This document shows, one piece after another, positions 1 to 64,000 of a stretch of 64,000 nt of DNA (positions are counted from its first letter, which is position 1; the number at the start of each line of letters is the position of its first letter). The position numbers and the translations under genes were made by a program. Source of the stretch: Planctomycetota bacterium (GTDB lineage Bacteria; Planctomycetota; Phycisphaerae; WQYP01); NCBI GenBank assembly GCA_021831565.1, contig JAKBMM010000002.1, positions 39,440 through 103,439 of the forward strand, read 5' to 3'. The notes below the pieces were generated by a model, which searched no databases, had not been told where the DNA came from, and was given only the letters and a program-made list of their open reading frames with translations.

Positions 1-786
1 AGAATTCAAAGTGCCGGTGAAGTCCTTGGACGGATCAGCCGTGGGTGTACCAGCGGGCGGAGTTACCGTATTGTTTCCACCATCCGGAGCGACAGCGGTG
101 CTTGCATAATAGGCGGATGGATCGTTGAAGGTCATTACCACCGCATCCGGAGGCGCGGTCTGGAGGGTGGGCAGAGTGCTGGAAGGAGTGGTCCATTGTG
201 TATTTAAGACCGTCGACCCCGCAGAGTTCAATGTTTCGCCCGCATACCAAACCCAACTGGCTCCATTGCCCACAGCCAAGTAAGAAATCCTGGTATTAAA
301 AGTTGTGGCGGGATTTCCAGCAACTCCGCTGCCGCTATAGCCATTGCTTGAGTTACCGGGTACCGTATCAGTGATCCCAACACCCGTGTGAATTCCAAGC
401 GTAAAACCGCCGTTGACGGTGGAACTGGTTGAAGCAGCGAACGATTGGGAAAATTGCACTACGAATGTCGCACCAGGACTGACTGTCGCCAGAACTACGG
501 GACCGGGTACGGATACAGCATCCGTTACCCATGCTGGTTCGAATGGCGTGAGATAGTAATGCCCGCTCCCGGTCTGGCCATTGGCGGGGCTTGAGAATGA
601 ATATCCGGCGTTGCTGTTCAGCTCGCCTGCCCAGTTAGCGGCGGAATAACCGCCGAGACTGCTATCGGTACTGACAATATGGTTGGCGTAGGCATAAACA
701 TTCGCGTGCGCGACCGGAACTTGACCGCAGTAAACACCGGTGGAAAACAACAGGACGGGAACGCCAATTGTGGAAAACCGTTTCAT
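1..786 (-). CDS. Secreted Ser/Thr/Gly-rich protein; N-terminal 262 codons in window (ATG at 786), gene continues past window start
   Basis: Minus-strand frame is open with no stop from 786 down to 1 (checked triplet by triplet). Begins MKRFSTIGVPVLLFSTGVYCGQVPVAHA, a signal-peptide-like start, followed by low-complexity S/T/G/N-rich sequence. Not in the ORF track because the frame runs off the window. Confidence 0.5.
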   Translation of the reverse strand, partial: MKRFSTIGVPVLLFSTGVYCGQVPVAHANVYAYANHIVSTDSSLGGYSAANWAGELNSNAGYSFSSPANGQTGSGHYYLTPFEPAWVTDAVSVPGPVVLATVSPGATFVVQFSQSFAASTSSTVNGGFTLGIHTGVGITDTVPGNSSNGYSGSGVAGNPATTFNTRISYLAVGNGASWVWYAGETLNSAGSTVLNTQWTTPSSTLPTLQTAPPDAVVMTFNDPSAYYASTAVAPDGGNNTVTPPAGTPTADPSKDFTGTLNS

Positions 787-1421
787 AAAAACTCTCCTTG
801 CCGGCAAATCCATCCGAGTTCCGCCGCCGGCGGCGGAGTTTGAAGTCCGGGAGTCGCGGGAGCGACAATTTCCGGATATATCAACACATGTTTGCTTAAA
901 CCCAAGGTTGCGGGCAGGTTTTTTCGGGTGGCTCCCGGCGCGGCGGCTCCCCGCGGCGAGCACGGCCGCACTGGAGCTAAGCCGTGATCAGAGTCGGTGG
1001 AAATGCACCGGCTCGGAAGAATACGCCCCAAAGTTAAACCGCTAAAAACATCACGATGCCCAGAGTCCCAAATCGCGAGGACCAGCAAACATCGACAGGC
1101 AGGTCTTCTGGCTTAAGGGCTATGGATCGGCGCGGCCTTCCCAAACTTCTGTTTCCCGATCCGCGGGAGCGGATCAACCAGCGGGCGCTGGTGAAACTGG
1201 TTCAGTGGCCGACGCCCAAGCTGCCCCTTACAGCGGCGCGTCCGCGGCGGAATCCAACCGCCTTCCCTTTTCATCCGTCAACGCAACGGACACCTGTCGC
1301 CGACTATATTACCACGGCCGGGAGAAAATGCAAGCGGAGAAATTTTGCGGCGAATTTTTCGCCAGGTGTCATATACCGCGATCCCCGCCGTTGCCAGGCT
1401 CACTGTTTCGACCTGGCTCCG

Positions 1422-2384
1422 TCAAAACGCGGCGATCTGAACCCGCGGTTGAATTCTTTGTATTTCGGCGGGACGAATCGCGGAAAAATCTTCCGAAATC
1501 GCCCGCGCCGTCGCCACAGCCAGGGCATAAGCCAAGGAGTCCGGCGGCGACAAGTTCCGCATCTTTCCGGCAATGAAACCAGCCAATAGATAATCGCCGC
1601 AACCCACGGTGCGTACAATCCTCCCTGGATTTTTCACCCACCCCGTCCAGGCGCCGCCGGCGCTGATGAGCACCGCGCCCGCCGCTCCCCGGCTTACCAG
1701 CGCGTTCTCCAGGCGCGGGGCGACCTGCCGGACCAGATCAATGATCGCTATTGGATCATCGCGCAGCCCCTGCGTCCAGGCGCCGGTCCGCCCACCCGCG
1801 GTGGAAATCTCATCCGCATTCGGCTTGACCGCCCAGATCGCCCGCGTCATGGCGCCGGCCAGCGCCGGCCCGGCAACGTCCACCGCCACTTGTACGTTTC
1901 GGGCCAGGAGCGTGTCGATCATGCTTAGAAAATCGGCTATGGCAATACCCGCCGGCAAACTGCCGGCAATAACCACGATGTCTCCGTGCGCTGGCGCGGC
2001 TCTCAGAAAATTTCCCAGGGAGGTCCATGCGGCCGAACCGACGGTAAACCCGGTCTCACGCAAGTGAGTTTCCCCGCCGCCGCGGGTTTCCAGAATAGTC
2101 ACATTTTCCCGCGTAGGCTGGTCGATTTCGATGAAGCGGCAGGTGATTTTCCCCGGCCCCGGCGCCGCCAGTTCCTCGCCGAAAAATCCCGCCTCGCGCC
2201 GGCCCACGAAACCGGTGGCGGTGGAATCCACGCCCAACTGCGCCAACGCCCGGCTGACATTGGCGGCCTTGCCGGCCGCCAGGCGGGCGACGAGCCTCAT
2301 TTTCTGATGAGATCCCGGCCGCAGGACATCACATTCAAGGATGCGATCGACCGCTGGATTCAGGCCGACGGTAAATACCGTCAT
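1422..2384 (-). CDS. PfkB-family carbohydrate kinase (1-phosphofructokinase / tagatose-6-phosphate kinase-like)
   Basis: ORF 1422..2693; conserved part starts MTVFTVGLNPAVDR (ATG at 2384). PfkB/ribokinase-fold motifs are present, including the C-terminal GCGDxxxAGF anion-hole-like segment (VGCGDYLLAGF). Confidence 0.7.
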   Translation of the reverse strand: MTVFTVGLNPAVDRILECDVLRPGSHQKMRLVARLAAGKAANVSRALAQLGVDSTATGFVGRREAGFFGEELAAPGPGKITCRFIEIDQPTRENVTILETRGGGETHLRETGFTVGSAAWTSLGNFLRAAPAHGDIVVIAGSLPAGIAIADFLSMIDTLLARNVQVAVDVAGPALAGAMTRAIWAVKPNADEISTAGGRTGAWTQGLRDDPIAIIDLVRQVAPRLENALVSRGAAGAVLISAGGAWTGWVKNPGRIVRTVGCGDYLLAGFIAGKMRNLSPPDSLAYALAVATARAISEDFSAIRPAEIQRIQPRVQIAAF

Positions 2385-2410
2385 CAGTGCTTCCTTTTCC
2401 AAGAGCGTGT

Positions 2411-3925
2411 TTAAGGTTCCATCGCCGCCGCGACAAGGGCCTGGACTTTTGCGCCAATCTCCGCATATTCCCGCACCGGATCGCTTTGGGCCACAATGCC
2501 CGCCCCGCCGCAAAAAGTAACGCGATCGCCCGTCAGATGCGCCGTGCGTATGGCGATGTTCAACGCCCCATCTCCCTCCGGCCCGATCCAACCGATATTT
2601 CCACAGTAAATGCCGCGCGGAACCGCTTCCAGTTCTCCGATAATCTGCATCGCCCGGATCTTCGGCACACCCGTGATGGAGCCACCCGGACATGTGGCGC
2701 GAATGATTTCATTCCAACCCATTTTATCCGAACGAAGCCTTCCGCTGACGCTCGCCGAGGTATGCCAGAGCGTCGGCAGCGCCTCGAGTTGGCGGGACGA
2801 ATCCACCCGCACGCCGCCGGGGCGGCAAATCCGGCCCAGGTCGTTGCGCAACAGATCAACAATCATCGCCAACTCCGCCTGGTCCTTCTCACTGGCCAGC
2901 AGGTCGCAGGCCAGGGCCTGGTCCGCCGGCGAGTCCACCGCCGGTCGCGCCCGAGTTCCTTTGATCGGGCGGGTATAAATTCGATCGCCCCGCCGCCGCA
3001 GGAACAACTCCGGCGAAATGGACGCGATCGCCTCGTTTGCGAACCGCACAAAAGCCCCATATTCGCCCGGACTGATCCGGCTCATCCGGCGATAGAGATG
3101 CTCCGGCCTTTGCCGCAGCGGCAGCACCCAGCGATCGGCAAGATTGGCCTGATAAATGTCGCCGGCGCTGATGTATTCCAGCGCTCGGCGTACTTGCCCT
3201 TCGTATTCTTGCGGTACCGGATATTCACCTGGAAAAGCCGTGGCCATCGGACCGGTCGGTTCAGCGCCGCCGGCAGGAGACTCAATATATTCCATTCGCA
3301 CCGGTTCGCTGGTGTTGCGACGTCGATTCCCAACCCGTCCCAATCCCGATGGCCATCGGGATTGGGAGATGGCCGGCGGGATCGCGCTCACCAGAAGGAG
3401 CCGGCAATTTCGCTCTGGCGCGTCCCAAAGGTAATACTCGCTGAAAATCTGCCATCGCAATAGCGGTGCGGGCGCGGCAATATCGGCGAAGAGTTGCGGC
3501 AATTCCAGCATTATGCCGGCGTCGTAACTGACAAAACCAATCCACCCCACCAAATCGGGAATGGGCGCGGGCGAGACGAATCGGACTTCATTCATCAGCC
3601 GCTGCCAGAGATCCAGCGCCTGGCCGATTTCGATCGGTTCGCCGGGAATTTCCGGCAACTCCGTCTGGATCATCGGAACGGCCTCCAACTCCACGCGACA
3701 CTTGGCGCCGCGGCGCCGGGCGCAAAAAGTAATCAAGGGCCGATGCGCCAAAACGCTTGGCCCCGGCCGGGTCCCCGCCGTTCCGGCGGTATGCAGCAGG
3801 GCGATATCGCCCGGTTGCGCCGCCAGACGATCCAGCAGGTCCAGCATGTCGATGGCATCCGGGGCAACCCGGTCATCTACCCGCAAACGAAGCGTTGTGG
3901 TCATACCTGCTCGAAAAGGCGACAT
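2411..3925 (-). CDS. Chorismate-binding enzyme, aminodeoxychorismate synthase / anthranilate synthase component I family
   Basis: C-terminal GIYCGNIGWIGPEGDGALNIAIRT...FCGGAGIVAQSDPVREYAEI is the TrpE/PabB chorismate-binding signature. Alternative start MTTTLRL at 3904. Confidence 0.7.
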   Translation of the reverse strand: MSPFRAGMTTTLRLRVDDRVAPDAIDMLDLLDRLAAQPGDIALLHTAGTAGTRPGPSVLAHRPLITFCARRRGAKCRVELEAVPMIQTELPEIPGEPIEIGQALDLWQRLMNEVRFVSPAPIPDLVGWIGFVSYDAGIMLELPQLFADIAAPAPLLRWQIFSEYYLWDAPERNCRLLLVSAIPPAISQSRWPSGLGRVGNRRRNTSEPVRMEYIESPAGGAEPTGPMATAFPGEYPVPQEYEGQVRRALEYISAGDIYQANLADRWVLPLRQRPEHLYRRMSRISPGEYGAFVRFANEAIASISPELFLRRRGDRIYTRPIKGTRARPAVDSPADQALACDLLASEKDQAELAMIVDLLRNDLGRICRPGGVRVDSSRQLEALPTLWHTSASVSGRLRSDKMGWNEIIRATCPGGSITGVPKIRAMQIIGELEAVPRGIYCGNIGWIGPEGDGALNIAIRTAHLTGDRVTFCGGAGIVAQSDPVREYAEIGAKVQALVAAAMEP

Positions 3926-3954
3926 CTACGAATGCCACCTTTTCCTTTCCCATT

Positions 3955-5442
3955 TCACCATAAAAAAATCAGCCACACCAATACCAATACCGGCAACAAC
4001 ACGGGAATCGCGTAGCGTGCGATATACGTGAAAAAGCCGGGACATTGAACTCCTTCGTGTTCGGCAAGACTCTTGATAATGAGATTCGGCCCATTGCCGA
4101 TCCAGGTGCAAGCGCCAAAAAACACGGCGCCCAGGGAAATCGCCAACAGGTAAATGCCGCCGTTGGGCTGCGCCAAAACGGCTGTTCCAGCCGGAGAGAC
4201 CGCCGGGCGTGGCATAGAGGCGGACCGGTGAGCTGTTCCAACGGTCCCGGCCGCCGCCCGGCTCTGGAGACAGGCCGCATAGGTCGGCGCGTTGTCCAAA
4301 ACCGCTGAAAGTGCGCCGGTCAGAAAATAACAGCGGCCCGGCGTGGCCGTAAATGTCGTCAATTGACCTCTCGCCGCGCGGCTGGCCAGTAAATTCAGCA
4401 CTGGGGCCAGCGTCAGGAAAATGCCCAGAAACAGGACGGCCATTTCCCGCAACGGCTTGAAGCTCAAGCGATTCGCGACACGAACACTGTTCGGTGTCAG
4501 CAGCAGCGACAGGCCCGCGGCCAGCACCAGGACCATCTCCCGCCAGGGAGCGGGAACAAACAGGCTGCCGAGCACCGGTAAAATCAGCGCCAATTGCCCC
4601 AGGCCGGCAATGGCGACGGCCTGGCTCTCTTGAACCGACGCATCGCGCGGGCAGCGCCGATCCAGAAGGTAAAATACCGCCAGCGGCAAACCCACTGCCA
4701 GCAGCCAGGCCAGCCAGGCGTGTTGCAGCATCCACCAGAAGGGAACACCCATCAGGTAACCGAGCAACAAAGGCGGATCGCCCAGCGGCGTGAGCGCGCC
4801 GCCGATGTTGGCCACAAGGAAAACAAAAAATATGACATGGAACGGCCGAATGTGCCCGCGGTTCATCTGTAGATAGGGCCGAATCAGCACGATGCCGGCG
4901 CCGGTCGTGCCCAGGATGTTGGCCAGCACCGCGCCTGCCAGTAAAACCGCAACATTGACCGCAGGCGTGGCCGGCCGCCGCACCCGCACCAGAATTCCCG
5001 AGGAAATAATGAAAAGCGCGCCGACCAGGCTCATAAATTTCAGATACAAGCCCAGACTTGCCGCCACCGGCCCCGCCGCTTGAAACCACACACCATAACC
5101 GATGGCCGCCGCAGCCCCCAGGCCAATGGCAATGACGGCATAAAATCGATCCCACAGTTTGGCCGCCAGAGCCGGCAACACGCTCATCGCCAGCAGCATG
5201 AGAACGAACGGAGCGGCCCAGAGAATATTCACCGCCGGCGGAACGGTTTGTTTACCCACCGCCGCCAGAACCCGGGTAAATCCCGCCACGCCGATCAACG
5301 CCAATGCGATCAGAACAATCACCAGGCGCGGATGCAGGCGCGACGGCCCTTCGTCGGCGGCCTGCGTCCGCCGGTCGGGATACCCAAGGTGAACGGACAG
5401 CCGGCCGCGCCCGCGCTCTGCTGGAAGAAACGATCCGACCAT
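3955..5442 (-). CDS. Polytopic membrane transporter (about 12-13 TM; ArsB/NhaD-like ion-transporter superfamily suspected)
   Basis: 495-aa ORF with ATG start and hydrophobic helices throughout. Product assignment is weak. The overlapping 409-aa ORF in another frame is judged an artefact. Confidence 0.5.
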   Translation of the reverse strand: MVGSFLPAERGRGRLSVHLGYPDRRTQAADEGPSRLHPRLVIVLIALALIGVAGFTRVLAAVGKQTVPPAVNILWAAPFVLMLLAMSVLPALAAKLWDRFYAVIAIGLGAAAAIGYGVWFQAAGPVAASLGLYLKFMSLVGALFIISSGILVRVRRPATPAVNVAVLLAGAVLANILGTTGAGIVLIRPYLQMNRGHIRPFHVIFFVFLVANIGGALTPLGDPPLLLGYLMGVPFWWMLQHAWLAWLLAVGLPLAVFYLLDRRCPRDASVQESQAVAIAGLGQLALILPVLGSLFVPAPWREMVLVLAAGLSLLLTPNSVRVANRLSFKPLREMAVLFLGIFLTLAPVLNLLASRAARGQLTTFTATPGRCYFLTGALSAVLDNAPTYAACLQSRAAAGTVGTAHRSASMPRPAVSPAGTAVLAQPNGGIYLLAISLGAVFFGACTWIGNGPNLIIKSLAEHEGVQCPGFFTYIARYAIPVLLPVLVLVWLIFLW

Positions 5443-5692
5443 GAGGACCCATCATGTCGGCAATTGTCGTTTATGACCAGCCCGGCCCCGCGCCTGCTTC
5501 GAAAGATTATTCCGCTTCTTCGTGACGACGGCCCCATCTATCACCTCCCAGCGAGGAAGCCAGGGACATTTTCAGAACGATTTTCAAACACGGTAAAACG
5601 AAAGTTGCCAGGCCGAGGCCGGGGTCGGCGGGCGGGGGCGGGTTGGTGGCTAAATGATGCCACCCCTCGCCGGTCAGTTGACCGCGGTCCGG

Positions 5693-5974
5693 CTATTTGT
5701 GTCCCACAGGTCCACCGGCGGTAAGGTATTTCCGCTCCACCGCCTGCGCCAAGTCAATATCGTGGATATTCGCCAGCGTGCAGAGCCAGGCCAGAACATC
5801 GGCGAATTCCTCCTCCTGGTTTTTCCGATTTTTGCCCTGCAGCGCCGTGGCCAGCTCGCCGACTTCCTCCACAAACCACATGAACGTGGCGGCGGTTCCG
5901 CGCTCGCAATCGCGTTGCGAATATTTGTTCCGGATATGCCCCTGGAATCCGGCGATACTCAGAGAATCCACCAT
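5693..5974 (-). CDS. MazG-like nucleotide pyrophosphohydrolase (small single-domain)
   Basis: MVDSLSIAGFQ...FVEEVGELATAL...EEEFADVLAWLCTLANIHDIDL matches the MazG EExxE / ADVL helix motifs. Start taken at internal ATG 5974 of ORF 5693..6061. Confidence 0.65.
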   Translation of the reverse strand: MVDSLSIAGFQGHIRNKYSQRDCERGTAATFMWFVEEVGELATALQGKNRKNQEEEFADVLAWLCTLANIHDIDLAQAVERKYLTAGGPVGHK

Positions 5975-6057
5975 GAGAACCCTTTCATTTCCGCGCCTTG
6001 ATTCACCGGCGCTGCGGGCTGGGAGCAACGAACGCCGCCGCTCGCGCCGCCGCGCCT

Positions 6058-6798
6058 TCACCCCTCGCGGGCACGGAGGATGACTTGTTTCATCCGGGCC
6101 ACCGCTTCGCGCAAGCCGATGAATACAGCCTGGCTGACAATGGCGTGGCCGATATGCAACTCGCCAACGTGCGGCAGCGCCGCGATTGCCCCGACATTGC
6201 GTTCATCCAGCCCGTGGCCGGCGTTGAATTGCATGCCGGAGTTCAAAATATATTCACCCGCGGCGCGCACTTTTTCCAGTTGAACCCGCCGGGCGGCCGG
6301 GGTGGCGGCATTGGCGTAAGGGCCGGTGTGGACTTCACAGATCTCCAGGCCCGCCTTTTTCGCGGCGGCGACCTGGCGCGGCTGGGCATCAATGAAAGCG
6401 CTAACCAGAATGCCGGCGTCGCGCAGGCGGTGAACCACGCGGCGAACGGCCTGGAACCGCCCTGCCACATCCAAGCCGCCTTCGGTGGTAACTTCGGTCC
6501 TCTTTTCCGGCACCAGGGTGGCCATGGCCGGCCGCAGGCGAAGCGCTATGGCGAGCATCTCCTGCACCGCCGCCATCTCCAGGTTCAAGGGAACGCGTAC
6601 GCTTTGAACCAGCAGTTGCACATCCCGGTCCTGAATATGCCGGCGATCTTCGCGCAGGTGAACGGTGATCAGATCGGCCCCGCCGAGCTGCGCTTCCACC
6701 GCGGCCCAGAGAGGGTCCGGTTCCCGGGCGCGCCGGACTTGACGCAGCGTCGCGACGTGGTCGATATTGACGCCGAGTTTCACCATATTTATACCCAT
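6058..6798 (-). CDS. pdxJ: Pyridoxine 5'-phosphate synthase
   Basis: MVKLGVNIDHVATLRQVRR...ITVHLREDRRHIQDRD...NLEMA...EVHTGPYA is the canonical PdxJ sequence. Start at 6798 or 6786. Confidence 0.85.
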   Translation of the reverse strand: MGINMVKLGVNIDHVATLRQVRRAREPDPLWAAVEAQLGGADLITVHLREDRRHIQDRDVQLLVQSVRVPLNLEMAAVQEMLAIALRLRPAMATLVPEKRTEVTTEGGLDVAGRFQAVRRVVHRLRDAGILVSAFIDAQPRQVAAAKKAGLEICEVHTGPYANAATPAARRVQLEKVRAAGEYILNSGMQFNAGHGLDERNVGAIAALPHVGELHIGHAIVSQAVFIGLREAVARMKQVILRAREG

Positions 6799-7505
6799 AA
6801 TTTCGCGGGATTGGTCTGCGTAAGCGTGCAAACCTGCTCGCGGCCAACCAGTTCGATCGCCCGCTCCAATCCGGCCAGCCGCGTGGGCAGATGGTCCGGC
6901 CGATGGCAATCCGAACCGAGCATAAAATAGAGGCCACGGGTCAGGAATTGTTCGGCAAGCGCGCGGATCGGCTCCGGTTCCGACCCGCCCAGCGGCCCCA
7001 GATTTCCCTGGAACAACACCCCCCGGTCCGCCAGAGTCTCAATCAGGGAGGGATTGGCGCGTATGGCATCCATTCGTTCCGGGTGGGCCAGGATTACCGT
7101 CAGACCGCGGCTTTGCAGAGAGTCGATCGCCTCGTCGGCCCAGTGCGGCCAGTCCGGCTCCCATGAATCCGCCAGACAGTACGCCGTGTTCAGGCCATAC
7201 GTGGGTATGCGGTCCATATCGTCCCACCGCAACAGTTGCCGCGAGAGCCGCAGTTCCCCCCCCGGCCGGAATTGCGCCGCCACCCCCCGCTGCTCCATCT
7301 GTCGCTGAAAAACCTCCACCGCTCGCCGCGTCTGCTCCGGCGTAACATCGCCATATTCCGTGCAGCCGGTGTGCGGGGTAAGAAAAAAACGATCGTAGCC
7401 GTGCTGCACCATCGCCCGGACGCACGCGAACGAATCGTCCAAGCCGACGCAGCCGTCGTCCATTCCCGGCAGAAAATGATTATGTACGTCAATCCGGTTC
7501 ATCAT
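6789..7505 (-). CDS. PHP-family tyrosine-protein phosphatase (CpsB/YwqE-like)
   Basis: [18 protein letters not shown]...LAHPER...GSDCH match the CpsB metal-binding motifs. Overlaps pdxJ start and typA stop by a few nt. Confidence 0.7.
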   Translation of the reverse strand: MMNRIDVHNHFLPGMDDGCVGLDDSFACVRAMVQHGYDRFFLTPHTGCTEYGDVTPEQTRRAVEVFQRQMEQRGVAAQFRPGGELRLSRQLLRWDDMDRIPTYGLNTAYCLADSWEPDWPHWADEAIDSLQSRGLTVILAHPERMDAIRANPSLIETLADRGVLFQGNLGPLGGSEPEPIRALAEQFLTRGLYFMLGSDCHRPDHLPTRLAGLERAIELVGREQVCTLTQTNPAKLWV

Positions 7506-9364
7506 CCGGGCGTCGCCGCCTCCGACCGGTCCAGGCGTTTGCGCTGATTTTCCTTCAGGTAACGCTTGCGCAGGCGGATGTTCCGCGGCGTAATTTCCAA
7601 TAATTCGTCATCCTCAATGTATTCCAGCGCGATTTCCAGCGACATGTCGCGCGGCGGCTTGAGAATAATGTTCTTGTCGCTGGCCGTCGTGCGCATGTTG
7701 GTAAGCCTTTTCTCGCGGCACACGTTAACCGTAATGTCATTGTCCTTGTTGTATTCGCCGACAATCATCCCTTCATAGACCGCGTCGCCCGGCTGAACAA
7801 ACATCATGCCCCGTTCCTGGAGCGAGTCGAGTGCGTAGGCGTTGGCCGCGCCGTTTTCCATGCTTACCATCACGCCGTTGAGCCGCCCCGGCAGCGCACC
7901 GCGGATCAACTGATAATCATGAAACGTGTGGTGCATCACCGCTTCGCCCTGCGTGGCATTGAGCAGCCGCGTGCGCAGACCGATCAGCCCCCGCGCCGGT
8001 AGCAGGAATTCCAGGTGCGTCATCGTCCCCTTCGTGTCCATACGGACCAGCTCGCCGCGGCGATTGCCCACCGCCTCCATCACCGCCCCGACAAATTTTT
8101 CCGGCACGTCGATCGTGAGATTTTCCACCGGCTCACATTTGCGGCCGTTGAGCTCCTTGAAAATCACCTTCGGCTTGCCCACCTGCAGCTCGTAACCTTC
8201 CCGCCGCATGTTTTCCAGGAGCACTCCCAGGTGCAGAAGCCCGCGGCCGCTGACCCGCAGGGAATCCGGCGAGGCGGTGTCCTCCACCCGCAGCGCCACG
8301 TTGCTTTGCAGTTCATGGTATAGCCTTTCCCGCAGGTTCCGGCTGGTGACGAACTTGCCTTCCCGCCCGGCGAACGGGGAATCGTTCACACTGAAAATCA
8401 TGCTCAGCGTCGGTTCGTCGACGTCGATCAGCGGCAGCGCTTCGGGCCTGTCCAGCGCGGCGATGGTGTCGCCGATATCCACGTCCGGAATCCCGACGAC
8501 GGCGCAGATGTCGCCGGCCTGCACATGGTCCGTCTTTTCCCGCGCCAGTCCGGAAAACAGATAAAGTTCGTTGGGGACGTGCGCTTCGATTTTCCCGCTG
8601 CGCTTGACGAGGGCGATTTTCTCGCCGCGCCGCAGATAGCCGTTGAATACCCGCCCGATGCCGATCCGCCCCACGTATTCGTTGTAGTCGATGTTGGTCA
8701 CCTGCATCTGCAGCGGCTTGTCCGCATCCGCCACCGGTCCGGGAATTTTCTGAACAATGATTTCCAGCAGCGGGCGCATGTCGCTATCGGAATGGGCCGG
8801 ATCCAGCCGGGCGAAACCCTCCCGCCCGGAGGCATACACCACCGGAAAGTCCAGCGCGTCGTCATCCGCTTCCAGCTCCACGAATAAATCGAAAATCTCG
8901 TTGAGCACTTCGTTCGGCCGCGCATCCGGGCGGTCGATCTTATTGATCACCACGATCGGTTTGATGTGGTAATGAAATGCCTTCTTGAGCACGAAGCGGG
9001 TCTGCGGCATGGGGCCTTCGAAGGCGTCAACCAGCAACAGAACGCCATCGGCCATTTTCAGCACGCGTTCCACCTCGCCGCCGAAATCGGCGTGGCCGGG
9101 GGTGTCGATGATGTTGATTTTCCGCGCGGCGCCCCGCACATCGGTGTAGTTCATCGCCACATTCTTGGCCAGAATGGTGATGCCGCGCTCCCGTTCCAGG
9201 GGGTTGTTGTCCAGGATCAGCGTGCGAACATCGAACTGGCCGGTGTGAAACATGCCCGACTGGCGGAGCAGGGCGTCCACCAGCGTGGTTTTGCCGTGAT
9301 CCACATGGGCGATAATGGCGATATTTCGTAACTCGTCGCGACGTTTCATATTATTGTTTTTCAT
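7502..9364 (-). CDS. typA: Ribosome-binding translational GTPase TypA/BipA
   Basis: [31 protein letters not shown] and NKIDRPDAR GTPase motifs; full-length about 620 aa. ATG at 9364 ([12 protein letters not shown]); alternative start at 9349. Confidence 0.9.
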
Positions 9365-9486
9365 CTTAAGCGGTCGGCGGAGCAAGCCCGGCCAAACCAT
9401 GTATCATACGGCATTTGATCTTCCGCACCAAGCGAACCCGATTCTTTCAACCTTGGAAAACTCAACATTCGCCCACGGCGGCGGGT

Positions 9487-9515
9487 TTGACGAACCGGCG
9501 CCACCGGCCTAATCT
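9487..9515 (+). promoter_or_regulatory. Sigma70-like promoter TTGACG-N17-TAATCT for the small basic-peptide gene
   Basis: TTGACG at 9487..9492, 17-nt spacer, TAATCT at 9510..9515. Lies about 125 nt upstream of the ATG at 9642, in the divergent region from typA. Confidence 0.3.
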
Positions 9516-9641
9516 ATCCCCAGTGCGATTTTCCGCCCGGCCCGCCCCTTGCCGTTACGGCCCGTCCCGATAACTATTCGGAATGGCCGTTGGGCTTCGC
9601 AAAGGGACGGGCAACAGGCTCGTTAACGCAGGAGAACCTTG

Positions 9642-9722
9642 ATGCCCAAACCCCGTCGCCGCCGTAAGATCGGCAGTAAGAAACGTCACGCCAAGTGGAA
9701 AGCCCGCCATCACCAACAATAA
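9642..9722 (+). CDS. 26-aa extremely basic peptide MPKPRRRRKIGSKKRHAKWKARHHQQ, possible bTHX-like small ribosomal protein
   Basis: GGAG RBS at 9631..9634 ending 7 nt upstream of the ATG; TAA stop at 9720..9722. Below the ORF-track size cut-off. The RRxRR-KI segment resembles ribosomal protein THX. Confidence 0.4.
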   Translation: MPKPRRRRKIGSKKRHAKWKARHHQQ

Positions 9723-9726
9723 GAAC

Positions 9727-9742
9727 CTATCTATTGAGATAG
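9727..9742 (+). terminator. Short hairpin CTATCT-ATTG-AGATAG immediately after the small peptide gene (carries the shared motif TCTATTGAGATAGT)
   Basis: Perfect 6-bp stem with 4-nt loop, followed by TTTC AAAAA. AT-rich stem, so a weak terminator or a protein-binding site. Confidence 0.3.
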
Positions 9743-9824
9743 TTTCAAAAACCCGCTTGTTCCACCCGCGGACCGCGGATCTCGGGATAACGCCGGCACC
9801 CGCGCCGCGGGCCGCCGCAGAAGG

Positions 9825-11408
9825 TCATTCTTCCAGCGGCGTACCCTGGTCCACCGTGCGCCGCGCGATGGTTCGCACGCGATTAATCGCCGCCAGGTAC
9901 GCCTTGGCGGAAGCTTCCAGAATATCCGTGCTCAAGCCCCGGCCACGCACTTTCCGGTCGCTGTGTGTTAATTCCACAATCGCCTCGCCCTGTGCCTCGC
10001 GACCGCCGGTGAGGCTGCGCACCTGGTAGGAATCCAGGCGGGCGCTGATGCGCGTCAGCCGTTGGATAGCCGCGAACATGGCGTCCACCGGCCCGTCGCC
10101 GGTGGCGGCGTCGGTGATTTGGGCGCCCGCGCTGTCGACCAGCGTGACCATGGCCGTGGCCACGCCCTGCGTGCCGGCCATCACCTGCAAAGCCTTCAAC
10201 TGGAACAACTGCTGATCCGAGGCGAGCTGCTCTTCGGCCAGCGCTTCGAGGTCTTCATCGTAAATCTCTTTTTTCTTGTCGCAGAGAACCTTGAACTTCT
10301 CGAACGCCCGATCCAGCGCCGCTTCATCCAGGCGAAGGCTCAATTCCTCCAGCCGCTGGCGGAAGGCGTGCCGCCCGCTGTGTTTGCCCAGCACCAGCGT
10401 GTTCCGCACCAGACCAACATCTTCCGGCGACATGATCTCGTAGGTGCGGCGCTCCTTGAGCACCCCGTCCTGGTGAATGCCCGCCTCGTGCGCAAAGGCG
10501 TTCTCTCCCACGATGGCCTTGTTTCGCTGTACGTGCAGCCCGGTGAGCGTGCTGACCAGGCGGGAACAGGGCACGAGCCGGCGCGTGTGGATGCCGGTGG
10601 CGAAGGGGAAACGATCCTGGCGGGTGTGGATCGCCATGACGATCTCTTCCAGCGCCGCGTTGCCGGCCCTTTCCCCGATGCCGTTGATGGTGCATTCAAT
10701 CTGCCGGGCGCCGCCAAGGACCGCGGCCAGCGAATTGGCCACGGCCAACCCCAGGTCGTCGTGGCAGTGGGCGCTCCAGACGACATCTTTCGCGCCTGGC
10801 ACGCGGGCGAGGAGATCCTTAAACATGGCCAGGTACTCCGGCGGCGTGGCGTAGCCCACGGTGTCCGGGCAGTTGATGGTGGTGGCGCCGGCTTCCATCG
10901 CCGCCTGAACGATCTCGGCCAGGAAGTCCGGTTCCGTGCGGCTGGCGTCTTCCGGAGAAAATTCGACATCGGGTACGTACTCGCGGGCCAGTTTCACATT
11001 TTGAACCGCCAGGCGGATGATTTCCTCCTTGGCTTTTTTGAGCTTGAACTCGCGATGAATTTTGCTGGTGGCGCAGAACACGTGCACCCGCCCGCGGGCG
11101 GCATACCGCACCGCTTCGCCGGCCCGGCGAACATCTTTATCCGTACAGCGGGCCAGGGCAGCGACGGTGGAACCGGTGATTTCCGAAGCAATGGTGCGGA
11201 CCGCCTCAAAATCGCCGGGGCTGGTGATCGGAAACCCCGCCTCAATCACATCCACGCCCAGTTGTTCCAGGGCATGGGCAATTTCCAGCTTTTCCTGCAA
11301 ATTCAGCGATGCGCCCGGCGACTGCTCGCCGTCGCGCAGCGTCGTGTCGAAAATGATCAGGCGTGTTTTATCGCCTGGAAGCGGTTGCGTTTTTTCGTCC
11401 TTAGCCAT
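9825..11408 (-). CDS. leuA: 2-isopropylmalate synthase
   Basis: LRDGEQSPGASL, HCHDDLGLAVANSLAAV and the C-terminal LeuA regulatory domain are all present. Confidence 0.9.
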   Translation of the reverse strand: MAKDEKTQPLPGDKTRLIIFDTTLRDGEQSPGASLNLQEKLEIAHALEQLGVDVIEAGFPITSPGDFEAVRTIASEITGSTVAALARCTDKDVRRAGEAVRYAARGRVHVFCATSKIHREFKLKKAKEEIIRLAVQNVKLAREYVPDVEFSPEDASRTEPDFLAEIVQAAMEAGATTINCPDTVGYATPPEYLAMFKDLLARVPGAKDVVWSAHCHDDLGLAVANSLAAVLGGARQIECTINGIGERAGNAALEEIVMAIHTRQDRFPFATGIHTRRLVPCSRLVSTLTGLHVQRNKAIVGENAFAHEAGIHQDGVLKERRTYEIMSPEDVGLVRNTLVLGKHSGRHAFRQRLEELSLRLDEAALDRAFEKFKVLCDKKKEIYDEDLEALAEEQLASDQQLFQLKALQVMAGTQGVATAMVTLVDSAGAQITDAATGDGPVDAMFAAIQRLTRISARLDSYQVRSLTGGREAQGEAIVELTHSDRKVRGRGLSTDILEASAKAYLAAINRVRTIARRTVDQGTPLEE

Positions 11409-11451
11409 GGTCGTCTGCTCCGATGATGTTCCGCCGCTTGATAAAAACCAT

Positions 11452-11491
11452 AAAAAAACCCTGCGAGGTTCGCTCGCAGGGTCTTGTTTTC
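11452..11491 (-). terminator. Bidirectional intrinsic terminator (stem CCCTGCGAG / CTCGCAGGG, loop GTTCG, flanked by A7 and T-rich tracts)
   Basis: 9-bp GC-rich stem at 11459..11481. The minus-strand reading has a TTTTTTT run after the hairpin, downstream of the cyclodeaminase gene. Confidence 0.55.
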
Positions 11492-11643
11492 AAACAAAAT
11501 TGCGCACCCTAGGAGCGATTCCCGATGGCGATCGGGATAAGCACCAGATCCGGAAGGTTCAGCCGTGTGGCATGTTGCGTCATGAAAGAACCCAACCTCG
11601 TTTCCACATAAAACATTAAATTTATTGCAGGCGAAATGGAAAG

Positions 11644-12285
11644 TCAAGCGATCAGCCGCTGGAATATGTCCCGCCATAACGTGTCGGCGGCCAGGCGCTG
11701 CGCTGCGGATTCCCGCGCCATGAGCCGGGCTTGTGCCTGGTCGTCCAACAGCTCCAGGTTTACCCGCACGTTCAACTGGCAAGCTTCCACCGCCGCGCGC
11801 GCCAGGCCGGCGGCGACGCCCAGATCGGAAAGAAGCGGGGGGTTGGTTTTGTCCACCAGCCCGCGGCAGATTTCCAGAACTTGCAGAGCCAAAACGCCAA
11901 CTGTTTGCGGAATGAGGATCGCTGCCCGCAGCGCCGGAGCGAAATCCGCCGCCAGGCGTTTTTCCGGGGGCAACTTAAGCAGTGGATGGAGCGTTTCGTA
12001 AGCGGCCTGGTCTTCTTCCATGAGTTCTTCCAGCAGGGCCATCGCTTTGCCGAGGCGGGCGGAATAATCGCGCAATTCCGGTTCCACGGCGGCAAAACGC
12101 CGCTTGCCAATGGTGTACGCCACGGCCATCTGCGCTTGTGCGGCGGCGAGCGCCCCGGTCAAGGCGGCCAGCGAGCCGCCGCCGGGGGTGGGGGTTTTCG
12201 CCGCCAGAAGCTGGAGAAACGCATGAATGGTCTGGTCCGTCAGTGGGACGCGGGAGGCCGGTTCGGAAGTTGCGATCTTCTGCAC
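11644..12285 (-). CDS. Formimidoyltetrahydrofolate cyclodeaminase / methenyl-THF cyclohydrolase family protein
   Basis: 213 aa. FLQLLAAKTPTPGGGSLAALTGALAAAQAQMAVAYT is typical of the FtcD/FchA cyclodeaminase domain. GTG start with AGGTGA RBS. Confidence 0.65.
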   Translation of the reverse strand: MQKIATSEPASRVPLTDQTIHAFLQLLAAKTPTPGGGSLAALTGALAAAQAQMAVAYTIGKRRFAAVEPELRDYSARLGKAMALLEELMEEDQAAYETLHPLLKLPPEKRLAADFAPALRAAILIPQTVGVLALQVLEICRGLVDKTNPPLLSDLGVAAGLARAAVEACQLNVRVNLELLDDQAQARLMARESAAQRLAADTLWRDIFQRLIA

Positions 12286-12560
12286 GATTCACCTTGGAGC
12301 GCCGGGATTTTTTCAACGACCCGGCAAACAACGAATATTCGCCGCGGGCTGTTTTTGTCGCCAAAACACAGAATATGATTTTACCGCCTCGGCGCCCCAT
12401 GCACAGCGCAGCGCCCGGCGCCGGCCCGGAGGTCCGGAGAGGCCGGCCTGCTCTCCATCTGAAATTTCAAACCTCCAATACCGGGGCAAGAGTCTTGCGC
12501 CGGATGGATTTTCTGGTTAAACTGTCGGAGTAATTGATCGGCCTTTTCGTGGAGACGAAA

Positions 12561-13661
12561 ATGGTGGAAAAACGCGCCCGCAAGAAAAAATCAAACCACG
12601 CCGGAAAACAACGCCCGGCCGCCGCGGTAGCTGACCGGACGGGCGGCGCCTCCGTAACCGCCGGAGAAAGCCCGGCTGCCGAGCGCCCCGCGCCTGTTGC
12701 CGGGATGGGGCTGGCATTTGAGCAGCCGATTCTGAAACTGGAGCGGCAAATTCAGGACCTGCTGGTTCTGCAGGAGGAAAAAGGCGTCGACTACAACGCC
12801 GAAATCATGCAGTTGCGGGACAATCGCACGGCGCTGCTGAAGAAAACCTACCAGAATCTGACCGCGTGGGAGATCGTCCAGGTGGCGCGTCATCCGAGCC
12901 GGCCGCAGACGCGCGATTACATTGAACTGCTGGTTAAAGATTTTGAGGAACTCCACGGCGACCGGCGCTTCGGCGACGACAAGGCAATTGTGACGGGAAC
13001 GGGGCGCATCACCGGTCATAAGGTGATGCTGGTGGGCCATCAAAAAGGGCGGGACACGAAGGAAAAGGTGGCGTGCAATTTCGGCTGCGCCCATCCGGAA
13101 GGATACCGCAAGGCGCTGCGGAAAATGCAATTGGCCGCAAAATTCGGCCTGCCGATCGTCACGTTCATTGATACGCCCGGCGCCTATCCGGGGTTGGGAT
13201 CGGAAGAACGTGGCGTGGCCGAGGCCATCGCGGTCAACCTGCGGGAAATGGCTCTGTTGCCGACGCCGATCGTCTGCATTGTGATCGGCGAGGGCGGTTC
13301 GGGCGGGGCGCTGGGCATCGGCGTGGGCGACCGGCTGGCAATGATGGAGTTCGCCTGGTACAGCGTGATCTCGCCGGAAGGGTGCAGCGGAATTCTCTGG
13401 AAAGGTTCCCAGAACGCACCCGACGCGGCCGAAGCGCTCAAACTCACCAGCGGGGAACTGCGCAAGCTGGAGGTGGTGGACGAAGTGATCCGTGAACCGC
13501 TCGGCGGGGCGCATCGCAATCCGCGCGCCGCGGCCGACGCCCTGGAAAGATATATCGACCGATCCCTGCGGGAACTCGGGGCGTTGGACGCGGCGCGCCT
13601 TGTCGAAGAACGCTACCAGCGTTTGCGGCGCCAGGGTTGCCGGGCGCTGCAAGCGGATTAA
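12561..13661 (+). CDS. accA: Acetyl-CoA carboxylase carboxyltransferase alpha subunit
   Basis: Canonical AccA from MGLAFEQPILKLERQIQ onward, with the TFIDTPGAYPG...EERG motif. ATG at 12561 with GGAGA RBS gives a 48-aa basic low-complexity N-terminal extension; alternative start 12705. Confidence 0.8.
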   Translation: MVEKRARKKKSNHAGKQRPAAAVADRTGGASVTAGESPAAERPAPVAGMGLAFEQPILKLERQIQDLLVLQEEKGVDYNAEIMQLRDNRTALLKKTYQNLTAWEIVQVARHPSRPQTRDYIELLVKDFEELHGDRRFGDDKAIVTGTGRITGHKVMLVGHQKGRDTKEKVACNFGCAHPEGYRKALRKMQLAAKFGLPIVTFIDTPGAYPGLGSEERGVAEAIAVNLREMALLPTPIVCIVIGEGGSGGALGIGVGDRLAMMEFAWYSVISPEGCSGILWKGSQNAPDAAEALKLTSGELRKLEVVDEVIREPLGGAHRNPRAAADALERYIDRSLRELGALDAARLVEERYQRLRRQGCRALQAD

Positions 13662-13710
13662 TCGCCGGTGGAAGAAGTTAAAGAGAACGGTTTGGATACC
13701 TCATCCAGAA

Positions 13711-13742
13711 AGACTCCAAATAGAAAAGACTCCAAATAGAAA
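13711..13742. repeat. Tandem direct repeat 2 x 16 bp (AGACTCCAAATAGAAA) directly upstream of the pyrE start
   Basis: Two perfect adjacent copies at 13711..13726 and 13727..13742. Confidence 0.6.
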
Positions 13743-14276
13743 GTGAGCGGCATCATGATGGACATTCCAACGCTGGCCAGGCGAATAAAAGAAATTGCTT
13801 ATCTGGAGGGCGATTTCACGTTGCGATCGGGAAAAAAATCCCCTTACTATCTGGACAAATATCTTTTTGAAACGCAGCCGGACATCCTGGCGGCGCTGGG
13901 CGCTCATCTGGCCGGGCGGCGCTCGGGGGCGACGGTCCGCATCGGTGGCGCCGAGCTGGGCGGCGTGGCGTTGGCGGCCGCCGCCAGCCTGGCCAGCGGT
14001 CTGCCTTTCTTTATCGTGCGCAACGCCCGGAAAGGCCACGGCACGAACAGGGTCATCGAAGGGACTATGGCGGCGGGAGATGCGGTGCTGCTGGTGGAGG
14101 ACATCGCCACCACCGGCGGGGCGGTGCTGGCGGCGGCGAAGATCATTACCGCCGCCGGCGGGCGGGTGGAGAAGGTTGTGGCGGTGATCGACCGGCAGGA
14201 AGGGGCCAGGGAAAATATCGAAAAAGAGGGGTTTATATTTGAATCGATTTTGACCCGTCAGGACCTGGGTATTTAG
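13743..14276 (+). CDS. pyrE: Orotate phosphoribosyltransferase
   Basis: The PRPP-binding motif VLLVEDIATTGGAV is present and the length is typical. GTG at 13743 or ATG at 13755/13758. Confidence 0.85.
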   Translation: MSGIMMDIPTLARRIKEIAYLEGDFTLRSGKKSPYYLDKYLFETQPDILAALGAHLAGRRSGATVRIGGAELGGVALAAAASLASGLPFFIVRNARKGHGTNRVIEGTMAAGDAVLLVEDIATTGGAVLAAAKIITAAGGRVEKVVAVIDRQEGARENIEKEGFIFESILTRQDLGI

Positions 14277-14282
14277 AGCTTG

Positions 14283-14296
14283 TCTATTGAGATAGT
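14283..14296 (+). repeat. Second copy of the motif TCTATTGAGATAGT, 7 nt after the pyrE stop
   Basis: Identical 14-mer to 9730..9743, followed by a T-rich tract (TTAAGTTTTTTCG). Confidence 0.5.
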
Positions 14297-14333
14297 CTCT
14301 TAAGTTTTTTCGACCGTTCCGGCGCGAGACGTA

Positions 14334-15668
14334 ATGATGGATCAGAAAAACCACCGCCGGCATCGCGTCCGAAAATGGATCACGACGACGCTCAAGATTC
14401 TTATTGCGGTCGTGGGGTTATGGTACGTCATATCGCGCATTTCCTGGAGCGATCGCGTAATTATCCCCAGAGGAATGGTGATCCGGAACGTCACTTTTGT
14501 CCATCCCGCCGTGGTGGAACTTCTGGGCTGGCGGGGCAAACTGGCGCGGGTGCGGTTTAAGAACCAAACGATCACCGTGCGCCTGCCTTCCGGCCGGGTG
14601 GTTCGCGGCTTGGCGACTCGCGCTCCGCTTGATTTTCCGTCGGTGCTTCTGTTGCCGCGTAATTACCTGGCGCATTCCAGCGGCAAGCTGGAAATAAAAT
14701 TCGGTTTGGAGCACCTTCTCACCACGGCCAACCCGTGGCCGCTGGTTGCGGCGCTGCTGCTGCTGGGACTGCCCTTTCTGATTACGACATGGCGCTGGCG
14801 GAAACTCCTGGCGGTGCAGGGGCTGAACCTATCCTATGGAAAATGCCTGACGCTGACTTTCGTGGGGCAGTTCTACTCAACCTTTTTGCCCGGGACCACC
14901 AGCGGCGACGTGGTGAAAATCATCTACACGGGGCGGATCACCGGTCAGAAGACCAAAAGCGCTATTACCGTTCTGCTGGACCGTGTGATCGGGCTGGTGG
15001 GGTTGATGATCGTCGGCGGCTTGGCGGCGGGGGGGCAACTGCTCTTGGATCTGACGTATCGCCGCGCCGGAGTCGGACGGTCGGCGGATCCCCTGCTGCT
15101 GCATGTGCTGGGTCTTATTGCGCTCCTGCTGCTGGCGCTGGGGGCGGGGGCGATGGTCTATTTTTCCACCCGCCTGCGGCGGTGGCTGGGGATGGACGCC
15201 CTGCTCGCCCGGCTGCCGTTGCCGGAATTCATCAAACATGCCGACCGCACGCTGCGCGCTTACCGCGGTCATAAAGGCGTGCTGGCCGCGACGCTGCTGG
15301 CGAGCATGGTTTCCCAGGCCCTTCTGCCACTGGCCGGATGGCTGGCGGGACAGGCCTTCGGGATGCGCGCCCCCTTCGGATTTTACATGGCTTATATACC
15401 GGTGGCGGTGCTGGCGTCGAGTCTGCCGATTGTCCCGCCGCAGGGTCTCGGAGTGCTCGACGCGCTGATCTTGCACTTCTTCGTGATACGGGGCGTGGAC
15501 ACCGCCAGCCAGGCGTTCGCTCTGGCCCAGGCCATCCGTTTCATGCCGATTTTCTGGAACATGCTCGGAGCGTACTGGGTGGTCCACGATCACTACTCAC
15601 GACCCCATCTGGAAAGCCTCCAAGAATTGGCGCCGGAGAATGGCGCGGCCGCACCGGCGGGAATGTGA
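14334..15668 (+). CDS. Integral membrane protein, flippase-like / lysyl-phosphatidylglycerol-synthase TM-region family (UPF0104)
   Basis: About 8 TM helices; FVGQFYSTFLPGTTSGDVVKIIY matches the conserved UPF0104 loop. Confidence 0.5.
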   Translation: MMDQKNHRRHRVRKWITTTLKILIAVVGLWYVISRISWSDRVIIPRGMVIRNVTFVHPAVVELLGWRGKLARVRFKNQTITVRLPSGRVVRGLATRAPLDFPSVLLLPRNYLAHSSGKLEIKFGLEHLLTTANPWPLVAALLLLGLPFLITTWRWRKLLAVQGLNLSYGKCLTLTFVGQFYSTFLPGTTSGDVVKIIYTGRITGQKTKSAITVLLDRVIGLVGLMIVGGLAAGGQLLLDLTYRRAGVGRSADPLLLHVLGLIALLLLALGAGAMVYFSTRLRRWLGMDALLARLPLPEFIKHADRTLRAYRGHKGVLAATLLASMVSQALLPLAGWLAGQAFGMRAPFGFYMAYIPVAVLASSLPIVPPQGLGVLDALILHFFVIRGVDTASQAFALAQAIRFMPIFWNMLGAYWVVHDHYSRPHLESLQELAPENGAAAPAGM

Positions 15669-15684
15669 ACGAGATTATCGCAGT

Positions 15685-15800
15685 ATGGTTTACGGTTACG
15701 GAAGGACGGCCGTGGATTTCCATCCACGGCTGCGGGGGGGGCGACCATGGAGCAGCCGCGAGGATCGCAATCCCGCGGCCGTTTTGTGCGCCGCCGCGAG
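15685..15800. repeat. Copy A of a roughly 115-bp structured repeat element (three consecutive hairpins)
   Basis: About 95% identical to the reverse complement of 57431..57547. Contains hairpins CCGTGGAT-TTCC-ATCCACGG, CGGCTGC...GCAGCCG and CCGCGAGGAT / ATCCCGCGG. Confidence 0.65.
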
Positions 15801-15820
15801 CAATCATATTTGATATGTTG

Positions 15821-15850
15821 TTGGCAAAAATCGGCATCTAACACTAAAAT
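15821..15850 (+). promoter_or_regulatory. Putative promoter TTGGCA-N18-TAAAAT for hipBA
   Basis: TTGGCA at 15821..15826, TAAAAT at 15845..15850, about 30 nt upstream of the hipB ATG. Confidence 0.3.
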
Positions 15851-15879
15851 ATGATCCTTATATTGCCGATGGAGATGGT

Positions 15880-16194
15880 ATGGACGCGGCACCGGTCCAA
15901 CTGCACAGCCCTAACGAGATTGCCCGCCAACTGGCGCAGCACGTCCGCACCGAACGTCTCCGCCGCCAATGGAAACAGGAGACGCTGGCCAGGCGTTCGG
16001 GCGTGTCGGTGGCAACCATTCGCCGGTACGAACGTACCGGCCACACGTCGCTTGTGAACCTGCTGAAGCTCTGCCACGCGTTGGGCCGGCTGGATGAGTT
16101 CGCCGGCTTGCTCCAACCGCCACCCGCCACGTCGCTGGCCCAACTCGAATCCCGTGCCACCAAGGTCCGGGGGCGCAAACGAGGTGTGCGATGA
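15880..16194 (+). CDS. hipB: HipB-like HTH (XRE-family) antitoxin
   Basis: HTH segment ETLARRSGVSVATIRRYE. Stop overlaps the hipA start (ATGA). Confidence 0.7.
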   Translation: MDAAPVQLHSPNEIARQLAQHVRTERLRRQWKQETLARRSGVSVATIRRYERTGHTSLVNLLKLCHALGRLDEFAGLLQPPPATSLAQLESRATKVRGRKRGVR

Positions 16195-17441
16195 GGCAAC
16201 TGACGGTCAAACTGCAACGCCGGCCAGGCGACGCTCTGACGGTCGGCACGCTGGCAGAGCATGATCGACACACATACTTCGAGTACGACCCCACATTTCT
16301 CAACACCGGCTTTGAGCTCTCGCCCTTCAAGCTGCCCGCCCGGCCCGGCTTGATCGAACATACCGACCGCGCGTTCGGTCCGCTGCCCGGCGTGTTCGAC
16401 GACTCCCTGCCCGACGGTTGGGGTCTGCTATTGATGGATCGTCACTTCCGCCGCCAGGGTGTCGACCCCATGACGTTGTCCCCGCTCGATCGGCTCGCCC
16501 ACCTCGGCGCCCGCACCATGGGCGCTCTGGTCTACCATCCGCCGTCCCGCCAACTGCCCGAGCGCGACGAGCAACTGATCAATCTCTACGATCTTGGCCG
16601 CAATGCCGAGGATGTGCTCGAAGGCGACGCCGCCGAGGTGCTGCCCGAACTGATGCGGGCTGGCGGGTCGCCAGGCGGCGCCCGCCCCAAGGTACTCGTG
16701 GGCGTCCAGGGCGACCGCATCATCTCGGGCGCAGAGGATCTGCCCGAGAGATTCCTTGGTGGCGGGGGCGAGCATTGGATCGTCAAGTTCGCCGCCAAGG
16801 CGGACGCTCCCGCGGCCGGTCCCGTCGAATACGCGTATAGCCTGATGGCCCGGGCCGCCGGGGCGGACATGCCGCCGACTCGCCTATTCGAGGTCAGGCG
16901 CGGCCGCAGTGTCCGGCGGTACTTTGGCGTCAAACGGTTCGACCGCGCCGCTGAAAACCGGCGCGTTCACATGCACACCTTCGCCAACCTGGTGCACGTG
17001 AACTTCCGCATCCCCGCGACCGACTACGCTGATCTGTTGAAGGTGACGCGGGCGCTGACACGCAACCATGCCGACCTGCTGCGCCTGTTTCGGCTGATGC
17101 TGTTCAACATCGCCGCCCACAACCGCGACGATCACGCCAAGAACTTCGCCTTTACGCTCGACGATCAGACCGGCGAATGGTCGCTCGCCCCCGCCTACGA
17201 CCTGACTTACTCGCCCGGCCCCGGTGGCGAGCACACCACCACCATCCTCGGCGAGGGCCGCCAGCCAACACGCGGCCATTGCTTGAAGCTGGCCGATCAG
17301 TTCGGACTCAAACCCGGCGAAACTCGTCCCATCATCGACCAGGTCAACACCGCCATCAGCCACTGGCGCCGGTTCGCCGAGCAGGCGGGCTGCGCGAAGA
17401 AGATGGTTGTCGCGATCGGCAAGGCAATCGCCGCAATCTAA
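16191..17441 (+). CDS. hipA: HipA-family serine/threonine kinase toxin
   Basis: HipA N- and C-terminal domains. GGARPK ATP-binding motif (SPGGARPKVLV) and catalytic HNRDDHAKNFAF loop. Confidence 0.85.
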   Translation: MRQLTVKLQRRPGDALTVGTLAEHDRHTYFEYDPTFLNTGFELSPFKLPARPGLIEHTDRAFGPLPGVFDDSLPDGWGLLLMDRHFRRQGVDPMTLSPLDRLAHLGARTMGALVYHPPSRQLPERDEQLINLYDLGRNAEDVLEGDAAEVLPELMRAGGSPGGARPKVLVGVQGDRIISGAEDLPERFLGGGGEHWIVKFAAKADAPAAGPVEYAYSLMARAAGADMPPTRLFEVRRGRSVRRYFGVKRFDRAAENRRVHMHTFANLVHVNFRIPATDYADLLKVTRALTRNHADLLRLFRLMLFNIAAHNRDDHAKNFAFTLDDQTGEWSLAPAYDLTYSPGPGGEHTTTILGEGRQPTRGHCLKLADQFGLKPGETRPIIDQVNTAISHWRRFAEQAGCAKKMVVAIGKAIAAI

Positions 17442-17528
17442 CCCAGCGTGAGATGGTTCGTCGTACCGTTGTGGTGAATCAACCTCTCCGCGGCTCCGTG
17501 TGAGTTCGTTGTTGTCCTCATCAGCGTT

Positions 17529-17720
17529 TCACATGCCGGCGTTCATAGGTGTCCAGGATACTGTGGTACACGTGGTATCTGGGATTTTAAACGCGTAGGA
17601 ATATCTTTCGACTTGCTTGGACTGTTCGGCAGCGTAAATTGTTCGCGATACAGAGAGGCTGTGGTCGTGCTCGGCTACAGCGGCCAACCCCGTCTCCAAT
17701 TTCTGAAGATCAGCGTCCAT
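17529..17720 (-). CDS. Small hypothetical protein (63 aa) with strong RBS, downstream of the 329-aa islet gene
   Basis: AGGAGA RBS 6 nt upstream of ATG. Low GC like the islet; co-directional with the 329-aa gene, 77 nt after its stop. Confidence 0.45.
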   Translation of the reverse strand: MDADLQKLETGLAAVAEHDHSLSVSRTIYAAEQSKQVERYSYAFKIPDTTCTTVSWTPMNAGM

Positions 17721-17797
17721 CTGATTTCTCCTTCGGTAGCGAAAGTGGTTCGCTCGAATCCGATAACAAATCGATTTTCCGCCTCATTTCTCAGTGC

Positions 17798-18787
17798 CTA
17801 CCACTTCGCCTCACGGAGTTTGGAAGCAATTTCCTTGACGTTCGATGGGTCGATATTGGTTTTGGGGATTACCTCCCGCAGGTCGTGGAAAAGGGGACCC
17901 TGGATTGCATAAGGCGAGTCCTTTCTGTACTCCGTTTGCTCGGGGACTCCACAGAAGAAGCGATGGCCAGTTGAGACCTCCCATCCAAGGTCTTTCTTGG
18001 CCGCGTTTATTATGCCGATTATTTTGCTGTCGTATTCGGTTGTTTCGCGCCCGTCGACCAGCGTCTTGGTGAGGCGATCATTGACATATTCCGCGTCATA
18101 AATTGAGTCAACTGCCCAGATGCACGGCACATTTTTTTGTGCATATATTCCTAGAAATTTGTGTTTTCTATAGCCGCGATCTTGCGCATGGAAATAGACG
18201 CCGAATTGCTGGTTAATTTTTACCGTTTCGCTGCACGGAACGATTCGGAGGAGGAATTTCGATTCATCGAACAGCCCCGTGTCACTGCAATAGTCTATAT
18301 AATCTTCCACTAACGCAAGCATCTGCGGCTCGTGTTCCTTGAACATCGACTTAATTTCGTGGCAAATATCCTCGTAGGTGATGTTGCGAAAAACGAGGCT
18401 GGGAACTTGTTTTGCGATTTTGCCCCCCTCTATGGCGGATAACTGTTGTCGTTGTCGGGTTAGCAGGAGAAGTATTTTCTGGGACTCATTTGAAAAGCTA
18501 GTTGCATGCCGGGAGAGTTGGTCTAGGTTGACACCACTGTTGACCTTCGATTCCACAAGAATCTTGAAGCTCCGTTGGATTATGGCGCCATCAGGCACCG
18601 ATTGTTTGTTGCGCGGCTGCTGGTTGACTTCGATTCCCACAACTATTTCCTCCCCGCAAAGCTTGGTTAGCAGATTCGACAGGTGCTGCGGGGAATAATC
18701 GTATATGCGAGCGAGGAGTTGGAGCGTGTTATTTGTGACAGTATTCTCTTGGCCTGAATATCGCGGAAAATAATGGATTTTAGACAC
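17798..18787 (-). CDS. Hypothetical protein (329 aa) in a low-GC islet, with an N-terminal PD-(D/E)xK-like motif (VPDGAII...ILVESKV)
   Basis: Long ATG-initiated ORF with codon usage clearly different from its surroundings. No family recognised beyond the nuclease-like PD...ESK spacing. Confidence 0.6.
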   Translation of the reverse strand: MSKIHYFPRYSGQENTVTNNTLQLLARIYDYSPQHLSNLLTKLCGEEIVVGIEVNQQPRNKQSVPDGAIIQRSFKILVESKVNSGVNLDQLSRHATSFSNESQKILLLLTRQRQQLSAIEGGKIAKQVPSLVFRNITYEDICHEIKSMFKEHEPQMLALVEDYIDYCSDTGLFDESKFLLRIVPCSETVKINQQFGVYFHAQDRGYRKHKFLGIYAQKNVPCIWAVDSIYDAEYVNDRLTKTLVDGRETTEYDSKIIGIINAAKKDLGWEVSTGHRFFCGVPEQTEYRKDSPYAIQGPLFHDLREVIPKTNIDPSNVKEIASKLREAKW

Positions 18788-19280
18788 GTGTGGCTCCTTT
18801 CGCGCTCCCCGTTAAGACGATGTGACTGGGTGCATTGCGGGGACGGCATGCACCTTCACGGGTTATTCTGATGATGGCACCATCATATTTCACTTGCCCC
18901 AAATGCGACTCTAACTGGGATCCCTATTGCCCGCAAGCTTTATGCGCTAATGTTCTGTTAAACCGGCTCCCATCATTTCCGCCAGCGCCTGCGGCGTGGC
19001 GACTTTTTCTCGTCCATCAGCAGCGTGTTTTTATCTGTTGGAGTGTACCCGGTACGGTGAAACCGGAATTTGACCCAACCGCATATAAAACAAGCACTTA
19101 CGGTTTTTTATGCGTAGAACTTCGGATTAAGTTAACGCTTATGGTGAGGACGCCCCGCACTCCCAGGGGCGTCCGAAAAATTACCGCGCCCGTCGCACCG
19201 CGGCGAACCCCGGATAGGCAAGCGGGCTTCGCCCCCCGCGCTTTGGCAAACGCATGGATATAACGTCATTGGCGCCGCAA

Positions 19281-19368
19281 CGGAGAGAGTGGGATTCGAA
19301 CCCACGGTGGGGTCATCCCCCACACACGACTTCCAATCGTGCTCCTTAAGCCGCTCGGACATCTCTCC
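19281..19368 (-). tRNA. tRNA-Ser (anticodon GGA)
   Basis: Minus-strand sequence GGAGAGATGTCCGAGCGG...GTGGGTTCGAATCCCACTCTCTCCG. Perfect 7-bp acceptor stem, T-arm GTGGG-TTCGAAT-CCCAC, long variable arm, anticodon loop TTGGAAG. No encoded CCA. Confidence 0.9.
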
Positions 19369-19398
19369 AGAATCCCGGCGATCCGGGATACCTGTAAA

Positions 19399-20262
19399 CT
19401 ACCGTTCGTCCGAAGGTACGTCAATTTTCTCCCGATTTACCCCGGCGGCGGGCGACCGGGAAGGATCGGGATTCCGCCGGCCGTCGATCCGGCCGATCAG
19501 CCGCAACAGACCGTCGAGGATGGTCAGGGGATGCGGCGGGCAGCCGGGAACGAAAAGATCAACGGGCACAATGGAATCGGCGCCATGGTGGACCTGGGGA
19601 TGATCGCGGTACGGTCCGCCGGAAATGGCGCACGCGCCGATGGCGATGACTATTTTCGGTCCGGGCACGGCATCATAGGTTTGTACAAGGGCGGATTTCA
19701 TGTTCCGGGTAACCGGGCCGGTGATCAACAGACCGTCGGCATGGCGGGGCGAGGCGACAAAATCAATTCCGAAACGTCCCAGATCCCAGCCAATGGTGGT
19801 AAGCACATTGACATCGGCCTCGCAGGCATTGCAGCCGCCGGCCGAGACCACGCGCAATTTCAGCGAGCGGCCCAGGAGTTTGCGGAGTTTATCGTCCAGG
19901 GCCGCGGCGAGCGCCGGCTCGCCGTCGGGGCCTACCAGCAAGTCCGCGCGCCGCCGAACCGCCAGGCGATAATCACGCGAATATTGAATCGCGCCCGTCG
20001 GGCAGGCTTCGGCGCAATCGACGCAGAACAGGCAGCGGCCCAGATCCAGTTCGATGCGGCCGGCGGCGATGGTGATGGCCCGCGTGGGACAGGCCTGGGC
20101 GCACAGGTCGCATGAATCGGGGCACCGGGCGGCATCGAATACGGGCCGGGCACGGAAATGCGGCGCCAGCGCCGGCGGAGCGCCGTCGGGATAGGCCATG
20201 GTCTGATGGCCCTGTTGGAATCGGGCTTTGACAATATCGAACATAAAACGTTCCTTCACCAA
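19399..20262 (-). CDS. Fused 2x[4Fe-4S] ferredoxin (NuoI/HycF-like) + NuoB/HycG-like small subunit of a complex-I / group-4-hydrogenase-like module
   Basis: N-terminal CPDSCDLCAQACP and CLFCVDCAEACP. NuoB-like part has GGCNACE (hydrogenase-type CxxC), IGACAISGGPY and PGCPP proximal-cluster ligands. Confidence 0.8.
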   Translation of the reverse strand: MVKERFMFDIVKARFQQGHQTMAYPDGAPPALAPHFRARPVFDAARCPDSCDLCAQACPTRAITIAAGRIELDLGRCLFCVDCAEACPTGAIQYSRDYRLAVRRRADLLVGPDGEPALAAALDDKLRKLLGRSLKLRVVSAGGCNACEADVNVLTTIGWDLGRFGIDFVASPRHADGLLITGPVTRNMKSALVQTYDAVPGPKIVIAIGACAISGGPYRDHPQVHHGADSIVPVDLFVPGCPPHPLTILDGLLRLIGRIDGRRNPDPSRSPAAGVNREKIDVPSDER

Positions 20263-20268
20263 TCCGAA

Positions 20269-21786
20269 TTATAGATCGTGACCGCAGTAAGAAAGACTAA
20301 AACTCTTATTGCAGAGCGGGAAATCGGAAATTTGCCCGCCGCGCATCGCCAGGGCCAGCCCCATCCAGTTATGGAACGACGGATCAACCACTTTATAACG
20401 CTCGAAGCGGCCGGCGGCGTCGGTCAACGCCAGATGGCATATTTCGCCGCGCCACCCTTCCACCAATGCTACGGCCAGATGATCGGGCGCCAAATTTCCC
20501 ACCGGGGAGCTTATGGTTCCGGGCGGGAGGGATCGAAGCTGTGTCCGGACAAAGTCCAGGGATCGCTGAATTTCCAACCAGCGGACATAAGCGCGGGCGA
20601 AGACATCGCCGCCGTCCCAGGAAGAAACGGGGATATGTATAAACCGGAATAAGCCGGAGGGATGGTCCTGCCGGGCGTCGCGGGTAAGTCCGCAGGCGCG
20701 GGCCACCGGTCCGACCATGCCCAGTTCAACGACCGCGCGGCGCGTCACCGGGCCGATGCCCTCGAAGCGGGCCATCACCGAGGACGAATTCCAGAGCAAT
20801 TCGACGGCCTGGCGGGTCTGCCGGCCGCAAATATCCAGTTTCGCCAGCAGATCGTTCACGGTACAAGTGGCCGGATCAAAACGCACGCCACCCGGTCGAA
20901 TCAGTCCGCGTCCGAACCGGCTGCCGCAAAGAGCGGCCGTCATGTTCAGGAATTCACCGCGCAGGCGTCCGCAATAAGAGGCGGTGGGAAGAAAGCCCAC
21001 GTCGCCGCTGAGCGCCCCCAGGTCTCCCACGTGATTGGCCAACCTTTCCAGTTCCAGGGCGATGCCGCGAATGCTCTGCGCCCGCGGCGACTTCTGTTTG
21101 CGGGCCAACGCTTCGAGCACCTGGCAGTAAGCGGTGGCGTGTCCGATGGTGGTGTCGCCGGCGAGCGTTTCGGCGTAATGGATGGTGCGATGATTCGGAC
21201 CGCCGAGCAGTGCTTGCTCCACTCCTCGATGCTGGTATCCCAGCGCCATCTCCAGGTGAAACACAACTTCTCCGTGGCACTGGAAGCGGAAATGTCCCGG
21301 CTCAATGACGCCCGCGTGGACCGGTCCCACGGCCACCTCGTGCACTTCCTCCCCCCGCACCTGGTAGAAATCCATCACTCCCGGCGGCGCGACGCGATCG
21401 TTCCCGGGCCGGCCCGATGGAAACAATGGCGGATGAAAACGGAGCGGTTTGAGCCAGGGATGTCCGACGATATCCAAACCACACTGTTCGGCGATTTCCC
21501 GTTCAAAGAGATGTACCTGCGGACACCGGGGCGTTAAAGAAGGGTAGTGCCGGCCCGCCAGCGTGGAAGCGACCCGGAGAATGGATTGGGTATCGTCCGC
21601 CAGAACCACATACAGGCGCAGGCGATCCGGTGCTTCGAGCGAACCAAACAGGCTTGCCACCCGCCGGCCCGTGCGTACCGCATCCAGAATGACTTGCTGG
21701 AAGTTGTCCAGGGCCAGGTCGGGAATCAAACGACGGCTGATGGCGCGTCCGGCGCCGAGCAGGGGTAAAGAGTCGGCCTGATTCAT
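20269..21786 (-). CDS. Fused NuoC-like + NuoD/[NiFe]-large-subunit-like protein lacking all Ni-Fe-ligating cysteines (Ehr-type)
   Basis: NuoC motif FEREIAEQCGLDIVGHP; NuoD-like GPVHAGVIEPGHFRF...HRGVEQ. No CxxC anywhere; the C-terminus has DPSFHNW where hydrogenases have DPCxxC. Confidence 0.8.
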   Translation of the reverse strand: MNQADSLPLLGAGRAISRRLIPDLALDNFQQVILDAVRTGRRVASLFGSLEAPDRLRLYVVLADDTQSILRVASTLAGRHYPSLTPRCPQVHLFEREIAEQCGLDIVGHPWLKPLRFHPPLFPSGRPGNDRVAPPGVMDFYQVRGEEVHEVAVGPVHAGVIEPGHFRFQCHGEVVFHLEMALGYQHRGVEQALLGGPNHRTIHYAETLAGDTTIGHATAYCQVLEALARKQKSPRAQSIRGIALELERLANHVGDLGALSGDVGFLPTASYCGRLRGEFLNMTAALCGSRFGRGLIRPGGVRFDPATCTVNDLLAKLDICGRQTRQAVELLWNSSSVMARFEGIGPVTRRAVVELGMVGPVARACGLTRDARQDHPSGLFRFIHIPVSSWDGGDVFARAYVRWLEIQRSLDFVRTQLRSLPPGTISSPVGNLAPDHLAVALVEGWRGEICHLALTDAAGRFERYKVVDPSFHNWMGLALAMRGGQISDFPLCNKSFSLSYCGHDL

Positions 21787-23216
21787 GGCTTGGCTCCCAG
21801 ATATCGGCTGGCCTGGTGCAAAAGGTCCCGCAGCGGCGGCGGCAGATACAGCCCCAGCAACAATACCATCAGCAGAGCACCCAGCGCCGGCAGACCACTC
21901 AGCAGGCCATCGCGGTAATTGTTCCGCGCGGCGGCTACGGGCGCCCGGCCCAGCACGGCGGCGAGCACGGTTCGCCCCATTCCCAGGAAAATCACCAGCA
22001 GCAGAAACAGAAACGCCGCGCCGATCAGGAAATGCCCGGCGGCAAAGGCGCCGTTAAGAATCATGAACTCACTGATAAACGGGCCGAACGGAGGCGATCC
22101 GGTGATGGCCAGAAAACCCAGCATAAACACCGTGCCCGAGAGAGGCAGCCGTCGCATGGCGCCGTGCACCTGCGGTATGGTTTTGCCGCCGTAGGCCCGG
22201 TCGATGTTGCCGACGGAAAGAAACAGCGATCCCTTGGTCAGGCCGTTGTTGATCACGTGCAGCATGGCGCCCAGCAGAGCGATACCGCCGATTCCCAGTC
22301 CCAGCGCAAGAATTCCCATGTGTTCCACACTGGAATAGGCGAGCATCCGCTTGAGGTCCTTCTGGCCGATCATAAATATCGCCGCGAAAAGCATGGATAA
22401 AAGCCCCAGAAATATCAGGAGCCTGGAGGCATAAGCGCCATCGCCGGCGGCATACAGGATGTGCTCGGATCGCACCACCATAAGAAAAGCGCTGCTGATG
22501 AGCGCTCCGGAAAACATGGCCGAAACCGGAGCCGGGCTTTCGCCATGGGCGTCCGGCAGCCAGGAGTGCATCGGGGCCAGGCCCATTTTGGTTCCATAGC
22601 CGACCAGCAGCAGGACAAATCCGGCCTGAAGCCAGACCTTGTTGAGCCGGGGCGCCTGGCGAAGCAGGTCGATGATTTTCAGGGAAGGCGTCATTCCCCG
22701 GCTCACGGCGGAGTAAGCCACGAAAAATGATCCGAGCAAGGCCAGAGCGATGCCCACGGAGCAGATCAGGAGATATTTCCAGGTGGCTTCGATGGACTGC
22801 GGCGTGCGGTTGAAATATATCAAAGGCGCGGAGCTAAGGGTGGTGGCTTCCATGGCCACCCACATCAGGCCGAGGTTGTCCGTGCAGATGACCAGGGTCA
22901 TGGCGCCCAGAAACAGCAGGAAGCACGAGCAGAAGACGCGATTGGCATGATCGGCGCGGGAGCACAGGTATCCCGCCAAATAAAAAGAACACAGCAGGAA
23001 CAACACGCTCACCAGAAGCAGCACCACGCGCCCGGGCGGATCGATCTCCAGCCAGCCCCCGCGCGCGCCGCCGCCATATCCGGCCAGAATGGCCAGGACC
23101 AGGCCCAGGTGGGCGATCGCCACGGGCGGCAGGAGCCAGGGCCGCCGGCGGTTGGAGGGCAGCAGCGCCGCCAGGGCGGCGGCGAGAGGACATAGAATAA
23201 TAAGTGCAATGTACAT
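21783..23216 (-). CDS. NuoN/NuoM/MrpD-like antiporter-type membrane subunit (HyfF-like)
   Basis: 477 aa, 14 TM. Conserved WLPDAHGESPAPVSA and LAYSSVEHMG motifs. Start overlaps the previous gene by 4 nt. Confidence 0.8.
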   Translation of the reverse strand: MYIALIILCPLAAALAALLPSNRRRPWLLPPVAIAHLGLVLAILAGYGGGARGGWLEIDPPGRVVLLLVSVLFLLCSFYLAGYLCSRADHANRVFCSCFLLFLGAMTLVICTDNLGLMWVAMEATTLSSAPLIYFNRTPQSIEATWKYLLICSVGIALALLGSFFVAYSAVSRGMTPSLKIIDLLRQAPRLNKVWLQAGFVLLLVGYGTKMGLAPMHSWLPDAHGESPAPVSAMFSGALISSAFLMVVRSEHILYAAGDGAYASRLLIFLGLLSMLFAAIFMIGQKDLKRMLAYSSVEHMGILALGLGIGGIALLGAMLHVINNGLTKGSLFLSVGNIDRAYGGKTIPQVHGAMRRLPLSGTVFMLGFLAITGSPPFGPFISEFMILNGAFAAGHFLIGAAFLFLLLVIFLGMGRTVLAAVLGRAPVAAARNNYRDGLLSGLPALGALLMVLLLGLYLPPPLRDLLHQASRYLGAKP

Positions 23217-23223
23217 ACGTTAA

Positions 23224-23865
23224 TTATCCCTTCAAGGAAGAAAGCCGCCGGGTGTCCAGCGAAGCGAACTCGCGATTGATGTGATGCATGATGATGCTGA
23301 TGACAAAAATGCCGACAAACAGGTCCAGCAGTACGCCCAGCTCCACCAGGGACGGGATCGCGCCGAGCAGAAGCAGACCGAAAACGAAAATGCCGTTTTC
23401 CAGCAGCAGAAAACCGATGGTTTGCGTAAGGGCCTTCACCCGCGTGGTCAAAAGCAGAAAGCCGGTGAAAAGCATGGAGATGGAAGTGGGAATCACCAAC
23501 AGACCCAGAGGGCTTGCGGAAGGCGTGATCCGTCCGGCCAGCACCAGGGCGGCGCCGGTGGCGGCGGCGCCCAGAAGAATGCAGGGCATGAATCCGATGA
23601 TCGGTTCCACCTCCCGTTTGACGTGGGCGTCGCGCAGGGCCTTGAGCAGCATATTGGGAATCACGACGCCTTTGAGCACAACCGTCATCAAGGCCATGAA
23701 CAGCGGTACGAATTGCGCCTCCCGGAGCACCAGGGGAGGCAGCAATCCCAGCAAGATGCCCTGGAGCGCCGCGGCGTGTATCAAAGCCTTCATGCGGCCG
23801 GCGCCCAGGACAAACAGGTTGATCAGAATCACCAGTACAAAAATGGCGTTGAGGGTCATCATCAT
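23224..23865 (-). CDS. HyfE-like small membrane subunit of the complex
   Basis: 213 aa, about 6 TM; size and hydropathy are those of hydrogenase-4 component E. 7-nt gap to the neighbouring genes. Confidence 0.6.
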   Translation of the reverse strand: MMMTLNAIFVLVILINLFVLGAGRMKALIHAAALQGILLGLLPPLVLREAQFVPLFMALMTVVLKGVVIPNMLLKALRDAHVKREVEPIIGFMPCILLGAAATGAALVLAGRITPSASPLGLLVIPTSISMLFTGFLLLTTRVKALTQTIGFLLLENGIFVFGLLLLGAIPSLVELGVLLDLFVGIFVISIIMHHINREFASLDTRRLSSLKG

Positions 23866-23871
23866 GGTCGG

Positions 23872-24810
23872 TCACCGCAGCAGCAAAAGAAATCCAAAAC
23901 CGTTCAAAAGACAGGCGGCAACCAGAAGCGTCGGCACCAGTCGAAGCTGCAGCCGGGCCATGATGGATTCCACCACGCCAATCACACCCGCCACCGCCAG
24001 CAGGCCGGGTATGGTCATCGCCCAGTTTTCCCAGATCCATCCCTGATTCAGCGGGAGCAGCACATGGAGCAGCAGGGCGCCGAGGACCAGAAGTTTGACG
24101 GCTGATCCGTAAATCTGCGCCGCCAGCAGGGGGCCGCTGTTGTCCAGCACCAGCACCTCATGTATCATTGTCAATTCGAGATGTGTATTTGGATCATCAA
24201 TGGGCAGACGGGAGGTCTCCGCCAGGAGCACCACGAACAATCCGAACGCCGTGAGCACCAGCGCCGCCGCGGCCGTGGAATCAATAGCGACATGTGTCGC
24301 GGGCGCCAGCATGGTGCTCAGGCTCAAGGTTCCGGAGAGTTTCACCAGCACCAGCAGCGCCAGAAACAACGCCGGTTCCGAAAAGGAGGCGAAGGTGAGT
24401 TCCCGGGCGGCCCCCATCCCCTCAAACGATGAGCCGGTATCCAGCGCCGCCAGAATGGTGAAAAATCTCCCCAGCGCCAGCAGGTAAGCAAACAGGATCA
24501 GATCGCCGGTGAAATGCACGGGAGCCGCGGTCGGTCCCAGCGGAACAAGCAACCCCGCCAGCAAGACGCTGGCCAGGGAAATCAGCGGCGCGGCCGAAAA
24601 CACCCAGGTTGTGGTGGAACTCAGCACGACGCCTTTGCGCATGAGCCGAAGCAGATCGTAGTAAGTCTGGAAAAGCGGCGGGCCGACGCGCCCGGCGAAC
24701 CAGGCCTTGGTTTTGTTGATAACGCCCGGCAGCAATGGCGGCAGAAGCACCAGCAGCAGGATCTGAAAAGCAATCGAAATAAGCGTATTCATAAAGTCAA
24801 TAGCTCGCAA
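23872..24810 (-). CDS. NuoH/HycD/HyfC-like membrane subunit
   Basis: 312 aa with 8 TM. Conserved IDDPNTHLELTMIHEVLVLDNSGP-type loop (the E/D-rich quinone-channel loop region). Confidence 0.75.
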   Translation of the reverse strand: MRAIDFMNTLISIAFQILLLVLLPPLLPGVINKTKAWFAGRVGPPLFQTYYDLLRLMRKGVVLSSTTTWVFSAAPLISLASVLLAGLLVPLGPTAAPVHFTGDLILFAYLLALGRFFTILAALDTGSSFEGMGAARELTFASFSEPALFLALLVLVKLSGTLSLSTMLAPATHVAIDSTAAAALVLTAFGLFVVLLAETSRLPIDDPNTHLELTMIHEVLVLDNSGPLLAAQIYGSAVKLLVLGALLLHVLLPLNQGWIWENWAMTIPGLLAVAGVIGVVESIMARLQLRLVPTLLVAACLLNGFGFLLLLR

Positions 24811-24828
24811 ATATCGTGCGACCGCCCC

Positions 24829-26796
24829 TCAAACCAGCAACAGCACCAGAACAATCAGCAAGACGTAAAGCAGATACAACTGCACCGTACCGCTCTGAAA
24901 AATCCTGGCGGATTTAAGGGTATTCCCGGCCTTGTGCAACGCCGGTTGCACAACGCTCTCCAGCAGCGGGTCCGGGGTATGAGAGGCATAGTTCGATGGT
25001 TGGGGAAAAACGCCCTGAATCCGCGGTTGTCGCCGGGTGGACCACACAAGCCAGCGCAGCATTTCTGTGAGCGCTTGCGTGAGCGATGAGCCGGTGTACT
25101 GCATGCGCTGGTTGGGAGAGACGTAACCACAACCCCATGTCCGGCCGGGGTTACGGATCCGGGCGTGCCGCCAGGGTATGGCCAGCACCCCGATCAGTCC
25201 GCCCGCGAAGAACAGGGCCAGGGCCACAGCGGTAAAACAGCCCAGGGGAATAATGGTTTCCAGGGGGATGGGCGCGTTCCAAGGCGTCCAGGCTCGAATC
25301 GCATGATCCAGAAGTCCTGTGAACAACTGCGGAAAAATGCCGACGATCGCACAGCCGGCGGCCAGCAGCAGCATGGGCGCCAGCATCATGGACCCCGGCT
25401 CATGGGCGTTGGCGGCCGCCGCGGTTCGCGGTTGGCCGGCGAATGATGTCGCCGTGAACTTGATAAACGTCGTCATGGCCAAAGCCCCGACCATGGCCAA
25501 CAGGGGAACGGCCAGTGCGGCCCAGCCGGCGGGTGTTCCCCCCTGGAGCGTTTTGAATAATCCCAGGTAAATGAACAGTTCGCTGACAAAGCCATTCCAT
25601 GGCGGCAGAGCCGAGATGGAGGCCGCTCCAACCAGCATCAGCCAGAAAAGCGTCGGCATTCGTCGGGCCAGGCCGCCCAAAGCCTCCAGATCGCGGGCGC
25701 CCGTGCCGTGTATGATTCCGCCGGCGCCCATGAACAGGAGCGGTTTGAACAGGCTATGATTGAACATGTGAAGCAGCGATCCCCCCAGTCCCAGCGCCAC
25801 CCAAAGCGGGTGTTGCAGGGATAGTCCCAACACGGCCAGCCCCAGACCCGTCATGAGAATGCCGATATTTTCAATGCTGCTGTAGGCCAGAAGCCGCTTG
25901 CAGTCCCTCTGCGCACAGGCCCATACAATTCCCAGGAAAGCCGAGAGCATTCCACAACTGAGCAGCACCGCTCCCCACCAGATCGGTGGATGACCCGCGA
26001 TGGCGGCCACCCGCACGATGCCGTAAACGCCCATGTTCAGCAGCACACCGGAAAACAGCGCCGATACGTGGCTAGGGGCATTGGCGTGCGCCCCCGGCAG
26101 CCAGACATGCAGCGGGACCAGACCGGCCTTGCAGCCAAATCCCACCAGCCCCAGAATAAACAGAGCCGCCAGCATCGCTCTCGGCAGGTGCGTCAGGCCG
26201 GTCGGCCAGAGATTTAGCGAACCGGACCCGACTCGGAGCAATACGAAAAAGGCGATCAGACAGAGTGTGGCAATATGGGTGGCGATGAGGTAGACCCATC
26301 CCGCCTGTTGCACTTGCGGCCGACGGTCCTCGGTTATCAGAAGAAAGTAGCCCGCCATCGCCATGATTTCCCAGGCGATGAGGAATTCCACGCTGTTGGC
26401 GGCGAGAACCACCAGGATCATTCCGGCGGTCGTGATTCCCCAGAATAAACGGAGTTTGCGTCCATCCGCGGGATGCCGCCGCTGCGGCCAATAGCCCAGG
26501 CCATAGACGGACCCCAGGGCGGAAATCAGAAAAATGGGAAGTAAAAACCAGGCGCTTAAGTCATCCAGTTGCAAGGCGGGCTTGCCGATCGGAAAGCGGT
26601 ATGTCGTGGCCCAATGCAACGGAGCGGCCGCCGCTAGATCATGGCGCAACAGTACCGCGATGCCGAGGGCGCTGGCCAGCACATGGATGGCCATCGATAG
26701 TACCGGCCCGCGCGCGCTGCGCCGGCCGGACACCAGCGAAGGCAAGCCGCTTCCAGCGATCAATAGAGCGGCGAGAATCAGAAGAAACATGGTCAT
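24829..26796 (-). CDS. NuoL/MrpA/HyfB-like antiporter-type subunit, paralog 1
   Basis: Start taken at MTMFLLI (ATG 26796; GGAG RBS 9 nt upstream). Conserved HVWLPGAHANAPSHVSALFSG and KRLLAYSSIENIG motifs. Confidence 0.8.
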   Translation of the reverse strand: MTMFLLILAALLIAGSGLPSLVSGRRSARGPVLSMAIHVLASALGIAVLLRHDLAAAAPLHWATTYRFPIGKPALQLDDLSAWFLLPIFLISALGSVYGLGYWPQRRHPADGRKLRLFWGITTAGMILVVLAANSVEFLIAWEIMAMAGYFLLITEDRRPQVQQAGWVYLIATHIATLCLIAFFVLLRVGSGSLNLWPTGLTHLPRAMLAALFILGLVGFGCKAGLVPLHVWLPGAHANAPSHVSALFSGVLLNMGVYGIVRVAAIAGHPPIWWGAVLLSCGMLSAFLGIVWACAQRDCKRLLAYSSIENIGILMTGLGLAVLGLSLQHPLWVALGLGGSLLHMFNHSLFKPLLFMGAGGIIHGTGARDLEALGGLARRMPTLFWLMLVGAASISALPPWNGFVSELFIYLGLFKTLQGGTPAGWAALAVPLLAMVGALAMTTFIKFTATSFAGQPRTAAAANAHEPGSMMLAPMLLLAAGCAIVGIFPQLFTGLLDHAIRAWTPWNAPIPLETIIPLGCFTAVALALFFAGGLIGVLAIPWRHARIRNPGRTWGCGYVSPNQRMQYTGSSLTQALTEMLRWLVWSTRRQPRIQGVFPQPSNYASHTPDPLLESVVQPALHKAGNTLKSARIFQSGTVQLYLLYVLLIVLVLLLV

Positions 26797-26840
26797 CAAC
26801 AACGACTCCAGACGACTCCATCCCGGCACGCCGGGATCGG

Positions 26841-28823
26841 TTAAAACAGGATCTTCCAGAGCGCTCCCAACGGGAGCGTAATCAGAAGCAGAAAAAGTAA
26901 CATCAAAAGCATATAAAAAAGATAGCTCTGAACGTTGCCCCGCTGGAACACGCGGCCATTGGCCAGCACGGATCGCAAACGCCGCCACCCGGGTTCCAGA
27001 ACGTTTTTCAGGACCGGATCATCCACATGCGAATGGAATTGACCGGGACCGGCAAAGAGGCCCGATAGCCGCGGTTCGCGACGGCGCATGCGCAGCAGCG
27101 GCCGCAATGTACCCAGCAGCATTTGTGCCAGGGAGGAGGCGGTGTACTGCATACGGCTGGAAGACCCGGCGTAACCGCAATTCCACGTCGGTTGGGTCCG
27201 CGCCTGGCGCGCCAGGAACCGCCGGAGAAGGAAAGCGACCAGGAGGACCGCGGCCAGAGACAGATTCATTATGGTCAAGGCGGTTAGCGGAGTCAGCGCA
27301 ACCAGCGCCGGCAGTCCCCGGTGGGCCCAGGCGCTGGTGGTTCGGTTCAACGGCGTTGCCACCAGCGTGGGCGCCATTCCGATCAACAGACATCCGCCGG
27401 CGAGAATCATCATCGGCAGCCAAAACGCCGGGCCGGCTTCGCGCACCCGGCGCAGCTTGGTGCGGGCTGTTCCAAGAAAGACCGCGCCGCAGACCTTGGT
27501 GAAGCACGCCGCCGCCAGCGCCCCGACCATGGCCAGCACTCCGGCAGCCAGAGCCAGTATCGGCAGCACGGTCATTGTTCGCAGAAGCCCCACGTAAATG
27601 AAAAGTTCACTGACAAATCCATTCAGCGGCGGCAGGCCGCAGATGGCGATGGCTCCGAGCAAAAACAGGTTGGAAGTAAGCGGCATGGATTGGGCCAGCC
27701 CGCCGAGCCGATCGATTTTCCGCGTTCCGGCGGCATGGATGACACTGCCCGCGGAAAGGAACAAAAGCGACTTGAACAATCCGTGATTCCAGACGTGCAG
27801 AAGACATCCGGCCATTCCCAGGATGATCCATATCGGCTGATGTTTTGCCTCGCCGATCAGCGCCAGTCCCAGTCCCAACAGGATGATTCCGATGTTTTCC
27901 ACACTGTGATACGCCAGGAGTTTTTTCAGATCGTGCTGACCGATCGCCCATAACACACCGAGAAATGCGCTAAGTGCGCCGAGCGTCATAACCAGAATGC
28001 CCCAGCCGAGCGGTCTGGCCGGAAGCAGCGGCAACACGCGCAGCAGCCCGAAAATGCCCATCTTAATTGTGGTTCCCGATAACGTTGCGGATACATGACT
28101 CGGAGCGTTCGCGTGGGCTTCGGGCAGCCAGAAATGCAGCGGCACCATGCCGGCCTTAACGCCGAAGGCCCCCAGGGCCAGTAGAAATAACGCCGTCTGC
28201 AATCCCATACCGGCCTGTTCCGGCGAAAGCGGACGCAGAAGAAATGATCCCGACGCCATACGCAGCAAGGCAAAAAAGGCGAACAGCAGCAAGGTGCTTA
28301 TGTGTGCCGCCGCCAGATAAACCCAGGCGGCCTGGCGGGAGTCGGGCTTGAAGTCTTCCGTGGCTATAAGGAAAAACGTGCTGATCGCCATGAGTTCCCA
28401 CGCAAACAGAAAGCAAATGCCGTTGTTGCTCAACGTAATCATCGCCATGCTGGAAATGAGTATTCCGTACCAGAATCGCAGTTTCCGGCCGGTCCGGGGA
28501 TGATGACTTTGTTTCCAGTAACCGATGCCATAGAGCGAACATAGGCCGCCGATAAGAAAAATGGGGACCAGAAAAAATGCCGCCAGCGGATCAAGCCGGA
28601 GGTTGGTGGTCATGACCGGCGCCGGTCCGGGACCGGCCAGAGATTCAACCGGGGCGCCAAGCAGTATGGCCATAGCGGCCGTGAGGCCGCACAGCGCGGC
28701 CAGGACGGCCACCAACACCGAAAGCCAATGTCCCCAATTGCGGCGGCGATTGCCCACCATACCTATCAGGCCGCTGGCGGCAAAGCCGCCCGCGCCCAGC
28801 AATGTCATGGTCAGCCACATCAC
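26841..28823 (-). CDS. NuoL/MrpA/HyfB-like antiporter-type subunit, paralog 2
   Basis: 660 aa. HFWLPEAHANAPSHVSATLSG and KKLLAYHSVENIG. First gene of the structural part of the operon. Confidence 0.8.
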   Translation of the reverse strand: MMWLTMTLLGAGGFAASGLIGMVGNRRRNWGHWLSVLVAVLAALCGLTAAMAILLGAPVESLAGPGPAPVMTTNLRLDPLAAFFLVPIFLIGGLCSLYGIGYWKQSHHPRTGRKLRFWYGILISSMAMITLSNNGICFLFAWELMAISTFFLIATEDFKPDSRQAAWVYLAAAHISTLLLFAFFALLRMASGSFLLRPLSPEQAGMGLQTALFLLALGAFGVKAGMVPLHFWLPEAHANAPSHVSATLSGTTIKMGIFGLLRVLPLLPARPLGWGILVMTLGALSAFLGVLWAIGQHDLKKLLAYHSVENIGIILLGLGLALIGEAKHQPIWIILGMAGCLLHVWNHGLFKSLLFLSAGSVIHAAGTRKIDRLGGLAQSMPLTSNLFLLGAIAICGLPPLNGFVSELFIYVGLLRTMTVLPILALAAGVLAMVGALAAACFTKVCGAVFLGTARTKLRRVREAGPAFWLPMMILAGGCLLIGMAPTLVATPLNRTTSAWAHRGLPALVALTPLTALTIMNLSLAAVLLVAFLLRRFLARQARTQPTWNCGYAGSSSRMQYTASSLAQMLLGTLRPLLRMRRREPRLSGLFAGPGQFHSHVDDPVLKNVLEPGWRRLRSVLANGRVFQRGNVQSYLFYMLLMLLFLLLITLPLGALWKILF

Positions 28824-29548
28824 TCGCCTTGCCCCGGTGAGTTGCCATGGGCCGCCGCAGGACCTTGCCCTGTCGTCAAAATACCGGACTCCGCCCGTCG
28901 CAGGGATTCCAGAACCTCTTCCCGGGCGGCCTGCTCCAGCACGACCTTCTTGAATCCCGGATCACGCAGGACAAAACCCAGCCGCGAAAGCAATTGCAGA
29001 TGCGCCCGCACAGTGGGACTGATAAGCGTAAAGAGAGTACTTACCGGCTGCCCGTCGAGTGCCCCAAAGTCCACGGGCTTTTCCAGGAAACACAGCACGA
29101 TCATGGGACCGGACAGGTGCAACACGATGGGATTGCGGACATGCGGAATCGCGATTCCTTCTCCAATGCCGGTCGAGCCGAGAGCTTCCCGGGCCAGCAA
29201 CACCTGATAGAGAAATTCGCGGTCCACTTCCTCCGGCAGCCGCATGATTTCCACCACGCTGCGCAGCACGGAACTTTTATCGACGCCGCTGATCCGGTAG
29301 TAGATGCCGCCATCGCGCAGCGCATCGGTTAGCGATGGCGCCGGCGTTTCACCTCCCTCCGGTTCAAGGAAGATTTCCGGGGAAACATGAATTTTTCGTG
29401 AGGTGGACCACTCAAGCAGCTCAGCCCGGTTGAATCGGTATTGCTCGTTAACCTGGTAGGCGGGAATGATCCCCTGCTTAATCCAGCGGTACACGCTTTT
29501 TTCCGATACATTAAGTAGTCGAGCGGCATCGCGGACGGTGAGTTTCAT
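28820..29548 (-). CDS. HTH (excisionase/MerR-like HTH_17) + PTS EIIA(Ntr/Fru type-2) two-domain protein, translationally coupled to the complex operon
   Basis: MKLTVRDAARLLNVSEKSVYRWIKQG HTH; EIIA-2 domain with phosphorylatable His in GEGIAIPHVRNP. Its stop overlaps the next start (ATGA). ATG 29548 with AAGGG RBS. Confidence 0.75.
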   Translation of the reverse strand: MKLTVRDAARLLNVSEKSVYRWIKQGIIPAYQVNEQYRFNRAELLEWSTSRKIHVSPEIFLEPEGGETPAPSLTDALRDGGIYYRISGVDKSSVLRSVVEIMRLPEEVDREFLYQVLLAREALGSTGIGEGIAIPHVRNPIVLHLSGPMIVLCFLEKPVDFGALDGQPVSTLFTLISPTVRAHLQLLSRLGFVLRDPGFKKVVLEQAAREEVLESLRRAESGILTTGQGPAAAHGNSPGQGE

Positions 29549-29588
29549 ATCATGCCCTTCATACAACCATTGTGTCGCATTATTACCC

Positions 29589-29617
29589 ACTATAAAACAA
29601 ATGTCCTAAAAAGTCAA
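29589..29617 (-). promoter_or_regulatory. Near-consensus sigma70 promoter TTGACT-N17-TATAGT driving the HTH-EIIA/complex operon
   Basis: On the minus strand: TTGACT (plus coordinates 29612..29617), 17-nt spacer, TATAGT (29589..29594), about 40 nt upstream of ATG 29548. Confidence 0.5.
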
Positions 29618-29640
29618 TCGGATGGCAAAAAAAAGGACAT

Positions 29641-31458
29641 TCACCTGTTTTTTTCATTCCGCACCGCTGATTTTCCGGGGATACGCCGAGTTTTACCAGC
29701 GGACTCCTTGCCGTCTGCCGCATTCCGCGATGCCAGCGCGAGTAACTCTTTGGCCTGTGCCAGCGCGGTGTCGGTGACGTTTTTACCGGTGGTCATTTCA
29801 GCCAATTCGCGAACCCGCGTCTCGCCCTCTAACATCGTTATTGAGGTAAAGCTTTCTCCGTCCCGAACGCTCTTATGGATGCTGATATGCTGGTCGGCGA
29901 AAGCTGCTATCTGGGGCAAATGCGTGATGCAGAGCACCTGATGATGCGCCGCAAGTCTCCGGAGTTTTTCACCGATAAGAGTTCCCATGCGTCCGCCGAC
30001 ATTGGCATCGATTTCATCAAATACCAGCACGCTCACGCGGTCCGAGGCGGCCAGAATGGACTTGAGCGCCAGCATCACGCGTGAAAGTTCACCCCCGCTG
30101 GCTATTTTCCGCAGCGGGCGCGCCTCTTGACCCGGGTTGGGCGCGATCATGAACTCAACCGTTTCCAGACCCTGGGGCGAGGGGAATGAATCCGCCGGCG
30201 ACGCGCCGGGATCGGCTGGTCCGACGTGGTCCGGAGTCTCCGCTGCGATCGGCTGCAATTCCACGGCGAAGCGGGCGTCTTTCATTCCCAAATCGATCAG
30301 TTGCCCGTGTACCAGCGGCACGAGTTTTTGGGCCGCCGCCCGGCGCTTTTTAGACAATTCTTGACCGATTTTAGTCAACTGTTCGTTCCCGTCGGCCAGA
30401 CGGGCGTTGCATGAGGCGGAGTCATGATCGGCCGCGAGCAAACTTGCCATGTCCCGGCCGATTTGCCGGCGATACTCCAGCAGTTGAGAGAGCGAGCCGC
30501 CGGCGCCAACATATTTGTTGATAAGCCGGTGCAGCAGATTCAGGCGTTCGCGTACGTTGGCGAGTTCGTCGGGATCCAGTTCAAGCCGGTCACGGGTGCG
30601 GCGGAGAGCGAAGGCCGCATCGTCCAGCGATACCGCCGCGTCGCGTACCTGCGTCGCGATGGCCGCCAAGTCGGGATTGAGTTCGGCGATTTCGAGCAGA
30701 ACCGCCGTGATGGTTTTAATCCGTTCGACGACTGCGCCCTCGTCCTCATAAAGCGCTTCATAAGCCGCCCCCGCCTGCCGTTTGATCTTTTCCGCATTGG
30801 CCAGCAACTTGTGGCGGTTTTCGAGCTGTTCCTGTTCGTCGGGTTGGAAATCGGCCTGATCGATTTCACCGATCTGGAATTCGTAAAGTTCCAGTTGCTG
30901 GCGGCGAAGTGTTTGCGACGTCTCTCCCTTGCGCTTGCGATCCAGGAGATCGCGCCGCTGCTGGTGCAACCGGCGGAACTGTTCCGCTTCCGCCGCCGCG
31001 CCCCCAAATTCGTCGAGCACCGCCAGTTGGTTGCCCGGTTGGAGCAGAAACTGTGCGTCGTGCCGGCCATGGATGTCGGCCAACGCTTCGCCCAGCGCCT
31101 TGAGCATGGTTCCCGTCAACGGATGGCCGTTAAGCGACGCCGACGTGCGCCCGCTTTTATGCAGGCGGCGAACGAGAATCATTTCAGGTTCATCGGCCAG
31201 GGGCAGGTCGGTGAGGGCCGCCAACTCCTGGCGCAGGCGGGGGGCGGCAATGTGAAATACGCCCGTGACCCGGCCCTCCACGGCGCCGGCGCGGAGCATA
31301 TTTCCCGGGGAACGAAGCGCCAGCAGCAGTTCCAGCGCGCCGATCACCAGCGACTTGCCGGCGCCGGTCTGTCCGGTAAAGCAGGTAAGCCCCGCGTCCA
31401 ACTCGATATGGACATCGGCGATAATCGCCAGATTGGAGATGTGCAATTCGCGCAGCAC
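29641..31458 (-). CDS. recN: DNA repair protein RecN
   Basis: LRELHISNLAIIADVHIEL...FTGQTGAGKS N-terminal Walker A and C-terminal ABC signature region. GTG start inferred at 31458. Confidence 0.85.
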   Translation of the reverse strand: MLRELHISNLAIIADVHIELDAGLTCFTGQTGAGKSLVIGALELLLALRSPGNMLRAGAVEGRVTGVFHIAAPRLRQELAALTDLPLADEPEMILVRRLHKSGRTSASLNGHPLTGTMLKALGEALADIHGRHDAQFLLQPGNQLAVLDEFGGAAAEAEQFRRLHQQRRDLLDRKRKGETSQTLRRQQLELYEFQIGEIDQADFQPDEQEQLENRHKLLANAEKIKRQAGAAYEALYEDEGAVVERIKTITAVLLEIAELNPDLAAIATQVRDAAVSLDDAAFALRRTRDRLELDPDELANVRERLNLLHRLINKYVGAGGSLSQLLEYRRQIGRDMASLLAADHDSASCNARLADGNEQLTKIGQELSKKRRAAAQKLVPLVHGQLIDLGMKDARFAVELQPIAAETPDHVGPADPGASPADSFPSPQGLETVEFMIAPNPGQEARPLRKIASGGELSRVMLALKSILAASDRVSVLVFDEIDANVGGRMGTLIGEKLRRLAAHHQVLCITHLPQIAAFADQHISIHKSVRDGESFTSITMLEGETRVRELAEMTTGKNVTDTALAQAKELLALASRNAADGKESAGKTRRIPGKSAVRNEKNR

Positions 31459-31574
31459 GACGCATAGTTTACACCGGCGCCGCCGTCTTGGTACGAGGGC
31501 GCTCGATCGTCCGAAAAACATTTGAAAAACAAGCAAGGGTCGAGCGCCGCACGATTATCGGAAGGAAAAGAAAA

Positions 31575-32729
31575 ATGCGCATGTCGTTCCAAGCTCGCGC
31601 CCATGATTCGCCGATAGAACGTGCGGGGAAGACGCCGCCGAAGCGGCGCGCCGCCTCGGAAAAAACGGAGATACCCATGTCCCAGATCACCGTCCCCGAT
31701 CCCAAAACCTCCGGACGCGGTACTTTGATTCCGCAGGACGTCAATCGCGCGAATCGCACGCCGGAACTTGCAGCAACGTCGATCCGATTGAACAACAGTT
31801 ATGTTGCGCCGGCAAGCAAACCGGCCCGCGAAGTGTTCCCCCGAAAGTTCTCGACCCCTTTACCGCGCGTGATCTCGTGGGGGAATCTCACCCTGGCGGA
31901 GGCGGGATGTCTGCTGCTCCTGGCCGCGACGTTTTACATGCCCATCCAGGGCGCCGCCGCCAACTGGTGGACGAATCTCAAGATTGGTTCGCCGGTCTAC
32001 AACCTGCCGGTCTTGTTGCGTAACTGGCAAGTGCTTTCCGCCATGATCGGCATGATTCTGCTGCCATTCCTGCGCCCGGGGACCCGCGCCAAGCTTGTGT
32101 TTGGCATCAGCCTTAGTGTGCTGGGGCTGATGACGCTCGCCATCCTGTGCCAATATCGTGTCGGATTCAGCCTGGTATTTCTGCCGACCCTGGGCTTGTT
32201 GAGTCTGGCCGCCCTTTATGCGGTGCTCCGCGCCCGGACGCTCAATCCCCAGGCGGCGTTCCTGCAACGCTGGCAAACCATGACCGCGTCCGCCGCCGTA
32301 GTGCTGTGGTCTCTTCCGGCCCTTGGCAGCTTCTTTGATAACGGGATCCGGAATATTTTTTCCGTGGCCGGCGCTTATTCCCCTTGGCTATCGTTGACGT
32401 TCAGTCTGGGCGCCACCGCGGCGGCGGTTGCGGCGGCGCTGGCCCTGGGCGAGACGAAAGACCACTTCCACCCCCGGCTTAATTGCGCGGCGCGGGCGAT
32501 GGCCGGCGGCGCCATGCTTATGCTTGTCGGCGCGGGATTCGCCGTGGTCAGCATGGTCTCAGAGGCTTTTTTCCCAAGCTTGGGCGCCGGCTGGTTTGGC
32601 GTGGGAACCATGTGGTTGTTCCTGCTGGTCATTGCCTGCATGATGTTGTTTGGATCGGGCATGGTGCAGCAATTCGGGCTGTTAGCCTTGAATTACCGCC
32701 AGGAGGAACCCCTCCCGCGCACCGATTAG
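31575..32729 (+). CDS. Hypothetical polytopic membrane protein
   Basis: ATG at 31575 with GAAGGA RBS; about 8 predicted TM helices; no recognised family. Confidence 0.45.
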   Translation: MRMSFQARAHDSPIERAGKTPPKRRAASEKTEIPMSQITVPDPKTSGRGTLIPQDVNRANRTPELAATSIRLNNSYVAPASKPAREVFPRKFSTPLPRVISWGNLTLAEAGCLLLLAATFYMPIQGAAANWWTNLKIGSPVYNLPVLLRNWQVLSAMIGMILLPFLRPGTRAKLVFGISLSVLGLMTLAILCQYRVGFSLVFLPTLGLLSLAALYAVLRARTLNPQAAFLQRWQTMTASAAVVLWSLPALGSFFDNGIRNIFSVAGAYSPWLSLTFSLGATAAAVAAALALGETKDHFHPRLNCAARAMAGGAMLMLVGAGFAVVSMVSEAFFPSLGAGWFGVGTMWLFLLVIACMMLFGSGMVQQFGLLALNYRQEEPLPRTD

Positions 32730-33047
32730 AGTCGAAGATTCCACGGCATATTATGAACCGGCGGCGATGCGGGGCCGGGATGATATAACGCCAAAGCCCG
32801 CGTCCCCGAGCCGGCGGGTGTAAACATAGTGTTTTCGTGGTTCCCCCTGATCGCAACGGCCATGAACCATCCAGTCGCCACCGAGCCGAATCCGCCATGC
32901 GCCCACACCGGTCCAGCCGGATTGGATCGACCGGATTGGATCGACTCGCCCGCCCCGGGCGATCCCGCTACAATCGGCGGAGATGGAGTTCCGGCTCTTT
33001 TGGAAAATGGTGGATGGCTCGGCTATCTTAGAAATATAGATTATTGC

Positions 33048-34754
33048 ATGTATAAGCTATTTCTCTGTTTCCGCTATCTCACCCGCAAGGGGATTGTGGT
33101 TTTCCCCATTTTGGCCGTGTGGCTGTGCGTACTGATGCTCATCGTCGTCAACAGCATTATGACCGGCTTTGTGAACCGCGTGCGCAACGCCGGCCGCGGC
33201 CTGATGGGCGATGTGGTTATTCAAAGTCGAAACATGGCCGGTTTTCCCTATTACCGCCAACTGGAGAAGAAAATCGGCGAATTGCCGCAGGTGGCGGCCA
33301 GCACCCCGGTGATCACCGCCTACGGCCTGCTGAATCTGCCGGAGTTCCAGGCGGATAAGGGCGTGGAAATCGTGGGGATCCATCCAGCGGGAAAAACGCG
33401 GTGCAGCGCGTTCGGAAAAAGCCTCTTCTGGCAGCACCAGGCGCCCTTGGAGGCGGTAAAAGACTTGGACGGAATCGGCTTTCCCGTCACCCGCGCCGCG
33501 CTGCTGGCCGAAGCGCACAAGCGGCTGGTTGCGGCGCTGGCCGTCGAACGAAAAAAGCGGCGGGCCTATCTGGCTCTTAAGCCGATTCCATCTTCCGCCT
33601 GGTTCGCCTCTCTGCGCCGCCACTGGCAGGTCATCGCCCGCGAAGATTACCGGCAGTCCATCTATTCATTCAACCGCGCCTACCGGGATCTGCGATTCGT
33701 CAAGCAGCTTCCCCGCGGCGTGCGATTGATGAATCGCCGGGCGCTCATCCAGGCGCTGGTGCCGGCCGTTCCCTCTTTGCGCCCGCCGCCGCGGGCCGTG
33801 GATCGCTATGGAACCGTCGCGGCGATGCCGAAAAACGGCTGCATTGTCGGTGTGGACATCGGGCTTTACCGGCGCAATCGTTTCGGCCACTACCATCGTC
33901 CCGCGTACGTGCGCTTCGCCCCGGCGATTCTCACGGTGGTGCCGGTGACCATCAAGGGTACGCTGGCCATGCCGCAAAGCCGCCGTTTTCTGATCGTCGA
34001 CGATTCCGACACCAAGGTGTTTTCGGTCGATTCGAAAACCGTCTACGCGCCCTTCCGGGTCGTTCAAAAAATGGCCTTCATGCAAAAGCAGGAACTGCTC
34101 AACGGGGGTTTCCGGCCCGCGCACTGCAGCCAGATTCAGATTCGCATCCATGACGACTCGAATCCCCGGACCGTGCGCGCCGCCCGCAACGCCATCGCCG
34201 CCGTGGTGGCCCGCTTCGAGCGACTGCACCCGGAGATGGCCATGGCGGGCCTGCAGGTGAAAACATGGGATCAGATGCAGGCCGAATTCATCCATGCGGT
34301 GGATAAGGAACGCGATCTGATCACGTTTCTCCTGGGACTGATGAGCCTGGTTGTGGTCATCGTGATATTTCTAATTTTTTACATGATCGTGCGCGACAAG
34401 ACCCGCGACATCGGCATCATCAAGGCCATCGGCGGCAGCGAATTCGGCGTGGGCGGCATTTTCGTTCTCTACGGCATGTTGATCAGCGCCGCCGGGGCGC
34501 TGCTGGGGCTGGCCAGCGGCGTGGCGTTCGTCCGCAACGACAACTGGATTCATGACGATATTCTCTGGCGGATTTTCGGCATTTCCATCTGGAACAGACG
34601 TATTTATATATTTTCGCGTATACCAGATCAGGTCGATCCCCACGCCGCGGCCGCCATCGTGATTCTGGCGATCGCCGCGGGGCTTCTCGGCGCGCTGATC
34701 CCCGCTTTTATTGCCGCAGCGCGGGATCCGGTCGCAGCGCTGCGTTACGAGTAA
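33048..34754 (+). CDS. FtsX/MacB/LolE-family ABC transporter permease with a large periplasmic domain (no adjacent ATPase)
   Basis: Starts MYKLFLCFRYLTRKG (typical LolE/MacB N-terminus). C-terminal FtsX 3-TM bundle. 568 aa. Confidence 0.65.
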   Translation: MYKLFLCFRYLTRKGIVVFPILAVWLCVLMLIVVNSIMTGFVNRVRNAGRGLMGDVVIQSRNMAGFPYYRQLEKKIGELPQVAASTPVITAYGLLNLPEFQADKGVEIVGIHPAGKTRCSAFGKSLFWQHQAPLEAVKDLDGIGFPVTRAALLAEAHKRLVAALAVERKKRRAYLALKPIPSSAWFASLRRHWQVIAREDYRQSIYSFNRAYRDLRFVKQLPRGVRLMNRRALIQALVPAVPSLRPPPRAVDRYGTVAAMPKNGCIVGVDIGLYRRNRFGHYHRPAYVRFAPAILTVVPVTIKGTLAMPQSRRFLIVDDSDTKVFSVDSKTVYAPFRVVQKMAFMQKQELLNGGFRPAHCSQIQIRIHDDSNPRTVRAARNAIAAVVARFERLHPEMAMAGLQVKTWDQMQAEFIHAVDKERDLITFLLGLMSLVVVIVIFLIFYMIVRDKTRDIGIIKAIGGSEFGVGGIFVLYGMLISAAGALLGLASGVAFVRNDNWIHDDILWRIFGISIWNRRIYIFSRIPDQVDPHAAAAIVILAIAAGLLGALIPAFIAAARDPVAALRYE

Positions 34755-34782
34755 CCAGCCGCCCGCCCCGGCCGGCAGGCTC

Positions 34783-36189
34783 TTAGCGCGCCCCGGCCGT
34801 ACCGGTGGGAATCGGCTGGAGGACAAATTCGCGCGGATCGGTAATGTGGCCGGTCAGGGCGCTGGCCGCCACCGTCAGCGGGCTGGCCAGGTACACCGCG
34901 GCGGCCATGCTGCCCATGCGGCCGGGAAAATTGCGATTGGTGGTGCTGATGCACACCGCACCGGATTGAAGCCGGCCGAAAGTGTCCGGTGGGCCGCCCA
35001 GACACGCGCTGCAGCCGCTGGGACCGACGCGGCAACCGGCCTCCCGCAGAACCTCCTCGATGCTTTTTTCATTCGGACCCCGCGCGGCGCCGGCGAGATT
35101 GAGCCGTCTCATGTCGGCATGCACTTCGGTGGAGCCGGGAACCACGTAGGTGGGAACTTTTACCCGGTGACCCTTGAGAATACCGGCGGCGAAAATCATG
35201 TCGGTGATCTTGCCGCCCGTGCAACTGCCGATGTACGCCTGGTCAATCCGCACATGCCGGCAGTTTCCGGCCGTATCCTTGTTATCCGGCGAGTGCGGCT
35301 TGGCCACCAGCGGTTCCAGCGCGGCCAGGTCCCATTGCTTTTGATAACAGTATTCGGCGTTTTTGTCGTCCTCGAAAACATCCCAGGACTGGTTGCGGCT
35401 GCGGTGGCGAACGTATTGGAGCGTTTTTTCATCCACGTCGCAGATGCCGTTCTTACCGCCCGCCTCAATGGCCATGTTGGTCAGCGTCATGCGGTCTTCC
35501 AGCGTCAGCGAACGAATGGCGTCTCCGGTAAAGTACATGGTTTTGTAGGTGGCGCCGGCCACGCCGATCTCGCCAATGACGGCGAGGATCATGTCTTTGG
35601 CGGTCAGATAAGGAGGAATCTGACCGTGGAAGACGAATTTCATTGTCGGCGGAACCTTGAGCCACGTCTTGCCGGTACCCAAGGTGAAAGCGGCGTCGGT
35701 GTTGCCGACGCCTGTGGCAAATTGTCCGAAGGCGCCGGCGGTGCATGTGTGGCTGTCGGTGCCGAGAAGAATTTCCCCTGGCCGCACGTGTCCTTCTTCC
35801 GGCAGAACCTTGTGACAAACACCCCGATAATGAGTCTGGGTCGGATCAATATAGGGATTGGGCATACCCGGTTCGTTTTTGACGAATTCCGGATCGTAAT
35901 AGTACTCCAGAGCCTGCTCACGAACGAAATCACGCAAAATCTGCACGTTTCGGTGACATTTCTCATCGGCGGTGAAAATGTAATGATCGGGGATGATCAC
36001 CACCCGCTTCTTATCCCACACTTTCGCGGCGCGTCCGAATTTTTCGTGAAAAATACCAATGGTTCCCGGTCCGCATACGTCGTGGGTCATCAGAACATCC
36101 ACATCGACCCACACGTTTTCCCCGGGCCGAACCTGGGCGCGGCCGGCGTGTCTGGCGATTATTTTTTCCGTCATGGTCATGCCGGGCAT
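34783..36189 (-). CDS. leuC: 3-isopropylmalate dehydratase large subunit (aconitase family)
   Basis: Aconitase-family motifs GTDSHT and IGSCTGG plus cluster cysteines (SGCSACLG). AGGAG RBS. Confidence 0.85.
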   Translation of the reverse strand: MPGMTMTEKIIARHAGRAQVRPGENVWVDVDVLMTHDVCGPGTIGIFHEKFGRAAKVWDKKRVVIIPDHYIFTADEKCHRNVQILRDFVREQALEYYYDPEFVKNEPGMPNPYIDPTQTHYRGVCHKVLPEEGHVRPGEILLGTDSHTCTAGAFGQFATGVGNTDAAFTLGTGKTWLKVPPTMKFVFHGQIPPYLTAKDMILAVIGEIGVAGATYKTMYFTGDAIRSLTLEDRMTLTNMAIEAGGKNGICDVDEKTLQYVRHRSRNQSWDVFEDDKNAEYCYQKQWDLAALEPLVAKPHSPDNKDTAGNCRHVRIDQAYIGSCTGGKITDMIFAAGILKGHRVKVPTYVVPGSTEVHADMRRLNLAGAARGPNEKSIEEVLREAGCRVGPSGCSACLGGPPDTFGRLQSGAVCISTTNRNFPGRMGSMAAAVYLASPLTVAASALTGHITDPREFVLQPIPTGTAGAR

Positions 36190-36391
36190 GATGGGAATCT
36201 CCTTCTTTTCAAGGCCTTGTCGCTTGCCGGGAAAACGAAACCATGTACTTGGACATTTTTTTCCCGAAGACTTAAGTACGGCAGCGCTACTTTTTATCCG
36301 AAGGGGCCTTTAGGGGATCGAAAACAGCAATCCAATGGGTCAGAGCACTTCGCAAAATAAGCACTTACGGACAATCCAGCGCTCGCGCAAT

Positions 36392-36414
36392 AGAGCCTAT
36401 CCAGATAGGCCTCT
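36392..36414. repeat. Palindrome AGAGCCTATC-CA-GATAGGCCTCT abutting the stop of the HTH regulator gene
   Basis: Perfect 7-bp arms GCCTATC / GATAGGC with a 2-nt centre, extended by AGAG / CTCT. Shares the CTATC...GATAG core with the TCTATTGAGATAG motif. Confidence 0.5.
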
Positions 36415-36845
36415 TAAAGCGATTCGAGCCGCCTTTGGGCCTCTCTCTTTCCGATCCCGCGCACCGCGAGGTACTTGGCGAATTGCGCCTGCCGGGGTCG
36501 CGTCTTGCCTGTTTCCCAATTATAGATCGTAAGGTCGCTCACTCCAACCAGTTTTCCATAGTCCGCCGCGGATACGCCGAGTTTCTTGCGGTGCGAACGC
36601 AGTCCGTCCGCCCGGAAACGCACGCCTTCCACTGTCTCGGGCTCCGGCGGCCGGCCCAGTCGCTTCTTTTCCTGGCGATCCAGAAACGTGACGGTCTTGG
36701 ACATCCCCGCCACCCGCCGCTTGAGTGCGGCGATATCCCGCCGATATTGTGCGGTCAGATGCCGCGTCGATCGGGTCATGGCGTTGATTTCACGCCGGGC
36801 CAGGCGGCGGATGTGTTGGTTGAGAATGGCATGGATGTTGGGCAT
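36414..36845 (-). CDS. Small HTH (XRE-like) transcriptional regulator
   Basis: ATG 36845 with GGAGG RBS 8 nt upstream. C-terminal HTH LGVSAADYGKLVGVSDLTIYNWETGKTRP. Confidence 0.6.
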   Translation of the reverse strand: MPNIHAILNQHIRRLARREINAMTRSTRHLTAQYRRDIAALKRRVAGMSKTVTFLDRQEKKRLGRPPEPETVEGVRFRADGLRSHRKKLGVSAADYGKLVGVSDLTIYNWETGKTRPRQAQFAKYLAVRGIGKREAQRRLESL

Positions 36846-36913
36846 TGGTAAAATCCTCCATAAGGGACATAAGAGTAAATCTAAACGTGATTGTATTATC
36901 AACGTTGGCGAGT

Positions 36914-37960
36914 TTATTTCAAATCGCCAAGAAGTTCCTCGACCAGGTCCTTCATGGTCGCCAGGCCAATGACCCGCCCCTGGCGATTCACCACCAGGGC
37001 AATGGTGTGGCGGGCGGCCTGCAGGAGCTTGATGGCCGAGCGCACCGACTGCTCGGGCAGAAGCGTCATGGCGGGCTGGAGATGGCGCAGCAAATCCGGC
37101 GGCCCGGGATCGCCCAATGCGTCGACGACGTTGACAATTCCCAGAACATCTTCGGCGCTGCGCCCCAACACCGCCAGGCGCGACACGTGGTAACGCCGCA
37201 CCAGCGCCTCGAAACCCTTGCGGCTGATTCCCACCGGCAGTCCGATGACCCGGTTCCACTCCACCATCACATCGCCCACCGTCACATGCGCCATGCGCAG
37301 TCCGCGGCGGATCAGGTCGTGCTGGGTGTCGCTGATGAAGCCGCCGGCGGTGGATTCCTCCGCGAACGCCAGGAGTCGCGGCGGCGTGGCGATATTTTCA
37401 TTCGGATGGGAACGGAACATCCGGCGCGTAAGCCAGTCCAGCCCCCGCAGCAGAGGCAGCAGGGGAAGCACGGTAATGACGGCCAAAGCCCATTGCAAAG
37501 GACGAACCAGGCGGTACATCCAGCGATCGGCGTGCGTCAAGAAAAGATCCTTGGGAATAATTTCACCGAAGATCAGCAGGAGAGGCAGCGCCACCGCGGC
37601 GGCTCTTAGCGCCTGCGCCGCGCTGCCTACGTGCCGCTGCTGCAGGAGCGCGGCGATGGCCGCCGAAAGACTGAAATTGCATATATTCTGCCAGATCAAA
37701 AGGCCGGCGATCACGCCGGCCGGGCGCTTGAGCCAGCCGGCCAGACGCAATGCCGCCGGGTCTTTTTTCCAGCAGCGAATTTCCAGCCGCGGCCGGGACA
37801 ACATATAGAATCCGGTTTCCAGACCGCTGAAAAAGATCGAACCGACCAATCCGAGCACGGCCAGCGTCAACCACGCCAGCGATGCCGGCGACATACCCGC
37901 CGTGATCGCGGCCATTACGCGGCCAGCCATTTCTATTATTTTCAGCGTCAATATGTTCAT
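36914..37960 (-). CDS. CNNM/CorC-HlyC family protein (DUF21 TM domain + CBS pair)
   Basis: MNILTLKIIEMAG start, then DUF21 helices and a CBS-domain region. Confidence 0.65.
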   Translation of the reverse strand: MNILTLKIIEMAGRVMAAITAGMSPASLAWLTLAVLGLVGSIFFSGLETGFYMLSRPRLEIRCWKKDPAALRLAGWLKRPAGVIAGLLIWQNICNFSLSAAIAALLQQRHVGSAAQALRAAAVALPLLLIFGEIIPKDLFLTHADRWMYRLVRPLQWALAVITVLPLLPLLRGLDWLTRRMFRSHPNENIATPPRLLAFAEESTAGGFISDTQHDLIRRGLRMAHVTVGDVMVEWNRVIGLPVGISRKGFEALVRRYHVSRLAVLGRSAEDVLGIVNVVDALGDPGPPDLLRHLQPAMTLLPEQSVRSAIKLLQAARHTIALVVNRQGRVIGLATMKDLVEELLGDLK

Positions 37961-38010
37961 GATCCGTTCCGACAAACCATTCGCAGCGCGACCGCACCGG
38001 TCGACAGGTT

Positions 38011-39303
38011 CTAAGTCCCTCCTGGAGAGCCGACGGAAGGAAGGTGGGTGAGGCGAATACGAACCTGCTCCACCCGCGGGCCGCGCATGGACTGGACGGT
38101 CAACTGAACGTGCGGCAAACGCACGCAGTCGCCGGGCCGGGGAATGCGGCCCAATTCCGCGTAAATCAGTCCGCCGACCGTGGCCACCCGTGTCGTCGGG
38201 ACGCGCTCGCGGAGCAATTCGGCGCAATCCAGCAGCGACACGTTGCCCGCGGCCAACCATTCGTCCGGTCCTACCGGCGACATGACATCGGTAACCACGT
38301 CGTGCGGTTCATAAATTTCCCCGATCAGTTGCTCCACCACGTCTTCCAGCGACACCAGGCCCGCTATGCCGCCGTATTCATCGACCACCATCGCCATCTG
38401 GGTGTGATTTGCACGGAATGAGCCCAGCAGCCGATCCACAGTTTGCAGTTCCGGCGCGAACGGCGCCGGTTTGAGCAATGTCCGCAGCGCGGCCGAAGTC
38501 GCTGGCTTTTCCAGCAGAAAGGTTTTGGCGTAAATGACGCCCAGTATGCTGTCCACCTGGCGTTCGTAAACCGGAATCTTGGACCGATGGGTTCGTTGAA
38601 ACAGCTCGCGCAGTTCCGTCATCGGCTGCTGGATGTCAAAGCAGGTCATGTTGACGCGCGGGACCATGATTTGCCGCACCAGGATGTCCTTCAGGCGCAA
38701 CACCTGCTGCAAAAGCTGGCCTTCGCCGGCGTCGATCACGCCCTGCTGCTGGGACATGCGTAAAAATTCGCGTAATTCCGGAGCGCTGATTGCGCCGGCA
38801 GCGCCCGGCGGCGCCAAGAGCCGCCCGGCGGGCCGGATCACCAGTCTTTCCAGAGCCTCCGCCACGGGATGAAGCCCGCGCACCAGACCCGCCAGCGGCA
38901 GCGCCAGCAGCGGCGCCAGGCGGCGGTTGAAATTGCGGCCGAGCATCTTCGGAAGCACCTCGCCGAAATAAGCCACAATCAATACCGGCGCCAGGGAAAG
39001 GGCCAGAACCGCGCCTTCCCCGATCCGCCGCGCCAGGCGCTCCAGCAGCAGCGCGCTGAAAATGAATACCAGCGTGGTGCAGAGCATGTTCAGCAGAAGA
39101 ATGATGGTCAACAGCGAACGGCTCTTCTCGCGCAGCGCCGCCACCAGCACCTGGCGTCGTTTGCCGCTGCGGCGAAACAGATACAGATCGTGGCGGGTAA
39201 GGGAGAACAAGACGGTTTCCGCGCACGAAAACAGTGCGGCCGCCAGTAGCAGGAGCAGGCTCGGCACAAGGATGGCCAGGTTATCCAGCAGGAAGTTGCG
39301 CAT
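38011..39303 (-). CDS. CNNM/CorC-HlyC family protein (DUF21 + CBS pair + CorC_HlyC C-terminal domain)
   Basis: DUF21 TM region, then the CBS pair (RQIMVPRVNM...), then the C-terminal transporter-associated domain. Confidence 0.7.
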   Translation of the reverse strand: MRNFLLDNLAILVPSLLLLLAAALFSCAETVLFSLTRHDLYLFRRSGKRRQVLVAALREKSRSLLTIILLLNMLCTTLVFIFSALLLERLARRIGEGAVLALSLAPVLIVAYFGEVLPKMLGRNFNRRLAPLLALPLAGLVRGLHPVAEALERLVIRPAGRLLAPPGAAGAISAPELREFLRMSQQQGVIDAGEGQLLQQVLRLKDILVRQIMVPRVNMTCFDIQQPMTELRELFQRTHRSKIPVYERQVDSILGVIYAKTFLLEKPATSAALRTLLKPAPFAPELQTVDRLLGSFRANHTQMAMVVDEYGGIAGLVSLEDVVEQLIGEIYEPHDVVTDVMSPVGPDEWLAAGNVSLLDCAELLRERVPTTRVATVGGLIYAELGRIPRPGDCVRLPHVQLTVQSMRGPRVEQVRIRLTHLPSVGSPGGT

Positions 39304-39404
39304 CGATTCTCACCGCCGCACCGTTGCCAAAGCTCTATTTTCTCTCACCATGGCTATTGCGGGAAACTGTCAAATTATCCGTTGACGCGGTTATACTGGC
39401 AATC

Positions 39405-40172
39405 ATGAATTCTTGTCGCGTGAGCGTAAGCGTAATTGTTCCGACTTATGGCGAGGCGGAGAATCTGCCGCGACTGGTTCCGCTGATCGCCCAGGCTTTT
39501 CACGCCCGCGGATGGAAGTGGGAAATCATTGTTATCGACGACAATTCACCGGATTCCACGCCGCAGGTGCTGGAGACTCTCGTTCGCCAATGGCCGCAAA
39601 TGCGGTATTTGATTCGCAAAGAACAGCGCGGTCTTTCCTCCGCGGTGCTCGCCGGTTTTGCACTGGCGAGCCATGAATATTTACTGGTCATGGACGCGGA
39701 CCTGAGCCATCCGCCCGAAGCCGCTCCCGGCTTGATCGATCCCTTGCTGGCCGGCACGGCGGATTTCGTGATCGGGTCGCGTTATGTCGCCGGCGGGCGA
39801 ACCGAAAAATGGAGCGTATTTCGCCGGCTCAACAGCGCCCTGGCCACTTTATTGTGCCGGCCGTTCTGCGGCGGCGTCAAAGATCCCATGGCCGGCTTTT
39901 TCGCCTTGGCGCGCCAAACCTGGCGGAACGCCGATGAACTCAATCCCGTCGGCTACAAAATTGGATTGGAACTGCTGGTCAAATGTCGCGTGTCGCGCGT
40001 GGTGGAAACGCCCATCGTGTTTCGCAACCGCACCCACGGAACAAGCAAGTTGACCTTGCGGGAACAGTTCCGCTATCTGGAGCATCTCCGGCGGCTGTTT
40101 GCCTATCAATTTTCCCGGTCGGCCATGTTCCGTAGAATTATGTTCTATCGACGGCGAAGATGCGGAATATGA
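39405..40172 (+). CDS. Family-2 glycosyltransferase, polyprenol-phosphate mannosyl/glucosyl-transferase-like
   Basis: VSVIVPTYGEAENL...IVIDDNSPDST...LVMDADLSHPP are the GT2 DxD-type motifs. Confidence 0.75.
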   Translation: MNSCRVSVSVIVPTYGEAENLPRLVPLIAQAFHARGWKWEIIVIDDNSPDSTPQVLETLVRQWPQMRYLIRKEQRGLSSAVLAGFALASHEYLLVMDADLSHPPEAAPGLIDPLLAGTADFVIGSRYVAGGRTEKWSVFRRLNSALATLLCRPFCGGVKDPMAGFFALARQTWRNADELNPVGYKIGLELLVKCRVSRVVETPIVFRNRTHGTSKLTLREQFRYLEHLRRLFAYQFSRSAMFRRIMFYRRRRCGI

Positions 40173-40888
40173 TGACCGGCGGTTGTGTGATTTTTGATTT
40201 CGACGGTGTGGTGGCCGACACCGAAAACCTGCACCTGGCGGCCCACAACCAGGCGCTGGCGGAGCTGGCGCCGCGGATCGGCACGCGCATCGAACTGACG
40301 CCCCAGATCTACTTTTCGCGCTACGTGGTGTATGGAAATCACGAAGGCTTCCAGCGGATGCTCCAGGATGCCGGCGCGGCGGCCGGCCCACCGCTGATCG
40401 AAGAGCTCTGCCGCGTGAAAGACCGGATCATGGACAGCCGGCTGGCGGAATTGGCCGCTCCCCTTCCGGGCGTTCGCCGGCTGCTGGCGCATCTGGCGCG
40501 GCGGCGGGTGCCCTGCGGTATTTGCAGCGGCGCCCGGCGAAGTGAAATCGAGGACCTGCTGCGGGCTTTCGATCTGGCCCGCCATTTTCCGGTGATTGTG
40601 GCCATTGAGGACGTGCGCCGGTGCAAACCCGACCCGGAAGGCTATTCTCTGGCGTGGGAGCGTTTAAGGAATGCCGCCCGCGTACCGATCGAGAAAAATA
40701 TGAGTCTGGTTATTGAAGACACGGCCGGCGGCGCCGCCGCCGCGCGCGCCGCCGGTCTGCGCGTGCTCGGCCTGGCTACCAGCAGTTCCCTGCCAGCCGT
40801 CCGCCAATGGGCGGACTACGTCGCGGCGGATTTGTCCAGCCTCAATTTGCGGCAATTCGACGCCTGGCTTGGTCTGACCGGTCCCTGA
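40160..40888 (+). CDS. HAD-superfamily hydrolase (beta-phosphoglucomutase-like subfamily IA)
   Basis: VIFDFDGVVADTE motif I and the C-terminal LVIEDTAGG...AAGLRV motif III/IV. Overlaps the GT2 gene by 13 nt. Confidence 0.7.
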   Translation: MRNMMTGGCVIFDFDGVVADTENLHLAAHNQALAELAPRIGTRIELTPQIYFSRYVVYGNHEGFQRMLQDAGAAAGPPLIEELCRVKDRIMDSRLAELAAPLPGVRRLLAHLARRRVPCGICSGARRSEIEDLLRAFDLARHFPVIVAIEDVRRCKPDPEGYSLAWERLRNAARVPIEKNMSLVIEDTAGGAAAARAAGLRVLGLATSSSLPAVRQWADYVAADLSSLNLRQFDAWLGLTGP

Positions 40889-41003
40889 CCCCGGCGCGTT
40901 ACGAAAGCGTCCGGCGCCAAGCCGGGCCGCCGCGGCGGCCCGCGTCGCGGGGTGCGCCCGGCGGAGACCACGGATCGGGAGTATAAAATACCAGGGGTGT
41001 CCC

Positions 41004-43730
41004 ATGGATCAGATGCGTCCGGATCCCGATGCTCTTCTGGACCGGATCAACGCCGAGGAAGCGAAAAAAAAACGCGGAAAACTCAAAGTGTTTTTCGGCG
41101 CCGCCCCCGGTGTGGGCAAAACCTACGCCATGCTGGAAGAAGCGCGGCGGCAGGCCGAGCAGGGGCAAGACGTCCTGATCGGGTACGCCGAGCCGCACAT
41201 TCGTCCCGACACCGAGATGCTGTTGCTGGGCCTGCGAATTCTGCCCTATAAAATGGTCGAGTACAAAGGCGTCACGCTCAAGGAATTTGATCTGGACGCC
41301 GCCCTGGCGCGCCGGCCGGCGCTGATTTGCGTGGACGAATTGGCGCATTCCAACGCCCCGGGCCTGCGCCACGCCAAGCGTTATCAGGACGTTCTGGAAC
41401 TGCTCGGGGCGGGGCTGGATGTATGGACCACCTTGAACGTCCAGCATTTGGAATCCGTCCAGGACATCGTGGAGCGCGTTTCCGGCGTGAAGGTGCGCGA
41501 GACCCTGCCCGACTGGGTGCTGGAGCAGGCCGACGATATCCAACTTGTTGATATATCCCCGGAAAAACTTATTGAGCGGATCGCCGAGGGGAAAATATAC
41601 ACCCATCACTCTGTGGATTATCTGACGCGGCAATTTTTCAACCGGGGAAATCTCGCCGCGCTGCGGGAACTCGCGCTGCGGCGCCTGGCGGATCGCGTGG
41701 ACGTGCAGATGGAAACGTTCCGGCGCCAACACGCGGTCGCGGAATCGTGGCCCGCGGCGGAACGCATCCTGGTGTGCATCGGTCCAAGCCCGTTTTCCGC
41801 CCGGCTGGTTCGCGCGGCGCGCCGCATGGCCATGGCGTTTCGAACGAACTGGATCGCTCTCTATGTCGAAACGCCGGGAACGGCGCGACTGCCCGCCCCT
41901 GCCCGCGAACGGGCCTTCGCCACCCTGCGGCTGGCCGAAGAGCTCGGCGGGCAAGCGGTTACGCTCAGCGGCGACGATCCGGCGCAGGAGATACTCGCCT
42001 ACGCCCGCGGGAAAAACGTCGCCCGGATTATTGTCGGCAAGCCGCTGCGCCGCCGGAGCGCGCCTTTCCAGCGCTCCCTGGTGGACCAGTTGATCCGCCG
42101 GGCGGGGCCTATCGACATATATATCATTAGAGATTCATCCGAACCAGTGCTTCCCGAGGGACCCGCCGGCCGGGCGCCGCGCCCGCGACCGGCCGGCTAT
42201 GGCTGGGCCGTGGCGATCACGGCGTTGGCAACCATCCTCGGCGCGGGGCTTTATCATGGCCTGCATCTGTCCAACAGCAACGTGCTGATGCTCGATCTGC
42301 TGGGCGTTTTGTGGGTGGCGATACGGTTCGGCCGCGGCCCGGCCGCGCTGGCTTCGGTATTGAGCGTGGCCGCGTTTGACTATACCGTTGTTCCTCCCTA
42401 CTACAGTTTCGCCGTCAGCGACACGCAATATGGCATCACCTTCGCCGTCATGCTGGTCGCGGCGCTGCTGCTGAGCACTCTGACCGATCGCCTGCACCGG
42501 CAGTCCGAGGCCGCGCGTCATCGCGAGCGGCGGACCGCGGCTCTGCTGGCGCTGTCGCGCGACCTCGCCGGAACGAGCGAAAAAGAAAAAAGCATGCAAA
42601 CCGCCGTACGCCACATCTCGCAAATGTTCCGCTGCGCCGCGGCGGTGCTCCTGCCGGGCCCAGACTCTCCGGGGCGGCCGGGACTCGTCGTCGCGGCCGG
42701 CGCCGGCCCGGCGCCGGGGGATGAAAAAGAAATGAGTGTGGCCCAATGGGTTTTTGAACACAATCAACCCGCCGGCAGAACCACTTGCACCTTGCCGTCC
42801 GCCGCGGGAATGTACGTACCGCTGCGGATCGGTCCGAAAACCAGCGGGGTGCTGGCGCTGACCGGTGAAGCGGTCGAACACTTTTGCGACCCCGACCACC
42901 GGCACTTTATGGAGGCTTTCGCCAATCAGACGGCGCTGGCCCTGGAGCGGGCGAATCTGGCCGAAGAGACGCGCCGCGCCTGGCGACGCGTGGAGACGGA
43001 ATCCATCCGCAACACGCTTCTTTCGGGTGTTTCCCATGATCTGCGCACGCCGCTGGCGGTCATTACCGGATCGGCGACGGCCTTGCTGGAGGGCGGCCTG
43101 GATCGCGATTCGCCCGCCGGCGCGCAAATGCTCGCGGCCATTGTGCAAGAGGCGGAGCGCATGGAGCGGCTGATCGCCAACCTGCTCGACATGAGCCGGC
43201 TGGAATCCGGAGCCGTGCAACCGCGGCTGGAAATTTTCCCGCTTAACGAACTGGTGGCATCCGCCCTGGCCCGGCTCAAACGCCGGGTGGCCGGCCGAGA
43301 CATTCATATTGCGATCCCGGCGGACATGCCCCTGTTGCGAGTGGACGGGCTTCTCTTCGAGCAGGCGCTGACGAATCTTATCGAGAACGCCGTGGAGCAT
43401 ACGCCGCCGGAGACTCCCCTGGAAATCAGCGCCGCCGCGTCCGGGCGGGGGGCCACGATTCAAGTCGCCGACCGGGGACCGGGGCTGCCGGACGAACAGC
43501 GCGAGCGGATATTTGAAAAATTCTTTCGGGCTCCGGCGGCGCGCGGTCGGCGCGGCGCGGGATTGGGATTGGCGCTGGTGCGGGCCATCGTTCAGATGCA
43601 CGCGGGATCCGTCACGGCCGACAACCGGCCGGGCGGCGGCGCGGAATTTACCATTACCCTGCCGCCAACTTGTACGTATGCGGACGGCGGGGATATTCTC
43701 CAGAATGAAGATTCCGGGACAAACGCATGA
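41004..43730 (+). CDS. kdpD: Sensor histidine kinase KdpD (KdpD N-terminal/Usp domain, TM, GAF-like, HisKA, HATPase)
   Basis: KVFFGAAPGVGKTYAML N-terminal P-loop. H-box VSHDLRTPL; G-boxes DRGPGLP and GLGLAL. Confidence 0.85.
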   Translation: MDQMRPDPDALLDRINAEEAKKKRGKLKVFFGAAPGVGKTYAMLEEARRQAEQGQDVLIGYAEPHIRPDTEMLLLGLRILPYKMVEYKGVTLKEFDLDAALARRPALICVDELAHSNAPGLRHAKRYQDVLELLGAGLDVWTTLNVQHLESVQDIVERVSGVKVRETLPDWVLEQADDIQLVDISPEKLIERIAEGKIYTHHSVDYLTRQFFNRGNLAALRELALRRLADRVDVQMETFRRQHAVAESWPAAERILVCIGPSPFSARLVRAARRMAMAFRTNWIALYVETPGTARLPAPARERAFATLRLAEELGGQAVTLSGDDPAQEILAYARGKNVARIIVGKPLRRRSAPFQRSLVDQLIRRAGPIDIYIIRDSSEPVLPEGPAGRAPRPRPAGYGWAVAITALATILGAGLYHGLHLSNSNVLMLDLLGVLWVAIRFGRGPAALASVLSVAAFDYTVVPPYYSFAVSDTQYGITFAVMLVAALLLSTLTDRLHRQSEAARHRERRTAALLALSRDLAGTSEKEKSMQTAVRHISQMFRCAAAVLLPGPDSPGRPGLVVAAGAGPAPGDEKEMSVAQWVFEHNQPAGRTTCTLPSAAGMYVPLRIGPKTSGVLALTGEAVEHFCDPDHRHFMEAFANQTALALERANLAEETRRAWRRVETESIRNTLLSGVSHDLRTPLAVITGSATALLEGGLDRDSPAGAQMLAAIVQEAERMERLIANLLDMSRLESGAVQPRLEIFPLNELVASALARLKRRVAGRDIHIAIPADMPLLRVDGLLFEQALTNLIENAVEHTPPETPLEISAAASGRGATIQVADRGPGLPDEQRERIFEKFFRAPAARGRRGAGLGLALVRAIVQMHAGSVTADNRPGGGAEFTITLPPTCTYADGGDILQNEDSGTNA

Positions 43731-44428
43731 ATCCAACCCTGGCGCCGGTGATCCTGGTTATTGAGGATGATCCGGCCATACAAAAAGTCCTTCGCGTATC
43801 GCTGGAAGCCGGGGGCTATCAAGTGGTGGAGGCGCGCACCGGCCAGGACGGTGTTTTGCAGGCCGCCACGCGATCTCCGGACGTGATCATTCTCGATTTG
43901 GGTTTGCCCGACATGGCCGGCGAGGCGACGGCCCGCGAGATTCGCCAGTGGTCCAGCGTACCGATTCTTGTGGTTTCCGCGCGGGGAAAGGAATTCGACA
44001 AAGTCGCCGTATTGGACGCCGGGGTGGACGATTACCTGACCAAGCCGTTTTCGATCCAGGAATTGCTCGCCCGGCTCCGCGCGCTGTTGCGGCGCCGGCG
44101 GCCGGTGGATCATGCGCAACCGGCGGTTTTCCAGGCGGGCGATCTGGTGCTGGATGTGGCGCAACGCCGGGTTACGCTCGCCGATCGGCCCGTGCATCTG
44201 ACGCGCCATGAATACCGGCTGCTGTGTCTGCTGATGCGCCACGCGGGGCGCGTGCTGACCCATTCGTACCTGCTGCGGGAAATATGGGGGCCGGACGCCG
44301 CGGAACAGACGCATTATATTCGCGTGTATATTAATCAACTTCGCCGGAAGATTGAAGCCGATCCCAGCCGACCGCGCCATATTCTCACCGAACCGGGCGT
44401 CGGCTACCGTTGGGCCGAGTCGCCCTGA
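43727..44428 (+). CDS. kdpE: OmpR-family response regulator KdpE
   Basis: REC domain (ILVIEDD...DVIILDLGLPD) plus winged-helix output domain. ATGA overlap with kdpD. Confidence 0.8.
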   Translation: MNPTLAPVILVIEDDPAIQKVLRVSLEAGGYQVVEARTGQDGVLQAATRSPDVIILDLGLPDMAGEATAREIRQWSSVPILVVSARGKEFDKVAVLDAGVDDYLTKPFSIQELLARLRALLRRRRPVDHAQPAVFQAGDLVLDVAQRRVTLADRPVHLTRHEYRLLCLLMRHAGRVLTHSYLLREIWGPDAAEQTHYIRVYINQLRRKIEADPSRPRHILTEPGVGYRWAESP

Positions 44429-45858
44429 TCGCCCGGAGATGATTCGAGCATCGCGGCCGGGTCGAGCAGCTCCGCGAGCCGCTCCGGCGGGAGCCTGGTT
44501 TTCACCGCCGCCACTTCGCGGATGGTTTTTCCGGTGGCGGCGGCTTCCTTGGCGATGGCCGCGGCCTGTTCATAGCCGATCACCGGCGCCAGCGCCGTGG
44601 CCAGCATCAGCCCCGCTTCGACCAGTTGCGGCCCCCGCCGCGTCGGCTGGACGCCGTCCACGCATTGGACGGCGAAATTCTCCGCCGCCCGGCCCAGGAG
44701 CGTGCTGGATTCCAACAGCGCCTCGGCCGCGACCGGCAGCGCCACGATTAATTCAAAATTGCCGCTGGTCGCGGCCGCCGTGATGGTCGCATCGTTGCCG
44801 ATGACCCTCTGGCAGACCATCAAAAGGCTTTCCGCAATGACGGGGTTCACCTTGCCGGGCATGATGGAACTGCCCGGCTGCACCGGAGGGATTTCAATTT
44901 CGCCCAAACCCGCCCGGGGGCCGCAACCCATCCAGCGAAGGTCGTTGGCGATCTTGGTCAGGCTGATGGCGATGGTTTTGAGAACACCGGAGGCGAACGC
45001 CGCCGCGTCCAGCGTGGCCTGCGCCTGAAAATGATTCGTGCTTTCATATATCTCAATCTCCAGCCATTGCGCCAACAGCGCGCACACCCGCCCGGCGAAG
45101 CGCGGATGGGTGTTCAGGCCGGTTCCCACGGCGGTGCCCCCCAGCGCCACTTCGGCCAGTTCGCTCTCCGCCGCCGCCCAGCGCCGCCGCGCGCGTTCCA
45201 CCTGCCCGGCGAATCCCAGAAATTCCTGTCCCATGCGGATCGGCGTGGCGTCCTGCAAGTGCGTCCGGCCGGTTTTGATGATATTCCATGTTTCCTGACT
45301 CTTCTTGTTCAGCGACGCCTCCAGCTTCGCCAGCCCCGGCCGCAGAACCCGCCGGCCTTGCGCCAGCGCCGCCACGTGCAACGACGTGGGAATGGTATCG
45401 TTGCTGGACTGACCCATGTTGACGTGATCGTTCGGATGCACCGGCGATTTATCGCCCCGTCGGCCGCCGAGCATTTCATTGGCCCGGCTGGCGATTACCT
45501 CATTGAGGTTCATGTTCGTGCTGGTGCCCGAACCGGTCTGGTAGACATCCACGGGAAACTGATCCGCCAGATCGCCCGCGGCGATTTCATCCGCCGCGCG
45601 GGCGATCGCCTGGGACCGTTTTTCATCCAGCAGGCCCAGTTCACGGTTGGCGATGGCCGCGGCTTTTTTCAGCAGGGCGTGCGCATGAATAAACGCCGGT
45701 GGCAGCGGCTTGCCGGAAAGAGGAAAGTTCCGTAAAGCCCGCAGGGTCTGCACCCCGTAATAAGCCTCGGCCGGGACCTCCAGCGGACCGATCGAATCTT
45801 TTTCGATGCGAAAAGCGGGTTGGTCGTCACTTGTCGTCATGTTTTTCTCCTGGTTCAA
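44404..45858 (-). CDS. Aspartate ammonia-lyase / class-II fumarase family lyase
   Basis: GSSIMPGKVNPVIAE signature (VNPV variant favours aspartase) and TGSGTSTNMN. About 25-aa C-terminal extension overlapping the kdpE 3' end. Confidence 0.75.
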   Translation of the reverse strand: MNQEKNMTTSDDQPAFRIEKDSIGPLEVPAEAYYGVQTLRALRNFPLSGKPLPPAFIHAHALLKKAAAIANRELGLLDEKRSQAIARAADEIAAGDLADQFPVDVYQTGSGTSTNMNLNEVIASRANEMLGGRRGDKSPVHPNDHVNMGQSSNDTIPTSLHVAALAQGRRVLRPGLAKLEASLNKKSQETWNIIKTGRTHLQDATPIRMGQEFLGFAGQVERARRRWAAAESELAEVALGGTAVGTGLNTHPRFAGRVCALLAQWLEIEIYESTNHFQAQATLDAAAFASGVLKTIAISLTKIANDLRWMGCGPRAGLGEIEIPPVQPGSSIMPGKVNPVIAESLLMVCQRVIGNDATITAAATSGNFELIVALPVAAEALLESSTLLGRAAENFAVQCVDGVQPTRRGPQLVEAGLMLATALAPVIGYEQAAAIAKEAAATGKTIREVAAVKTRLPPERLAELLDPAAMLESSPGDQGDSAQR

Positions 45859-45933
45859 TTTCTCCCATAGCCATCGGAATTACCTGTAATCTATGTCGGA
45901 AAATACCACCCGTCCACCTATCGAAGGGAGCGG

Positions 45934-45968
45934 GTAACCGTTCACGGCGGCGCGAAAAACGGTTGCAG
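45934..45968. repeat. Partial third copy (terminal about 30 bp) of the structured repeat element
   Basis: GGTAACCGTTCACGGCGGCGCG-AAAACGG matches the end of copy B (TAACCGTTCACGGCGGCGCGGAAAACGG). Confidence 0.45.
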
Positions 45969-46063
45969 GCTCCCTCTCTCCGATGTTCACGACGCCTCGG
46001 CGGCGATACCGCTTCGCATCACCGGTTTGGCCGCCGCCGTCGTCCTGGCTACAATAACCGGGT

Positions 46064-46243
46064 ATGAAGTTTTTGACGGTATTAGAGCGCGACGAAAATG
46101 GAGTTTGGGTGGTTGAGTGCCCCTCCATTCCGGGCTGTGTCAGCCAAGGGGCCACCCGCGAACAAGCCATGGCCAATATTCGCGAGGCCATTGCCGCCTG
46201 CCTGGAAGTTCGTGCCGAACAGGGTATGCCGTTAACTGCCTAA
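46064..46243 (+). CDS. hicB: HicB-like antitoxin (UPF0150 family), 59 aa, with no recognisable hicA
   Basis: MKFLTVLERDENGVWVVECPSIPGCVSQGATREQAMANIREAIAACLE matches the HicB N-terminal fold. Missed by the ORF track (<60 aa). Confidence 0.6.
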   Translation: MKFLTVLERDENGVWVVECPSIPGCVSQGATREQAMANIREAIAACLEVRAEQGMPLTA

Positions 46244-46425
46244 AAAAAAGTCTGGCACAATTCTCAAAAAAGAGCCGATAATCCATTCAGGGCATTTTTT
46301 GGAGTTGGCTCTCGCCAACCGGGCCATTCCGCCCCAGCAAGAAGTGCCCATTAGCGTTATCTGGCCGAATCGTCGCCGCGCAAGAGCAGACAGAACAGGG
46401 TGTTGAGTATTTTTCCGGCGATCCG

Positions 46426-49400
46426 TTGGCGTTGCGCGTTTCAGGTATTGTCATGGGTAAAAAAGTTAGAGAATGGGCCGCCATTGGGGAATATCAGTCC
46501 ATAACGAGTCTGTGCGCCCTGGCGGTTTGTCTGATCGCGCTGCTGGTGCTGCTGGGATGGACACTTCAAAATAATACGCTGATCAGTTTAATTCCCGGCA
46601 GCGTTCCGATGAACCCCGTGGCGGCGCTGCTGTTCCTGGCCTGCGGCGCGGCGTTGTTTTTGGAGGAGCCGGCCGAAAAAAATCGCCGCCTCGTCCCGGT
46701 GGCAGCCATTCTCGGCTCGGCGACGGTGTTGCTGGCCGGCGTCCGCCAATGGCGTTATCTGACCGGCGCCCCGCTGTACGTGGATCGCTGGCTGTTCGCC
46801 AACCGGCTCAATCGTGTTCCCTTTGCTCCCAATCGGATAGCGCCGGATAGCGCGACGGCGTTTGTTCTAATCGGACTGGCGCTGCTGGCCGGTTTGTTCC
46901 CGCGGCCGCGAAGAAAGCAACTCCTGATGCAGAGTTTGACCCTCATGCTGGGGCTGGTCACGGTCTTCGGGCTGATCAGTTATCTGTTTGCCTTTTCCCA
47001 GCCAACCAGCGCCGGCGCCATCGACAGATTTATGCCCATGCCTATTCCCACCGGCTTGGCTTTTACTCTGCTGACAACGGGTTTGCTGAGCATCCAGCGG
47101 GATTATGGACTGGTGAAGCGTCTGGCGAGTCCTTTGCCCGGCGGCACGGTGATGCGGTATTTTCTGCCGGGGATCATTATGGCGCCGACTCTGCTGGTCG
47201 GGGTGGCCCTCCAGGCGTTCTATCTGCGCCTGGTCGGTCCCGGAGAAGCCGCGGGGCTGGCGGCGGTGGCCGTGATCGCGGTGCTTGGCGCGATGGGTTG
47301 GGCGACGGCGGCAATGTTCGACCAAAACGCCCTGGCGCGGCAGGAAACCATAGCGAAATTGCATTTTCTGCAGAACGATCTGGTCAAGGCCCGCTTCGCC
47401 GCGGAAGAGGCCGCGAAAGCCAAGGGCCAGTTTCTGGCCAACATGAGCCATGAAATCCGTACGCCCCTGCACGGGGTGCTCGCCATGCTGGATATTCTCG
47501 GCGAGACGCCGCTGGATCAGCGGCAGAAAAACTACGTCCATATCGCCCATTCTTCCGCCGATACTCTCTTGTCCGTGATCAACGACATTCTCGACTTTTC
47601 CAAGATCGAGGCCGGGCGGATGGAGTTGAACGTCCAGGATTTCGACCTGCGCGCCTGGACGGAAAACACTATTTCCATGCTCGCCCCATTGGCGACGGCC
47701 AAGGGATTGGACCTCATCTGTCATATCGCGCCCGAATTGCCTTCGCTGGCGCGCGGCGATCCGGTACGGCTGCGGCAGGTGCTGATTAACCTGATCAACA
47801 ATGCGATCAAATTCACCGCCGCCGGCACAGTGGCGGTGCAAGCCGCTCTTGTTTCGGCGAATGAAAACGACATGGTGGTGAAGTTTGAGGTGTGCGACAC
47901 CGGCATCGGGATATCGCCGGAGCAGGGTCGGAGACTTTTTACGGCCTTCTCACAGGTACACACGGGGGGCGGGGGCACCGGCCTGGGCCTGGCGATATGC
48001 AAACAACTGGTGGAGATGATGGGCGGCGCCATCAGCTTCGAGAGCCAACCGGGCCGAAGCGGTTGCTCTCTCCCCGGCTGTTGTTCCTCCGCGAAATCTC
48101 CCGCAGGCGGCGAGAGTCAATCCCGGTGGCTCTCGGGAGGCAGTTGTTTCCGGTTCACGGTGAAACTGGGCCGGCGCCAGAGCGTCTGGCTGGATCAGCA
48201 GGCGATACCGGAGGCGATCCGGAAGTTGCAAGTTGTTCTGATGATTCCCAACGCCGCGATCCGCGCGGGGATCACGGAGCCGTTGACCTATTGGCGCGTG
48301 CGCGTCCGCCAGGCCGAGACCGCGGACGCCTGCCTGCAAACGCTCGGCGAGATGCGGCGCGCCGGCGCGCCGGCGGATATTTTGTTTATCGATCATCAAC
48401 CCGATGCAACGGATGCGCTGGAACTGGCCAGGCGGATTCATACCCAAACGGAACTCCCATGCCCGGCGATGGTGCTGCTGGCGCGCGTCGGTGCGGAACC
48501 GCCGCCGCAAAAGCTGCGCGAGCTTGGCATCGTCGGTGTGTTAAACAAGCCGGTGCGGCAATCCCAGCTTTTCGACGCGATCATGCACATTGTCGGCAAC
48601 GGCACACCCTCCGCGGATACGGGCCAGACGCAACCCGTTCCGGCGGTTCCGACCGCCTCCGGGATGCAACTGCGGCCGGACCTGAAAGATATTCCGGTCC
48701 TGGTGGCGGAAGACAACGCGATCAATCAGTTCGTGATCCGCGAAATTTTGCAGGGACTCGGCGTGCAATGCCGGGTGGTGTCCCATGGAGGGGAATGCCT
48801 GGAGGCGCTGGAAAAAGAAAAGTTCGCCCTGGTATTGATGGATTGTTTTATGCCGGTTCTCAACGGGTTCGACACCGCCCGGGAAATTCGCCGGCGCGAG
48901 GCGGCGGGAAATCGTTTCGCCACCCCGCAACAAGAACGCGCCACGGAAAGAATCCCGATTATTGCGCTGACGGCCAACGCCACGCAGGGAGATCGCGACG
49001 CCTGCCTGGCGACGGGGATGGATGGTTATCTGACCAAGCCGCTGGACCGGCGGGCGCTGATCGAGGAAATCGAAAGGCTCGTGGCGCCGGCGACTTGCGG
49101 CGAAGGCGCCGGCGCGCCGGGGCCGACACCCGCCGGGAATCCATTGGCGGCGGAGCCTATCGACATCAAACAATTGTTGTCCTACTGCCAGGACGCAGCG
49201 TTCGCGGAGGATTTGCTCAAAAAATTCATTTCCCAGGGCCGCTCGGAAATTCAAAACCTGCACGCGCACATCACGGCCGGCGAGTGGGACGCGGCGTCGC
49301 GCGCGGCGCATGGCATCAAGGGAACAGCGGCTTATCTTTTCGCCCAGCCGCTTCGCCAGGCCGCCCGGCGGGTGGAAGAACTTTGCAAGGAATCCCGCCG

Positions 49401-49491
49401 GCCCGAGAGCGTCCGGGAGGCGCTGGGGGTGGTGGAAACGGAAATGGGTCGATGTCTACAATGGATTGAGGATCGCGCCAAGAAAGCATGA
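46426..49491 (+). CDS. Hybrid sensor histidine kinase / response regulator (N-terminal multi-TM sensor, HisKA, HATPase_c, degenerate REC, REC, Hpt)
   Basis: H-box MSHEIRTPL; N/G boxes NLINNAIKFT and GTGLGLAI; receiver with DCFMP...LTKP; Hpt AHGIKGTAAYL. Confidence 0.8.
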   Translation: MALRVSGIVMGKKVREWAAIGEYQSITSLCALAVCLIALLVLLGWTLQNNTLISLIPGSVPMNPVAALLFLACGAALFLEEPAEKNRRLVPVAAILGSATVLLAGVRQWRYLTGAPLYVDRWLFANRLNRVPFAPNRIAPDSATAFVLIGLALLAGLFPRPRRKQLLMQSLTLMLGLVTVFGLISYLFAFSQPTSAGAIDRFMPMPIPTGLAFTLLTTGLLSIQRDYGLVKRLASPLPGGTVMRYFLPGIIMAPTLLVGVALQAFYLRLVGPGEAAGLAAVAVIAVLGAMGWATAAMFDQNALARQETIAKLHFLQNDLVKARFAAEEAAKAKGQFLANMSHEIRTPLHGVLAMLDILGETPLDQRQKNYVHIAHSSADTLLSVINDILDFSKIEAGRMELNVQDFDLRAWTENTISMLAPLATAKGLDLICHIAPELPSLARGDPVRLRQVLINLINNAIKFTAAGTVAVQAALVSANENDMVVKFEVCDTGIGISPEQGRRLFTAFSQVHTGGGGTGLGLAICKQLVEMMGGAISFESQPGRSGCSLPGCCSSAKSPAGGESQSRWLSGGSCFRFTVKLGRRQSVWLDQQAIPEAIRKLQVVLMIPNAAIRAGITEPLTYWRVRVRQAETADACLQTLGEMRRAGAPADILFIDHQPDATDALELARRIHTQTELPCPAMVLLARVGAEPPPQKLRELGIVGVLNKPVRQSQLFDAIMHIVGNGTPSADTGQTQPVPAVPTASGMQLRPDLKDIPVLVAEDNAINQFVIREILQGLGVQCRVVSHGGECLEALEKEKFALVLMDCFMPVLNGFDTAREIRRREAAGNRFATPQQERATERIPIIALTANATQGDRDACLATGMDGYLTKPLDRRALIEEIERLVAPATCGEGAGAPGPTPAGNPLAAEPIDIKQLLSYCQDAAFAEDLLKKFISQGRSEIQNLHAHITAGEWDAASRAAHGIKGTAAYLFAQPLRQAARRVEELCKESRRPESVREALGVVETEMGRCLQWIEDRAKKA

Positions 49492-49528
49492 AGTCGGGAA
49501 GGGTCTCTCGTGAAGGAGGACGTCGCCG

Positions 49529-50647
49529 ATGCAATTGCGGAATGTTCTGGTCGTGGACGATGATCCGATCGCGCGGGAAATGCTGCGGAGCGCGCTGGAA
49601 AGACTCGGCCACACGGTGCTGTGCGCCGGCGGTGGAGACGAAGCGCTGGAACAATTGACCCAGAACCACGTCCGCATGGTGATCACCGACTGGATGATGG
49701 AACCGATGGACGGTTTGCGGTTGTGCCGGGCGATTCGCGAACGCCGTTTCAGCCATTATGTGTACATCATCATGTTGAGCGCGCGGGACGACCCGGTGGA
49801 CATCGCCCAGGGGATGGATGCGGGCGCGGACGATTTTGTCACCAAGCCGTTTCATCCCGTGGAACTGGCGGCGCGGATCAAGGCCGGCGTGCGAACGCTT
49901 TCGCTCGAGACGCGCGACGTGACGATTTTCGCCCTGGCCCGCCTGGCCGAGTCGCGCGACAGTGAAACCGGCATGCACCTGGAACGGGTTCGCAATTATG
50001 TGCGGATCCTGGCGGAACAACTCGCTCAATCCCCCACCCTTTTCCCGGCGGTCACCGGCGATTTTGTCCAGATGCTTTACGACACCAGCCCGCTGCACGA
50101 CATCGGCAAGGTGGCGATTCCGGACGCGATTCTTCTCAAGCCGGGCAAGCTCAACGCTTCGGAATATGAAATCATGAAGCGCCACGTCGTCATCGGGGCC
50201 GCCACGCTGGATGAAGCGCTGACGCTTTATCCGGAAGCGAAGTTCCTGGAAATGGCCCGCGACATCGCCGCCACGCATCACGAAAAATATGACGGCACGG
50301 GCTACCCGGCGGGCCTGGCCGGCGAGCGGATACCTTTGTGCGGCCGCATTATGGCGCTGGCGGACGTTTACGACGCGATCACCTCCAAGCGGGTTTACAA
50401 GGAGGCGCATTCCCACGAATTCGCCTGCCAGGAGATTCAAAAAGAGGCCGGCAAACATTTTGATCCGCGCCTCGTGGAGGCCTTCTTCCAAAAAGAAAAG
50501 GACATCCTGGTGCTGCGCGAGTACTTCCTGGAACTCGAACAGGCGCAGAAAACCTTTTCCCTGGCCAAGTCCGATTGGCTGCCGCTGGTTAAGGCGGCCC
50601 ACGCCCTGGCGGCTACGGAGCCGCTGGTGTCCGAGCCGCGAACCTGA
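49529..50647 (+). CDS. Response regulator with HD-GYP phosphodiesterase output domain
   Basis: REC (VLVVDDDPIAREML...DWMMEPMDG), then HD (LHDIGKVAIPD) and GYP (HHEKYDGTGYPAGL). Confidence 0.85.
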   Translation: MQLRNVLVVDDDPIAREMLRSALERLGHTVLCAGGGDEALEQLTQNHVRMVITDWMMEPMDGLRLCRAIRERRFSHYVYIIMLSARDDPVDIAQGMDAGADDFVTKPFHPVELAARIKAGVRTLSLETRDVTIFALARLAESRDSETGMHLERVRNYVRILAEQLAQSPTLFPAVTGDFVQMLYDTSPLHDIGKVAIPDAILLKPGKLNASEYEIMKRHVVIGAATLDEALTLYPEAKFLEMARDIAATHHEKYDGTGYPAGLAGERIPLCGRIMALADVYDAITSKRVYKEAHSHEFACQEIQKEAGKHFDPRLVEAFFQKEKDILVLREYFLELEQAQKTFSLAKSDWLPLVKAAHALAATEPLVSEPRT

Positions 50648-50767
50648 TCAGGCCCCGCGTGGCCGCGGCGGCGCCGCATATCTACGGATTGCCCGTGATA
50701 TATGGACCGTTTATGATCGCCCCGTATTAGCTGGACACTTGGCGATTCCAGGCGGAGATTCTGGTCG

Positions 50768-51670
50768 ATGAAAATCTCACTGATGCTGGGAAATTTGCGG
50801 CAGCCTTTCGAAGAATCCCTCCATACCGTCCAACGATTGAATATCCCCGCGATTCATCTTTCGGCTGGAGGGATGTGGAATCCGGCAACCTGCGACGCGG
50901 CTTGCCGCAAGCGGTTGCGGGCGCTGCTGCGCCGGCGGGGGCTGGTGATTTCAGCGCTCTCGCGCTGGGGCGGCGAGGTCGATCTGGGCGAGGTCTCGCA
51001 AGCCGATCAAAATATCGCCGATGCCCGGCGCACCCTGGAAATGGCCGCTGATTTGATGGCGGAAAATGGCGGCCCGGGCATCTGGCAGGCGCACATCGGC
51101 GTTATGCCGCGCACGGCCGACGGGCCGCGCTGGGATTCGTTTGTGCATTGCGCCCGGGCCATTGCCCGGCACGGCGAAAAGGTCGGCGCCTGCCTGGCGG
51201 TTGAAACCGGTCCGGAACCGCCGGCCGTAGTGGAAAAATTGATGCGCGCCGTGGAAAGTCCGGGGCTGCGCGTCAACTACGATCCCGCCAATCTCATTCT
51301 CTGGCCGGCTCTGTTGCACACGGTTGGGCGCCTGGTTGAGAAGTTCGGCAAACCGCCAACGCCTTATGATAAGGAAACGGCGATCCGCGAATTCGAGCCG
51401 GTCGAGGGCGTCCGGCGGCTGGGTCGATACATCGTGCATACCCATGCCAAAGACGCCCGGGTGGAAGGTGGTGTGGATCGGGAATCGCCGCTGGGCCAGG
51501 GCTGGGTCGATTGGCCGCGTTATTTACGGCTGCTGAAGGAAAACGGCTACCAGGGATATCTGGCCATCGAGCGGGAAACCGGCGCCGACCCGGTTGCGGA
51601 TATCGCGGCGGCGGCGGAGTTCCTCCGCGCGCAACTGCGCCTTTTGCAATCCGGCGGAACGGAAAATTAA
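50768..51670 (+). CDS. Sugar-phosphate isomerase/epimerase (xylose-isomerase-like TIM barrel)
   Basis: TIM-barrel family pattern with conserved LAVETGPEP and HTHAKDA metal-binding segments. Confidence 0.65.
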   Translation: MKISLMLGNLRQPFEESLHTVQRLNIPAIHLSAGGMWNPATCDAACRKRLRALLRRRGLVISALSRWGGEVDLGEVSQADQNIADARRTLEMAADLMAENGGPGIWQAHIGVMPRTADGPRWDSFVHCARAIARHGEKVGACLAVETGPEPPAVVEKLMRAVESPGLRVNYDPANLILWPALLHTVGRLVEKFGKPPTPYDKETAIREFEPVEGVRRLGRYIVHTHAKDARVEGGVDRESPLGQGWVDWPRYLRLLKENGYQGYLAIERETGADPVADIAAAAEFLRAQLRLLQSGGTEN

Positions 51671-51826
51671 ATCGCCCACAGACCGCGGGTTGGTTGCAAT
51701 TCTCCCGCCATGATCCGATACTAAACCGGTATTTGTGCCAATCGGCCCGAGGCCCCCGTGCGTACCTCCGGCTGGATTGGAAAACGAGGCGAATATTGCA
51801 CAAGAAGTTTTAGAAAAGGTAGTGCC

Positions 51827-52960
51827 ATGGCGACAGTGGAGTTTTCCAACGTATCGAAGATTTATCCCGGCGGCGTACGCGCGGTGAACAACATCTCGCT
51901 GGCGATCCACGATCGTGAATTCGTCGTGCTGGTCGGCCCGTCGGGCTGCGGTAAAACCACTACACTGCGAATGGTGGCGGGACTGGAGGAAATCTCCGAG
52001 GGGACTCTGGCCATCGACGGCCGGGTGATCAACCACGTGGCCCCGAAAGACCGCGATATCGCCATGGTGTTCCAGAATTACGCCCTGTACCCGCACATGA
52101 CGGTGTACAAGAACATGGCGTTTTCCCTGCAACTTCGGCGGCGCGAACTGAAATTAACCCGCCGGCAGATTGATGAGCGCGTGCGCCAGGCGGCGGGTAT
52201 TCTCGGTTTGTCCGATTACCTGAACCGCAAACCCAAGGCGCTCTCCGGCGGACAGCGGCAGCGCGTCGCGGTCGGACGGGCCATTGTCCGTAACCCCAAG
52301 GCTTTTCTCTTCGACGAACCGCTCTCGAATCTCGACGCCAAGCTGCGGGTGGAAACGCGGGCGGAAATCAAGAAACTGCATCTGCGGCTCAACACCACCA
52401 CCATTTATGTCACGCACGATCAGGAAGAGGCCATGACGCTCGGTGATCGCGTGGTGGTCATGAAAGACGGAGTGGTTCAGCAATGCGCCCGGCCGCTGGA
52501 AGTCTATGAACGCCCCGTCAATCAGTTCGTGGCGGGCTTCGTCGGCACGCCGCCGATGAATTTTTTCACCGGCAAGATTATTGACGGAAAGTATTTTGTT
52601 TTCGGCCACCAGCGCATGGCGTTGCCGCCCGTGCTTCTTCAGGCGCTGCAAGGACGGTCCAACGGTCCGATTATTCTGGGCGCCCGCCCGGAAGCACTTT
52701 CGCTGGTTCCCGAGGGGCGATTCGCCGGACAGGAGAACAGCATTACCGGAACGGCCAGCGTGGTCGAACCACTGGGCGACCGGATGGATGTGTATTTTTC
52801 CAGCGACGAACATTCGCATCTGATCTGCCGAACCGACGCCACGCATGCAACGGAGATAGCCCCGCTATCGCCTCTGCGGGTTTACCTGGCGCTGGATAGA
52901 TGCCACCTCTTCGATGCCGACAGCGCCGGCCGCAATATTTCCCTGGCGGTCAAGGGGTGA
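51827..52960 (+). CDS. Carbohydrate-type ABC transporter ATP-binding protein (MalK/UgpC/MsiK-like), no adjacent permease
   Basis: Walker A GPSGCGKTT, signature LSGGQRQRVAVGRA, Walker B FLFDEPLSNLD. C-terminal MalK-like TOBE domain. Confidence 0.85.
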   Translation: MATVEFSNVSKIYPGGVRAVNNISLAIHDREFVVLVGPSGCGKTTTLRMVAGLEEISEGTLAIDGRVINHVAPKDRDIAMVFQNYALYPHMTVYKNMAFSLQLRRRELKLTRRQIDERVRQAAGILGLSDYLNRKPKALSGGQRQRVAVGRAIVRNPKAFLFDEPLSNLDAKLRVETRAEIKKLHLRLNTTTIYVTHDQEEAMTLGDRVVVMKDGVVQQCARPLEVYERPVNQFVAGFVGTPPMNFFTGKIIDGKYFVFGHQRMALPPVLLQALQGRSNGPIILGARPEALSLVPEGRFAGQENSITGTASVVEPLGDRMDVYFSSDEHSHLICRTDATHATEIAPLSPLRVYLALDRCHLFDADSAGRNISLAVKG

Positions 52961-53181
52961 GCCGCGCCGGCGCGCCGCAACGGGCCGGGGAGTCAAAAGG
53001 AATAGCCGAATACCATGCGGCGGGGGACGGACGCGCGCCGCGGCATCGTCTGGCATGACGAGCGGGACGCGGTCGCAAAGCAACCGCTTTTGATCCATCA
53101 TACGCGGGGAAAAAATGGCAAAAGCCGGTATCCCGCGCCGGCGACCTTGTGGCGAATCGCCGGGGATCGGTGAGACTCAGC

Positions 53182-56139
53182 ATGGCCGATTCTCTTTACA
53201 TCATTGATGGACATGCGCAAATCTATCGTGCTTACTACGCTCTGCCGGGGCTGCGGAACCGGGCGGGCGAACCGACCGGCGCCGTCTATGGATTTGTCTG
53301 GGCGCTGCTCAAACTTCTTCAGGCGCGAAAGCCCGCCGGCCTGGCGCTGGCCATGGATGCCGGCTCCAGCCGGCGCGAGCGGATCGACAGCCGGTACAAG
53401 GCGCACCGCCAACCCATGCCCGAGGACCTGCCGCCGCAGATCGAGCGCATCAGCCAGATCATGCAGATTCTGGGCGTCCCGATTTTGCGCGTGGAAGGAT
53501 TCGAAGCCGACGACGTGATCGCCACGCTGGTGGAACAACTGCGAAAAAGTCCCGCGGGGAGCGACCTGGAAATTTTCATCTGCTCGCGCGACAAAGACCT
53601 CGATCAACTTATTGATCCCGCCACGCGGCTCTACGACATTCAAACCGGCGAAGTTCTCGACGCCGCCGCCCTGTATCAGAAAAAGGGCTACCGGCCCCAG
53701 CAGGCCGCCGACGTACTGGCGCTGGCCGGCGACGCGGCCGACAATATTTTCGGCATACCCGGCGTGGGTCCGAAAACCGCGGCCAAATGGATCGCCGAAT
53801 ATGGAACGCTCGATAATCTCCTGGCTCATGCCGATCGGCTCCCGGGCAAAGTCGGCCAGGCGCTGCGCGAAAATCTGCCGGTTCTGGCCCAGTCGCGCCA
53901 ACTCGTGCGGCTGCGTGTGGACCTGCCGTTGGCGGCGGATTTAACCGCCATGCGTTTGCAATCCGCGAACCTGGATCGTCTGGCGCCGATCTTTCAAGAG
54001 CTCGATTTCCAGAAACTCGCGCCCCTGCTCCAGCAAGCGCGGCAAGGACTCGCCGCGCCATCGCCCTGGTCATCCCCGCCGGTCCCGATGGCTCCGGGGA
54101 TCAAGAAGATAGGCCCGGGACGGTCCAAACGGACCGATGGCGGCGGGGCAACTCTTTTCGGCCCGGAGCCGGTCGCCACTGATGACAAGCCGCCCCCGAT
54201 AGTTATCTCTCCCGTACAGCAGTCGGGACAATCGGGATCGGGACAGGCCGGGATGCCGGCGGGGGTGTCCCCACCCACCGGCGATGCCGACCTGGCAGCG
54301 CGGGTGTCCGCACCCGCCATAGGCGTGGCGGGCGACTATCGGCTGGTCCATACCGTCGCCTTGTTGGAACAAATGCTTGTCGATCTGGCCCGGATCCTCA
54401 AGCAACAGGAAAATTGCTGGCTCGCGGTCGATACGCAAACCGATTCGCTCGGGGCGATGCGGTCGAATCTCTGCGGCATTTCGCTCTGCGCCCGCGAAGG
54501 TCTGGCTTGGTACGTGGCCGTTAAAGGAATGGGGGAATGCCTGCCGGTGGAGCTGGTTCGCCGCCGTCTGGGGCCGCTGCTGCAAGACCCCGGGGTGAAA
54601 AAGATCGGCCAGAATCTTAAGTACGACATCAACGTGCTGCGTAAAGACCACCTGCCGCTGGATGGTGTTTTCCTGGACACCATGGTGGCCAGTTACGTTC
54701 TGGACGCGTCGCGGCGCAGCCATTCCCTGGATTCGCTGGCGCGGGATTATCTGGGGCTGACCACCACGGCCATTTCCGATCTGATCGGCAAAGGCGCCCG
54801 GCAAATCAGCTTCGCCCAGGTTCCGCTGGACCGCGCCTGCCGTTATTCCGCCGAAGACGCCGACGCAACTTTCCGCCTGGCGCGGCTGCTGCATGGACGA
54901 ATTTTGCGGGAAGGATTGCAGCAACTTTTCTTCGATCTGGAAATGCCGATGGTTTGCATTCTGGCCGACATGGAATATGCCGGGGTCAAGGTGGACGTGG
55001 AGCGGCTTAAAAAATTGGAACGGGACATCGGCAATAAACTCGACGATCTCCGCCGGCGGATTCCGGCCGCGGCCGGGGTGGATTTTAATCCGGATTCGCC
55101 CCGGCAGTTGGCGGACGTGCTATTCAACCGTCTGGGTCTGCCTGTGCTCAGAAAAACCAAGACCGGTCCCGGCACCGATATGGACGTATTGGAAGCCCTG
55201 GCCGATCAACACGCCGTTCCCGCCTTGATCCTCGAATATCGCCAACTGGCAAAACTAAAAAATACATATCTGGAAGCGCTGGCCGGACAAGTACTGCCCC
55301 GCGATGGCCGGGTCCACGCCAGTTTCAACCAGACCATCGCGGAAACGGGCCGGCTCTCCAGCAGCGATCCCAACCTGCAGAATATTCCCATCCGGACGGA
55401 ATTGGGCCGGGAGATACGCCGGGCGTTCGTCGCCGCGGACGCCGATTTCGTTCTGCTGGCGGCGGACTATTCCCAGATTGAGTTGCGCGTGCTGGCCCAT
55501 TTCTGCCGCGAACCGGCCCTGCTGGCCGCGTTTGCCGCCGACCAGGACATTCATCAGTTTGTGGCCGCGCAAATTTATCACATCGCGCCGGAGCAAGTGA
55601 CGCCGGAGATGCGCCGCCTGGCCAAAACCGTGAATTTTGGAATCATTTATGGGCAGAGCGCCTTCGGATTGGCGCAGGTGCTGAAAATTCCGCGGCGGGA
55701 AGCGGAAGCCTTCATTCACGCGTACCGGGAGCGCTTCTCCCAGATCGGGCAATTCACCCGGCAATGCATTCAGGAAGCGCTGGAGCGCGGCTACGTGACG
55801 ACGATTCTGGGCCGCCGCAGAAAAATTCCCGAAATTCAATCGCCCAATCCATCCCTGCGCCGCTTCGGCGAGCGGGCGGCGGTCAACACCGTGGTGCAGG
55901 GTTCCGCGGCCGATCTGATAAAAACGGCCATGGTCCATATCCAGCGGCGGCTCGGGGCCGAGGGTGAAAAAATCCGCCTGATTCTCCAAGTGCACGACGA
56001 ATTGGTTTTTGAATGCCGGCGCCGCGCTGTTGCGGGTTATGCCGAGCTGATTCGCGGTGAAATGCAAAACGCCATGTCGTTAACCGTGCCGCTGAAGGTG
56101 GACATCGGCTGGGGCGAGAACTGGCTGGAGGCGAAATAA
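53182..56139 (+). CDS. polA: DNA polymerase I
   Basis: 5'-3' exonuclease N-terminus (LYIIDGHAQIYRAYYA), 3'-5' exonuclease region, pol domain motifs RRxAKTVNFGIIYG and QVHDELVFE. Carries a Pro/Ser/Gly-rich insertion of about 80 aa. Confidence 0.9.
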   Translation: MADSLYIIDGHAQIYRAYYALPGLRNRAGEPTGAVYGFVWALLKLLQARKPAGLALAMDAGSSRRERIDSRYKAHRQPMPEDLPPQIERISQIMQILGVPILRVEGFEADDVIATLVEQLRKSPAGSDLEIFICSRDKDLDQLIDPATRLYDIQTGEVLDAAALYQKKGYRPQQAADVLALAGDAADNIFGIPGVGPKTAAKWIAEYGTLDNLLAHADRLPGKVGQALRENLPVLAQSRQLVRLRVDLPLAADLTAMRLQSANLDRLAPIFQELDFQKLAPLLQQARQGLAAPSPWSSPPVPMAPGIKKIGPGRSKRTDGGGATLFGPEPVATDDKPPPIVISPVQQSGQSGSGQAGMPAGVSPPTGDADLAARVSAPAIGVAGDYRLVHTVALLEQMLVDLARILKQQENCWLAVDTQTDSLGAMRSNLCGISLCAREGLAWYVAVKGMGECLPVELVRRRLGPLLQDPGVKKIGQNLKYDINVLRKDHLPLDGVFLDTMVASYVLDASRRSHSLDSLARDYLGLTTTAISDLIGKGARQISFAQVPLDRACRYSAEDADATFRLARLLHGRILREGLQQLFFDLEMPMVCILADMEYAGVKVDVERLKKLERDIGNKLDDLRRRIPAAAGVDFNPDSPRQLADVLFNRLGLPVLRKTKTGPGTDMDVLEALADQHAVPALILEYRQLAKLKNTYLEALAGQVLPRDGRVHASFNQTIAETGRLSSSDPNLQNIPIRTELGREIRRAFVAADADFVLLAADYSQIELRVLAHFCREPALLAAFAADQDIHQFVAAQIYHIAPEQVTPEMRRLAKTVNFGIIYGQSAFGLAQVLKIPRREAEAFIHAYRERFSQIGQFTRQCIQEALERGYVTTILGRRRKIPEIQSPNPSLRRFGERAAVNTVVQGSAADLIKTAMVHIQRRLGAEGEKIRLILQVHDELVFECRRRAVAGYAELIRGEMQNAMSLTVPLKVDIGWGENWLEAK

Positions 56140-56209
56140 AATCTCCGCACATGACGCTTTCCACGTCAGGGAGGTCTGTTTCCACACGGCCATGCGGTTT
56201 TCCACGGTT

Positions 56210-56827
56210 TTAGCTCCATTCGAATTGCGATTGGCGTTCCTTAAGCCATTGCAGCAAGCGCCGCAGCGTCTTGCCGCGATGACTGATCCGGGCCTTTTCC
56301 TCCGGAGAAAGCTCGGCTGTGGTCCGGCCAATTTCCGGAATGAAAAACAGCGGATCATAACCGAATCCGCCTGTTCCCCGCGGCGCCAGGGCGATCATTC
56401 CCTCCAGTTGGTCGCTCATTGTCACCAGCGTCGCCCGCGGATGCGCCAGCGCCGCGGCGCAAACAAACCGCGCCGTGCGCCGGGCGGGCGGAACGTCCCG
56501 CAATGCCGCCAGAAGCTTGCGATTATTGGCCAGATCGTCGCAGGGTTCGCCCGCGTAGCGCGCGCTGAACACCCCCGGCGCGCCGCCCAGCGCGTCCACA
56601 CACAGGCCGGAATCTTCCGCCAGCGTCAGCAGGCCTGTGTCCAGGGCGAATGCCCGCGCTTTTTTCACGGCGTTTCCCACAAAGTCCGGCTGGTCTTCGT
56701 TTACCGATGGGCCGCCGCCGATTTGCCCCGGCAAGATCATGGCAACTCCGGTCAGTTCCGCTCGTTCCAGTTCGCGGCGTATCTCCCGCACTTTTCCCTC
56801 GTTGCCTGTCGCCACCAGCAGTCGCAT
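56210..56827 (-). CDS. rdgB: Non-canonical purine NTP pyrophosphatase (dITP/XTP; RdgB/Ham1)
   Basis: MRLLVATGNEGKVREI...GYDPLFFIPE matches the Ham1 family. Confidence 0.85.
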   Translation of the reverse strand: MRLLVATGNEGKVREIRRELERAELTGVAMILPGQIGGGPSVNEDQPDFVGNAVKKARAFALDTGLLTLAEDSGLCVDALGGAPGVFSARYAGEPCDDLANNRKLLAALRDVPPARRTARFVCAAALAHPRATLVTMSDQLEGMIALAPRGTGGFGYDPLFFIPEIGRTTAELSPEEKARISHRGKTLRRLLQWLKERQSQFEWS

Positions 56828-56897
56828 GGCCTTTCTCCTATAGCTTTCCTATAATTGCCCCAAGGCAACAAGGCAACTGGTATTCAGCGAGGTTGAT

Positions 56898-57416
56898 ATG
56901 GCTCTTGACCATCCCGCCGCGGCGCGGCTCAAAACACGGTTTCCCGGCCTGGCGCTGAAGGGCGCGTCCTTGAGCGGCCAGAGTCAGATATGGATTCCCC
57001 GCGAACACCTGGCGGAAATTGTTCTTTTTCTCCGCGATGATCCGACCCTGCGCTACGATATGCTCTGCGATATCAGTTGCGTGGACTATCTGAATTTTCC
57101 CGGCTGGGACAAACCACGTTTTGGGCTGGTTTATGTATTCAACAGTGTCGCCGGGGGCAATCCCCGGCTGATTCTGCGCGTGTTTCTCGCTGAAAACGAA
57201 TTGGAAGTCGATTCACTCACGCCGCTATTCGCCGGCGCCGAATGGCTCGAACGCGAAGTCTTCGACATGTTCGGCGTTCGTTTCACCGGCCATCCCGATC
57301 TGCGCCGCATCCTCACCTGGGATGGTTTTTCCGCGCACCCGCTGCGCAAGGATTACCCGGTAATCGGACGCGGCGAGCGCGAGAACTATCCCGTCATTTC
57401 CCGCGATTCCGCCTGA
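56898..57416 (+). CDS. nuoC: NADH-quinone oxidoreductase subunit C (30 kDa subunit), solitary
   Basis: EREVFDMFGVRFTGHPDLRRILT canonical NuoC motif. No other nuo genes adjacent. Confidence 0.8.
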   Translation: MALDHPAAARLKTRFPGLALKGASLSGQSQIWIPREHLAEIVLFLRDDPTLRYDMLCDISCVDYLNFPGWDKPRFGLVYVFNSVAGGNPRLILRVFLAENELEVDSLTPLFAGAEWLEREVFDMFGVRFTGHPDLRRILTWDGFSAHPLRKDYPVIGRGERENYPVISRDSA

Positions 57417-57430
57417 GCGCACCAGTGAGC

Positions 57431-57547
57431 TAACCGTTCACGGCGGCGCGGAAAACGGCCGCGGGATTGCGATCCTCGCGGCTGCCCCATGGTCGCCCCC
57501 CCGCAGCCGTGGATGGAAATCCACGGCCGTCCGTAACCGCAAACCAT
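57431..57547. repeat. Copy B of the structured repeat element (inverted relative to copy A)
   Basis: Reverse complement is about 95% identical to 15685..15800, including all three hairpins. Confidence 0.65.
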
Positions 57548-57615
57548 CATGCCTCGTAATCCAACCACCGCTCTATTACCATCCCCGACCGTGAAAAGCC
57601 GCCCGGAGGTGGACG

Positions 57616-57946
57616 CAAAACGGCTGCGGGATTCCACCTCGCGGCTGCATAACTGGCGCGGCTTGCGGTTCATCGCCTGAAGCTCGGCGAAGTAGGTCTT
57701 GCCGTCAGCGGCAGTTGTTGCAAAATCTGTAACAACTACCCCAGGAATCAGTTCCCCCTCCTCAAAGATATTCGCTATGTGCCGCGAAATCACGGACTTA
57801 TCGCGCCCGAACAGGTCCGTCATCTGGGTCAGGGACAGCCAGACGGTCTCGCCTTTTATGCGAACCTCAATCCGACTTCGCCCGTCAGAAGATTCGTAGA
57901 ATAGAAAATCAGACGGTATCTGCGTTGATTCGCATTTTAGATTCAC
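57616..57946 (-). pseudogene. N-terminal fragment of a RhuM-family (virulence-protein RhuM-like) gene, truncated at the repeat element
   Basis: SDGRSRIEVRIKGETVWLSLTQMTDLFGRDKSVISRHIANIFEEGEL...TTAADGKTY matches the RhuM N-terminal region only. The ORF then reads into repeat copy B; lower GC than neighbours. Confidence 0.5.
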
Positions 57947-59835
57947 TTGGCGGCGCGGGCCGGCGCGGCGGCGAGTTGCAGAACCAGGTTGGATGGGACG
58001 CTGGTCCGATCGGGCGGGTCGATGGTCACGGCGCGAATCAACAGCGGCTTGCCGGGGGCAAGCGTCACCCGGATGGGAGAACTATAGAAGTCCGAATATA
58101 TATATCCGCCATTGAGCGTATAGAAAATCATCGCGCCGGGAACCGGTTGCGTCAGGCGCACCCATCCGGTCAAAGAGGTGGTGTGAATATGAATGGAATT
58201 GTGGCTGGGATGGCGGGTGACGGTCGTGCGCCCGCCCGCGCCGCTGAAGCGGAAGGCCGGCGGCGGAGTCCGAAAATTATAACCATTGGCCCGCAACCAG
58301 AGATACTGCCGGGCCGTGCGCTGCACAAAACTGGAATAGCGCTGCTCTTGCAACGGTGTCCAGCAGATTTCCGCCAGGGCCAGGGCATGCGGTAAGAGCA
58401 TGTAAAAAAGGTGGTGGGCGGAGAAAACATATTCCGTCCACAGGCACCCCTCGGCGCCGAAAAGGCGATTTTTCAAGGCCGGCGGCAGCAGGGACGATGG
58501 ATTGCAGTTGTAGGTTTCCCGCAAAGTGGTAAGCCCGCCTATGGCCGGCGGTTCATAGCGGGGATCGCCCTGGTAATGATCGAAATAGAGTTTTCCCGTT
58601 TGCGCGACAATGACATCGTGCCCCCATCGGGCATCGTGCTTAACCACGCGCGAGCTGTTCCAACACTCCACCACGGCGCTGGCCGGGAGGCCTTGGACGG
58701 GTACATCATTCCAGACCACGGCGCGCCGCCCCCGGGCGGCCAGAAAGCGGGCCATTTTTCTGGCGAAATAATCGTGGACTTGCTGAAGGTTTGTCCAATG
58801 CCGTTGTCGCATCAGCTTTTGCACGACGGGGTTATGCGCCCAGGCCTGCACATTGACCTCATCTCCGCCGATATGAATGAATTTACCGGGGAAAAGCGAG
58901 ACCAGGTCGCCAAAGACGGTTTTTAGGAATCGGAACGTTTGGGGACCGGGACTCAGCAGGGAACCACCCTTCCTGGGACCAGAGAGCCATGGATATGCGG
59001 CAATCGCCGCGCCACAGTGGCCGGGAATGTCTATTTCCGGCACGATGGTGACGCAACGCTGTTGGGCATAAGCGACAATCTCTCTGATCTGGGCTTGGGT
59101 GTAATAGCCGCCATAGCGCGGCCCATGGGCCGGAGCGGGTGGACCGCAAAAAGGAGAGGAATTAGGCCGCCAGGCGCCGATTTTCGTCAGAAGCGGATAT
59201 TGCGGTATTTGGATGCGCCAACCCTGGTTATCGGATAAGTGCCAGTGCAAGCGATTGAGCTTGTAATGAGCCGCCACGCGAATGAATTTTTCGACCACGG
59301 GCAAAGGGAAAAAATGCCGCACCGAATCCAGCATGATTCCCCGCCAGCGGTACCGCGGCCAATCGGTAATCACCACCTGGTGAATGGCGTTGTCCGCCGG
59401 CAAGGCGGGGTTGAACAACTCTTCAAAGGTTTGCAACCCGTAGAACAGACCGGGACCGGCGTTGGCGGTAATGGCGGCCCCCCGGCTGGTTACGGCGAGT
59501 CGATAGCCTTGGCGGCCAAGCTGGGGATTATCCGCATGGGTGGCAAGGGTAATCTGCACCCGGCCGGTTGCAACAATCTTCGCCTGGATGCCGCGCTTAT
59601 TGAGAAAACGCTCAAGAAATCGGGCCATACGCCGATCCGCGGCGCCGGCGGCGGCGATGCGCAGCCTGGGCGGCAGGCTCCATTTAGCGGCATAAGCTCG
59701 GATATGTCGTGGTTGTGGAACAAGGCCAAGTTTATTAACGGGAAAAGAATCCGCGTTTCCCGCGGCCCGGGCGATCCCCGGCGCAAGGCCCGCGGCGAGC
59801 CATAAGCACGCGATTATGCCATGTGATGGACGCAT
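57943..59835 (-). CDS. Secreted beta-N-acetylhexosaminidase (GH20)
   Basis: Signal peptide, then GH20 catalytic motif HIGGDEV and RWRGIMLDSVRHF. Confidence 0.8.
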   Translation of the reverse strand: MRPSHGIIACLWLAAGLAPGIARAAGNADSFPVNKLGLVPQPRHIRAYAAKWSLPPRLRIAAAGAADRRMARFLERFLNKRGIQAKIVATGRVQITLATHADNPQLGRQGYRLAVTSRGAAITANAGPGLFYGLQTFEELFNPALPADNAIHQVVITDWPRYRWRGIMLDSVRHFFPLPVVEKFIRVAAHYKLNRLHWHLSDNQGWRIQIPQYPLLTKIGAWRPNSSPFCGPPAPAHGPRYGGYYTQAQIREIVAYAQQRCVTIVPEIDIPGHCGAAIAAYPWLSGPRKGGSLLSPGPQTFRFLKTVFGDLVSLFPGKFIHIGGDEVNVQAWAHNPVVQKLMRQRHWTNLQQVHDYFARKMARFLAARGRRAVVWNDVPVQGLPASAVVECWNSSRVVKHDARWGHDVIVAQTGKLYFDHYQGDPRYEPPAIGGLTTLRETYNCNPSSLLPPALKNRLFGAEGCLWTEYVFSAHHLFYMLLPHALALAEICWTPLQEQRYSSFVQRTARQYLWLRANGYNFRTPPPAFRFSGAGGRTTVTRHPSHNSIHIHTTSLTGWVRLTQPVPGAMIFYTLNGGYIYSDFYSSPIRVTLAPGKPLLIRAVTIDPPDRTSVPSNLVLQLAAAPARAAK

Positions 59836-59867
59836 AGGAGCACCTTATAAAAAAAAGCGATGCACCG

Positions 59868-61607
59868 TTACCGGTCCGCTTTTATACCCCGAAAGCCCGC
59901 TTCAATCTCTTCGAGTGTTTTATTTCTGGTTTCCGGCAACCACAGCGTGGCGGTTAGGAAATAGATTACTGTAAATCCGGCGAAGGTAAAGAATATTGTG
60001 GCGTATCCGTATTTTCCGACCACCGGCAGAAACACCGCCGCAATCATGGTGGAGACCGCCTGGTTGATCAACAGCGCAATGCTCATACCCGTGGAACGAA
60101 TGCGGGTGGGCATCAGCTCGGAGAGCGCCAGCCACACGCATACTCCGGGGCCGGCGGCGAAAAAAGCGACAAAAGCAAACAGGCTCATGGCCGTGAGTAT
60201 TCCGTTTCGCCTGGTGGGCGCCGGAGTAATCCAGGCGTGTTCTATTTTCAGCGGCGCGTGGCGCGCCACCGCCAGATTGGCCAGTGGATTGGAGAAAAAA
60301 GCAATCACCGCATTGGCCGGTACGCACTCGGCGCGCGTAATGACCACCGGTTCGGCGGTCCGGCTCGCGGAACGCACGGTGTTGGTCATCCCGTGGAAAC
60401 CCCCGTAGGAATAAATGACCGTCAAGGTTACCGGATGCCGGCTCATGGCGTTGGGGTTCATTTTTCCGGGCGAGAGAAGCCTTGCGGCCATGGTTTGATT
60501 GAAAGGTATGGAAAGAGTCTGATTCGGCCGGACCAGGGCCTGCAGAGACTTGGCGCAGTCGATGCGCCCCTCCTGCGCATGGTGAAACAGAAGTCCCGTG
60601 CAGACCAGCGAGACAATGATGCCCGCGCTGCCGGCGGATAAGAGAGCCTTTCGCCCGACACGATCCACCAGTACAACACCCACGATGGTCATCAGGAAAT
60701 TCACCGTGGTAAACAGGAGGTAACCCCAGTGGGCCTGCACGTCGCTCAGGCCGGCCTGGATGAGAATCGTCGCGTTGTAGCCAATGATGGAATTGATGCC
60801 GGTGGCCTGATTGCAAGCGAGAATCACGCACGCCAGAAGAAACGGTATTACATAGCGGCGTTGCCAGAGCGATTCCCTTGACGCGGGTGGGGTATTGTCG
60901 GCGGACGGCGGCTCGGGCGCAGCGAGCTTTTCCATCTCCTCCATCTCGCGGGCCGCCTGCGGAGGGGTGCGCGATCGCCGCAGCGCGGCGCGAGCCGCCG
61001 GCTTATCGCCTCGTTTAAAAAGCCAGCGCGGCGACTCGGCCACGTACAAGCTGCCACAGACGAAGAGAATACCCGGCGGCAGCGTGGACCAGAAAATGCC
61101 GCGCCACGCCGCATCCTTAAAGGCGAAAAGTTTGGCGGCATTGTTCAGCCGGGCGACCGCTTGCACGCGTATGCTAAAGTACATGGCAATGACCGCCGCG
61201 GCCACAATGCCCAGCGTCAGCAGCCATTGAAAGACGGCGGTTCCCCGCCCCCGGCCGGCGGGGGTCAGGCACTCGGCAAGGTAGAGCGGAACCACCACGC
61301 CGATCAATCCCGCACTAACCCCCTGTAAGAGCCGCCCCAGCAGCAACGGGCCGTAACCATGCGACATGGCAATCAGAGGAATGCTCAGAACAAACAGCGT
61401 CCCGCTGAGCGTCATCAATTTTTTGCGGCCCATCCAATCGGCGAGCACGCCTGCAAAAAGTGTGGAGAACACGCTGCCGAGCAGAACGGCGGCAACGATC
61501 ATGGAAAGTTGGCCGGCGTTGAGACCGCAAGTCGCCTCCAGGTACGGCAGCGCCCCGGAAATGATGCCGACATCCACCCCGTAGAGCAGACCGCCGAGGC
61601 CGGCCAC
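59868..61607 (-). CDS. MFS sugar-porter family transporter (with a roughly 90-aa insertion in the central loop)
   Basis: LGGLLYGVDVGIISGALPY, PESPRWL and PETRNKTLEEIE sugar-porter motifs. Start codon uncertain (GTG 61607, or ATT 61661 behind a GGAGG RBS). Confidence 0.75.
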   Translation of the reverse strand: MAGLGGLLYGVDVGIISGALPYLEATCGLNAGQLSMIVAAVLLGSVFSTLFAGVLADWMGRKKLMTLSGTLFVLSIPLIAMSHGYGPLLLGRLLQGVSAGLIGVVVPLYLAECLTPAGRGRGTAVFQWLLTLGIVAAAVIAMYFSIRVQAVARLNNAAKLFAFKDAAWRGIFWSTLPPGILFVCGSLYVAESPRWLFKRGDKPAARAALRRSRTPPQAAREMEEMEKLAAPEPPSADNTPPASRESLWQRRYVIPFLLACVILACNQATGINSIIGYNATILIQAGLSDVQAHWGYLLFTTVNFLMTIVGVVLVDRVGRKALLSAGSAGIIVSLVCTGLLFHHAQEGRIDCAKSLQALVRPNQTLSIPFNQTMAARLLSPGKMNPNAMSRHPVTLTVIYSYGGFHGMTNTVRSASRTAEPVVITRAECVPANAVIAFFSNPLANLAVARHAPLKIEHAWITPAPTRRNGILTAMSLFAFVAFFAAGPGVCVWLALSELMPTRIRSTGMSIALLINQAVSTMIAAVFLPVVGKYGYATIFFTFAGFTVIYFLTATLWLPETRNKTLEEIEAGFRGIKADR

Positions 61608-61720
61608 GAGCAGCAGAATACGGTTGTAAGTCGGGGGGGCGATGGGAGGGGACGAAAAAATAATTTACCTCCCCGGCGGCGTCCATTTCGCCGGCAAATA
61701 TGAAATATGTTCCTTAGTTT

Positions 61721-63871
61721 TCAATGCTCCGCGATGAAATGACTGGGCATTCCCTTGGTAAGGGATGCGTAAACCAAGGGGCGCTGCAGCATCATCGCCT
61801 GGCGATTGAGAACCTGCGGCGTGAGGTTCCGCCCCGCCAGAAAACGGAATCGGAAAGTATGCTCGCCGCGATCCGCATACTGCCGGCGCGGCGCCGCGCC
61901 CGCGTGGGGAACGTGGTGCGCCATGATCGGACTGCGCAACAGCGTCAGCCGCGCCCGCGACGCGGTGGAGTCCAGGGCATAGGTGTCCGGGCTGACAATT
62001 CCGATATGGTTCCCGTCCCGGACGCGCAGCAGGGTAAAATCGCGACACGGCGCTTCTTTGCCGTTATTCGGGCGATCCAACTGCCCGCCGGGAATACCGT
62101 CGATCCGCCCCTCCAAATCGCCGGTCGCAACCACGATCAGTTTGAGCATTTTCTGTTCTTCCCGCCATTCCACCCGCATGATCAATTCCACATAAGGTTC
62201 GCCGGCGTAGAGGCGCCACTCCCAGCTTACCGGCGAGGAACCGATCCGGCCGGTTTGAATCATGGCCGCGCGCAGCGGGCCGGCTTCAATGGTGGCCGGA
62301 TAGTTCCAACATGCGGAAACAGCCGGTCCTTCGGTGTAACGATCCACCCCGTGCGACCAGGTGTCGGTCGGATCGGAAAGCAGCGCCAGGCGCGGCAATG
62401 GCAATTGAAGTTCTCCCAGGGATAACCGCCGATTGACGATATCCACAGCCGCGTTGGCTTCATTGCGCATCACCCCTTCCCCCGCGACCACCCGGTCGCC
62501 ACGCGCCGATTCTTCGCCCGGTTGCTTGCCGATGCGCAACACCCGGATTTGGCCCGGCGCCGCCACGATGCGGCAGATCAAATGCGGCGAAACTCCATAC
62601 GCAATCGCTTCCCCTTCCACCGCCTGGCACGCAATCGCCTGATTTGTTTCATCGATCAACTGGTGTTCTTTGGTCCACGGCTTGAGCCAGGGGTCGAATT
62701 CGGTATAGCCCTCATACGGTTCATCGGACGCGTTGAACAATACCACGCGCTGTTGGAGATCATCGGGCAGCGTTTGTATTTTTTTCCGCAGCGTCAGATG
62801 GATCGTATCGTCGGCAATGGCCAGCGCCTGACCAAGCTGCGCTTCCATCTGGGGATAGGCGGAGGGAATGCAGGTTCCACCGAGCGTGTCGTGAAAATGG
62901 TTGAACGCCACACGCTCCCACGCCGCTTCCAGGGAGGCAAGATCCTCCGGCGGCGCGGGCGCGATCCGCTGCGCTATCTGGGCCTGCGCCAGACCGTGCT
63001 CGGCCCGCCGCAGCGCCGTCTTGATGCCGCGATGCACACTGTAACAGCCGATCGCGTGCATCTGCAGTTCCCCGGTCACCAACGGTAACCGCGCCACCTG
63101 CGGCTGCACCGCCTCGAAAAATCGCCGCGGGCTGGAGAATACCAGCCGCAGGCCGTCTAGGGCTGACTCATGCCGGCGGCAAATATCGATCAGATGCTCC
63201 GTTGGGCCGCCGCCGTGATCGCCGACGCCCAAAAAACACATCGTATGTTCAATTCCCGCCGGCAACTCCGTGGTGGCGGCGCGCACGTGCCCGATGAAAC
63301 CCTCCCTGGAAACCGCACCCGGGCTGCCATAAGACCGTGCGATCCGAAAAGTCACAATTTCCGGCGAACCTTCGTAACCCCGCCAGCGGAACAATCGGGC
63401 CGGCAATGGCATTTCATGTTCCTGCGGGCGCATCATGACGTAATACCGCTGGCCGGCCTCATGGATGTAACCGGGCAGGGTGGCGGCATGGCCGAAGCTG
63501 TCCACGTTATACGCCACCTGCGGGCACACGCCGAAGGTTTGCTGGAAATAGTTGCGGCCCAGTTCGATCTGTTTTTTCATCGCCCAGCCGCTGGGCTGGT
63601 TGCAGTCGGGCTGAATCCACCAGCCCCCGACGATTTCCCATCGTCCGGCCTCCACATGCCGGCGAATCCGTGCGAACAGCGCCGGATCCAACCGCTCCAC
63701 CATGCGATAAGCCCACGCTTCTCCGCGACTGAAGATCAGATCGGGATGGGCGTCGAGCCGGTTGCAGGCGCTGCGGCACGTGGCCAATATTTCATCCACG
63801 CCGGCCGTCCAGGGCCAGAGCCATACGGGGTCTATGTGGGAATTGAAAATCAGGTGAACGGTAAGGGGCAT
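61721..63871 (-). CDS. Alpha-mannosidase (GH38)
   Basis: N-terminal HLIFNSHIDPVWLW (the GH38 HxHxDxGW-type motif) and full-length GH38 architecture. Confidence 0.8.
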   Translation of the reverse strand: MPLTVHLIFNSHIDPVWLWPWTAGVDEILATCRSACNRLDAHPDLIFSRGEAWAYRMVERLDPALFARIRRHVEAGRWEIVGGWWIQPDCNQPSGWAMKKQIELGRNYFQQTFGVCPQVAYNVDSFGHAATLPGYIHEAGQRYYVMMRPQEHEMPLPARLFRWRGYEGSPEIVTFRIARSYGSPGAVSREGFIGHVRAATTELPAGIEHTMCFLGVGDHGGGPTEHLIDICRRHESALDGLRLVFSSPRRFFEAVQPQVARLPLVTGELQMHAIGCYSVHRGIKTALRRAEHGLAQAQIAQRIAPAPPEDLASLEAAWERVAFNHFHDTLGGTCIPSAYPQMEAQLGQALAIADDTIHLTLRKKIQTLPDDLQQRVVLFNASDEPYEGYTEFDPWLKPWTKEHQLIDETNQAIACQAVEGEAIAYGVSPHLICRIVAAPGQIRVLRIGKQPGEESARGDRVVAGEGVMRNEANAAVDIVNRRLSLGELQLPLPRLALLSDPTDTWSHGVDRYTEGPAVSACWNYPATIEAGPLRAAMIQTGRIGSSPVSWEWRLYAGEPYVELIMRVEWREEQKMLKLIVVATGDLEGRIDGIPGGQLDRPNNGKEAPCRDFTLLRVRDGNHIGIVSPDTYALDSTASRARLTLLRSPIMAHHVPHAGAAPRRQYADRGEHTFRFRFLAGRNLTPQVLNRQAMMLQRPLVYASLTKGMPSHFIAEH

Positions 63872-64000
63872 GGCGTAATTCCTTGTGCATCTGTAACCTT
63901 GGCAAAAATACCCTTGAAATTCGCACCACTCGGCGAGCAGTTGTTCCAGAAAATTTCGCGACAGTGAGGTCTACGGATTTATCAATACCCATATAACCAT

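Follow-up and report, generated by a model that had tools for sequence, protein, structure and literature searches.

Organization of the locus

The window (the whole 64,000-nucleotide stretch of DNA that was analyzed) carried eight tightly packed genes on the minus strand at positions 19399-29617, with one sigma-70-like promoter in front. Listed from the promoter, the features were:

29589..29617, minus strand: sigma-70-like promoter TTGACT-17 nt-TATAGT, 10/12 consensus matches, the best site in 19000-29900
28820..29548, minus strand: HTH-EIIA regulator, 242 aa, N-terminal HTH_17 (excisionase/MerR-like) and C-terminal PtsN-like PTS EIIA (PTS_EIIA_2)
26841..28823, minus strand: EhrA-1, 659-660 aa, HyfB/HycC/NuoL-like antiporter-like membrane subunit (Proton_antipo_M)
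24829..26796, minus strand: EhrA-2, 655 aa, second HyfB/NuoL-like antiporter-like subunit (Proton_antipo_M)
23872..24810, minus strand: EhrB, 306-312 aa, NuoH/HycD-like membrane subunit (NADHdh PF00146, 105.8 bits)
23224..23865, minus strand: EhrC, 213 aa, HyfE-like small membrane subunit
21783..23216, minus strand: EhrD, 477 aa, HyfF/NuoN-like antiporter-like subunit (Proton_antipo_M)
20269..21786, minus strand: EhrL, 505 aa, NuoC/D fusion with a NuoC-like N-terminal part and a NuoD/HycE-like part (Complex1_30kDa, Complex1_49kDa)
19399..20244, minus strand: EhrS, NuoI/B fusion, 281 aa from ATG 20244 or 287 aa from TTG 20262
19280-19369: tRNA-Ser(GGA), neighbour of the operon

All eight ORFs were intact, co-oriented, and overlapping or nearly abutting. 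As read from the sequence, the regulator stop codon overlapped the EhrA-1 start (GTGA or TGATG) and EhrD overlapped EhrL (ATGA); the gaps were 44 nt between EhrA-1 and EhrA-2, 18 nt between EhrA-2 and EhrB (36 nt with an alternative start), 6 nt between EhrB and EhrC, 7 nt between EhrC and EhrD, and 6 nt between EhrL and EhrS (24 nt with an alternative start). The regulator and EhrS probably start at ATG 29548 (also the start of the public gene call) and ATG 20244, respectively, which makes both proteins shorter than their maximal ORFs. The initial annotation had proposed an eight-gene operon closed by the tRNA-Ser. The eight co-oriented genes behind one promoter-like site bear this out; the tRNA was not conserved with the Ehr module and is a mere neighbour. 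Terminator-like sites were not enriched (15 vs. 12.7 in shuffles). No recurrent gene family occurred 3' of EhrS among 229 downstream ORFs, and no dedicated partner or electron-input subunit is conserved beside the Ehr operon.

Domain content was assigned with Pfam and NCBIfam profiles, and their matches agreed with the Hyf/FHL-like subunit set named in the initial annotation, with all scores against the Hyc/Hyf NCBIfam models under the equivalog cut-offs. The best match was hydrogenase-4 subunit B for both EhrA-1 (543 bits) and EhrA-2 (NF005086, 525 bits; cut-off 667 bits for both), and hydrogenase-4 subunit F for EhrD (NF005044, 352 bits). EhrC had no Pfam match and aligned over its full length with the hydrogenase-4 membrane subunit model NF008556 (69.5 bits, cut-off 136). 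The best solved relative of EhrA-1 was HycC of formate hydrogenlyase (7z0s_C, 233 bits). EhrA-1 had the TM5 Glu (WE) and the Lys residues of TM7 (GVKAG), TM8 (IKMG), and TM12 (LFKSLLF); the translations of EhrA-2 and EhrD contained WE, CKAG, and LFKPLLF, and ME, TKMG, and LTKGSLF, respectively. In EhrS, a HycF/NuoI-like 2x[4Fe-4S] ferredoxin-like domain was fused to a HycG/NuoB-like domain (Oxidored_q6), and all 12 Fe-S cysteines were kept, each conserved in 60-68 of 71 homologues.

Relationship to known complexes

Judged by these subunits, the operon at this locus is complete and specifies an Ehr (energy-converting-hydrogenase-related) complex, with seven structural genes after the regulator gene. 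The Ehr-type label given in the initial annotation fits both the definition in the literature and the list of Geobacter subunits (PMC7894505, PMC10284858, PMC6349859). The Ehr complex is of a kind already described, a relative of complex I and membrane hydrogenases that is unable to bind nickel-iron; it is not counted among the hydrogenases because of the loss of the NiFe ligands (PMC10284858, PMC6349859). According to a published list, the Ehr of Geobacter sulfurreducens (GSU0739-0745; Coppi 2005; PMC7894505) has the same seven subunit types (EhrA-1/A-2/B/C/D/L/S): the large subunit is Cys-less, the small subunit is a fusion, and there are two subunits of the NuoL type. Related Desulfuromonadia loci of Pelobacter and Geomonas (L023, L027) have the gene order of the window. 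The window differs in its host, which belongs to the Planctomycetota (Tepidisphaerales-like), and in that its regulator gene opens the operon and overlaps EhrA-1, whereas several of the Geobacter-type pairs are inverted.

The best solved or curated relatives of the Ehr subunits were E. coli Hyc/Hyf (PDB 7z0s; group 4a [NiFe]-hydrogenases and group 4f), with the pairs EhrL-HycE, EhrA-HycC/HyfB, EhrC-HyfE, EhrD-HyfF, and EhrS-HycF plus HycG. The NuoC-NuoD fusion of the large subunit and its GP.H...EP loop are shared. Unlike Hyc/Hyf, Ehr lacks the NiFe cysteines as well as any formate dehydrogenase or HycB-type input module, and its HycF-like and HycG-like parts form one polypeptide.

MBS, which reduces polysulfide, illustrates that a hydrogenase-like module can act on a different substrate when its NiFe site is incomplete. 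MBS/Mbx (6u8y) and MBH (6cfw) of Pyrococcus furiosus are ferredoxin-dependent, ion-translocating members of the complex I superfamily that, like Ehr, have no NADH module. EhrL scored 67 bits with MBS (6u8y_L), much below HycE (162 bits, its best solved relative), and Ehr differs from MBH and MBS in its active-site motif and in having no Mrp-type small subunits. With complex I (Nuo/Nqo), Ehr shares homologues of NuoB, C, D, H, I, and L/M/N, a NuoK-like part, the three terminal Fe-S clusters, and the antiporter charges, but NuoE/F/G are missing, as are separate NuoA and NuoJ subunits. In addition, His38 and Tyr87 of the Nqo4 quinone site are Ile161 and Gly209 in EhrL, so a quinone acceptor is not backed by residue conservation.

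The former NiFe site of EhrL

All four NiFe-ligand Cys positions of EhrL were replaced (A208, T211, S499, and G502), as located by alignment to E. coli HycE (PDB 7z0s_E), with the last three placed by register past the alignment end. The CGIC of HycE was AGDT in EhrL, and DPCYSC was, by register, SLSYCG. Cys-less L1/L2 motifs recurred in dozens of EhrL relatives, and the nearest homologues with cysteines (CGxC ... CYSC) were just 36-38% identical. The absence of NiFe cysteines that had been noticed in the window is thus a property of the family. An identical EhrL was found on 21 contigs from four source collections, and the two loci fetched for it (from an NCBI assembly and a JGI metagenome) had the same operon; a sequencing error therefore does not account for the missing cysteines. 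The former site was strongly conserved as G-D-[S/T] and S-Y-[C/S/A]-G: conservation was 90% or higher for G210, D211, S499, and Y500 and complete for G502, D504, and L505.

Could Ehr still be a true H2-evolving or H2-consuming hydrogenase, its metal centre held by other residues? Its subunits are overall closest to those of the FHL/Hyf type, the hydrogenase-type GPxHAGxIEPGHFRF loop retains its Glu, and C501 lies one position before the fourth ligand site. However, the four canonical positions are all non-Cys, and many members of the family have S, A, I, V, or N in place of C501 and C492. No hyp maturation genes were found among the window ORFs scanned, and published work likewise leaves Ehr out of the hydrogenases on account of its missing NiFe ligands (PMC10284858, PMC6349859). 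We consider this reading highly improbable.

For Geobacter KN400, Ehr has been described as what remains of a group 4 hydrogenase, decaying and without function, and the missense mutations that ehrA-2 and ehrB acquired over long-term evolution were read as relaxed selection (PMC13194489). The loss of all NiFe ligands would agree with a complex that has no current role. Against this stand the eight intact, tightly coupled ORFs, the conservation across phyla of the 12 Fe-S cysteines, the antiporter charges, and the former active-site residues, and the co-evolution of a dedicated regulator and operator-like repeats with the module. In Geobacter proteomes, moreover, all Ehr subunits were detected and were differentially abundant (PMC7894505, PMC8691401). 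As far as sequences can tell, decay is already contradicted by the conservation data, and we give it hardly any credence.

PtsN-type proteins are classical controllers of K+ and ion transport. A PtsN-like controller would suit ion or C/N homeostasis, and together with the three antiporter-like subunits it could indicate a mainly non-redox module, that is, a regulated cation/proton or inorganic-carbon device (cf. DabAB, NDH-1 Cup). Another metal might then sit at the former NiFe site, held by conserved Asp, His, and Cys residues (D211, mostly H215, and often C492 and C501). We find this improbable: the full three-cluster electron wire is conserved and would be pointless without redox chemistry, and the candidate ligands H215, C492, and C501 are not invariant.

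The HTH-EIIA regulator and its linkage to Ehr

The regulator matched HTH_17 (PF12728, 60.9 bits) and PTS_EIIA_2 (PF00359, 83.5 bits). It scored above the cut-off of TIGR01764 (49.5 vs. 28.8 bits) and under that of the PtsN equivalog (66.6 vs. 138.7 bits). Its best solved relative was E. coli PtsN (1a6j, 1.5e-23), with the GIAIPH histidine aligned. H136 and H183 were invariant in 20 homologues from many phyla, the HTH_17 domain was conserved to the same degree as the EIIA domain, and His136 is the predicted phosphorylation site. The AlphaFold model (pLDDT 59.8) was too low in confidence for use.

The EIIA fold with its phospho-histidine resembles PtsN (EIIA-Ntr), and PTS phosphorylation controlling a DNA-binding protein is, as a general idea, that of the MtlR/LicR-type PRD regulators. 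Unlike in either, HTH_17 is joined directly to EIIA in one short polypeptide; there are no PRD, AAA+, or Mga-type domains, and the protein is dedicated to a bioenergetic operon and not to sugar catabolism. The HTH type (PF12728) is that of BldC and Xis, which are single-domain and sensor-less, whereas the Ehr regulator has an attached PTS sensor domain, and its DNA binding is predicted.

The HTH-EIIA gene occurred in 45 of 58 evaluable Ehr clusters among the genome loci (34 + 11; 10 named phyla), and 13 had no such regulator nearby. In the reverse direction, EhrA lay directly 3' of the HTH-EIIA gene in 59 of 60 evaluable metagenomic loci. The suggestion in the initial annotation that this gene is tied to the module was thereby confirmed in relatives, and we found no paper describing the link in the literature searched, which agrees with its being presented there as undescribed. 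Regulator identity tracked EhrL identity (Spearman 0.61, p = 1e-5). The Geobacter-type loci sampled (L027, L029, L036, L061) carried the gene too, and in three of them (L029, L036, L061) the EIIA-EhrA1 pair was inverted as a unit. Five Verrucomicrobiota loci (L063, L068, L070, L071, L077) had the order A1-EIIA-A2; most other phyla had a single EhrA.

This arrangement could mean that the HTH-EIIA protein acts mainly after translation: its EIIA domain would dock to the Ehr complex, with EhrA the likeliest site, and gate activity as EIIA-Ntr does on TrkA/KdpD, and DNA binding would be secondary or absent. The regulator gene keeps EhrA as its neighbour through these rearrangements and overlaps its start in the window, and it is conserved on par with the structural subunits (56% vs. 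59% for EhrL), a level seldom seen in transcription factors. However, in two loci (L028, L032) it lies beside EhrL-EhrS with no adjacent EhrA, and the equal conservation of HTH_17 and the repeat arrays described below point to DNA binding. We therefore regard a mainly post-translational role as rather unlikely; a dual role, with both DNA binding and docking, is possible.

Operator-like repeats in the promoters

Two sets of candidate sites lay at the window promoter:

29617-29612 (TTGACT) and 29607-29601 (AGGACAT), minus strand: direct GACW/GGACA repeats overlapping the -35 hexamer and the spacer
29634..29640, minus strand: ATGTCCT, an inverted copy of AGGACAT just 5' of the -35 hexamer, read from the sequence

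The array in the window is short, with two good repeats in the "reverse" orientation. The strict pattern GACWNNNNNDGACAT occurred once in the whole window, at the promoter, against 0.25 expected by chance, which is weakly unlikely. The layout T[TG]GACT-TTTT-[AG]GGACA-T-N6-[CGT]ATAAT lay upstream of the closest homologues (L083, L086, L087, L089, L093, L094, L097, L100) and forms with the window a lineage-specific footprint. ATGTCCT is a possible further half-site; its position was not conserved in the nearest relatives, and taken alone it is weak.

TGTCC/GGACA repeats with a 10-11 bp period were found in promoters of HTH-EIIA genes. The paired motif reached 1.83 per kb upstream of regulator genes vs. 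0.017 per kb across 1.33 Mb of loci, and 15 of its 22 occurrences were upstream of regulator genes, always on the gene strand. An independent set from metagenomes had it in 38 of 76 upstream regions vs. 94 of 4000 random windows (2.4%), most commonly at -49 from the ATG. Some k-mer enrichments are inflated, since the repeat partly coincides with the -35 hexamer TTGACA. The repeats lie on the -35 hexamer and spacer in the window and directly after the -10 hexamer in most other phyla; in one locus (L009) the pair was between the regulator gene and EhrA. In the 13 Ehr loci without the regulator, the pair was never near the EhrA start. The excisionase-type HTH_17 protein BldC binds direct repeats as head-to-tail multimers (PMC5859096), and the predicted target of the Ehr regulator is likewise direct repeats about one helical turn apart.

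A proposed model of the Ehr complex and its regulation

What is new here is the HTH-EIIA/Ehr linkage in many phyla, together with the operator-like repeats in the promoters. The best explanation, which we hold to be probable though far from certain, is a phosphorylation-controlled regulator dedicated to a ferredoxin-oxidizing, ion-translocating Ehr complex. EhrS, with three [4Fe-4S] clusters, would accept electrons from a soluble carrier of low potential (most likely ferredoxin, which serves Ech, MBH, and MBS as well) and pass them to the EhrL interface, where a conserved polar site stands in place of the NiFe centre. This site would reduce an acceptor other than H+; a membrane quinone would be a guess. 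Movement of H+ or Na+ could be coupled through the NuoH-like subunit and the three antiporter-like subunits, which keep the key Glu and Lys residues, and the system could also work in reverse. We infer donor, acceptor, coupling ion, and direction from sequence.

The regulator probably switches the Ehr operons on or off. Its HTH_17 domain would bind (T/G)GACA = TGTCC repeat arrays, one helical turn apart, over the core promoter. The PtsN-like EIIA domain would receive a phosphoryl group on His136 from a carrier of the HPr/NPr type whose gene lies elsewhere. No genes for HPr/NPr or Enzyme I were found in the window or adjoining any of the related loci (about 2 Mb). Phosphorylation would then alter the DNA binding or oligomerization of the regulator. 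If this reading of the regulator is true, Ehr synthesis would follow the PEP/pyruvate status of the cell, that is, its carbon, nitrogen, and energy status.

An Ehr operon headed by an HTH-EIIA gene

Eight ORFs run in one direction on the minus strand between positions 19399 and 29617 of the window. The first encodes a protein with a helix-turn-helix and an EIIA domain (HTH-EIIA, here called the regulator), and the other seven encode the subunits of an energy-converting-hydrogenase-related (Ehr) complex.

Features of the Ehr operon in the window
29560-29645, minus strand: putative promoter region of the operon; a consensus promoter is ATGTCCAAAGATGTCCAAAG
28820-29548, minus strand: regulator, 242 aa; HTH_17 (60.9 bits) and PTS_EIIA_2 (83.5 bits) domains (Pfam, NCBIfam)
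26841-28823, minus strand: EhrA-1, 660 aa; Proton_antipo_M, top match hydrogenase-4 subunit B
24829-26796, minus strand: EhrA-2, 655 aa; Proton_antipo_M, top match hydrogenase-4 subunit B
23872-24810, minus strand: EhrB, 312 aa; NuoH-like
23224-23865, minus strand: EhrC, 213 aa; HyfE-like
21783-23216, minus strand: EhrD, 477 aa; HyfF/NuoN-like
20269-21786, minus strand: EhrL, 505 aa; NuoC-like plus NuoD/HycE-like large subunit
19399-20244/20262, minus strand: EhrS, 281/287 aa; 2x[4Fe-4S] ferredoxin-like domain fused to a NuoB-like domain

The genes overlap by 4 nt or 1 nt, or are separated by gaps of 6-44 nt, and public gene calls for the operon match ours. TTGACT-17-TATAGT at 29617-29589 was the sole strong promoter-like site; terminator-like sites were no more frequent than in shuffled sequences, and the Rfam scan revealed no leader or riboswitch within the operon. 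The ORFs, their junctions and the single promoter-like site confirm the eight-gene operon proposed in the initial annotation, which had also placed a tRNA-Ser at its end. We rejected the tRNA as part of the unit because it is missing downstream in relatives.

The subunit set equals the list published for Geobacter, EhrA-1, EhrA-2, EhrB, EhrC, EhrD, EhrL and EhrS (PMC7894505), and modules of this kind, with seven subunits, have been described before. Among named relatives, Tepidisphaerales (Planctomycetota) come closest. The operon, whose contig belongs to the Planctomycetota MAG GCA_027343245.1, is a typical member of the Ehr family and not an exception.

Occurrence of the regulator in Ehr loci

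A scan with an EhrL profile, using one genome per species, found 80 loci in many phyla, and the operon start was covered in 58. An HTH-EIIA homologue with at least 39% identity was present inside the cluster in 34 of the 58; 11 others had a divergent protein in which both Pfam domains occur, and 13 had no HTH-EIIA. The named phyla with the regulator were Planctomycetota, Verrucomicrobiota, Acidobacteriota, Desulfobacterota, Spirochaetota, Gemmatimonadota, Fibrobacterota, Omnitrophota, and Hydrogenedentota. No alternative regulator was shared upstream of the 13 loci lacking HTH-EIIA, where the neighbours, unrelated to each other, were T2SSE, ankyrin, TPR, and pentapeptide proteins and unknowns.

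For the reverse search, metagenomes were scanned with a profile of HTH-EIIA; this yielded 80 loci of 59-77% identity, 60 of them with sufficient downstream sequence. EhrA followed directly on the same strand in 59 of these 60. Co-occurrence thus holds in both directions and supports the linkage noted in the initial annotation. The regulator also stays beside EhrA through rearrangements: Geobacter-type loci have an inverted regulator-EhrA1 pair, and the order in Verrucomicrobiota is A1-regulator-A2. Regulator and EhrL diverge in step (Spearman 0.61, p = 1e-5), and the regulator is conserved to the same degree as the structural subunits. The linkage of regulator and Ehr is real and general.

Among cultured bacteria, Geomonas limicola Red745 has the same eight-gene order as the window, and the EhrL of Fontivita pretiosa is 66% identical to that of the window.

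Some loci depart from the common arrangement. The sole metagenomic HTH-EIIA locus without an Ehr gene downstream (L158:2789-4494; 66% identity) has a divergent paralogue (25% identity) upstream on the opposite strand, and a TGTCCATTAATGTCT pair is still found at -49. Two HTH-EIIA paralogues accompany one Ehr locus in L055:1200-2898 (divergent) and L052:1615-3008 (tandem). In L086, a close relative, the Ehr operon breaks off after EhrD, and neither EhrL nor EhrS is present at the locus. The two genes that come next (15976-18197) resemble a restriction-modification pair: a precomputed search assigned one to the NspV family, and the other had only sub-threshold matches, to methyltransferase and N6_Mtase. 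A reading of L086 as a different module behind the same regulator was rejected, since the locus is an Ehr operon truncated at this point.

The initial annotation knew of no description of an EIIA protein linked to such a module, and we found no paper in the searchable literature that connects a PTS or EIIA protein with Ehr; the HTH_17-EIIA association and the operator-like repeats are likewise undescribed there. No PTS or Ehr regulon is given in Rodionov (2004).

Operator-like repeats upstream of the regulator genes

TGTCC(A/T) recurs upstream of regulator genes as direct repeats with a spacing of about 11 bp. The pair TGTC[CT]-N5-6-TGTC[CT] reached 1.83 per kb there versus 0.017 per kb in 1.33 Mb of loci; 15 of its 22 occurrences lay upstream of regulator genes, each on the strand of the gene. 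Of 76 unique upstream regions from the independent metagenome set, 38 had the pair in forward or reverse-complement form, against 94 of 4000 random 200-nt windows. The forward pair is commonest at -49 from the ATG, straight after a TAnAAT hexamer.

Many regulator promoters also have TTGACAT-N3-4-GGACAT across the -35 hexamer and spacer, which combines with the forward pair into a composite palindrome around the -10 hexamer (metagenomic loci L105, L107, L126). The window has a lineage-specific form common to its closest homologues, T[TG]GACT-TTTT-[AG]GGACA-T-N6-[CGT]ATAAT. In one Ehr locus (L009) the pair is located between the regulator gene and EhrA, and in the 13 loci without the regulator no pair was found near the EhrA start. 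Proteins of the HTH_17 type, such as BldC, bind direct repeats as head-to-tail multimers (PMC5859096). From their enrichment and position, we infer that the repeats are a putative operator.

At another Ehr locus, L028, an HTH-EIIA gene sits immediately ahead of EhrL-EhrS without intervening membrane subunits; upstream of it (1-176) are at least five tandem copies of CACTTTTGTCATCTC, each with TGTCA.

Domains of the regulator and its possible connection to the PTS

The HTH_17 domain scored above the curated thresholds of PF12728 (60.9 vs. 27 bits) and TIGR01764 (49.5 vs. 28.8). A reading of this domain as antiphage MADS1 was discarded, as the score was 43 against an 80-bit cut-off and reflects HTH similarity only. 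The EIIA domain is of type 2 (PF00359, 83.5 bits) and has the phosphorylatable histidine in G-x-G-x-A-x-P-H. A profile of 20 regulator homologues retrieved PtsN structures first (1a6j, 1.5e-23) with the GIAIPH histidine aligned, and H136, the predicted phospho-histidine, and H183 are invariant among the homologues. The regulator is not a PtsN orthologue, because it scored 66.6 against the 138.7-bit cut-off of the PtsN equivalog TIGR01419 and has an extra N-terminal HTH domain. An AlphaFold2 model built with 45 close homologues was set aside (mean pLDDT 59.8, EIIA core below 50).

Neither the window nor about 2 Mb of related loci contained HPr/NPr or Enzyme I signatures, so the phosphodonor, if any, is encoded elsewhere. 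No HprK genes adjoin the clusters; the regular-expression matches were only ABC-type P-loops.

The window also encodes the sensor kinase KdpD (908 aa) and a response regulator resembling KdpE (41004-44428, plus strand). The two ORFs upstream are a glycosyltransferase and a HAD hydrolase, and a fumarase, on the opposite strand, is the next scanned ORF downstream; kdpFABC therefore does not adjoin the pair. EIIA-Ntr of E. coli is known to have KdpD as a partner.

EhrL is not a hydrogenase subunit and lacks a complex-I-like site

EhrL is homologous to the large subunits of group 4 [NiFe]-hydrogenases and to NuoD (PF00346, 121 bits), and matched the solved structures of HycE (7z0s_E, 162 bits) and MbhL (122 bits). 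Aligned with E. coli HycE, EhrL has TLAGDTTIGH in place of RVCGICGFAH and, by register beyond the alignment end, SLSYCGHDL in place of DPCYSCTDR. Since CGIC becomes AGDT and, by register, CYSC becomes SYCG, none of the four NiFe ligand positions is a cysteine, and both CxxC motifs are likewise absent from about 70 full-length members of the family.

When 1.84 billion cluster representatives were searched, 895 matched at E ≤ 1e-30. The motifs AE[ST]IAGD[ST]..H and ..LSY[CSA]G.DL are common to nearly all of 75 full-length representatives. CG.C and LCY[SA]C are kept in four representatives, with 36-38% identity to EhrL, and these four are real hydrogenases. By rank in this search, the Cys-containing homologues fall below every Cys-less one, in agreement with published work that places Ehr next to group 4f (PMC10284858). 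The HycE alignment and the Cys-less family motifs support the initial annotation of an Ehr-type large subunit devoid of NiFe ligands.

The former NiFe site is not decaying: across 49 diverse sequences, G502, D504, and L505 never vary, and G210, D211, S499, and Y500 show a conservation of 90% or more. His38 and Tyr87, the quinone-site residues of Nqo4, align with Ile161 and Gly209 of EhrL (alignment to 2fug_4), and the site is not complex-I-like either.

Profile searches with the other subunits agreed with the Hyf-like appearance noted initially: the matches were Hyf/Hyc-like, and all fell below the NCBIfam equivalog cut-offs (543 vs. 667, 352 vs. 610, and 69.5 vs. 136). No subunit is therefore an ordinary Hyf or Nuo orthologue. 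Unlike respiratory complex I, the operon has no NuoE/F/G input module and no separate NuoA/J/K; unlike group 4 [NiFe]-hydrogenases (Hyf/Hyc/Ech/Mbh), its large subunit lacks the four cysteine ligands of the NiFe centre. No Hyp maturation genes or endopeptidase were found among the window ORFs scanned. One cluster holds a small subunit with the proximal [4Fe-4S] cluster together with NuoH-like and Mrp/NuoL-like membrane subunits, and the features of EhrL fit the published definition of Ehr (PMC10284858, PMC6349859).

In two Ehr loci (L036:13314-20548 and L047:2580-9980) a second, paralogous Ehr-like cluster lies directly beside the first. Its large subunit, just 36-37% identical to the window EhrL, is also without NiFe cysteines and has a C-terminal SYSG motif. 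In the window, a lone NuoC-like ORF (56898-57416, plus strand; 172 aa, Complex1_30kDa, 140.9 bits) lies in a position unrelated to the Ehr operon. It is preceded by a 220-aa ORF without a family match (the two span 56192-57416), and no further nuo genes adjoin it.

Conservation of the electron-transfer and ion machinery

The 12 cysteines of EhrS, of which the HycF/NuoI-like domain has eight and the HycG/NuoB-like domain four, are each retained by 60-68 of 71 homologues. All three antiporter-like subunits retain the TM5 Glu, TM7 Lys, and TM12 Lys motifs, and EhrA-1 additionally retains the TM8 Lys. The roles of the antiporter Glu/Lys and Fe-S residues come from established complex I work.

No gene family or conserved redox partner recurs downstream of EhrS among 229 ORFs of related loci; the seven subunits are the whole conserved enzyme. 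Given that no partner gene recurs, the electron donor is most likely a soluble carrier such as ferredoxin, by analogy with Ech and MBH. The module is under strong constraint and self-contained, without a conserved redox partner, and is nearly always accompanied by a dedicated PtsN-like regulator with a DNA-binding domain and by a recognizable operator-like element. The Geobacter Ehr complex was still called non-functional in 2026 (PMC13194489), a view that is contradicted by these conservation data. We found no functional study of Ehr in the searchable literature.

Other features of the window

A cobalamin riboswitch (RF00174, 107.6 bits; 1081-1312, minus strand) lies upstream of an ORF that continues beyond the window start (1-963, minus strand). 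A HipB-like HTH_3 gene of 104 aa and the overlapping gene of a HipA-like kinase of 416 aa (15880-17441, plus strand), some 2 kb away from where the Ehr operon ends, resemble a toxin-antitoxin pair. At 46426-50647 (plus strand), the gene of a receiver-HD (HD-GYP-like) protein comes after that of a hybrid histidine kinase (1021 aa) that has receiver and Hpt domains. Large high-GC3 ORFs without a Pfam match occur at 17798-18787 (minus strand; 329 aa, just downstream of the tRNA-Ser) and 31488-36360 (plus strand; 413, 641, and 549 aa, beyond recN). The 641-aa ORF had a sub-threshold FtsX-like C-terminal match only.

Significance for the Ehr family

Ehr complexes were recognized some twenty years ago and are present in many phyla. 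The general link between regulator and putative operator is apparently undescribed, and it is a useful lead on the long-standing question of the role of Ehr. It gives experimenters a handle: with the PTS, the regulator and its predicted phospho-histidine as the way in, they can look for conditions that induce Ehr and then test function, with Geomonas limicola Red745, Geobacter species, and Fontivita pretiosa as cultured hosts. The minimal HTH-EIIA architecture would add to the known modes of transcription control by the PTS.

Taken together, the results allow a broader reading that we put forward tentatively and consider rather doubtful as a whole. The HTH_17-EIIA(Ntr-like) protein may be an unrecognized class of one-polypeptide transcription factor controlled by PTS phosphorylation, possibly also a gate of the complex, which travels with Ehr cassettes and its own TGTCC-repeat operator across at least ten phyla; the former NiFe pocket (G-D-[S/T], S-Y-x-G-x-D-L) may have a chemistry unseen elsewhere in the complex I superfamily. 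If this is true, carbon, nitrogen, and energy status would be wired through the regulator to a widespread complex-I-like ion pump.

Follow-up and report, generated by a model that had tools for sequence, protein, structure and literature searches.

The window analysed here, a stretch of 64,000 nucleotides from a Planctomycetota bacterium, contains a minus-strand reading frame in which a 2x[4Fe-4S] ferredoxin of the HycF/NuoI type and a NuoB/HycG-like subunit are joined in one polypeptide. In hyc, hyf, ech, and nuo each of the homologous modules has a gene of its own, so it has to be asked whether the single frame is an artefact of assembly or sequencing, or a pseudogene that arose when two neighbouring genes fused, and, if it is neither, what kind of complex the protein belongs to. 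We consider it very probable that the gene encodes the electron-transfer small subunit (EhrS) of an Ehr membrane complex, and that the fusion is genuine and evolutionarily fixed.

Reading frame and domain architecture of EhrS

The frame is open on the minus strand from 19399 to 20262 without any internal stop and would encode 287 residues if translation began at the TTG. Translation probably begins at the ATG at 20244, which gives 281 residues and is preferred over the TTG because a ribosome-binding site, GAAGGAA, lies 6 nt upstream of it (Table 1). The NCBI gene call also yields a 281-residue product with ATG start, and the JGI call one of 287 residues. An antisense ORF at 19339..20115 (+) overlaps the gene, and is probably a by-product of the G+C-rich sequence since it is the minus-strand frame that has strong homology.

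Table 1. Features of the ehr locus and of the ehrS gene product in coordinates of the window
Feature	Coordinates	Strand	Basis
Regulator with HTH_17 and PTS_EIIA_2 (PtsN-like) domains	28820..29590	-	ORFs, Pfam, locus comparison
ehrA-1-type HyfB/NuoL-like subunit	26841..28823	-	ORFs, Pfam, NCBIfam
ehrA-2-type HyfB/NuoL-like subunit; maximal ORF, overlaps ehrA-1	24829..26988	-	ORFs, Pfam, NCBIfam
ehrB-type NuoH/HyfC-like membrane subunit	23872..24810	-	Pfam, NCBIfam
ehrC-type HyfE-like membrane subunit	23224..23865	-	PRK11492, 3.7e-19
ehrD-type HyfF/NuoN-like antiporter-like subunit	21783..23216	-	
ehrL-type large subunit, 505 aa, NuoC-NuoD fusion, without [NiFe] cysteines or C-terminal processing extension	20269..21786	-	
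ehrS-type gene, 2x[4Fe-4S] ferredoxin-like plus NuoB/HycG-like, 281 aa	19399..20244	-	ORF, domain and homologue evidence
Maximal ehrS ORF, reaching a TTG	20262	-	
Ribosome-binding site GAAGGAA, 6 nt from the ATG at 20244	20251..20257	-	Read directly; NCBI uses the same start
N-terminal HycF/HyfH/NuoI-like domain, aa 1-103, two [4Fe-4S] motifs	19936..20244	-	Pfam, NCBIfam, alignment, PDB
Connecting segment, aa 104-136	19837..19935	-	PDB and HyqI alignments
NuoB/HycG/MbhJ-like domain, aa 137-255, proximal [4Fe-4S] ligands	19480..19836	-	Pfam, NCBIfam, PDB, HyqI alignments
Variable C-terminal tail, aa 256-281, not conserved	19402..19479	-	Alignment
ehrS stop codon	19399-19401	-	

Pfam finds Fer4 dicluster families at residues 34-99 and Oxidored_q6 at residues 138-248 (E 9e-27), and NCBIfam matches residues 1-103 to the formate hydrogenlyase iron-sulfur subunit PRK12387 (1e-23) and residues 137-255 to NuoB PRK06411 (120.5 bits, with a cut-off of 116). 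Among structures, residues 1-103 align with residues 1-107 of the 180-residue HycF (7z0s_F; 8.7e-17 with the N-terminal domain alone as query), residues 114-256 with HycG (7z0s_G; 1.4e-32), and residues 119-251 with MbhJ (6cfw_J; 1.7e-33). The linker between the domains comprises 33 residues and is conserved; helices are predicted there with low confidence, and from about residue 112-119 onwards it aligns with the N-terminal segment that precedes the CxxC motif in HycG, MbhJ, and HyqI. Past residue 255 or so the protein is variable in length and unconserved in an alignment of 18 sequences, from which AlphaFold2 built a model with a pLDDT of 46.

In the same alignment all twelve cluster cysteines are invariant. 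The N-terminal domain carries the pair of CxxCxxCxxxCP motifs of the HycF/HyfH/NuoI type, the second of which is regular (C71/C74/C77/C81) while the first (C41/C45/C48/C52) varies to C-x3-C-x2-C-x3-CP, a spacing that is invariant across the EhrS family. The NuoB-like domain has the CxxC...C...CP proximal-cluster ligands that are a feature of group 4 small subunits, namely C138 and C141 in GGCNAC, C205 in GACAISGG, and C235 in PGCPPHP. The counterparts of GGCNAC are 'gsCngC' in MbhJ and 'ggCngC' in HycG, but 'aCCa' in the PSST subunit of complex I. An earlier note, made from the letters of this DNA alone, had described just such a single polypeptide of a HycF/NuoI-like and a HycG/NuoB-like module with a hydrogenase-type CxxC instead of the CC pair of complex I, and the Pfam search for Fer4 and Oxidored_q6 as well as the NCBIfam and PDB matches bear it out. 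Its statement that the modules are separate elsewhere also holds, because they are distinct chains in the formate hydrogenlyase (FHL, 7z0s), MBH (6cfw), MBS (6u8y), and complex I structures.

That the single frame is an artefact or a pseudogene fusion is next to impossible. The frame is continuous across a conserved linker, the same fused ORF is found in three independent assemblies, and the same architecture is found in hundreds of species. A protein identical to the large subunit encoded next to ehrS is present on at least 24 contigs that were read, and in the three places shown beside it (the NCBI MAGs GCA_027343245.1 and GCA_027429175.1, and JGI 3300039716) the neighbour is one fused ORF of 281 or 287 residues with both Fer4 and Oxidored_q6. 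The open frame, the independent assemblies, and the single-ORF homologues together rule out a missed stop or a frameshift between the domains, in agreement with the earlier reading. Chance does not account for matches of this strength.

A widespread family and its operon

Fer4 and Oxidored_q6 occur together, in proteins of 253-332 residues, in all of the 120 best of 8000 database matches. Relatives of EhrS were found in the genomes of at least 595 species from many phyla and groups, including Planctomycetota, Verrucomicrobiota, Acidobacteriota, Geobacteraceae/Desulfuromonadales, Myxococcota, Spirochaetes, and others; among the cultured planctomycetes, Fontivita pretiosa has a homologue. Of sequence clusters formed at 50% identity, 333 score below 1e-30, and full-length fused members reach down to 36% identity. 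An EhrL-type large subunit is encoded directly upstream of the small subunit in 72 of 73 loci, the gene order B-C-D-L is kept in 53 of 56 related loci, and the operon nearest to the present one (L009) shares 64-82% identity with it. The fusion is thus conserved in orthologous operons, as the earlier note had proposed to check, and it is the standard architecture of a large and widespread family. The rarity which that note had implied does not hold, and the fusion as such carries little weight as a novelty, being the rule in hundreds of bacterial species and already annotated by public pipelines as 'Ni,Fe-hydrogenase III small subunit/ferredoxin'.

The ehrS gene is the last of seven minus-strand genes in the order ehrA1-A2-B-C-D-L-S, of which ehrA-2 probably starts near 26790-26800. 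EhrD keeps the residues aligned with three MrpA/NuoL motifs ('fvfwE', 'tKsaq', and 'tfKgslf'), including the conserved Glu and Lys, and the PDB chain that it matches best is MbsH, from the MBS complex. Upstream of the operon and co-transcribed with it lies the gene of a regulator with HTH and EIIA domains; its stop and the start of ehrA-1 overlap by 4 nt. Of 51 related loci, 40 have this regulator upstream of the operon. It contains a conserved motif, GIAIPHVRNP, the histidine of which we take to be the phosphorylatable EIIA histidine. Clustering of 648 flanking ORFs from 80 loci yielded no recurrent partner gene, and neither formate dehydrogenase nor NuoEFG genes, nor hyp genes within 10 kb, are conserved near the operon in these loci. 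In one related locus (L024) the opposite strand also has weaker NuoB/NuoD/NuoH-like matches (29-41% identity), which may belong to an independent nuo cluster of the conventional kind. For some Ehr complexes a donor of their own, either a formate dehydrogenase or a NuoEF-like module, has been proposed (PMC6349859), but for the present subtype we set this idea aside given that no partner gene recurs in the 80 loci. The absence of partner genes other than that of the PtsN-like regulator suggests substrates that are ubiquitous, for example ferredoxin.

Judged by sequence and gene order, the family matches the Ehr cluster of Geobacter. The name, which stands for Ech-hydrogenase-related or energy-converting hydrogenase-related, was reportedly given by Coppi in 2005, and the class is said to be discussed by Marreiros et al. 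in 2013. The Ehr genes of Geobacter sulfurreducens (GSU0739-0745, for EhrA-1, A-2, B, C, D, L, and S) have the same seven-gene order, with two NuoL/HyfB-like subunits followed by a NuoH-like, a HyfE-like, and a HyfF-like subunit, a large subunit free of [NiFe] ligands, and the small subunit. Loci from Geobacteraceae/Desulfuromonadales contain the same operon with a fused small subunit of 251-253 residues that is 61-64% identical to EhrS, and a putative orthology of EhrS to GSU0745 is judged from these homologues from uncultured Geobacteraceae; a protein search seeded with the EhrS of an uncultured Geobacter sp. returned no entry named G. sulfurreducens. The G. sulfurreducens gene set (GSU0739-45; EhrA-1, EhrC, EhrL, EhrS, and others) is expressed and regulated by the electron donor (PMC7894505, PMC8691401). 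According to one paper (PMC13194489), Ehr has no function in Geobacter. We do not favour the view of Ehr as a dead relic, because the twelve cluster ligands of EhrS and the EhrL cysteines outside the [NiFe] positions are strongly constrained across phyla.

The large subunit and the second substrate

The best PDB match of EhrL is HycE (1.5e-46), but the [NiFe] ligands are gone, with 'AETLAGDTTIGH' in EhrL aligned to 'SDRVCGICGFAH' in HycE. Across 73 EhrL orthologues the four ligand positions are occupied by A/S (Cys in one sequence), T/A/S, S, and G, and none of the 72 full-length large subunits extracted has kept the four-cysteine set. The protein ends in ...SYCGHDL without a maturation extension (73 of 73 sequences). 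The partner of EhrS is accordingly a non-hydrogenase large subunit, as had been noticed before, and a bona fide [NiFe] hydrogenase is rejected since the N- and C-terminal CxxC motifs and the extension are all missing. Apart from the [NiFe] positions, EhrL has six conserved cysteines, C170 in all 73 sequences, C272, C287, and C501 in 72 each, C492 in 69, and C450 in 68. The segments in which they fall form the lining of the active site in related proteins: by the EPGHFR loop, past the equivalent of Nqo4 D139, past the (P/W)RG arginine, and within the former C-terminal CxxC. The quinone-site residues Tyr87 and His38 (numbering of Thermus thermophilus Nqo4) correspond to Gly210 and Ile161 of EhrL in all 73 sequences when aligned to 2fug_4. 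An AlphaFold2 model of EhrL from 25 sequences has a pLDDT of 67.7, with values below 50 for residues 127-184 and 471-505, which include C170, C492, and C501.

In the mechanism that we propose, the three [4Fe-4S] clusters of EhrS would form one wire. The distal ferredoxin-like domain would take electrons from, or give them to, a soluble carrier of low potential, with ferredoxin as the likeliest candidate given that no dedicated donor module is encoded nearby, and the proximal cluster would pass them into a pocket, now devoid of Ni-Fe, where EhrS, EhrL, and EhrB meet. The redox reaction could be coupled to H+ or Na+ movement through EhrA/EhrD, or could run in reverse, driven by the ion gradient. 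The fusion itself might ensure a 1:1 stoichiometry and anchor a HycF-like domain that has been shorn of its 70 C-terminal residues.

Among candidates for the second substrate we favour a membrane quinone, which would make the complex a ferredoxin:quinone oxidoreductase or the reverse, though we give it somewhat less than an even chance; the guess is weakened because the canonical quinone ligands of complex I are absent from EhrL. The same absence speaks for a different acceptor, either a small molecule such as a disulfide, persulfide, or polysulfide bound at the EhrL cysteines, as in MBS/MBX, or a new metal or cluster site, in each case fed with electrons from ferredoxin through EhrS. The location of the six cysteines and the similarity of EhrD to MbsH of the sulfane-reducing MBS fit this reading. 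The model is, however, poor where the cysteines lie (pLDDT below 50), no sulfur-metabolism genes are linked in the 80 loci, the hosts of Ehr are ecologically very diverse and include lineages that are aerobes, and only C272 and C492 are common to the Hyq sister group, so that we regard a non-quinone acceptor as rather unlikely. Tentatively, and at a fairly low probability, it could be imagined that in the large subunits of Ehr and Hyq alike the Ni-Fe centre has been replaced by a different, conserved active site built from cysteines, with EhrS as the ferredoxin-facing input wire. Its cysteines may be offset from the former ligand sites by one or a few residues and lie beside the proximal cluster of the small subunit; candidates may be C272 and C492 in Ehr and Hyq, C501, conserved in Ehr, and C170, C287, and C450, specific to the Ehr type. 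If this were true, Ehr would be a very widespread ion-translocating oxidoreductase with new chemistry at a thiol/persulfide or new metal site, and the presence or absence of the ferredoxin domain would tell ferredoxin-coupled Ehr from a differently coupled Hyq.

The complex could also metabolise H2 at a non-[NiFe] site, as claimed for the Hyq 'endo-hydrogenase', with EhrS mediating between ferredoxin and that site. The Azorhizobium hyqRBCEFGI genes have the same order and encode a 504-residue NuoC::D large subunit without both CxxC motifs, and deletion of hyq raised H2 evolution 10-15-fold in N2-fixing cultures (PMC2650096, PMC3357923). EhrL and HyqG share a C-terminal signature in addition to C272 and C492, and HyqI is 52% identical to residues 112-254 of EhrS. 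Nevertheless we think that H2 metabolism is improbable: the ligand set is lost in the 73 EhrL sequences, the maturation extension is missing, and hyp genes are not among the conserved neighbours of the operon in the 80 loci. In addition, the evidence for Hyq is purely genetic, with a catalytic site that is 'speculative' in the words of the authors (PMC3357923), the phenotype could be indirect, via the electron flux to nitrogenase, and Hyb is reported to be the only uptake hydrogenase that G. sulfurreducens needs for growth on H2 (PMC7894505). Less probable still, and in our view very unlikely, is that EhrS is a NuoB with fused NuoI in a variant respiratory complex I (NDH-1) acting as conventional quinone reductase. 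By NCBIfam the C-terminal domain does score above the cut-off for the NuoB subfamily, NCBI labels homologues 'NADH-quinone oxidoreductase subunit NuoB', and the operon encodes NuoH-like and antiporter-like subunits. Against this stand the CxxC of GGCNAC where the N2 cluster has a tandem CC ('laCCave' in PSST), best matches to MbhJ and HycG and not to NuoB, Gly and Ile in place of the NuoD Tyr87 and His38 equivalents, and an operon that has a HyfE-like subunit but lacks NuoA/J/K/E/F/G. A conventional complex I is rejected on account of the missing CC pair, quinone-site Tyr and His, and NuoA/J/K/E/F/G.

Ehr among related membrane complexes

On sequence evidence the alphaproteobacterial Hyq is a sister type of Ehr, and the fused ferredoxin domain separates the two. 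Hyq of the N2-fixing Azorhizobium caulinodans and Rhizobium leguminosarum (hyqRBCEFGI) likewise consists of a regulator, HyfB-, NuoH-, HyfE-, and HyfF-like subunits, and the large and small subunits in this order (PMC3357923). HyqG, also a NuoC::D protein of about 504 residues without CxxC motifs, is 36% identical to EhrL, and R. leguminosarum HyqG shares with it the C-terminal DFPLCNKSF..SY.GHDL; C170, C287, C450, and C501 are not conserved in HyqG, which has a cysteine three residues before the position of C501. HyqI is NuoB-like with the CxxC...C...C ligands, but in contrast to EhrS it comprises only 177 residues and has no 2x[4Fe-4S] domain, its first NuoB-type cluster cysteine being at position 55 instead of 138, and the Hyq complex is devoid of any NuoI/HycF counterpart. 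The Hyq regulator is an unrelated HTH protein of 129 residues.

PDB searches returned no structure of an Ehr complex, the best matches being MBH, FHL, and complex I. Both modules, with identical cluster ligands, also occur in the Escherichia coli FHL (HycF and HycG) and the Pyrococcus furiosus MBH (MbhN and MbhJ), and the CxxC proximal motif of EhrS aligns residue for residue with those of group 4 hydrogenases. Unlike EhrS, their modules are separate chains, HycF having 70 extra C-terminal residues, and their large subunits bind Ni-Fe, for which EhrL has neither the four ligands nor the maturation extension. MBS/MBX of the Thermococcales is hydrogenase-derived, produces no H2, and works as a sulfane-sulfur reductase fed by ferredoxin through a three-cluster wire. 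MbsJ and MbsN both match EhrS, and MbsH matches EhrD; the subunits are, however, separate, the set of membrane subunits differs, and the matches to EhrS are more distant (2.8e-21 and 8.5e-11). Ehr and Hyq complexes are cited in the debate on how complex I evolved out of membrane-bound hydrogenases. NuoB (N2) and NuoI (N6a/N6b) of complex I are predicted to share with EhrS their folds and the order of the clusters at the end of the wire, but complex I has them as separate subunits, with the tandem CC pair and with the quinone-site Tyr and His that are absent from EhrL.

Domain structure and integrity of EhrS

The fusion of a Fer4 and an Oxidored_q6 domain in one polypeptide, which the earlier note had claimed for the small subunit EhrS, is borne out by Pfam, NCBIfam, and matches to solved structures, and the domain assignments agree between these libraries. 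In Pfam, residues 34-99 match 4Fe-4S dicluster families and residues 138-248 match Oxidored_q6 (E 9e-27). The NCBIfam models of the formate hydrogenlyase iron-sulfur subunit and hydrogenase-4 subunit H correspond to residues 1-103, and the NuoB model, above its curated cut-off, to residues 137-255. Compared to solved structures, residues 119-251 resemble MbhJ (1.7e-33), residues 114-256 resemble residues 24-166 of HycG (1.4e-32), and residues 1-103 are collinear with residues 1-107 of the 180 residues of HycF, the last 70 of which are missing in the HycF-like domain of EhrS.

All cysteines listed from the first reading of the sequence are present. C138 and C141 of the GGCNAC motif are of hydrogenase style, as had been proposed, and align to the CxxC of MbhJ and HycG but not to the two adjacent cysteines (CC) of PSST in complex I. 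The remaining ligands of the proximal cluster are C205 and C235 (PGCPPHP), and eight further cysteines come from two ferredoxin motifs. All 12 cluster cysteines are invariant in an alignment of 18 sequences. The first ferredoxin motif ('CPDSCDLCAQACP') reads C-x3-C-x2-C-x3-CP compared to the usual CxxCxxCxxxCP, and its C-x3-C spacing is invariant in the EhrS family including a fused 249-aa version from a Variovorax plasmid (46% identity). EhrS is thus one polypeptide with predicted ligands for three [4Fe-4S] clusters, which are ordered like those of HycF plus HycG or NuoI plus NuoB.

The reading frame is open throughout, and neither a stop codon nor a frameshift separates the domains. The start is annotated differently: NCBI uses the ATG in identical DNA of a public MAG, JGI the longer form. 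At least 24 contigs encode a large subunit EhrL of 100% identity, and the adjoining EhrS gene is one fused ORF in all three assemblies inspected (two NCBI MAGs and one JGI metagenome). In a collection of 5.8 billion proteins, the best 120 matches to EhrS (253-332 aa, 67-94% identity) all contain both domains. The uninterrupted frame, the same fused call in three assemblies, and the two-domain matches rule out that the fusion is an artefact. The fusion is, however, not the rarity implied by the first reading. Throughout a widespread family that already has a name, it is the conserved architecture that defines the small subunit, and automatic annotation already labels these proteins as hydrogenase small subunit/ferredoxin fusions. 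The locus adds an ordinary new member to the Ehr (Ech-hydrogenase-related) small-subunit family, from an uncultured, probably planctomycete, genome.

Operon, regulator, and distribution

Features of the Ehr locus and its surroundings, in window positions
Feature	Position	Strand	Remarks
Regulator	28820-29590	-	HTH_17 DNA-binding and PTS EIIA-2 (PtsN-like) domains; 4-nt overlap with first ehrA gene
EhrA-1	28823..26841	-	HyfB/NuoL-like gene 1
EhrA-2	26988..24829	-	HyfB/NuoL-like gene 2
NuoH/HyfC-like gene		-	next in operon order
HyfE-like gene		-	next in operon order
HyfF/NuoN-like gene		-	next in operon order
EhrL	20269..21786	-	505-aa NuoC-NuoD fusion
EhrS ORF	19399..20262	-	last gene of the operon
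EhrS, longer form	TTG at 20262	-	287 aa
EhrS, shorter form	ATG at 20244	-	281 aa; GAAGGAA upstream, 6-nt spacer
First ferredoxin motif of EhrS	20092-20124	-	residues 41-51
329-aa ORF	17798-18787	-	adjoins hip genes
HipB-like HTH and HipA kinase toxin genes	15880-17441	+	3' of the operon

The operon is tight. The maximal ORF of EhrA-2 runs about 150 nt into EhrA-1, and its real start is therefore probably internal. Among the related loci, 30 contain one EhrA copy and 17 contain two, and thus the membrane arm differs in length among members of the Ehr family. In the membrane subunit EhrD, the residues that align to the Glu and Lys motifs conserved in MrpA and NuoL are retained; we take these motifs to be the Glu of TM5 and the Lys of TM7 and TM12 in antiporter-like subunits. 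Visual inspection shows them in both EhrA copies as well.

Of 51 related loci, which come from several phyla, 40 have the HTH and EIIA regulator 5' of the operon. Its 'GIAIPHVRNP' motif is conserved and contains what is presumably the phosphorylatable EIIA histidine. This suggests that the operon may be controlled through the nitrogen-PTS phosphorelay. At the other end, the hip genes (HipA_C, 1.5e-50) are accompanied by an ORF with a marginal PADLOC match (PDC-S26, 1e-3) and no Pfam match. These genes do not recur in the related loci and therefore look like local insertions.

Scanning one genome per species, at least 595 species genomes encode an EhrS relative. Of the 1.84 billion representatives in a library clustered at 50% identity, 333 have scores below 1e-30, with full-length fused members down to 36% identity. 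The best 80 relatives belong to Planctomycetota, Verrucomicrobiota, Kiritimatiellae, Lentisphaerae, Acidobacteriota (among them the isolate Geothrix paludis), Geobacteraceae, Desulfuromonadales, Myxococcota, Spirochaetes, Latescibacterota, Binatia, and others. When the window proteins were mapped onto the loci of these 80 relatives, the large subunit was found immediately 5' of the fused gene in 72 of 73 loci. The fusion is widely conserved, and so is the operon. The order B-C-D-L is kept in 53 of 56, and no further gene family recurs in the flanks. In one locus (L026) the membrane-subunit genes are divergent from regulator-ehrL-ehrS, and within 10 kb two others contain only ehrL-ehrS (L007) or only ehrS (L037). 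Compared to the window protein, EhrS from these loci is 59-71% identical even between very distant phyla (Planctomycetota, Acidobacteriota, Desulfuromonadota, Spirochaetota, Verrucomicrobiota). Such unusually high identity suggests strong constraint, horizontal transfer of the whole operon, or both. Copies are also present on plasmids or megaplasmids of Variovorax, Rhizobium, Cupriavidus, and Burkholderia. On plasmid 3 of Variovorax sp. PBL-E5, the fused-type operon (2971-10255) is followed 3.4 kb downstream on the same strand by a second hyfB/nuoH/hyfE/hyfF-like operon (13667-17494), with two related complexes next to each other on one replicon.

The large subunit and possible chemistry of the complex

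The top solved relative of EhrL is HycE (1.5e-46), which at the aligned segments has SDRVCGICGFAH compared to AETLAGDTTIGH in EhrL. Among 73 orthologues (the window protein and 72 full-length sequences from related loci), A/S (one Cys), T/A/S, S, and G occupy the four positions of the [NiFe] ligands, in agreement with the claim that the partner of EhrS is a non-hydrogenase. The C-terminus is ...SYCGHDL in all 73, about at the maturation cleavage site of HycE, and therefore no extension is left for processing. The equivalents of Nqo4 Tyr87 and His38 are Gly and Ile, respectively, in this set, and thus the canonical quinone site of complex I is also missing. Conserved are six other cysteines, C170 (73/73), C272, C287, and C501 (72/73 each), C492 (69/73), and C450 (68/73), together with the invariant E162, D262, and R446, and with H216 and H451 (72/73 each). 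These residues fall in segments flanking the active site of hydrogenases and complex I, and the six cysteines may be part of a predicted new active site.

As judged from the sequences, the partners of EhrS are a large subunit without Ni-Fe ligands and antiporter-like subunits that retain the conserved ion-translocation motifs. The three clusters of EhrS would represent the entire electron wire of the complex. Its distal domain would most likely dock a ubiquitous soluble carrier, ferredoxin, because no donor module accompanies the operon. Ferredoxin also docks to the homologous subunits in Ech, MBH, and MBS. The proximal cluster would serve a pocket at the EhrS/EhrL/EhrB interface, with turnover linked to the movement of ions in one direction or the other, while the fusion would set the stoichiometry and tether the HycF-like domain.

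The second substrate could tentatively be a quinone, given that the hosts are respiring bacteria and that there are no partner genes. The NuoH-like subunit and the conserved equivalent of Nqo4 Asp139 in EhrL point in the same direction, but the tyrosine and the histidine of the canonical site speak against it by their absence. That the conserved cysteines of EhrL carry out thiol or sulfane chemistry or hold a new metal seems unlikely, and H2 as second substrate is very doubtful. In one publication Ehr is considered a relic that no longer functions (PMC13194489), a view contradicted by the conserved EhrL cysteines and by the fact that none of the EhrS ligands varies across phyla. The problem worth pursuing is the chemistry of the Ehr and the related Hyq complexes rather than the fusion itself.

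Comparison with Geobacter Ehr and with Hyq

Ehr is a recognised class akin to group 4 hydrogenases, without Ni-Fe ligands and with no function assigned (PMC6349859, PMC10284858, PMC4758237). The locus matches the Geobacter sulfurreducens cluster GSU0739-0745 (subunits EhrA-1, A-2, B, C, D, L, and S) in its seven-gene layout and in having lost the Ni-Fe ligands. The Geobacter cluster is expressed, with higher abundance on formate and in syntrophic co-culture (PMC7894505, PMC8691401). For the small subunit, the Geobacter comparison was made via homologues from uncultured Geobacter, Geobacteraceae, and Desulfuromonadales (fused, 251-253 aa, same operon).

The sister type is the "endo-hydrogenase" hyqRBCEFGI of Azorhizobium caulinodans and other N2-fixing alphaproteobacteria, which has the same gene order, a 504-aa NuoC::D large subunit with both CxxC motifs missing, and a NuoB-only HyqI with cluster cysteines at 55/58/112/152, the complex having no NuoI counterpart (PMC3357923). 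N2-fixing Hyq deletion mutants evolved 10-15 times more H2, a phenotype from which the authors inferred an H2:quinone 'endo-hydrogenase', admitting that the catalytic site is speculative (PMC2650096, PMC3357923). A Rhizobium leguminosarum plasmid directly shows the unfused small subunit, a 177-aa protein that shares 52% identity with EhrS residues 112-254 and has no counterpart of residues 1-111. EhrL and the large subunit HyqG of R. leguminosarum are 36% identical and share the C-terminal DFPLCNKSF..SY.GHDL and the cysteines C272 and C492. The regulators are unrelated, the Rhizobium Hyq-type operon having a small HTH regulator and Ehr the HTH and EIIA protein. Because HyqI has no equivalent of EhrS residues 1-111, the two types are told apart by the fused ferredoxin domain.

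Follow-up and report, generated by a model that had tools for sequence, protein, structure and literature searches.

An Ehr-type gene cluster in a planctomycete genome with a hydrogenase-related large subunit lacking all four Ni-Fe cysteine ligands

The window, that is, the whole 64-kb stretch of planctomycete DNA analysed here, contains an eight-gene cluster on the minus strand, whose structural genes we name after the subunits of Ehr complexes (EhrA, EhrB, EhrC, EhrD, EhrL and EhrS; PMC7894505 and the supplement of PMC10284858). Upstream (5′) of the first gene lies a candidate sigma-70-like promoter identified by pattern match only (29589–29617, minus strand; TTGACT-17-TATAGT, 10 of 12 consensus matches), flanked or overlapped by ATGTCC (29635–29640) and GGACAT (29601–29606); the hexamer [TG]GACAT is ~7-fold enriched upstream of homologues of that first gene (52 loci). 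The gene itself (28820–29548) encodes a protein of 242 amino acids (the start was taken from homologues) that joins an HTH_17 (excisionase/MerR-like) domain (Pfam PF12728, 1.4e-16) to a PTS EIIA-2 (EIIA-Ntr-like) domain (PF00359, 1.9e-23), with an NCBIfam PtsN-like match below cutoff. Its phosphorylatable histidine sits in the motif GIAIPH, which is kept in 119 of 120 homologues, and the gene stands directly upstream of the cassette in 45 of 53 loci (~85%). It is the first gene of the cassette, its stop overlaps the start of the EhrA-1 gene, and it presumably encodes a regulator (hereafter the HTH-EIIA protein).

The membrane part of the predicted complex begins with two HyfB/NuoL-like antiporter-like subunits, EhrA-1 (26841–28823; 660 amino acids including a C-terminal extension; Pfam Proton_antipo_M, 1.2e-52; 543 bits against the NCBIfam model 'hydrogenase 4 subunit B', below its cutoff of 667), which retains the conserved motifs of TM5 (Glu), TM7 (Lys), TM8 (Lys) and TM12 (Glu), and EhrA-2 (24829–26796; 655 amino acids from the ATG at 26796; assigned by Pfam, NCBIfam and antiporter motifs). 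Tandem copies of EhrA are found in 19 of 58 loci and a single copy in the other 39. These genes are followed by EhrB (23872–24792; 306 amino acids; Pfam NADHdh, 3.5e-30), a NuoH/HycD-like membrane anchor with the conserved loop RLPIDDPNTHLELTMIHE; by EhrC (23224–23865; 213 amino acids), a HyfE-like membrane subunit that is conserved in 66 loci (NCBIfam 'hydrogenase 4 membrane subunit', 3.7e-19, below cutoff); and by EhrD (21783–23216; 477 amino acids), a HyfF/NuoN-like antiporter-like subunit (Pfam and NCBIfam; MbsH, 6U8Y_H, 7.2e-37) that has its charges in place (E123, the Lys of GYGTKMG, the Lys of HVINNGLTK and the Glu of SEFMI), so that antiporter charge motifs are present in all three antiporter-like subunits. 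The stop of the EhrD gene overlaps the start of the seventh gene, which encodes EhrL (20269–21786), by 4 nt.

Downstream of EhrL, the last gene (19399–20244; 281 amino acids; Pfam Oxidored_q6 and Fer4) encodes EhrS, a HycF–HycG fusion small subunit with a HycF/HyfH/NuoI-like 2×[4Fe-4S] ferredoxin domain (residues 1 to ~105) and a HycG/MbhJ/NuoB-like domain (~115–256); its matches in the PDB are MbhJ (1.7e-33), HycG (1.4e-32) and HycF (3.9e-16). Across 76 EhrS sequences, twelve cysteines that supply the ligands of three [4Fe-4S] clusters are kept. At the proximal cluster, EhrS has the four cysteines of hydrogenases (GGCNACE, GACA and GCPP, aligned with MbhJ and HycG) and reads C-N-A-C where PSST/Nqo6 have CC, so the tandem-cysteine N2 ligation of complex I is missing (for the significance of this difference, see PMC8165549). 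Together, these comparisons show three intact features: the predicted ligands of a three-cluster Fe–S wire, the loop of the NuoH-like subunit, and the transmembrane charges in the three antiporter-like subunits. Neither NuoA/J/K nor NuoE/F/G families were detected among the seven structural genes, which fall short of the complex I set of 11–14 subunits, and no hyp/HycI maturation genes were found within the window. The GC content of the cluster (0.58–0.64) matches that of the window (0.61), and we therefore reject recent horizontal acquisition in the host genome.

EhrL is encoded by an intact ATG-to-stop open reading frame of 505 amino acids; the first-pass annotation of this stretch had given no strand for it, and it lies on the minus strand. 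The NuoC–NuoD fusion recognized there is confirmed by a Complex1_30kDa domain at the N terminus (PF00329; 27 bits, cutoff 22.5) and a Complex1_49kDa large-subunit domain (PF00346; E = 4.6e-35). The closest solved relatives are, in order, HycE (7Z0S; 1.5e-46 by HMMER), MbhL (2.8e-34) and Nqo4 (1.8e-31). An AlphaFold2 model (42-sequence alignment; mean pLDDT 69) was used solely to confirm the fold, and its top Foldseek match is 7z0s_E; its pLDDT falls below 50 in the pocket loops (residues 124–185, 371–393 and 471–505), which makes the model unreliable there, so that no tunnel or cavity was seen. At the level of sequence, these rankings show EhrL to be a descendant of the Hyf/Hyc-like branch of group-4 [NiFe] hydrogenases.

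EhrL contains 12 cysteines, no two of them within 5 residues of each other, and hence, as previously claimed, no CxxC pair anywhere in its length. In the HMMER alignment with HycE (7Z0S), the hydrogenase motif DRVCGICGFAH falls opposite ETLAGDTTIGH (residues 206–216), so that A209 and T212 occupy both cysteine positions of the N-terminal RxCGxC, in agreement with its reported absence. The heptapeptide DPSFHNW (468–474) had been taken as the equivalent of the C-terminal DPCxxC. This was a misassignment: it aligns with AATYANW in HycE and RAPSFVNL in Nqo4 and matches a separate conserved motif ~30 residues upstream of the true counterpart. The latter is formed by the last nine residues of the protein (S497-L-S499-Y-C501-G502-H-D-L505), which align with D529-P-C531-Y-S-C534-T-D-R in HycE; the nearest genuine hydrogenases have LCYSCxD[RL] at this place. 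The second ligand pair thus corresponds to S499 and G502, with C501 falling between the two former ligand positions, and since neither is a cysteine, the conclusion that all four Ni-Fe ligands are absent holds despite the misplaced motif. EhrL accordingly has neither the L1 (RxCGxCxxxH) nor the L2 (CxxC) cysteines of group-4 [NiFe] hydrogenases. We exclude a frameshift or misassembly whose correction would restore the cysteines, because 24 examined contigs from independent assemblies carry exactly this protein and the C terminus (FPLCNKSF[NS]LSYCGHDL, then stop) is kept in the query and 80 relatives (81 sequences), with only slight variation at L491 and F496 (few, conservative substitutions).

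The four positions are substituted alike across the family, which supports the prediction that EhrL cannot ligate a [NiFe] centre, as the annotation had proposed for the module. In a set of 84 sequences of the wider family, made up of the query and 83 full-length representatives at 50% identity, cysteine is absent from all four ligand positions in 72, present at one in eight and present at all four in four; in a neighbour-joining tree (BLOSUM distances, no support values and therefore rough), the four-cysteine sequences sit close to basal cysteine-less ones. In place of the former Ni-Fe site there is a replacement signature, [A/S/C]-G-D-[T/S]...H plus L-S-Y-x-G-x-D-L.

The surroundings of this site have been kept to a large extent. 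Residues H157, E162, N251, H252, R363, E405 and R446 of EhrL are invariant in the family alignment and correspond, in order, to H188, E193, S283, H284, R395, E437 and R478 of HycE, the roles of which in the proton pathway have been described (PMC9474812). The alignment shows that the predicted glutamate and histidine of the β1–β2 loop and most 'canopy' proton-relay residues are intact and that the canopy aspartate itself (HycE D529), which is otherwise strictly conserved, is replaced, namely by Ser in EhrL and by Asn in most relatives. In complex I, the part played by Tyr87 and His38 of Nqo4 in the quinone site is well established. These two quinone ligands (T. thermophilus numbering; PMC9474812) align with G210 and I161 of EhrL and are thus missing. 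The earlier suggestion was a pocket for quinone or another substrate, as in complex I or Ehr. A quinone pocket of the complex I type is not supported; of the two systems named, Ehr is the one to which the domains, the cluster and published descriptions point (PMC7894505, PMC3569383, PMC10284858).

Species-representative genomes from Planctomycetota, Verrucomicrobiota, Binatia, Myxococcota, Desulfobacterota, Methylomirabilota and further groups, at least 80 in all, carry the cassette at 58–76% identity (61–66% for the copies in Desulfobacterota MAGs); the cultured Fontivita pretiosa has a 66% identical copy. The gene order is the same in 80 loci, and with at least 556 matches confirmed in species-representative genomes, Ehr complexes extend to hundreds of species. 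Identity maintained across phyla in this way indicates strong selection on the cassette. All-versus-all clustering of open reading frames found no conserved partner enzyme beside the cassette in the 80 loci, conservation being limited to the cluster genes. Other neighbours in these loci were sporadic, namely a response-regulator-like gene (in five) and a probable Rex-type repressor (in three).

Among characterized systems, Hyd-3/Hyf of E. coli formate hydrogenlyase (FHL; HycE/HyfG, group 4a; 7Z0S) provide the best solved homologue of EhrL, with which they share the NuoC–NuoD fusion, the β1–β2 loop EPGHFR, the canopy Arg and equivalents of the proton-pathway residues H284, E437 and R395; HyfB/C/E/F-like membrane subunits and the small-subunit CxxC are likewise common to both clusters. 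Unlike HycE, EhrL has its four NiFe cysteines replaced, Asp529 gives way to Ser or Asn, EhrL has no C-terminal extension for HycI cleavage, and the Ehr cluster has HycF and HycG fused and neither a HycB/FdhF partner nor hyp genes nearby. Complex I/NDH-1 (NuoCD, Nqo4/Nqo6) has in common with Ehr the loss of the NiFe ligands, a three-cluster terminal wire, a NuoH-like anchor and three antiporter-like subunits, and its ferredoxin-fed NDH-1 form is a functional analogue; however, the Ehr cluster lacks the Tyr87/His38 pair, tandem-cysteine N2 ligation, separate NuoA/J/K and NuoEFG, and EhrL is nearer to hydrogenases than to NuoD (1.5e-46 versus 1.8e-31). The Pyrococcus MBS/Mbx sulfane-sulfur reductase (6U8Y), which is also hydrogenase-derived and NiFe-less, uses a non-proton acceptor, and its MbsH is the top solved match of EhrD. 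In MBS, MbsL keeps two of the four NiFe cysteines and the proximal cluster has three cysteine ligands, leaving a catalytic Fe (PMC8165549). By contrast, EhrL keeps none of the four, all four proximal-cluster cysteines are conserved in EhrS, and the Mrp-type MbsA–G subunits are absent from the Ehr cluster, which sets it apart from MBS.

Ehr (energy-converting or Ech-hydrogenase-related) complexes were reportedly first identified in Geobacter and later named by Marreiros et al. 2013, who reportedly define the family by exactly such a loss of the NiFe cysteines. The present cluster has the subunit set and order of the published ehrA-A-B-C-D-L-S (GSU0739–45 in G. sulfurreducens, that is, EhrA-1/A-2/B/C/D/L/S; PMC7894505). 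Its large subunit is homologous to group-4 [NiFe] hydrogenases and NuoD, lacks the [NiFe] binding motifs through substitutions that are conserved in relatives, and is encoded together with EhrA-, EhrB-, EhrC-, EhrD- and EhrS-type subunits, and we predict, from published descriptions of named EhrL proteins (GSU0744 of G. sulfurreducens and Desru_3264 of D. ruminis), that it is the EhrL of an Ehr complex. Most EhrL proteins lack the NiFe cysteines, and four-cysteine relatives occur beside cysteine-less ones, as for D. ruminis EhrL (PMC3569383) and likewise in the family analysed here. We see no difference in kind between the published complexes and the planctomycete cluster: it is one more copy of a known kind, real but not new in kind. 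Neither a cassette headed by an HTH-EIIA gene, nor a HycF–HycG fusion in Ehr, nor the replacement signature was found in the literature searched, and the search for a link between Ehr and EIIA/PtsN, or for Ehr structures, found nothing; the only fresh lead is the conserved EIIA regulator.

We consider it reasonably probable that the cluster encodes an ion-coupled Ehr complex, controlled by the HTH-EIIA protein, that passes electrons from a low-potential carrier along an Fe–S wire to an acceptor other than protons. Electrons would enter from a soluble carrier at the ferredoxin-like domain of EhrS; the complex is self-contained and the cluster has no gene for a dedicated donor subunit, which makes ferredoxin the most likely donor. 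The Fe–S wire would then lead the electrons to a polar, proton-connected pocket in place of the Ni-Fe site, where a non-proton acceptor (most probably a membrane quinone) would be reduced, with coupling to H+ or Na+ translocation. The machine could also operate in reverse, and H2 would be neither made nor consumed. A PTS-Ntr-type phosphorelay probably sets expression through the HTH-EIIA protein. Several observations count against this scenario: the replaced canopy aspartate, the hydrogenase-style proximal CxxC of EhrS together with the missing complex I quinone ligands, and the status of Ehr in the literature, where its substrate is undemonstrated and its function called unknown (PMC10284858, PMC10432482, 10.1101/765248). 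A more specific version, which we put forward tentatively and regard as possible rather than probable, is a PTS-Ntr-controlled coupling site (ferredoxin:quinone or, driven by PMF, quinol:ferredoxin) with a new, metal-free, proton-connected pocket. If so, the respiratory chain of aerobic and facultative bacteria would be connected with the low-potential ferredoxin pool by a widely transferred cassette of eight genes, through a pocket that differs both from a hydrogenase site and from a quinone site of the complex I type.

Operation mainly in reverse, with PMF and quinol reducing ferredoxin (for example, for ferredoxin-dependent nitrogen assimilation), would account for a PTS-Ntr-type EIIA regulator with a conserved phospho-histidine at the head of 45 of 53 loci, but EIIA-Ntr proteins control many unrelated processes. 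The two to three antiporter-like subunits per cassette with their charges intact, the relatives in Methylomirabilota and Binatia MAGs and the reports of the Ehr family from aerobes, among them Nitrospira and ammonia-oxidising archaea (PMC10284858, PMC10432482), agree with this direction. Direction cannot be read from sequence, however, and no ferredoxin-dependent assimilatory gene is linked to the cassette in the window or the 80 loci, and we think such a role unlikely. Somewhat less likely still is a membrane module for a formate or other dehydrogenase encoded elsewhere, analogous to FHL with an output other than H2. The FHL large subunit is indeed the closest solved relative of EhrL, all Geobacter Ehr subunits are more abundant on formate (PMC7894505), and an FDH–Ehr pairing has been proposed for Margulisbacteria and Saganbacteria (PMC6349859); yet genes for a formate dehydrogenase or for HycB-like or NuoEFG-like proteins were neither found within the 64-kb window nor conserved beside the cassette in the 80 loci, and the HycF-like domain (~105 residues) lacks the C-terminal extension through which HycF contacts HycB in FHL (PMC9474812).

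A subfamily-specific metal or redox site made of C170, C492, C501 and H503 (with D211), which would replace Ni-Fe and perform new chemistry, was demoted to a minor rival that we hold to be improbable. Neither these residues nor H216 vary among the query and 80 relatives from many phyla, and C501 lies between the former C-terminal ligand positions; in the wider family, however, C170 (V/A/S), C492 (I/V/N), C501 (S/A) and H503 (N/F/V) vary independently while D211, S499 and G502 persist, so the cysteines do not form an obligatory set. We give least credence to the view that the gene is what remains of a hydrogenase in decay, or that the complex is an Mrp-like cation antiporter working independently of redox chemistry, its peripheral arm being vestigial. 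The loss of the catalytic metal ligands and the kinship of the antiporter-like subunits with those of Mrp speak for this view, but it is at odds with the 58–76% identity kept across phyla, more than 120 invariant EhrL positions in 42 sequences, conserved proton-relay residues and 12 conserved Fe–S cysteines, the lack of frameshifts in identical copies from many assemblies, and a cluster GC equal to that of the surrounding genome.

Ehr complexes have been proposed to be the 'missing link' that joins membrane hydrogenases to complex I, and we know of no substrate, structure or phenotype established for any of them. Ehr is also reported in nitrifiers (PMC10284858, PMC10432482) and Geobacter (PMC7894505). 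The comparative data sharpen the targets for experiments, in that the hydrogenase proton relay is mostly kept and the complex I quinone ligands are gone, and the usual company of the HTH-EIIA regulator points to PTS-Ntr control. The labels that annotation pipelines give to such proteins ('Ni,Fe-hydrogenase III large subunit' and 'NADH-quinone oxidoreductase subunit C') mislead metabolic reconstructions from metagenomes.

The stretch at 20269–21786 (minus strand) is a single intact open reading frame (ATG to stop, 505 amino acids), and its plus-strand reading contains many stops. Pfam places Complex1_49kDa (that is, the NuoD/large-subunit domain) on the protein strongly (E=4.6e-35) and Complex1_30kDa (NuoC-like) on residues 53–116 weakly yet above threshold; the protein, here EhrL, is therefore a NuoC–NuoD fusion of the HycE type. 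Among solved structures, HycE, the large subunit of E. coli formate hydrogenlyase (FHL), ranks first (7Z0S_E; E=1.5e-46), followed by MbhL (2.8e-34) and Nqo4 of Thermus complex I (1.8e-31). EhrL has 12 cysteines, no CxxC and no pair of cysteines five or fewer residues apart. As residue-level alignment sets E206-T-L-A-G-D-T-T-I-G-H216 opposite HycE 'DRVCGICGFAH', the N-terminal Ni-Fe ligands are replaced by A209 and T212. The alignment extends to the protein end, where 'KSFSL/SYCGHDL' and the stop lie opposite HycE 'GSLDP/CYSCTDR', and the nearest database sequences that are true hydrogenases terminate in '...NKSF[EN]LCYSCxD[RL]'; the C-terminal ligand positions are therefore S499 and G502. The first-pass annotation had correctly recognized a hydrogenase-like large subunit without the ligand cysteines, but had misplaced the C-terminal site in taking 'DPSFHNW' (468–474) for the counterpart of DPCxxC: this heptapeptide aligns with HycE 'AATYANW' and Nqo4 'RAPSFVNL' and is a separate conserved motif, with the real counterpart at the extreme C terminus. 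We take the HycE processing (cleavage) site to lie at the position matching the EhrL stop. On the alignment and the D529/C531 numbering of PMC9474812, the reading frame stops at the residue equivalent to that site. A frameshift is excluded, given that an identical protein is called on the 24 contigs read (independent assemblies) and the C-terminal stretch and stop are kept in all 81 sequences compared (the query plus 80 relatives). Close to the elements of the former active site, C170, C492, C501 and H503 are invariant in 81 close family members and vary independently among more distant Cys-less relatives.

Residue roles in the pocket were transferred from the FHL functional map of PMC9474812 through the EhrL–HycE alignment (the solved HycE chain runs 12 residues ahead of natural numbering, an offset checked on E193, S283/H284, R395, E437, R478 and D529), and the retained residues are also invariant in a 42-sequence family alignment. 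Retained are the β1–β2 loop residues H157 (HycE H188) and E162 (E193), the canopy position N251 (S283) and canopy arginine R446 (R478), and the proton-pathway residues H252 (H284), R363 (R395) and E405 (E437). Besides the four cysteines, EhrL has lost HycE D192 (I161) and the canopy Asp529, strictly conserved elsewhere but S497 in EhrL and Asn in 70 of 81 aligned sequences. It also differs from complex I, whose quinone ligands Y87 and H38 (Nqo4) face G210 and I161 and are thus missing. The pocket accordingly keeps most of its proton plumbing but is not a Ni-Fe site, nor is it a quinone site of the complex-I type.

EhrL is the penultimate gene of a tightly packed minus-strand cluster that comprises, in transcription order, an HTH_17 plus PTS_EIIA_2 protein (28820–29548), two HyfB/NuoL-like subunits (EhrA-1, 26841–28823; EhrA-2, 24829–26796), a NuoH/HycD-like subunit (EhrB, 23872–24792), a HyfE-like subunit (EhrC, 23224–23865), a HyfF/NuoN-like subunit (EhrD, 21783–23216), EhrL itself and the small subunit EhrS (19399–20244). 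EIIA overlaps EhrA-1, and EhrD overlaps EhrL, by 4 nt in each case; NCBIfam Hyf/Nuo equivalog matches of the cluster all fall under curated cutoffs. EhrS is a fusion: residues 1 to about 105, with two CxxCxxCxxxCP motifs, match HycF (3.9e-16), and residues ~115–256 match MbhJ (1.7e-33) and HycG (1.4e-32). FHL, MBH and complex I have the HycF/NuoI-like (2×[4Fe-4S]) and HycG/NuoB-like parts as separate proteins; every one of the 76 aligned relatives has them fused, and all 12 EhrS cysteines are conserved across the 76 sequences. Whereas complex I carries a 'CC' motif at the proximal cluster, EhrS has the hydrogenase-type 'GGCNACE'. The TM5 Glu, TM7 Lys, TM8 Lys and TM12 Glu are kept in all three antiporter-like subunits. 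The tandem HyfB-like paralogues (24829–28823, minus strand) bear C-terminal extensions with a conserved TWxCGY...RMQYTxSS segment, possibly the equivalent of the ND3 loop as described for HycC. Flanking genes are housekeeping (recN, leuA, accA, typA, leuC), the GC content of the cluster equals that of the window, and hyp, hycI, formate dehydrogenase, HycB-like and NuoEFG-like genes are absent from the whole 64 kb. Directly downstream, a low-GC island (17600–18800; 0.48–0.50 versus 0.61) holds an ORF of 329 amino acids (17798–18787, minus) with no Pfam match and a marginal PADLOC match to PDC-S26 (E=1e-3), adjoined by a HipA-family toxin kinase gene (16191–17441, plus); its appearance suggests a small insertion of foreign or defence type.

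The name Ehr and the 'missing link' concept reportedly originated with Marreiros et al. 2013. According to PMC3569383, the complexes were first recognized in Geobacter and occur in many microorganisms. The 'Ech-hydrogenase-related (Ehr) complex' of G. sulfurreducens (GSU0739-45) is listed with EhrA-1 (NuoL-like), EhrC (HyfE-like), EhrL and EhrS (PMC7894505), and a comammox supplement gives EhrA as NuoL-like, EhrB as NuoH-like, EhrC as HyfE-like and EhrD as HyfF-like, with EhrL and EhrS (PMC10284858); these descriptions match the present cluster exactly. As the Cys-less large subunit is the defining property of this family, which received its name in 2013 after being noticed in Geobacter several years earlier, this copy is a further member of an already known family. 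Papers on Ehr complexes state that their function is unknown and suggest that they translocate ions and interact with oxidoreductases or quinones (PMC6349859, PMC10284858, PMC10432482, 10.1101/765248).

The protein-database search with EhrL scored at least 8,000 candidates (all E<1e-10), the best 120 of which are 66–100% identical, mainly from Tepidisphaeraceae, and annotated as 'Ni,Fe-hydrogenase III large subunit' or 'NADH-quinone oxidoreductase subunit C'. Species-representative genomes yielded at least 556 confirmed stretches; the best 80 (58–95% identical) come from Planctomycetota, Verrucomicrobiota, Kiritimatiellia, Binatia, Myxococcota, Desulfobacterota, Zixibacteria, Methylomirabilota, Hydrogenedentota, Lentisphaerae, Acidobacteriota and others. 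As far as contigs extend, the cassette gene order recurs in all of these loci but one, with one HyfB-like copy in 39 of 58 loci and two in 19, and all-versus-all clustering of the flanking ORFs found no other conserved neighbour. The exception, a Methylococcaceae MAG (contig CADDYU010000122.1; locus coordinates 9422–11840), has a pair of homologues, of EhrL (68% identical) and of EhrS (70%), but in the 9.4 kb upstream unrelated genes (Ig/Kelch-repeat, GNAT-like) take the place of the Ehr membrane subunits; either a rearrangement or contig chimerism could account for this. Among 84 sequences (the query and 83 full-length sequences, each representing a 50%-identity cluster), 72 have no cysteine at the four ligand positions, eight have one (each time at position 209) and four have the complete set, reading 'ERxCGxC...H' and '...LCYSCxD[RL]'. 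A replacement signature is common to the Cys-less sequences: [A/S/C]-G-D-[T/S]-x-x-x-H plus L-S-Y-x-G-x-D-L. A rough neighbour-joining tree without support values sets this whole group of sequences apart from HycE and MbhL, with the four-Cys sequences adjoining basal Cys-less ones.

At the sequence level, hydrogenase ancestry, loss of the Ni-Fe ligands and intact ligands for a three-cluster wire are established, as are intact proton-relay and coupling residues and antiporter charges; the cassette is self-contained and under strong purifying selection. We consider it highly probable that it encodes an Ehr-type, non-hydrogenase, redox-coupled ion-translocating complex, and ferredoxin:quinone activity specifically a tentative assignment. 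The HycF/NuoI-like domain is the ferredoxin entry point in MBH, Ech and NDH-1, and because no donor subunit is encoded, the donor would most likely be ferredoxin or flavodoxin. The acceptor could not be H+. Polysulfide, as in the Pyrococcus sulfane-sulfur reductase MBS, is unlikely because the EhrS proximal cluster keeps four cysteines (proximal-cluster ligation being the criterion of PMC8165549). A membrane quinone is the most economical guess, since the presence of two to three antiporter modules points to a large driving force, aerobes are numerous among the carriers and most of the proton supply to the pocket is retained; against it, both the complex-I quinone ligands and N2-type ligation are missing. 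Reverse operation (that is, ferredoxin reduction driven by the PMF) is equally compatible with the sequence.

The comparative data narrow the role of Ehr somewhat and supply a regulatory lead, the HTH–EIIA gene. Its 242-amino-acid product fuses an excisionase/MerR-type HTH (HTH_17) to an EIIA-Ntr-like domain, and among the 53 loci with enough upstream sequence, the gene directly precedes the other cassette genes in 45, from many phyla. The top 120 database matches (about 241 amino acids, 71–83% identical) carry the phospho-His motif GIAIPH in all but one case (119/120), and the protein is at least as conserved as EhrL, the catalytic subunit. In the 200 bp upstream of the gene (52 loci), [TG]GACAT/ATGTC[AC] is about 7-fold enriched (1.0 per 200 bp versus 0.15 in random same-locus windows), with two or more copies in 15 of 52 loci (control mean, 0.7), frequently paired 10–11 bp apart. 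In the window, ATGTCC (29635–29640) lies upstream of the −35 element of a sigma-70-like promoter match (29617–29589, minus) and GGACAT (29601–29606) in the −35/−10 spacer; this pair is a candidate operator, the enrichment in part reflecting just the −35 consensus. These features suggest an autoregulated operon under PTS-Ntr control, and we found no paper linking Ehr to EIIA or PtsN in the searchable literature. Three loci (one at L061, a homologous locus, 3465–4178) have, some 0.6 kb beyond the downstream end of the cassette, a gene of ~237 amino acids that we take, by eye, to resemble a Rex-type redox-sensing repressor, and five loci have nearby what is presumably, by appearance, a response-regulator-like gene. 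At 41004–44428 (plus), 12 kb away from the cluster, a KdpD sensor kinase is paired with a KdpE-like response regulator; in E. coli, EIIA-Ntr is known to target KdpD, and the proximity to an EIIA-bearing cluster is probably coincidental.
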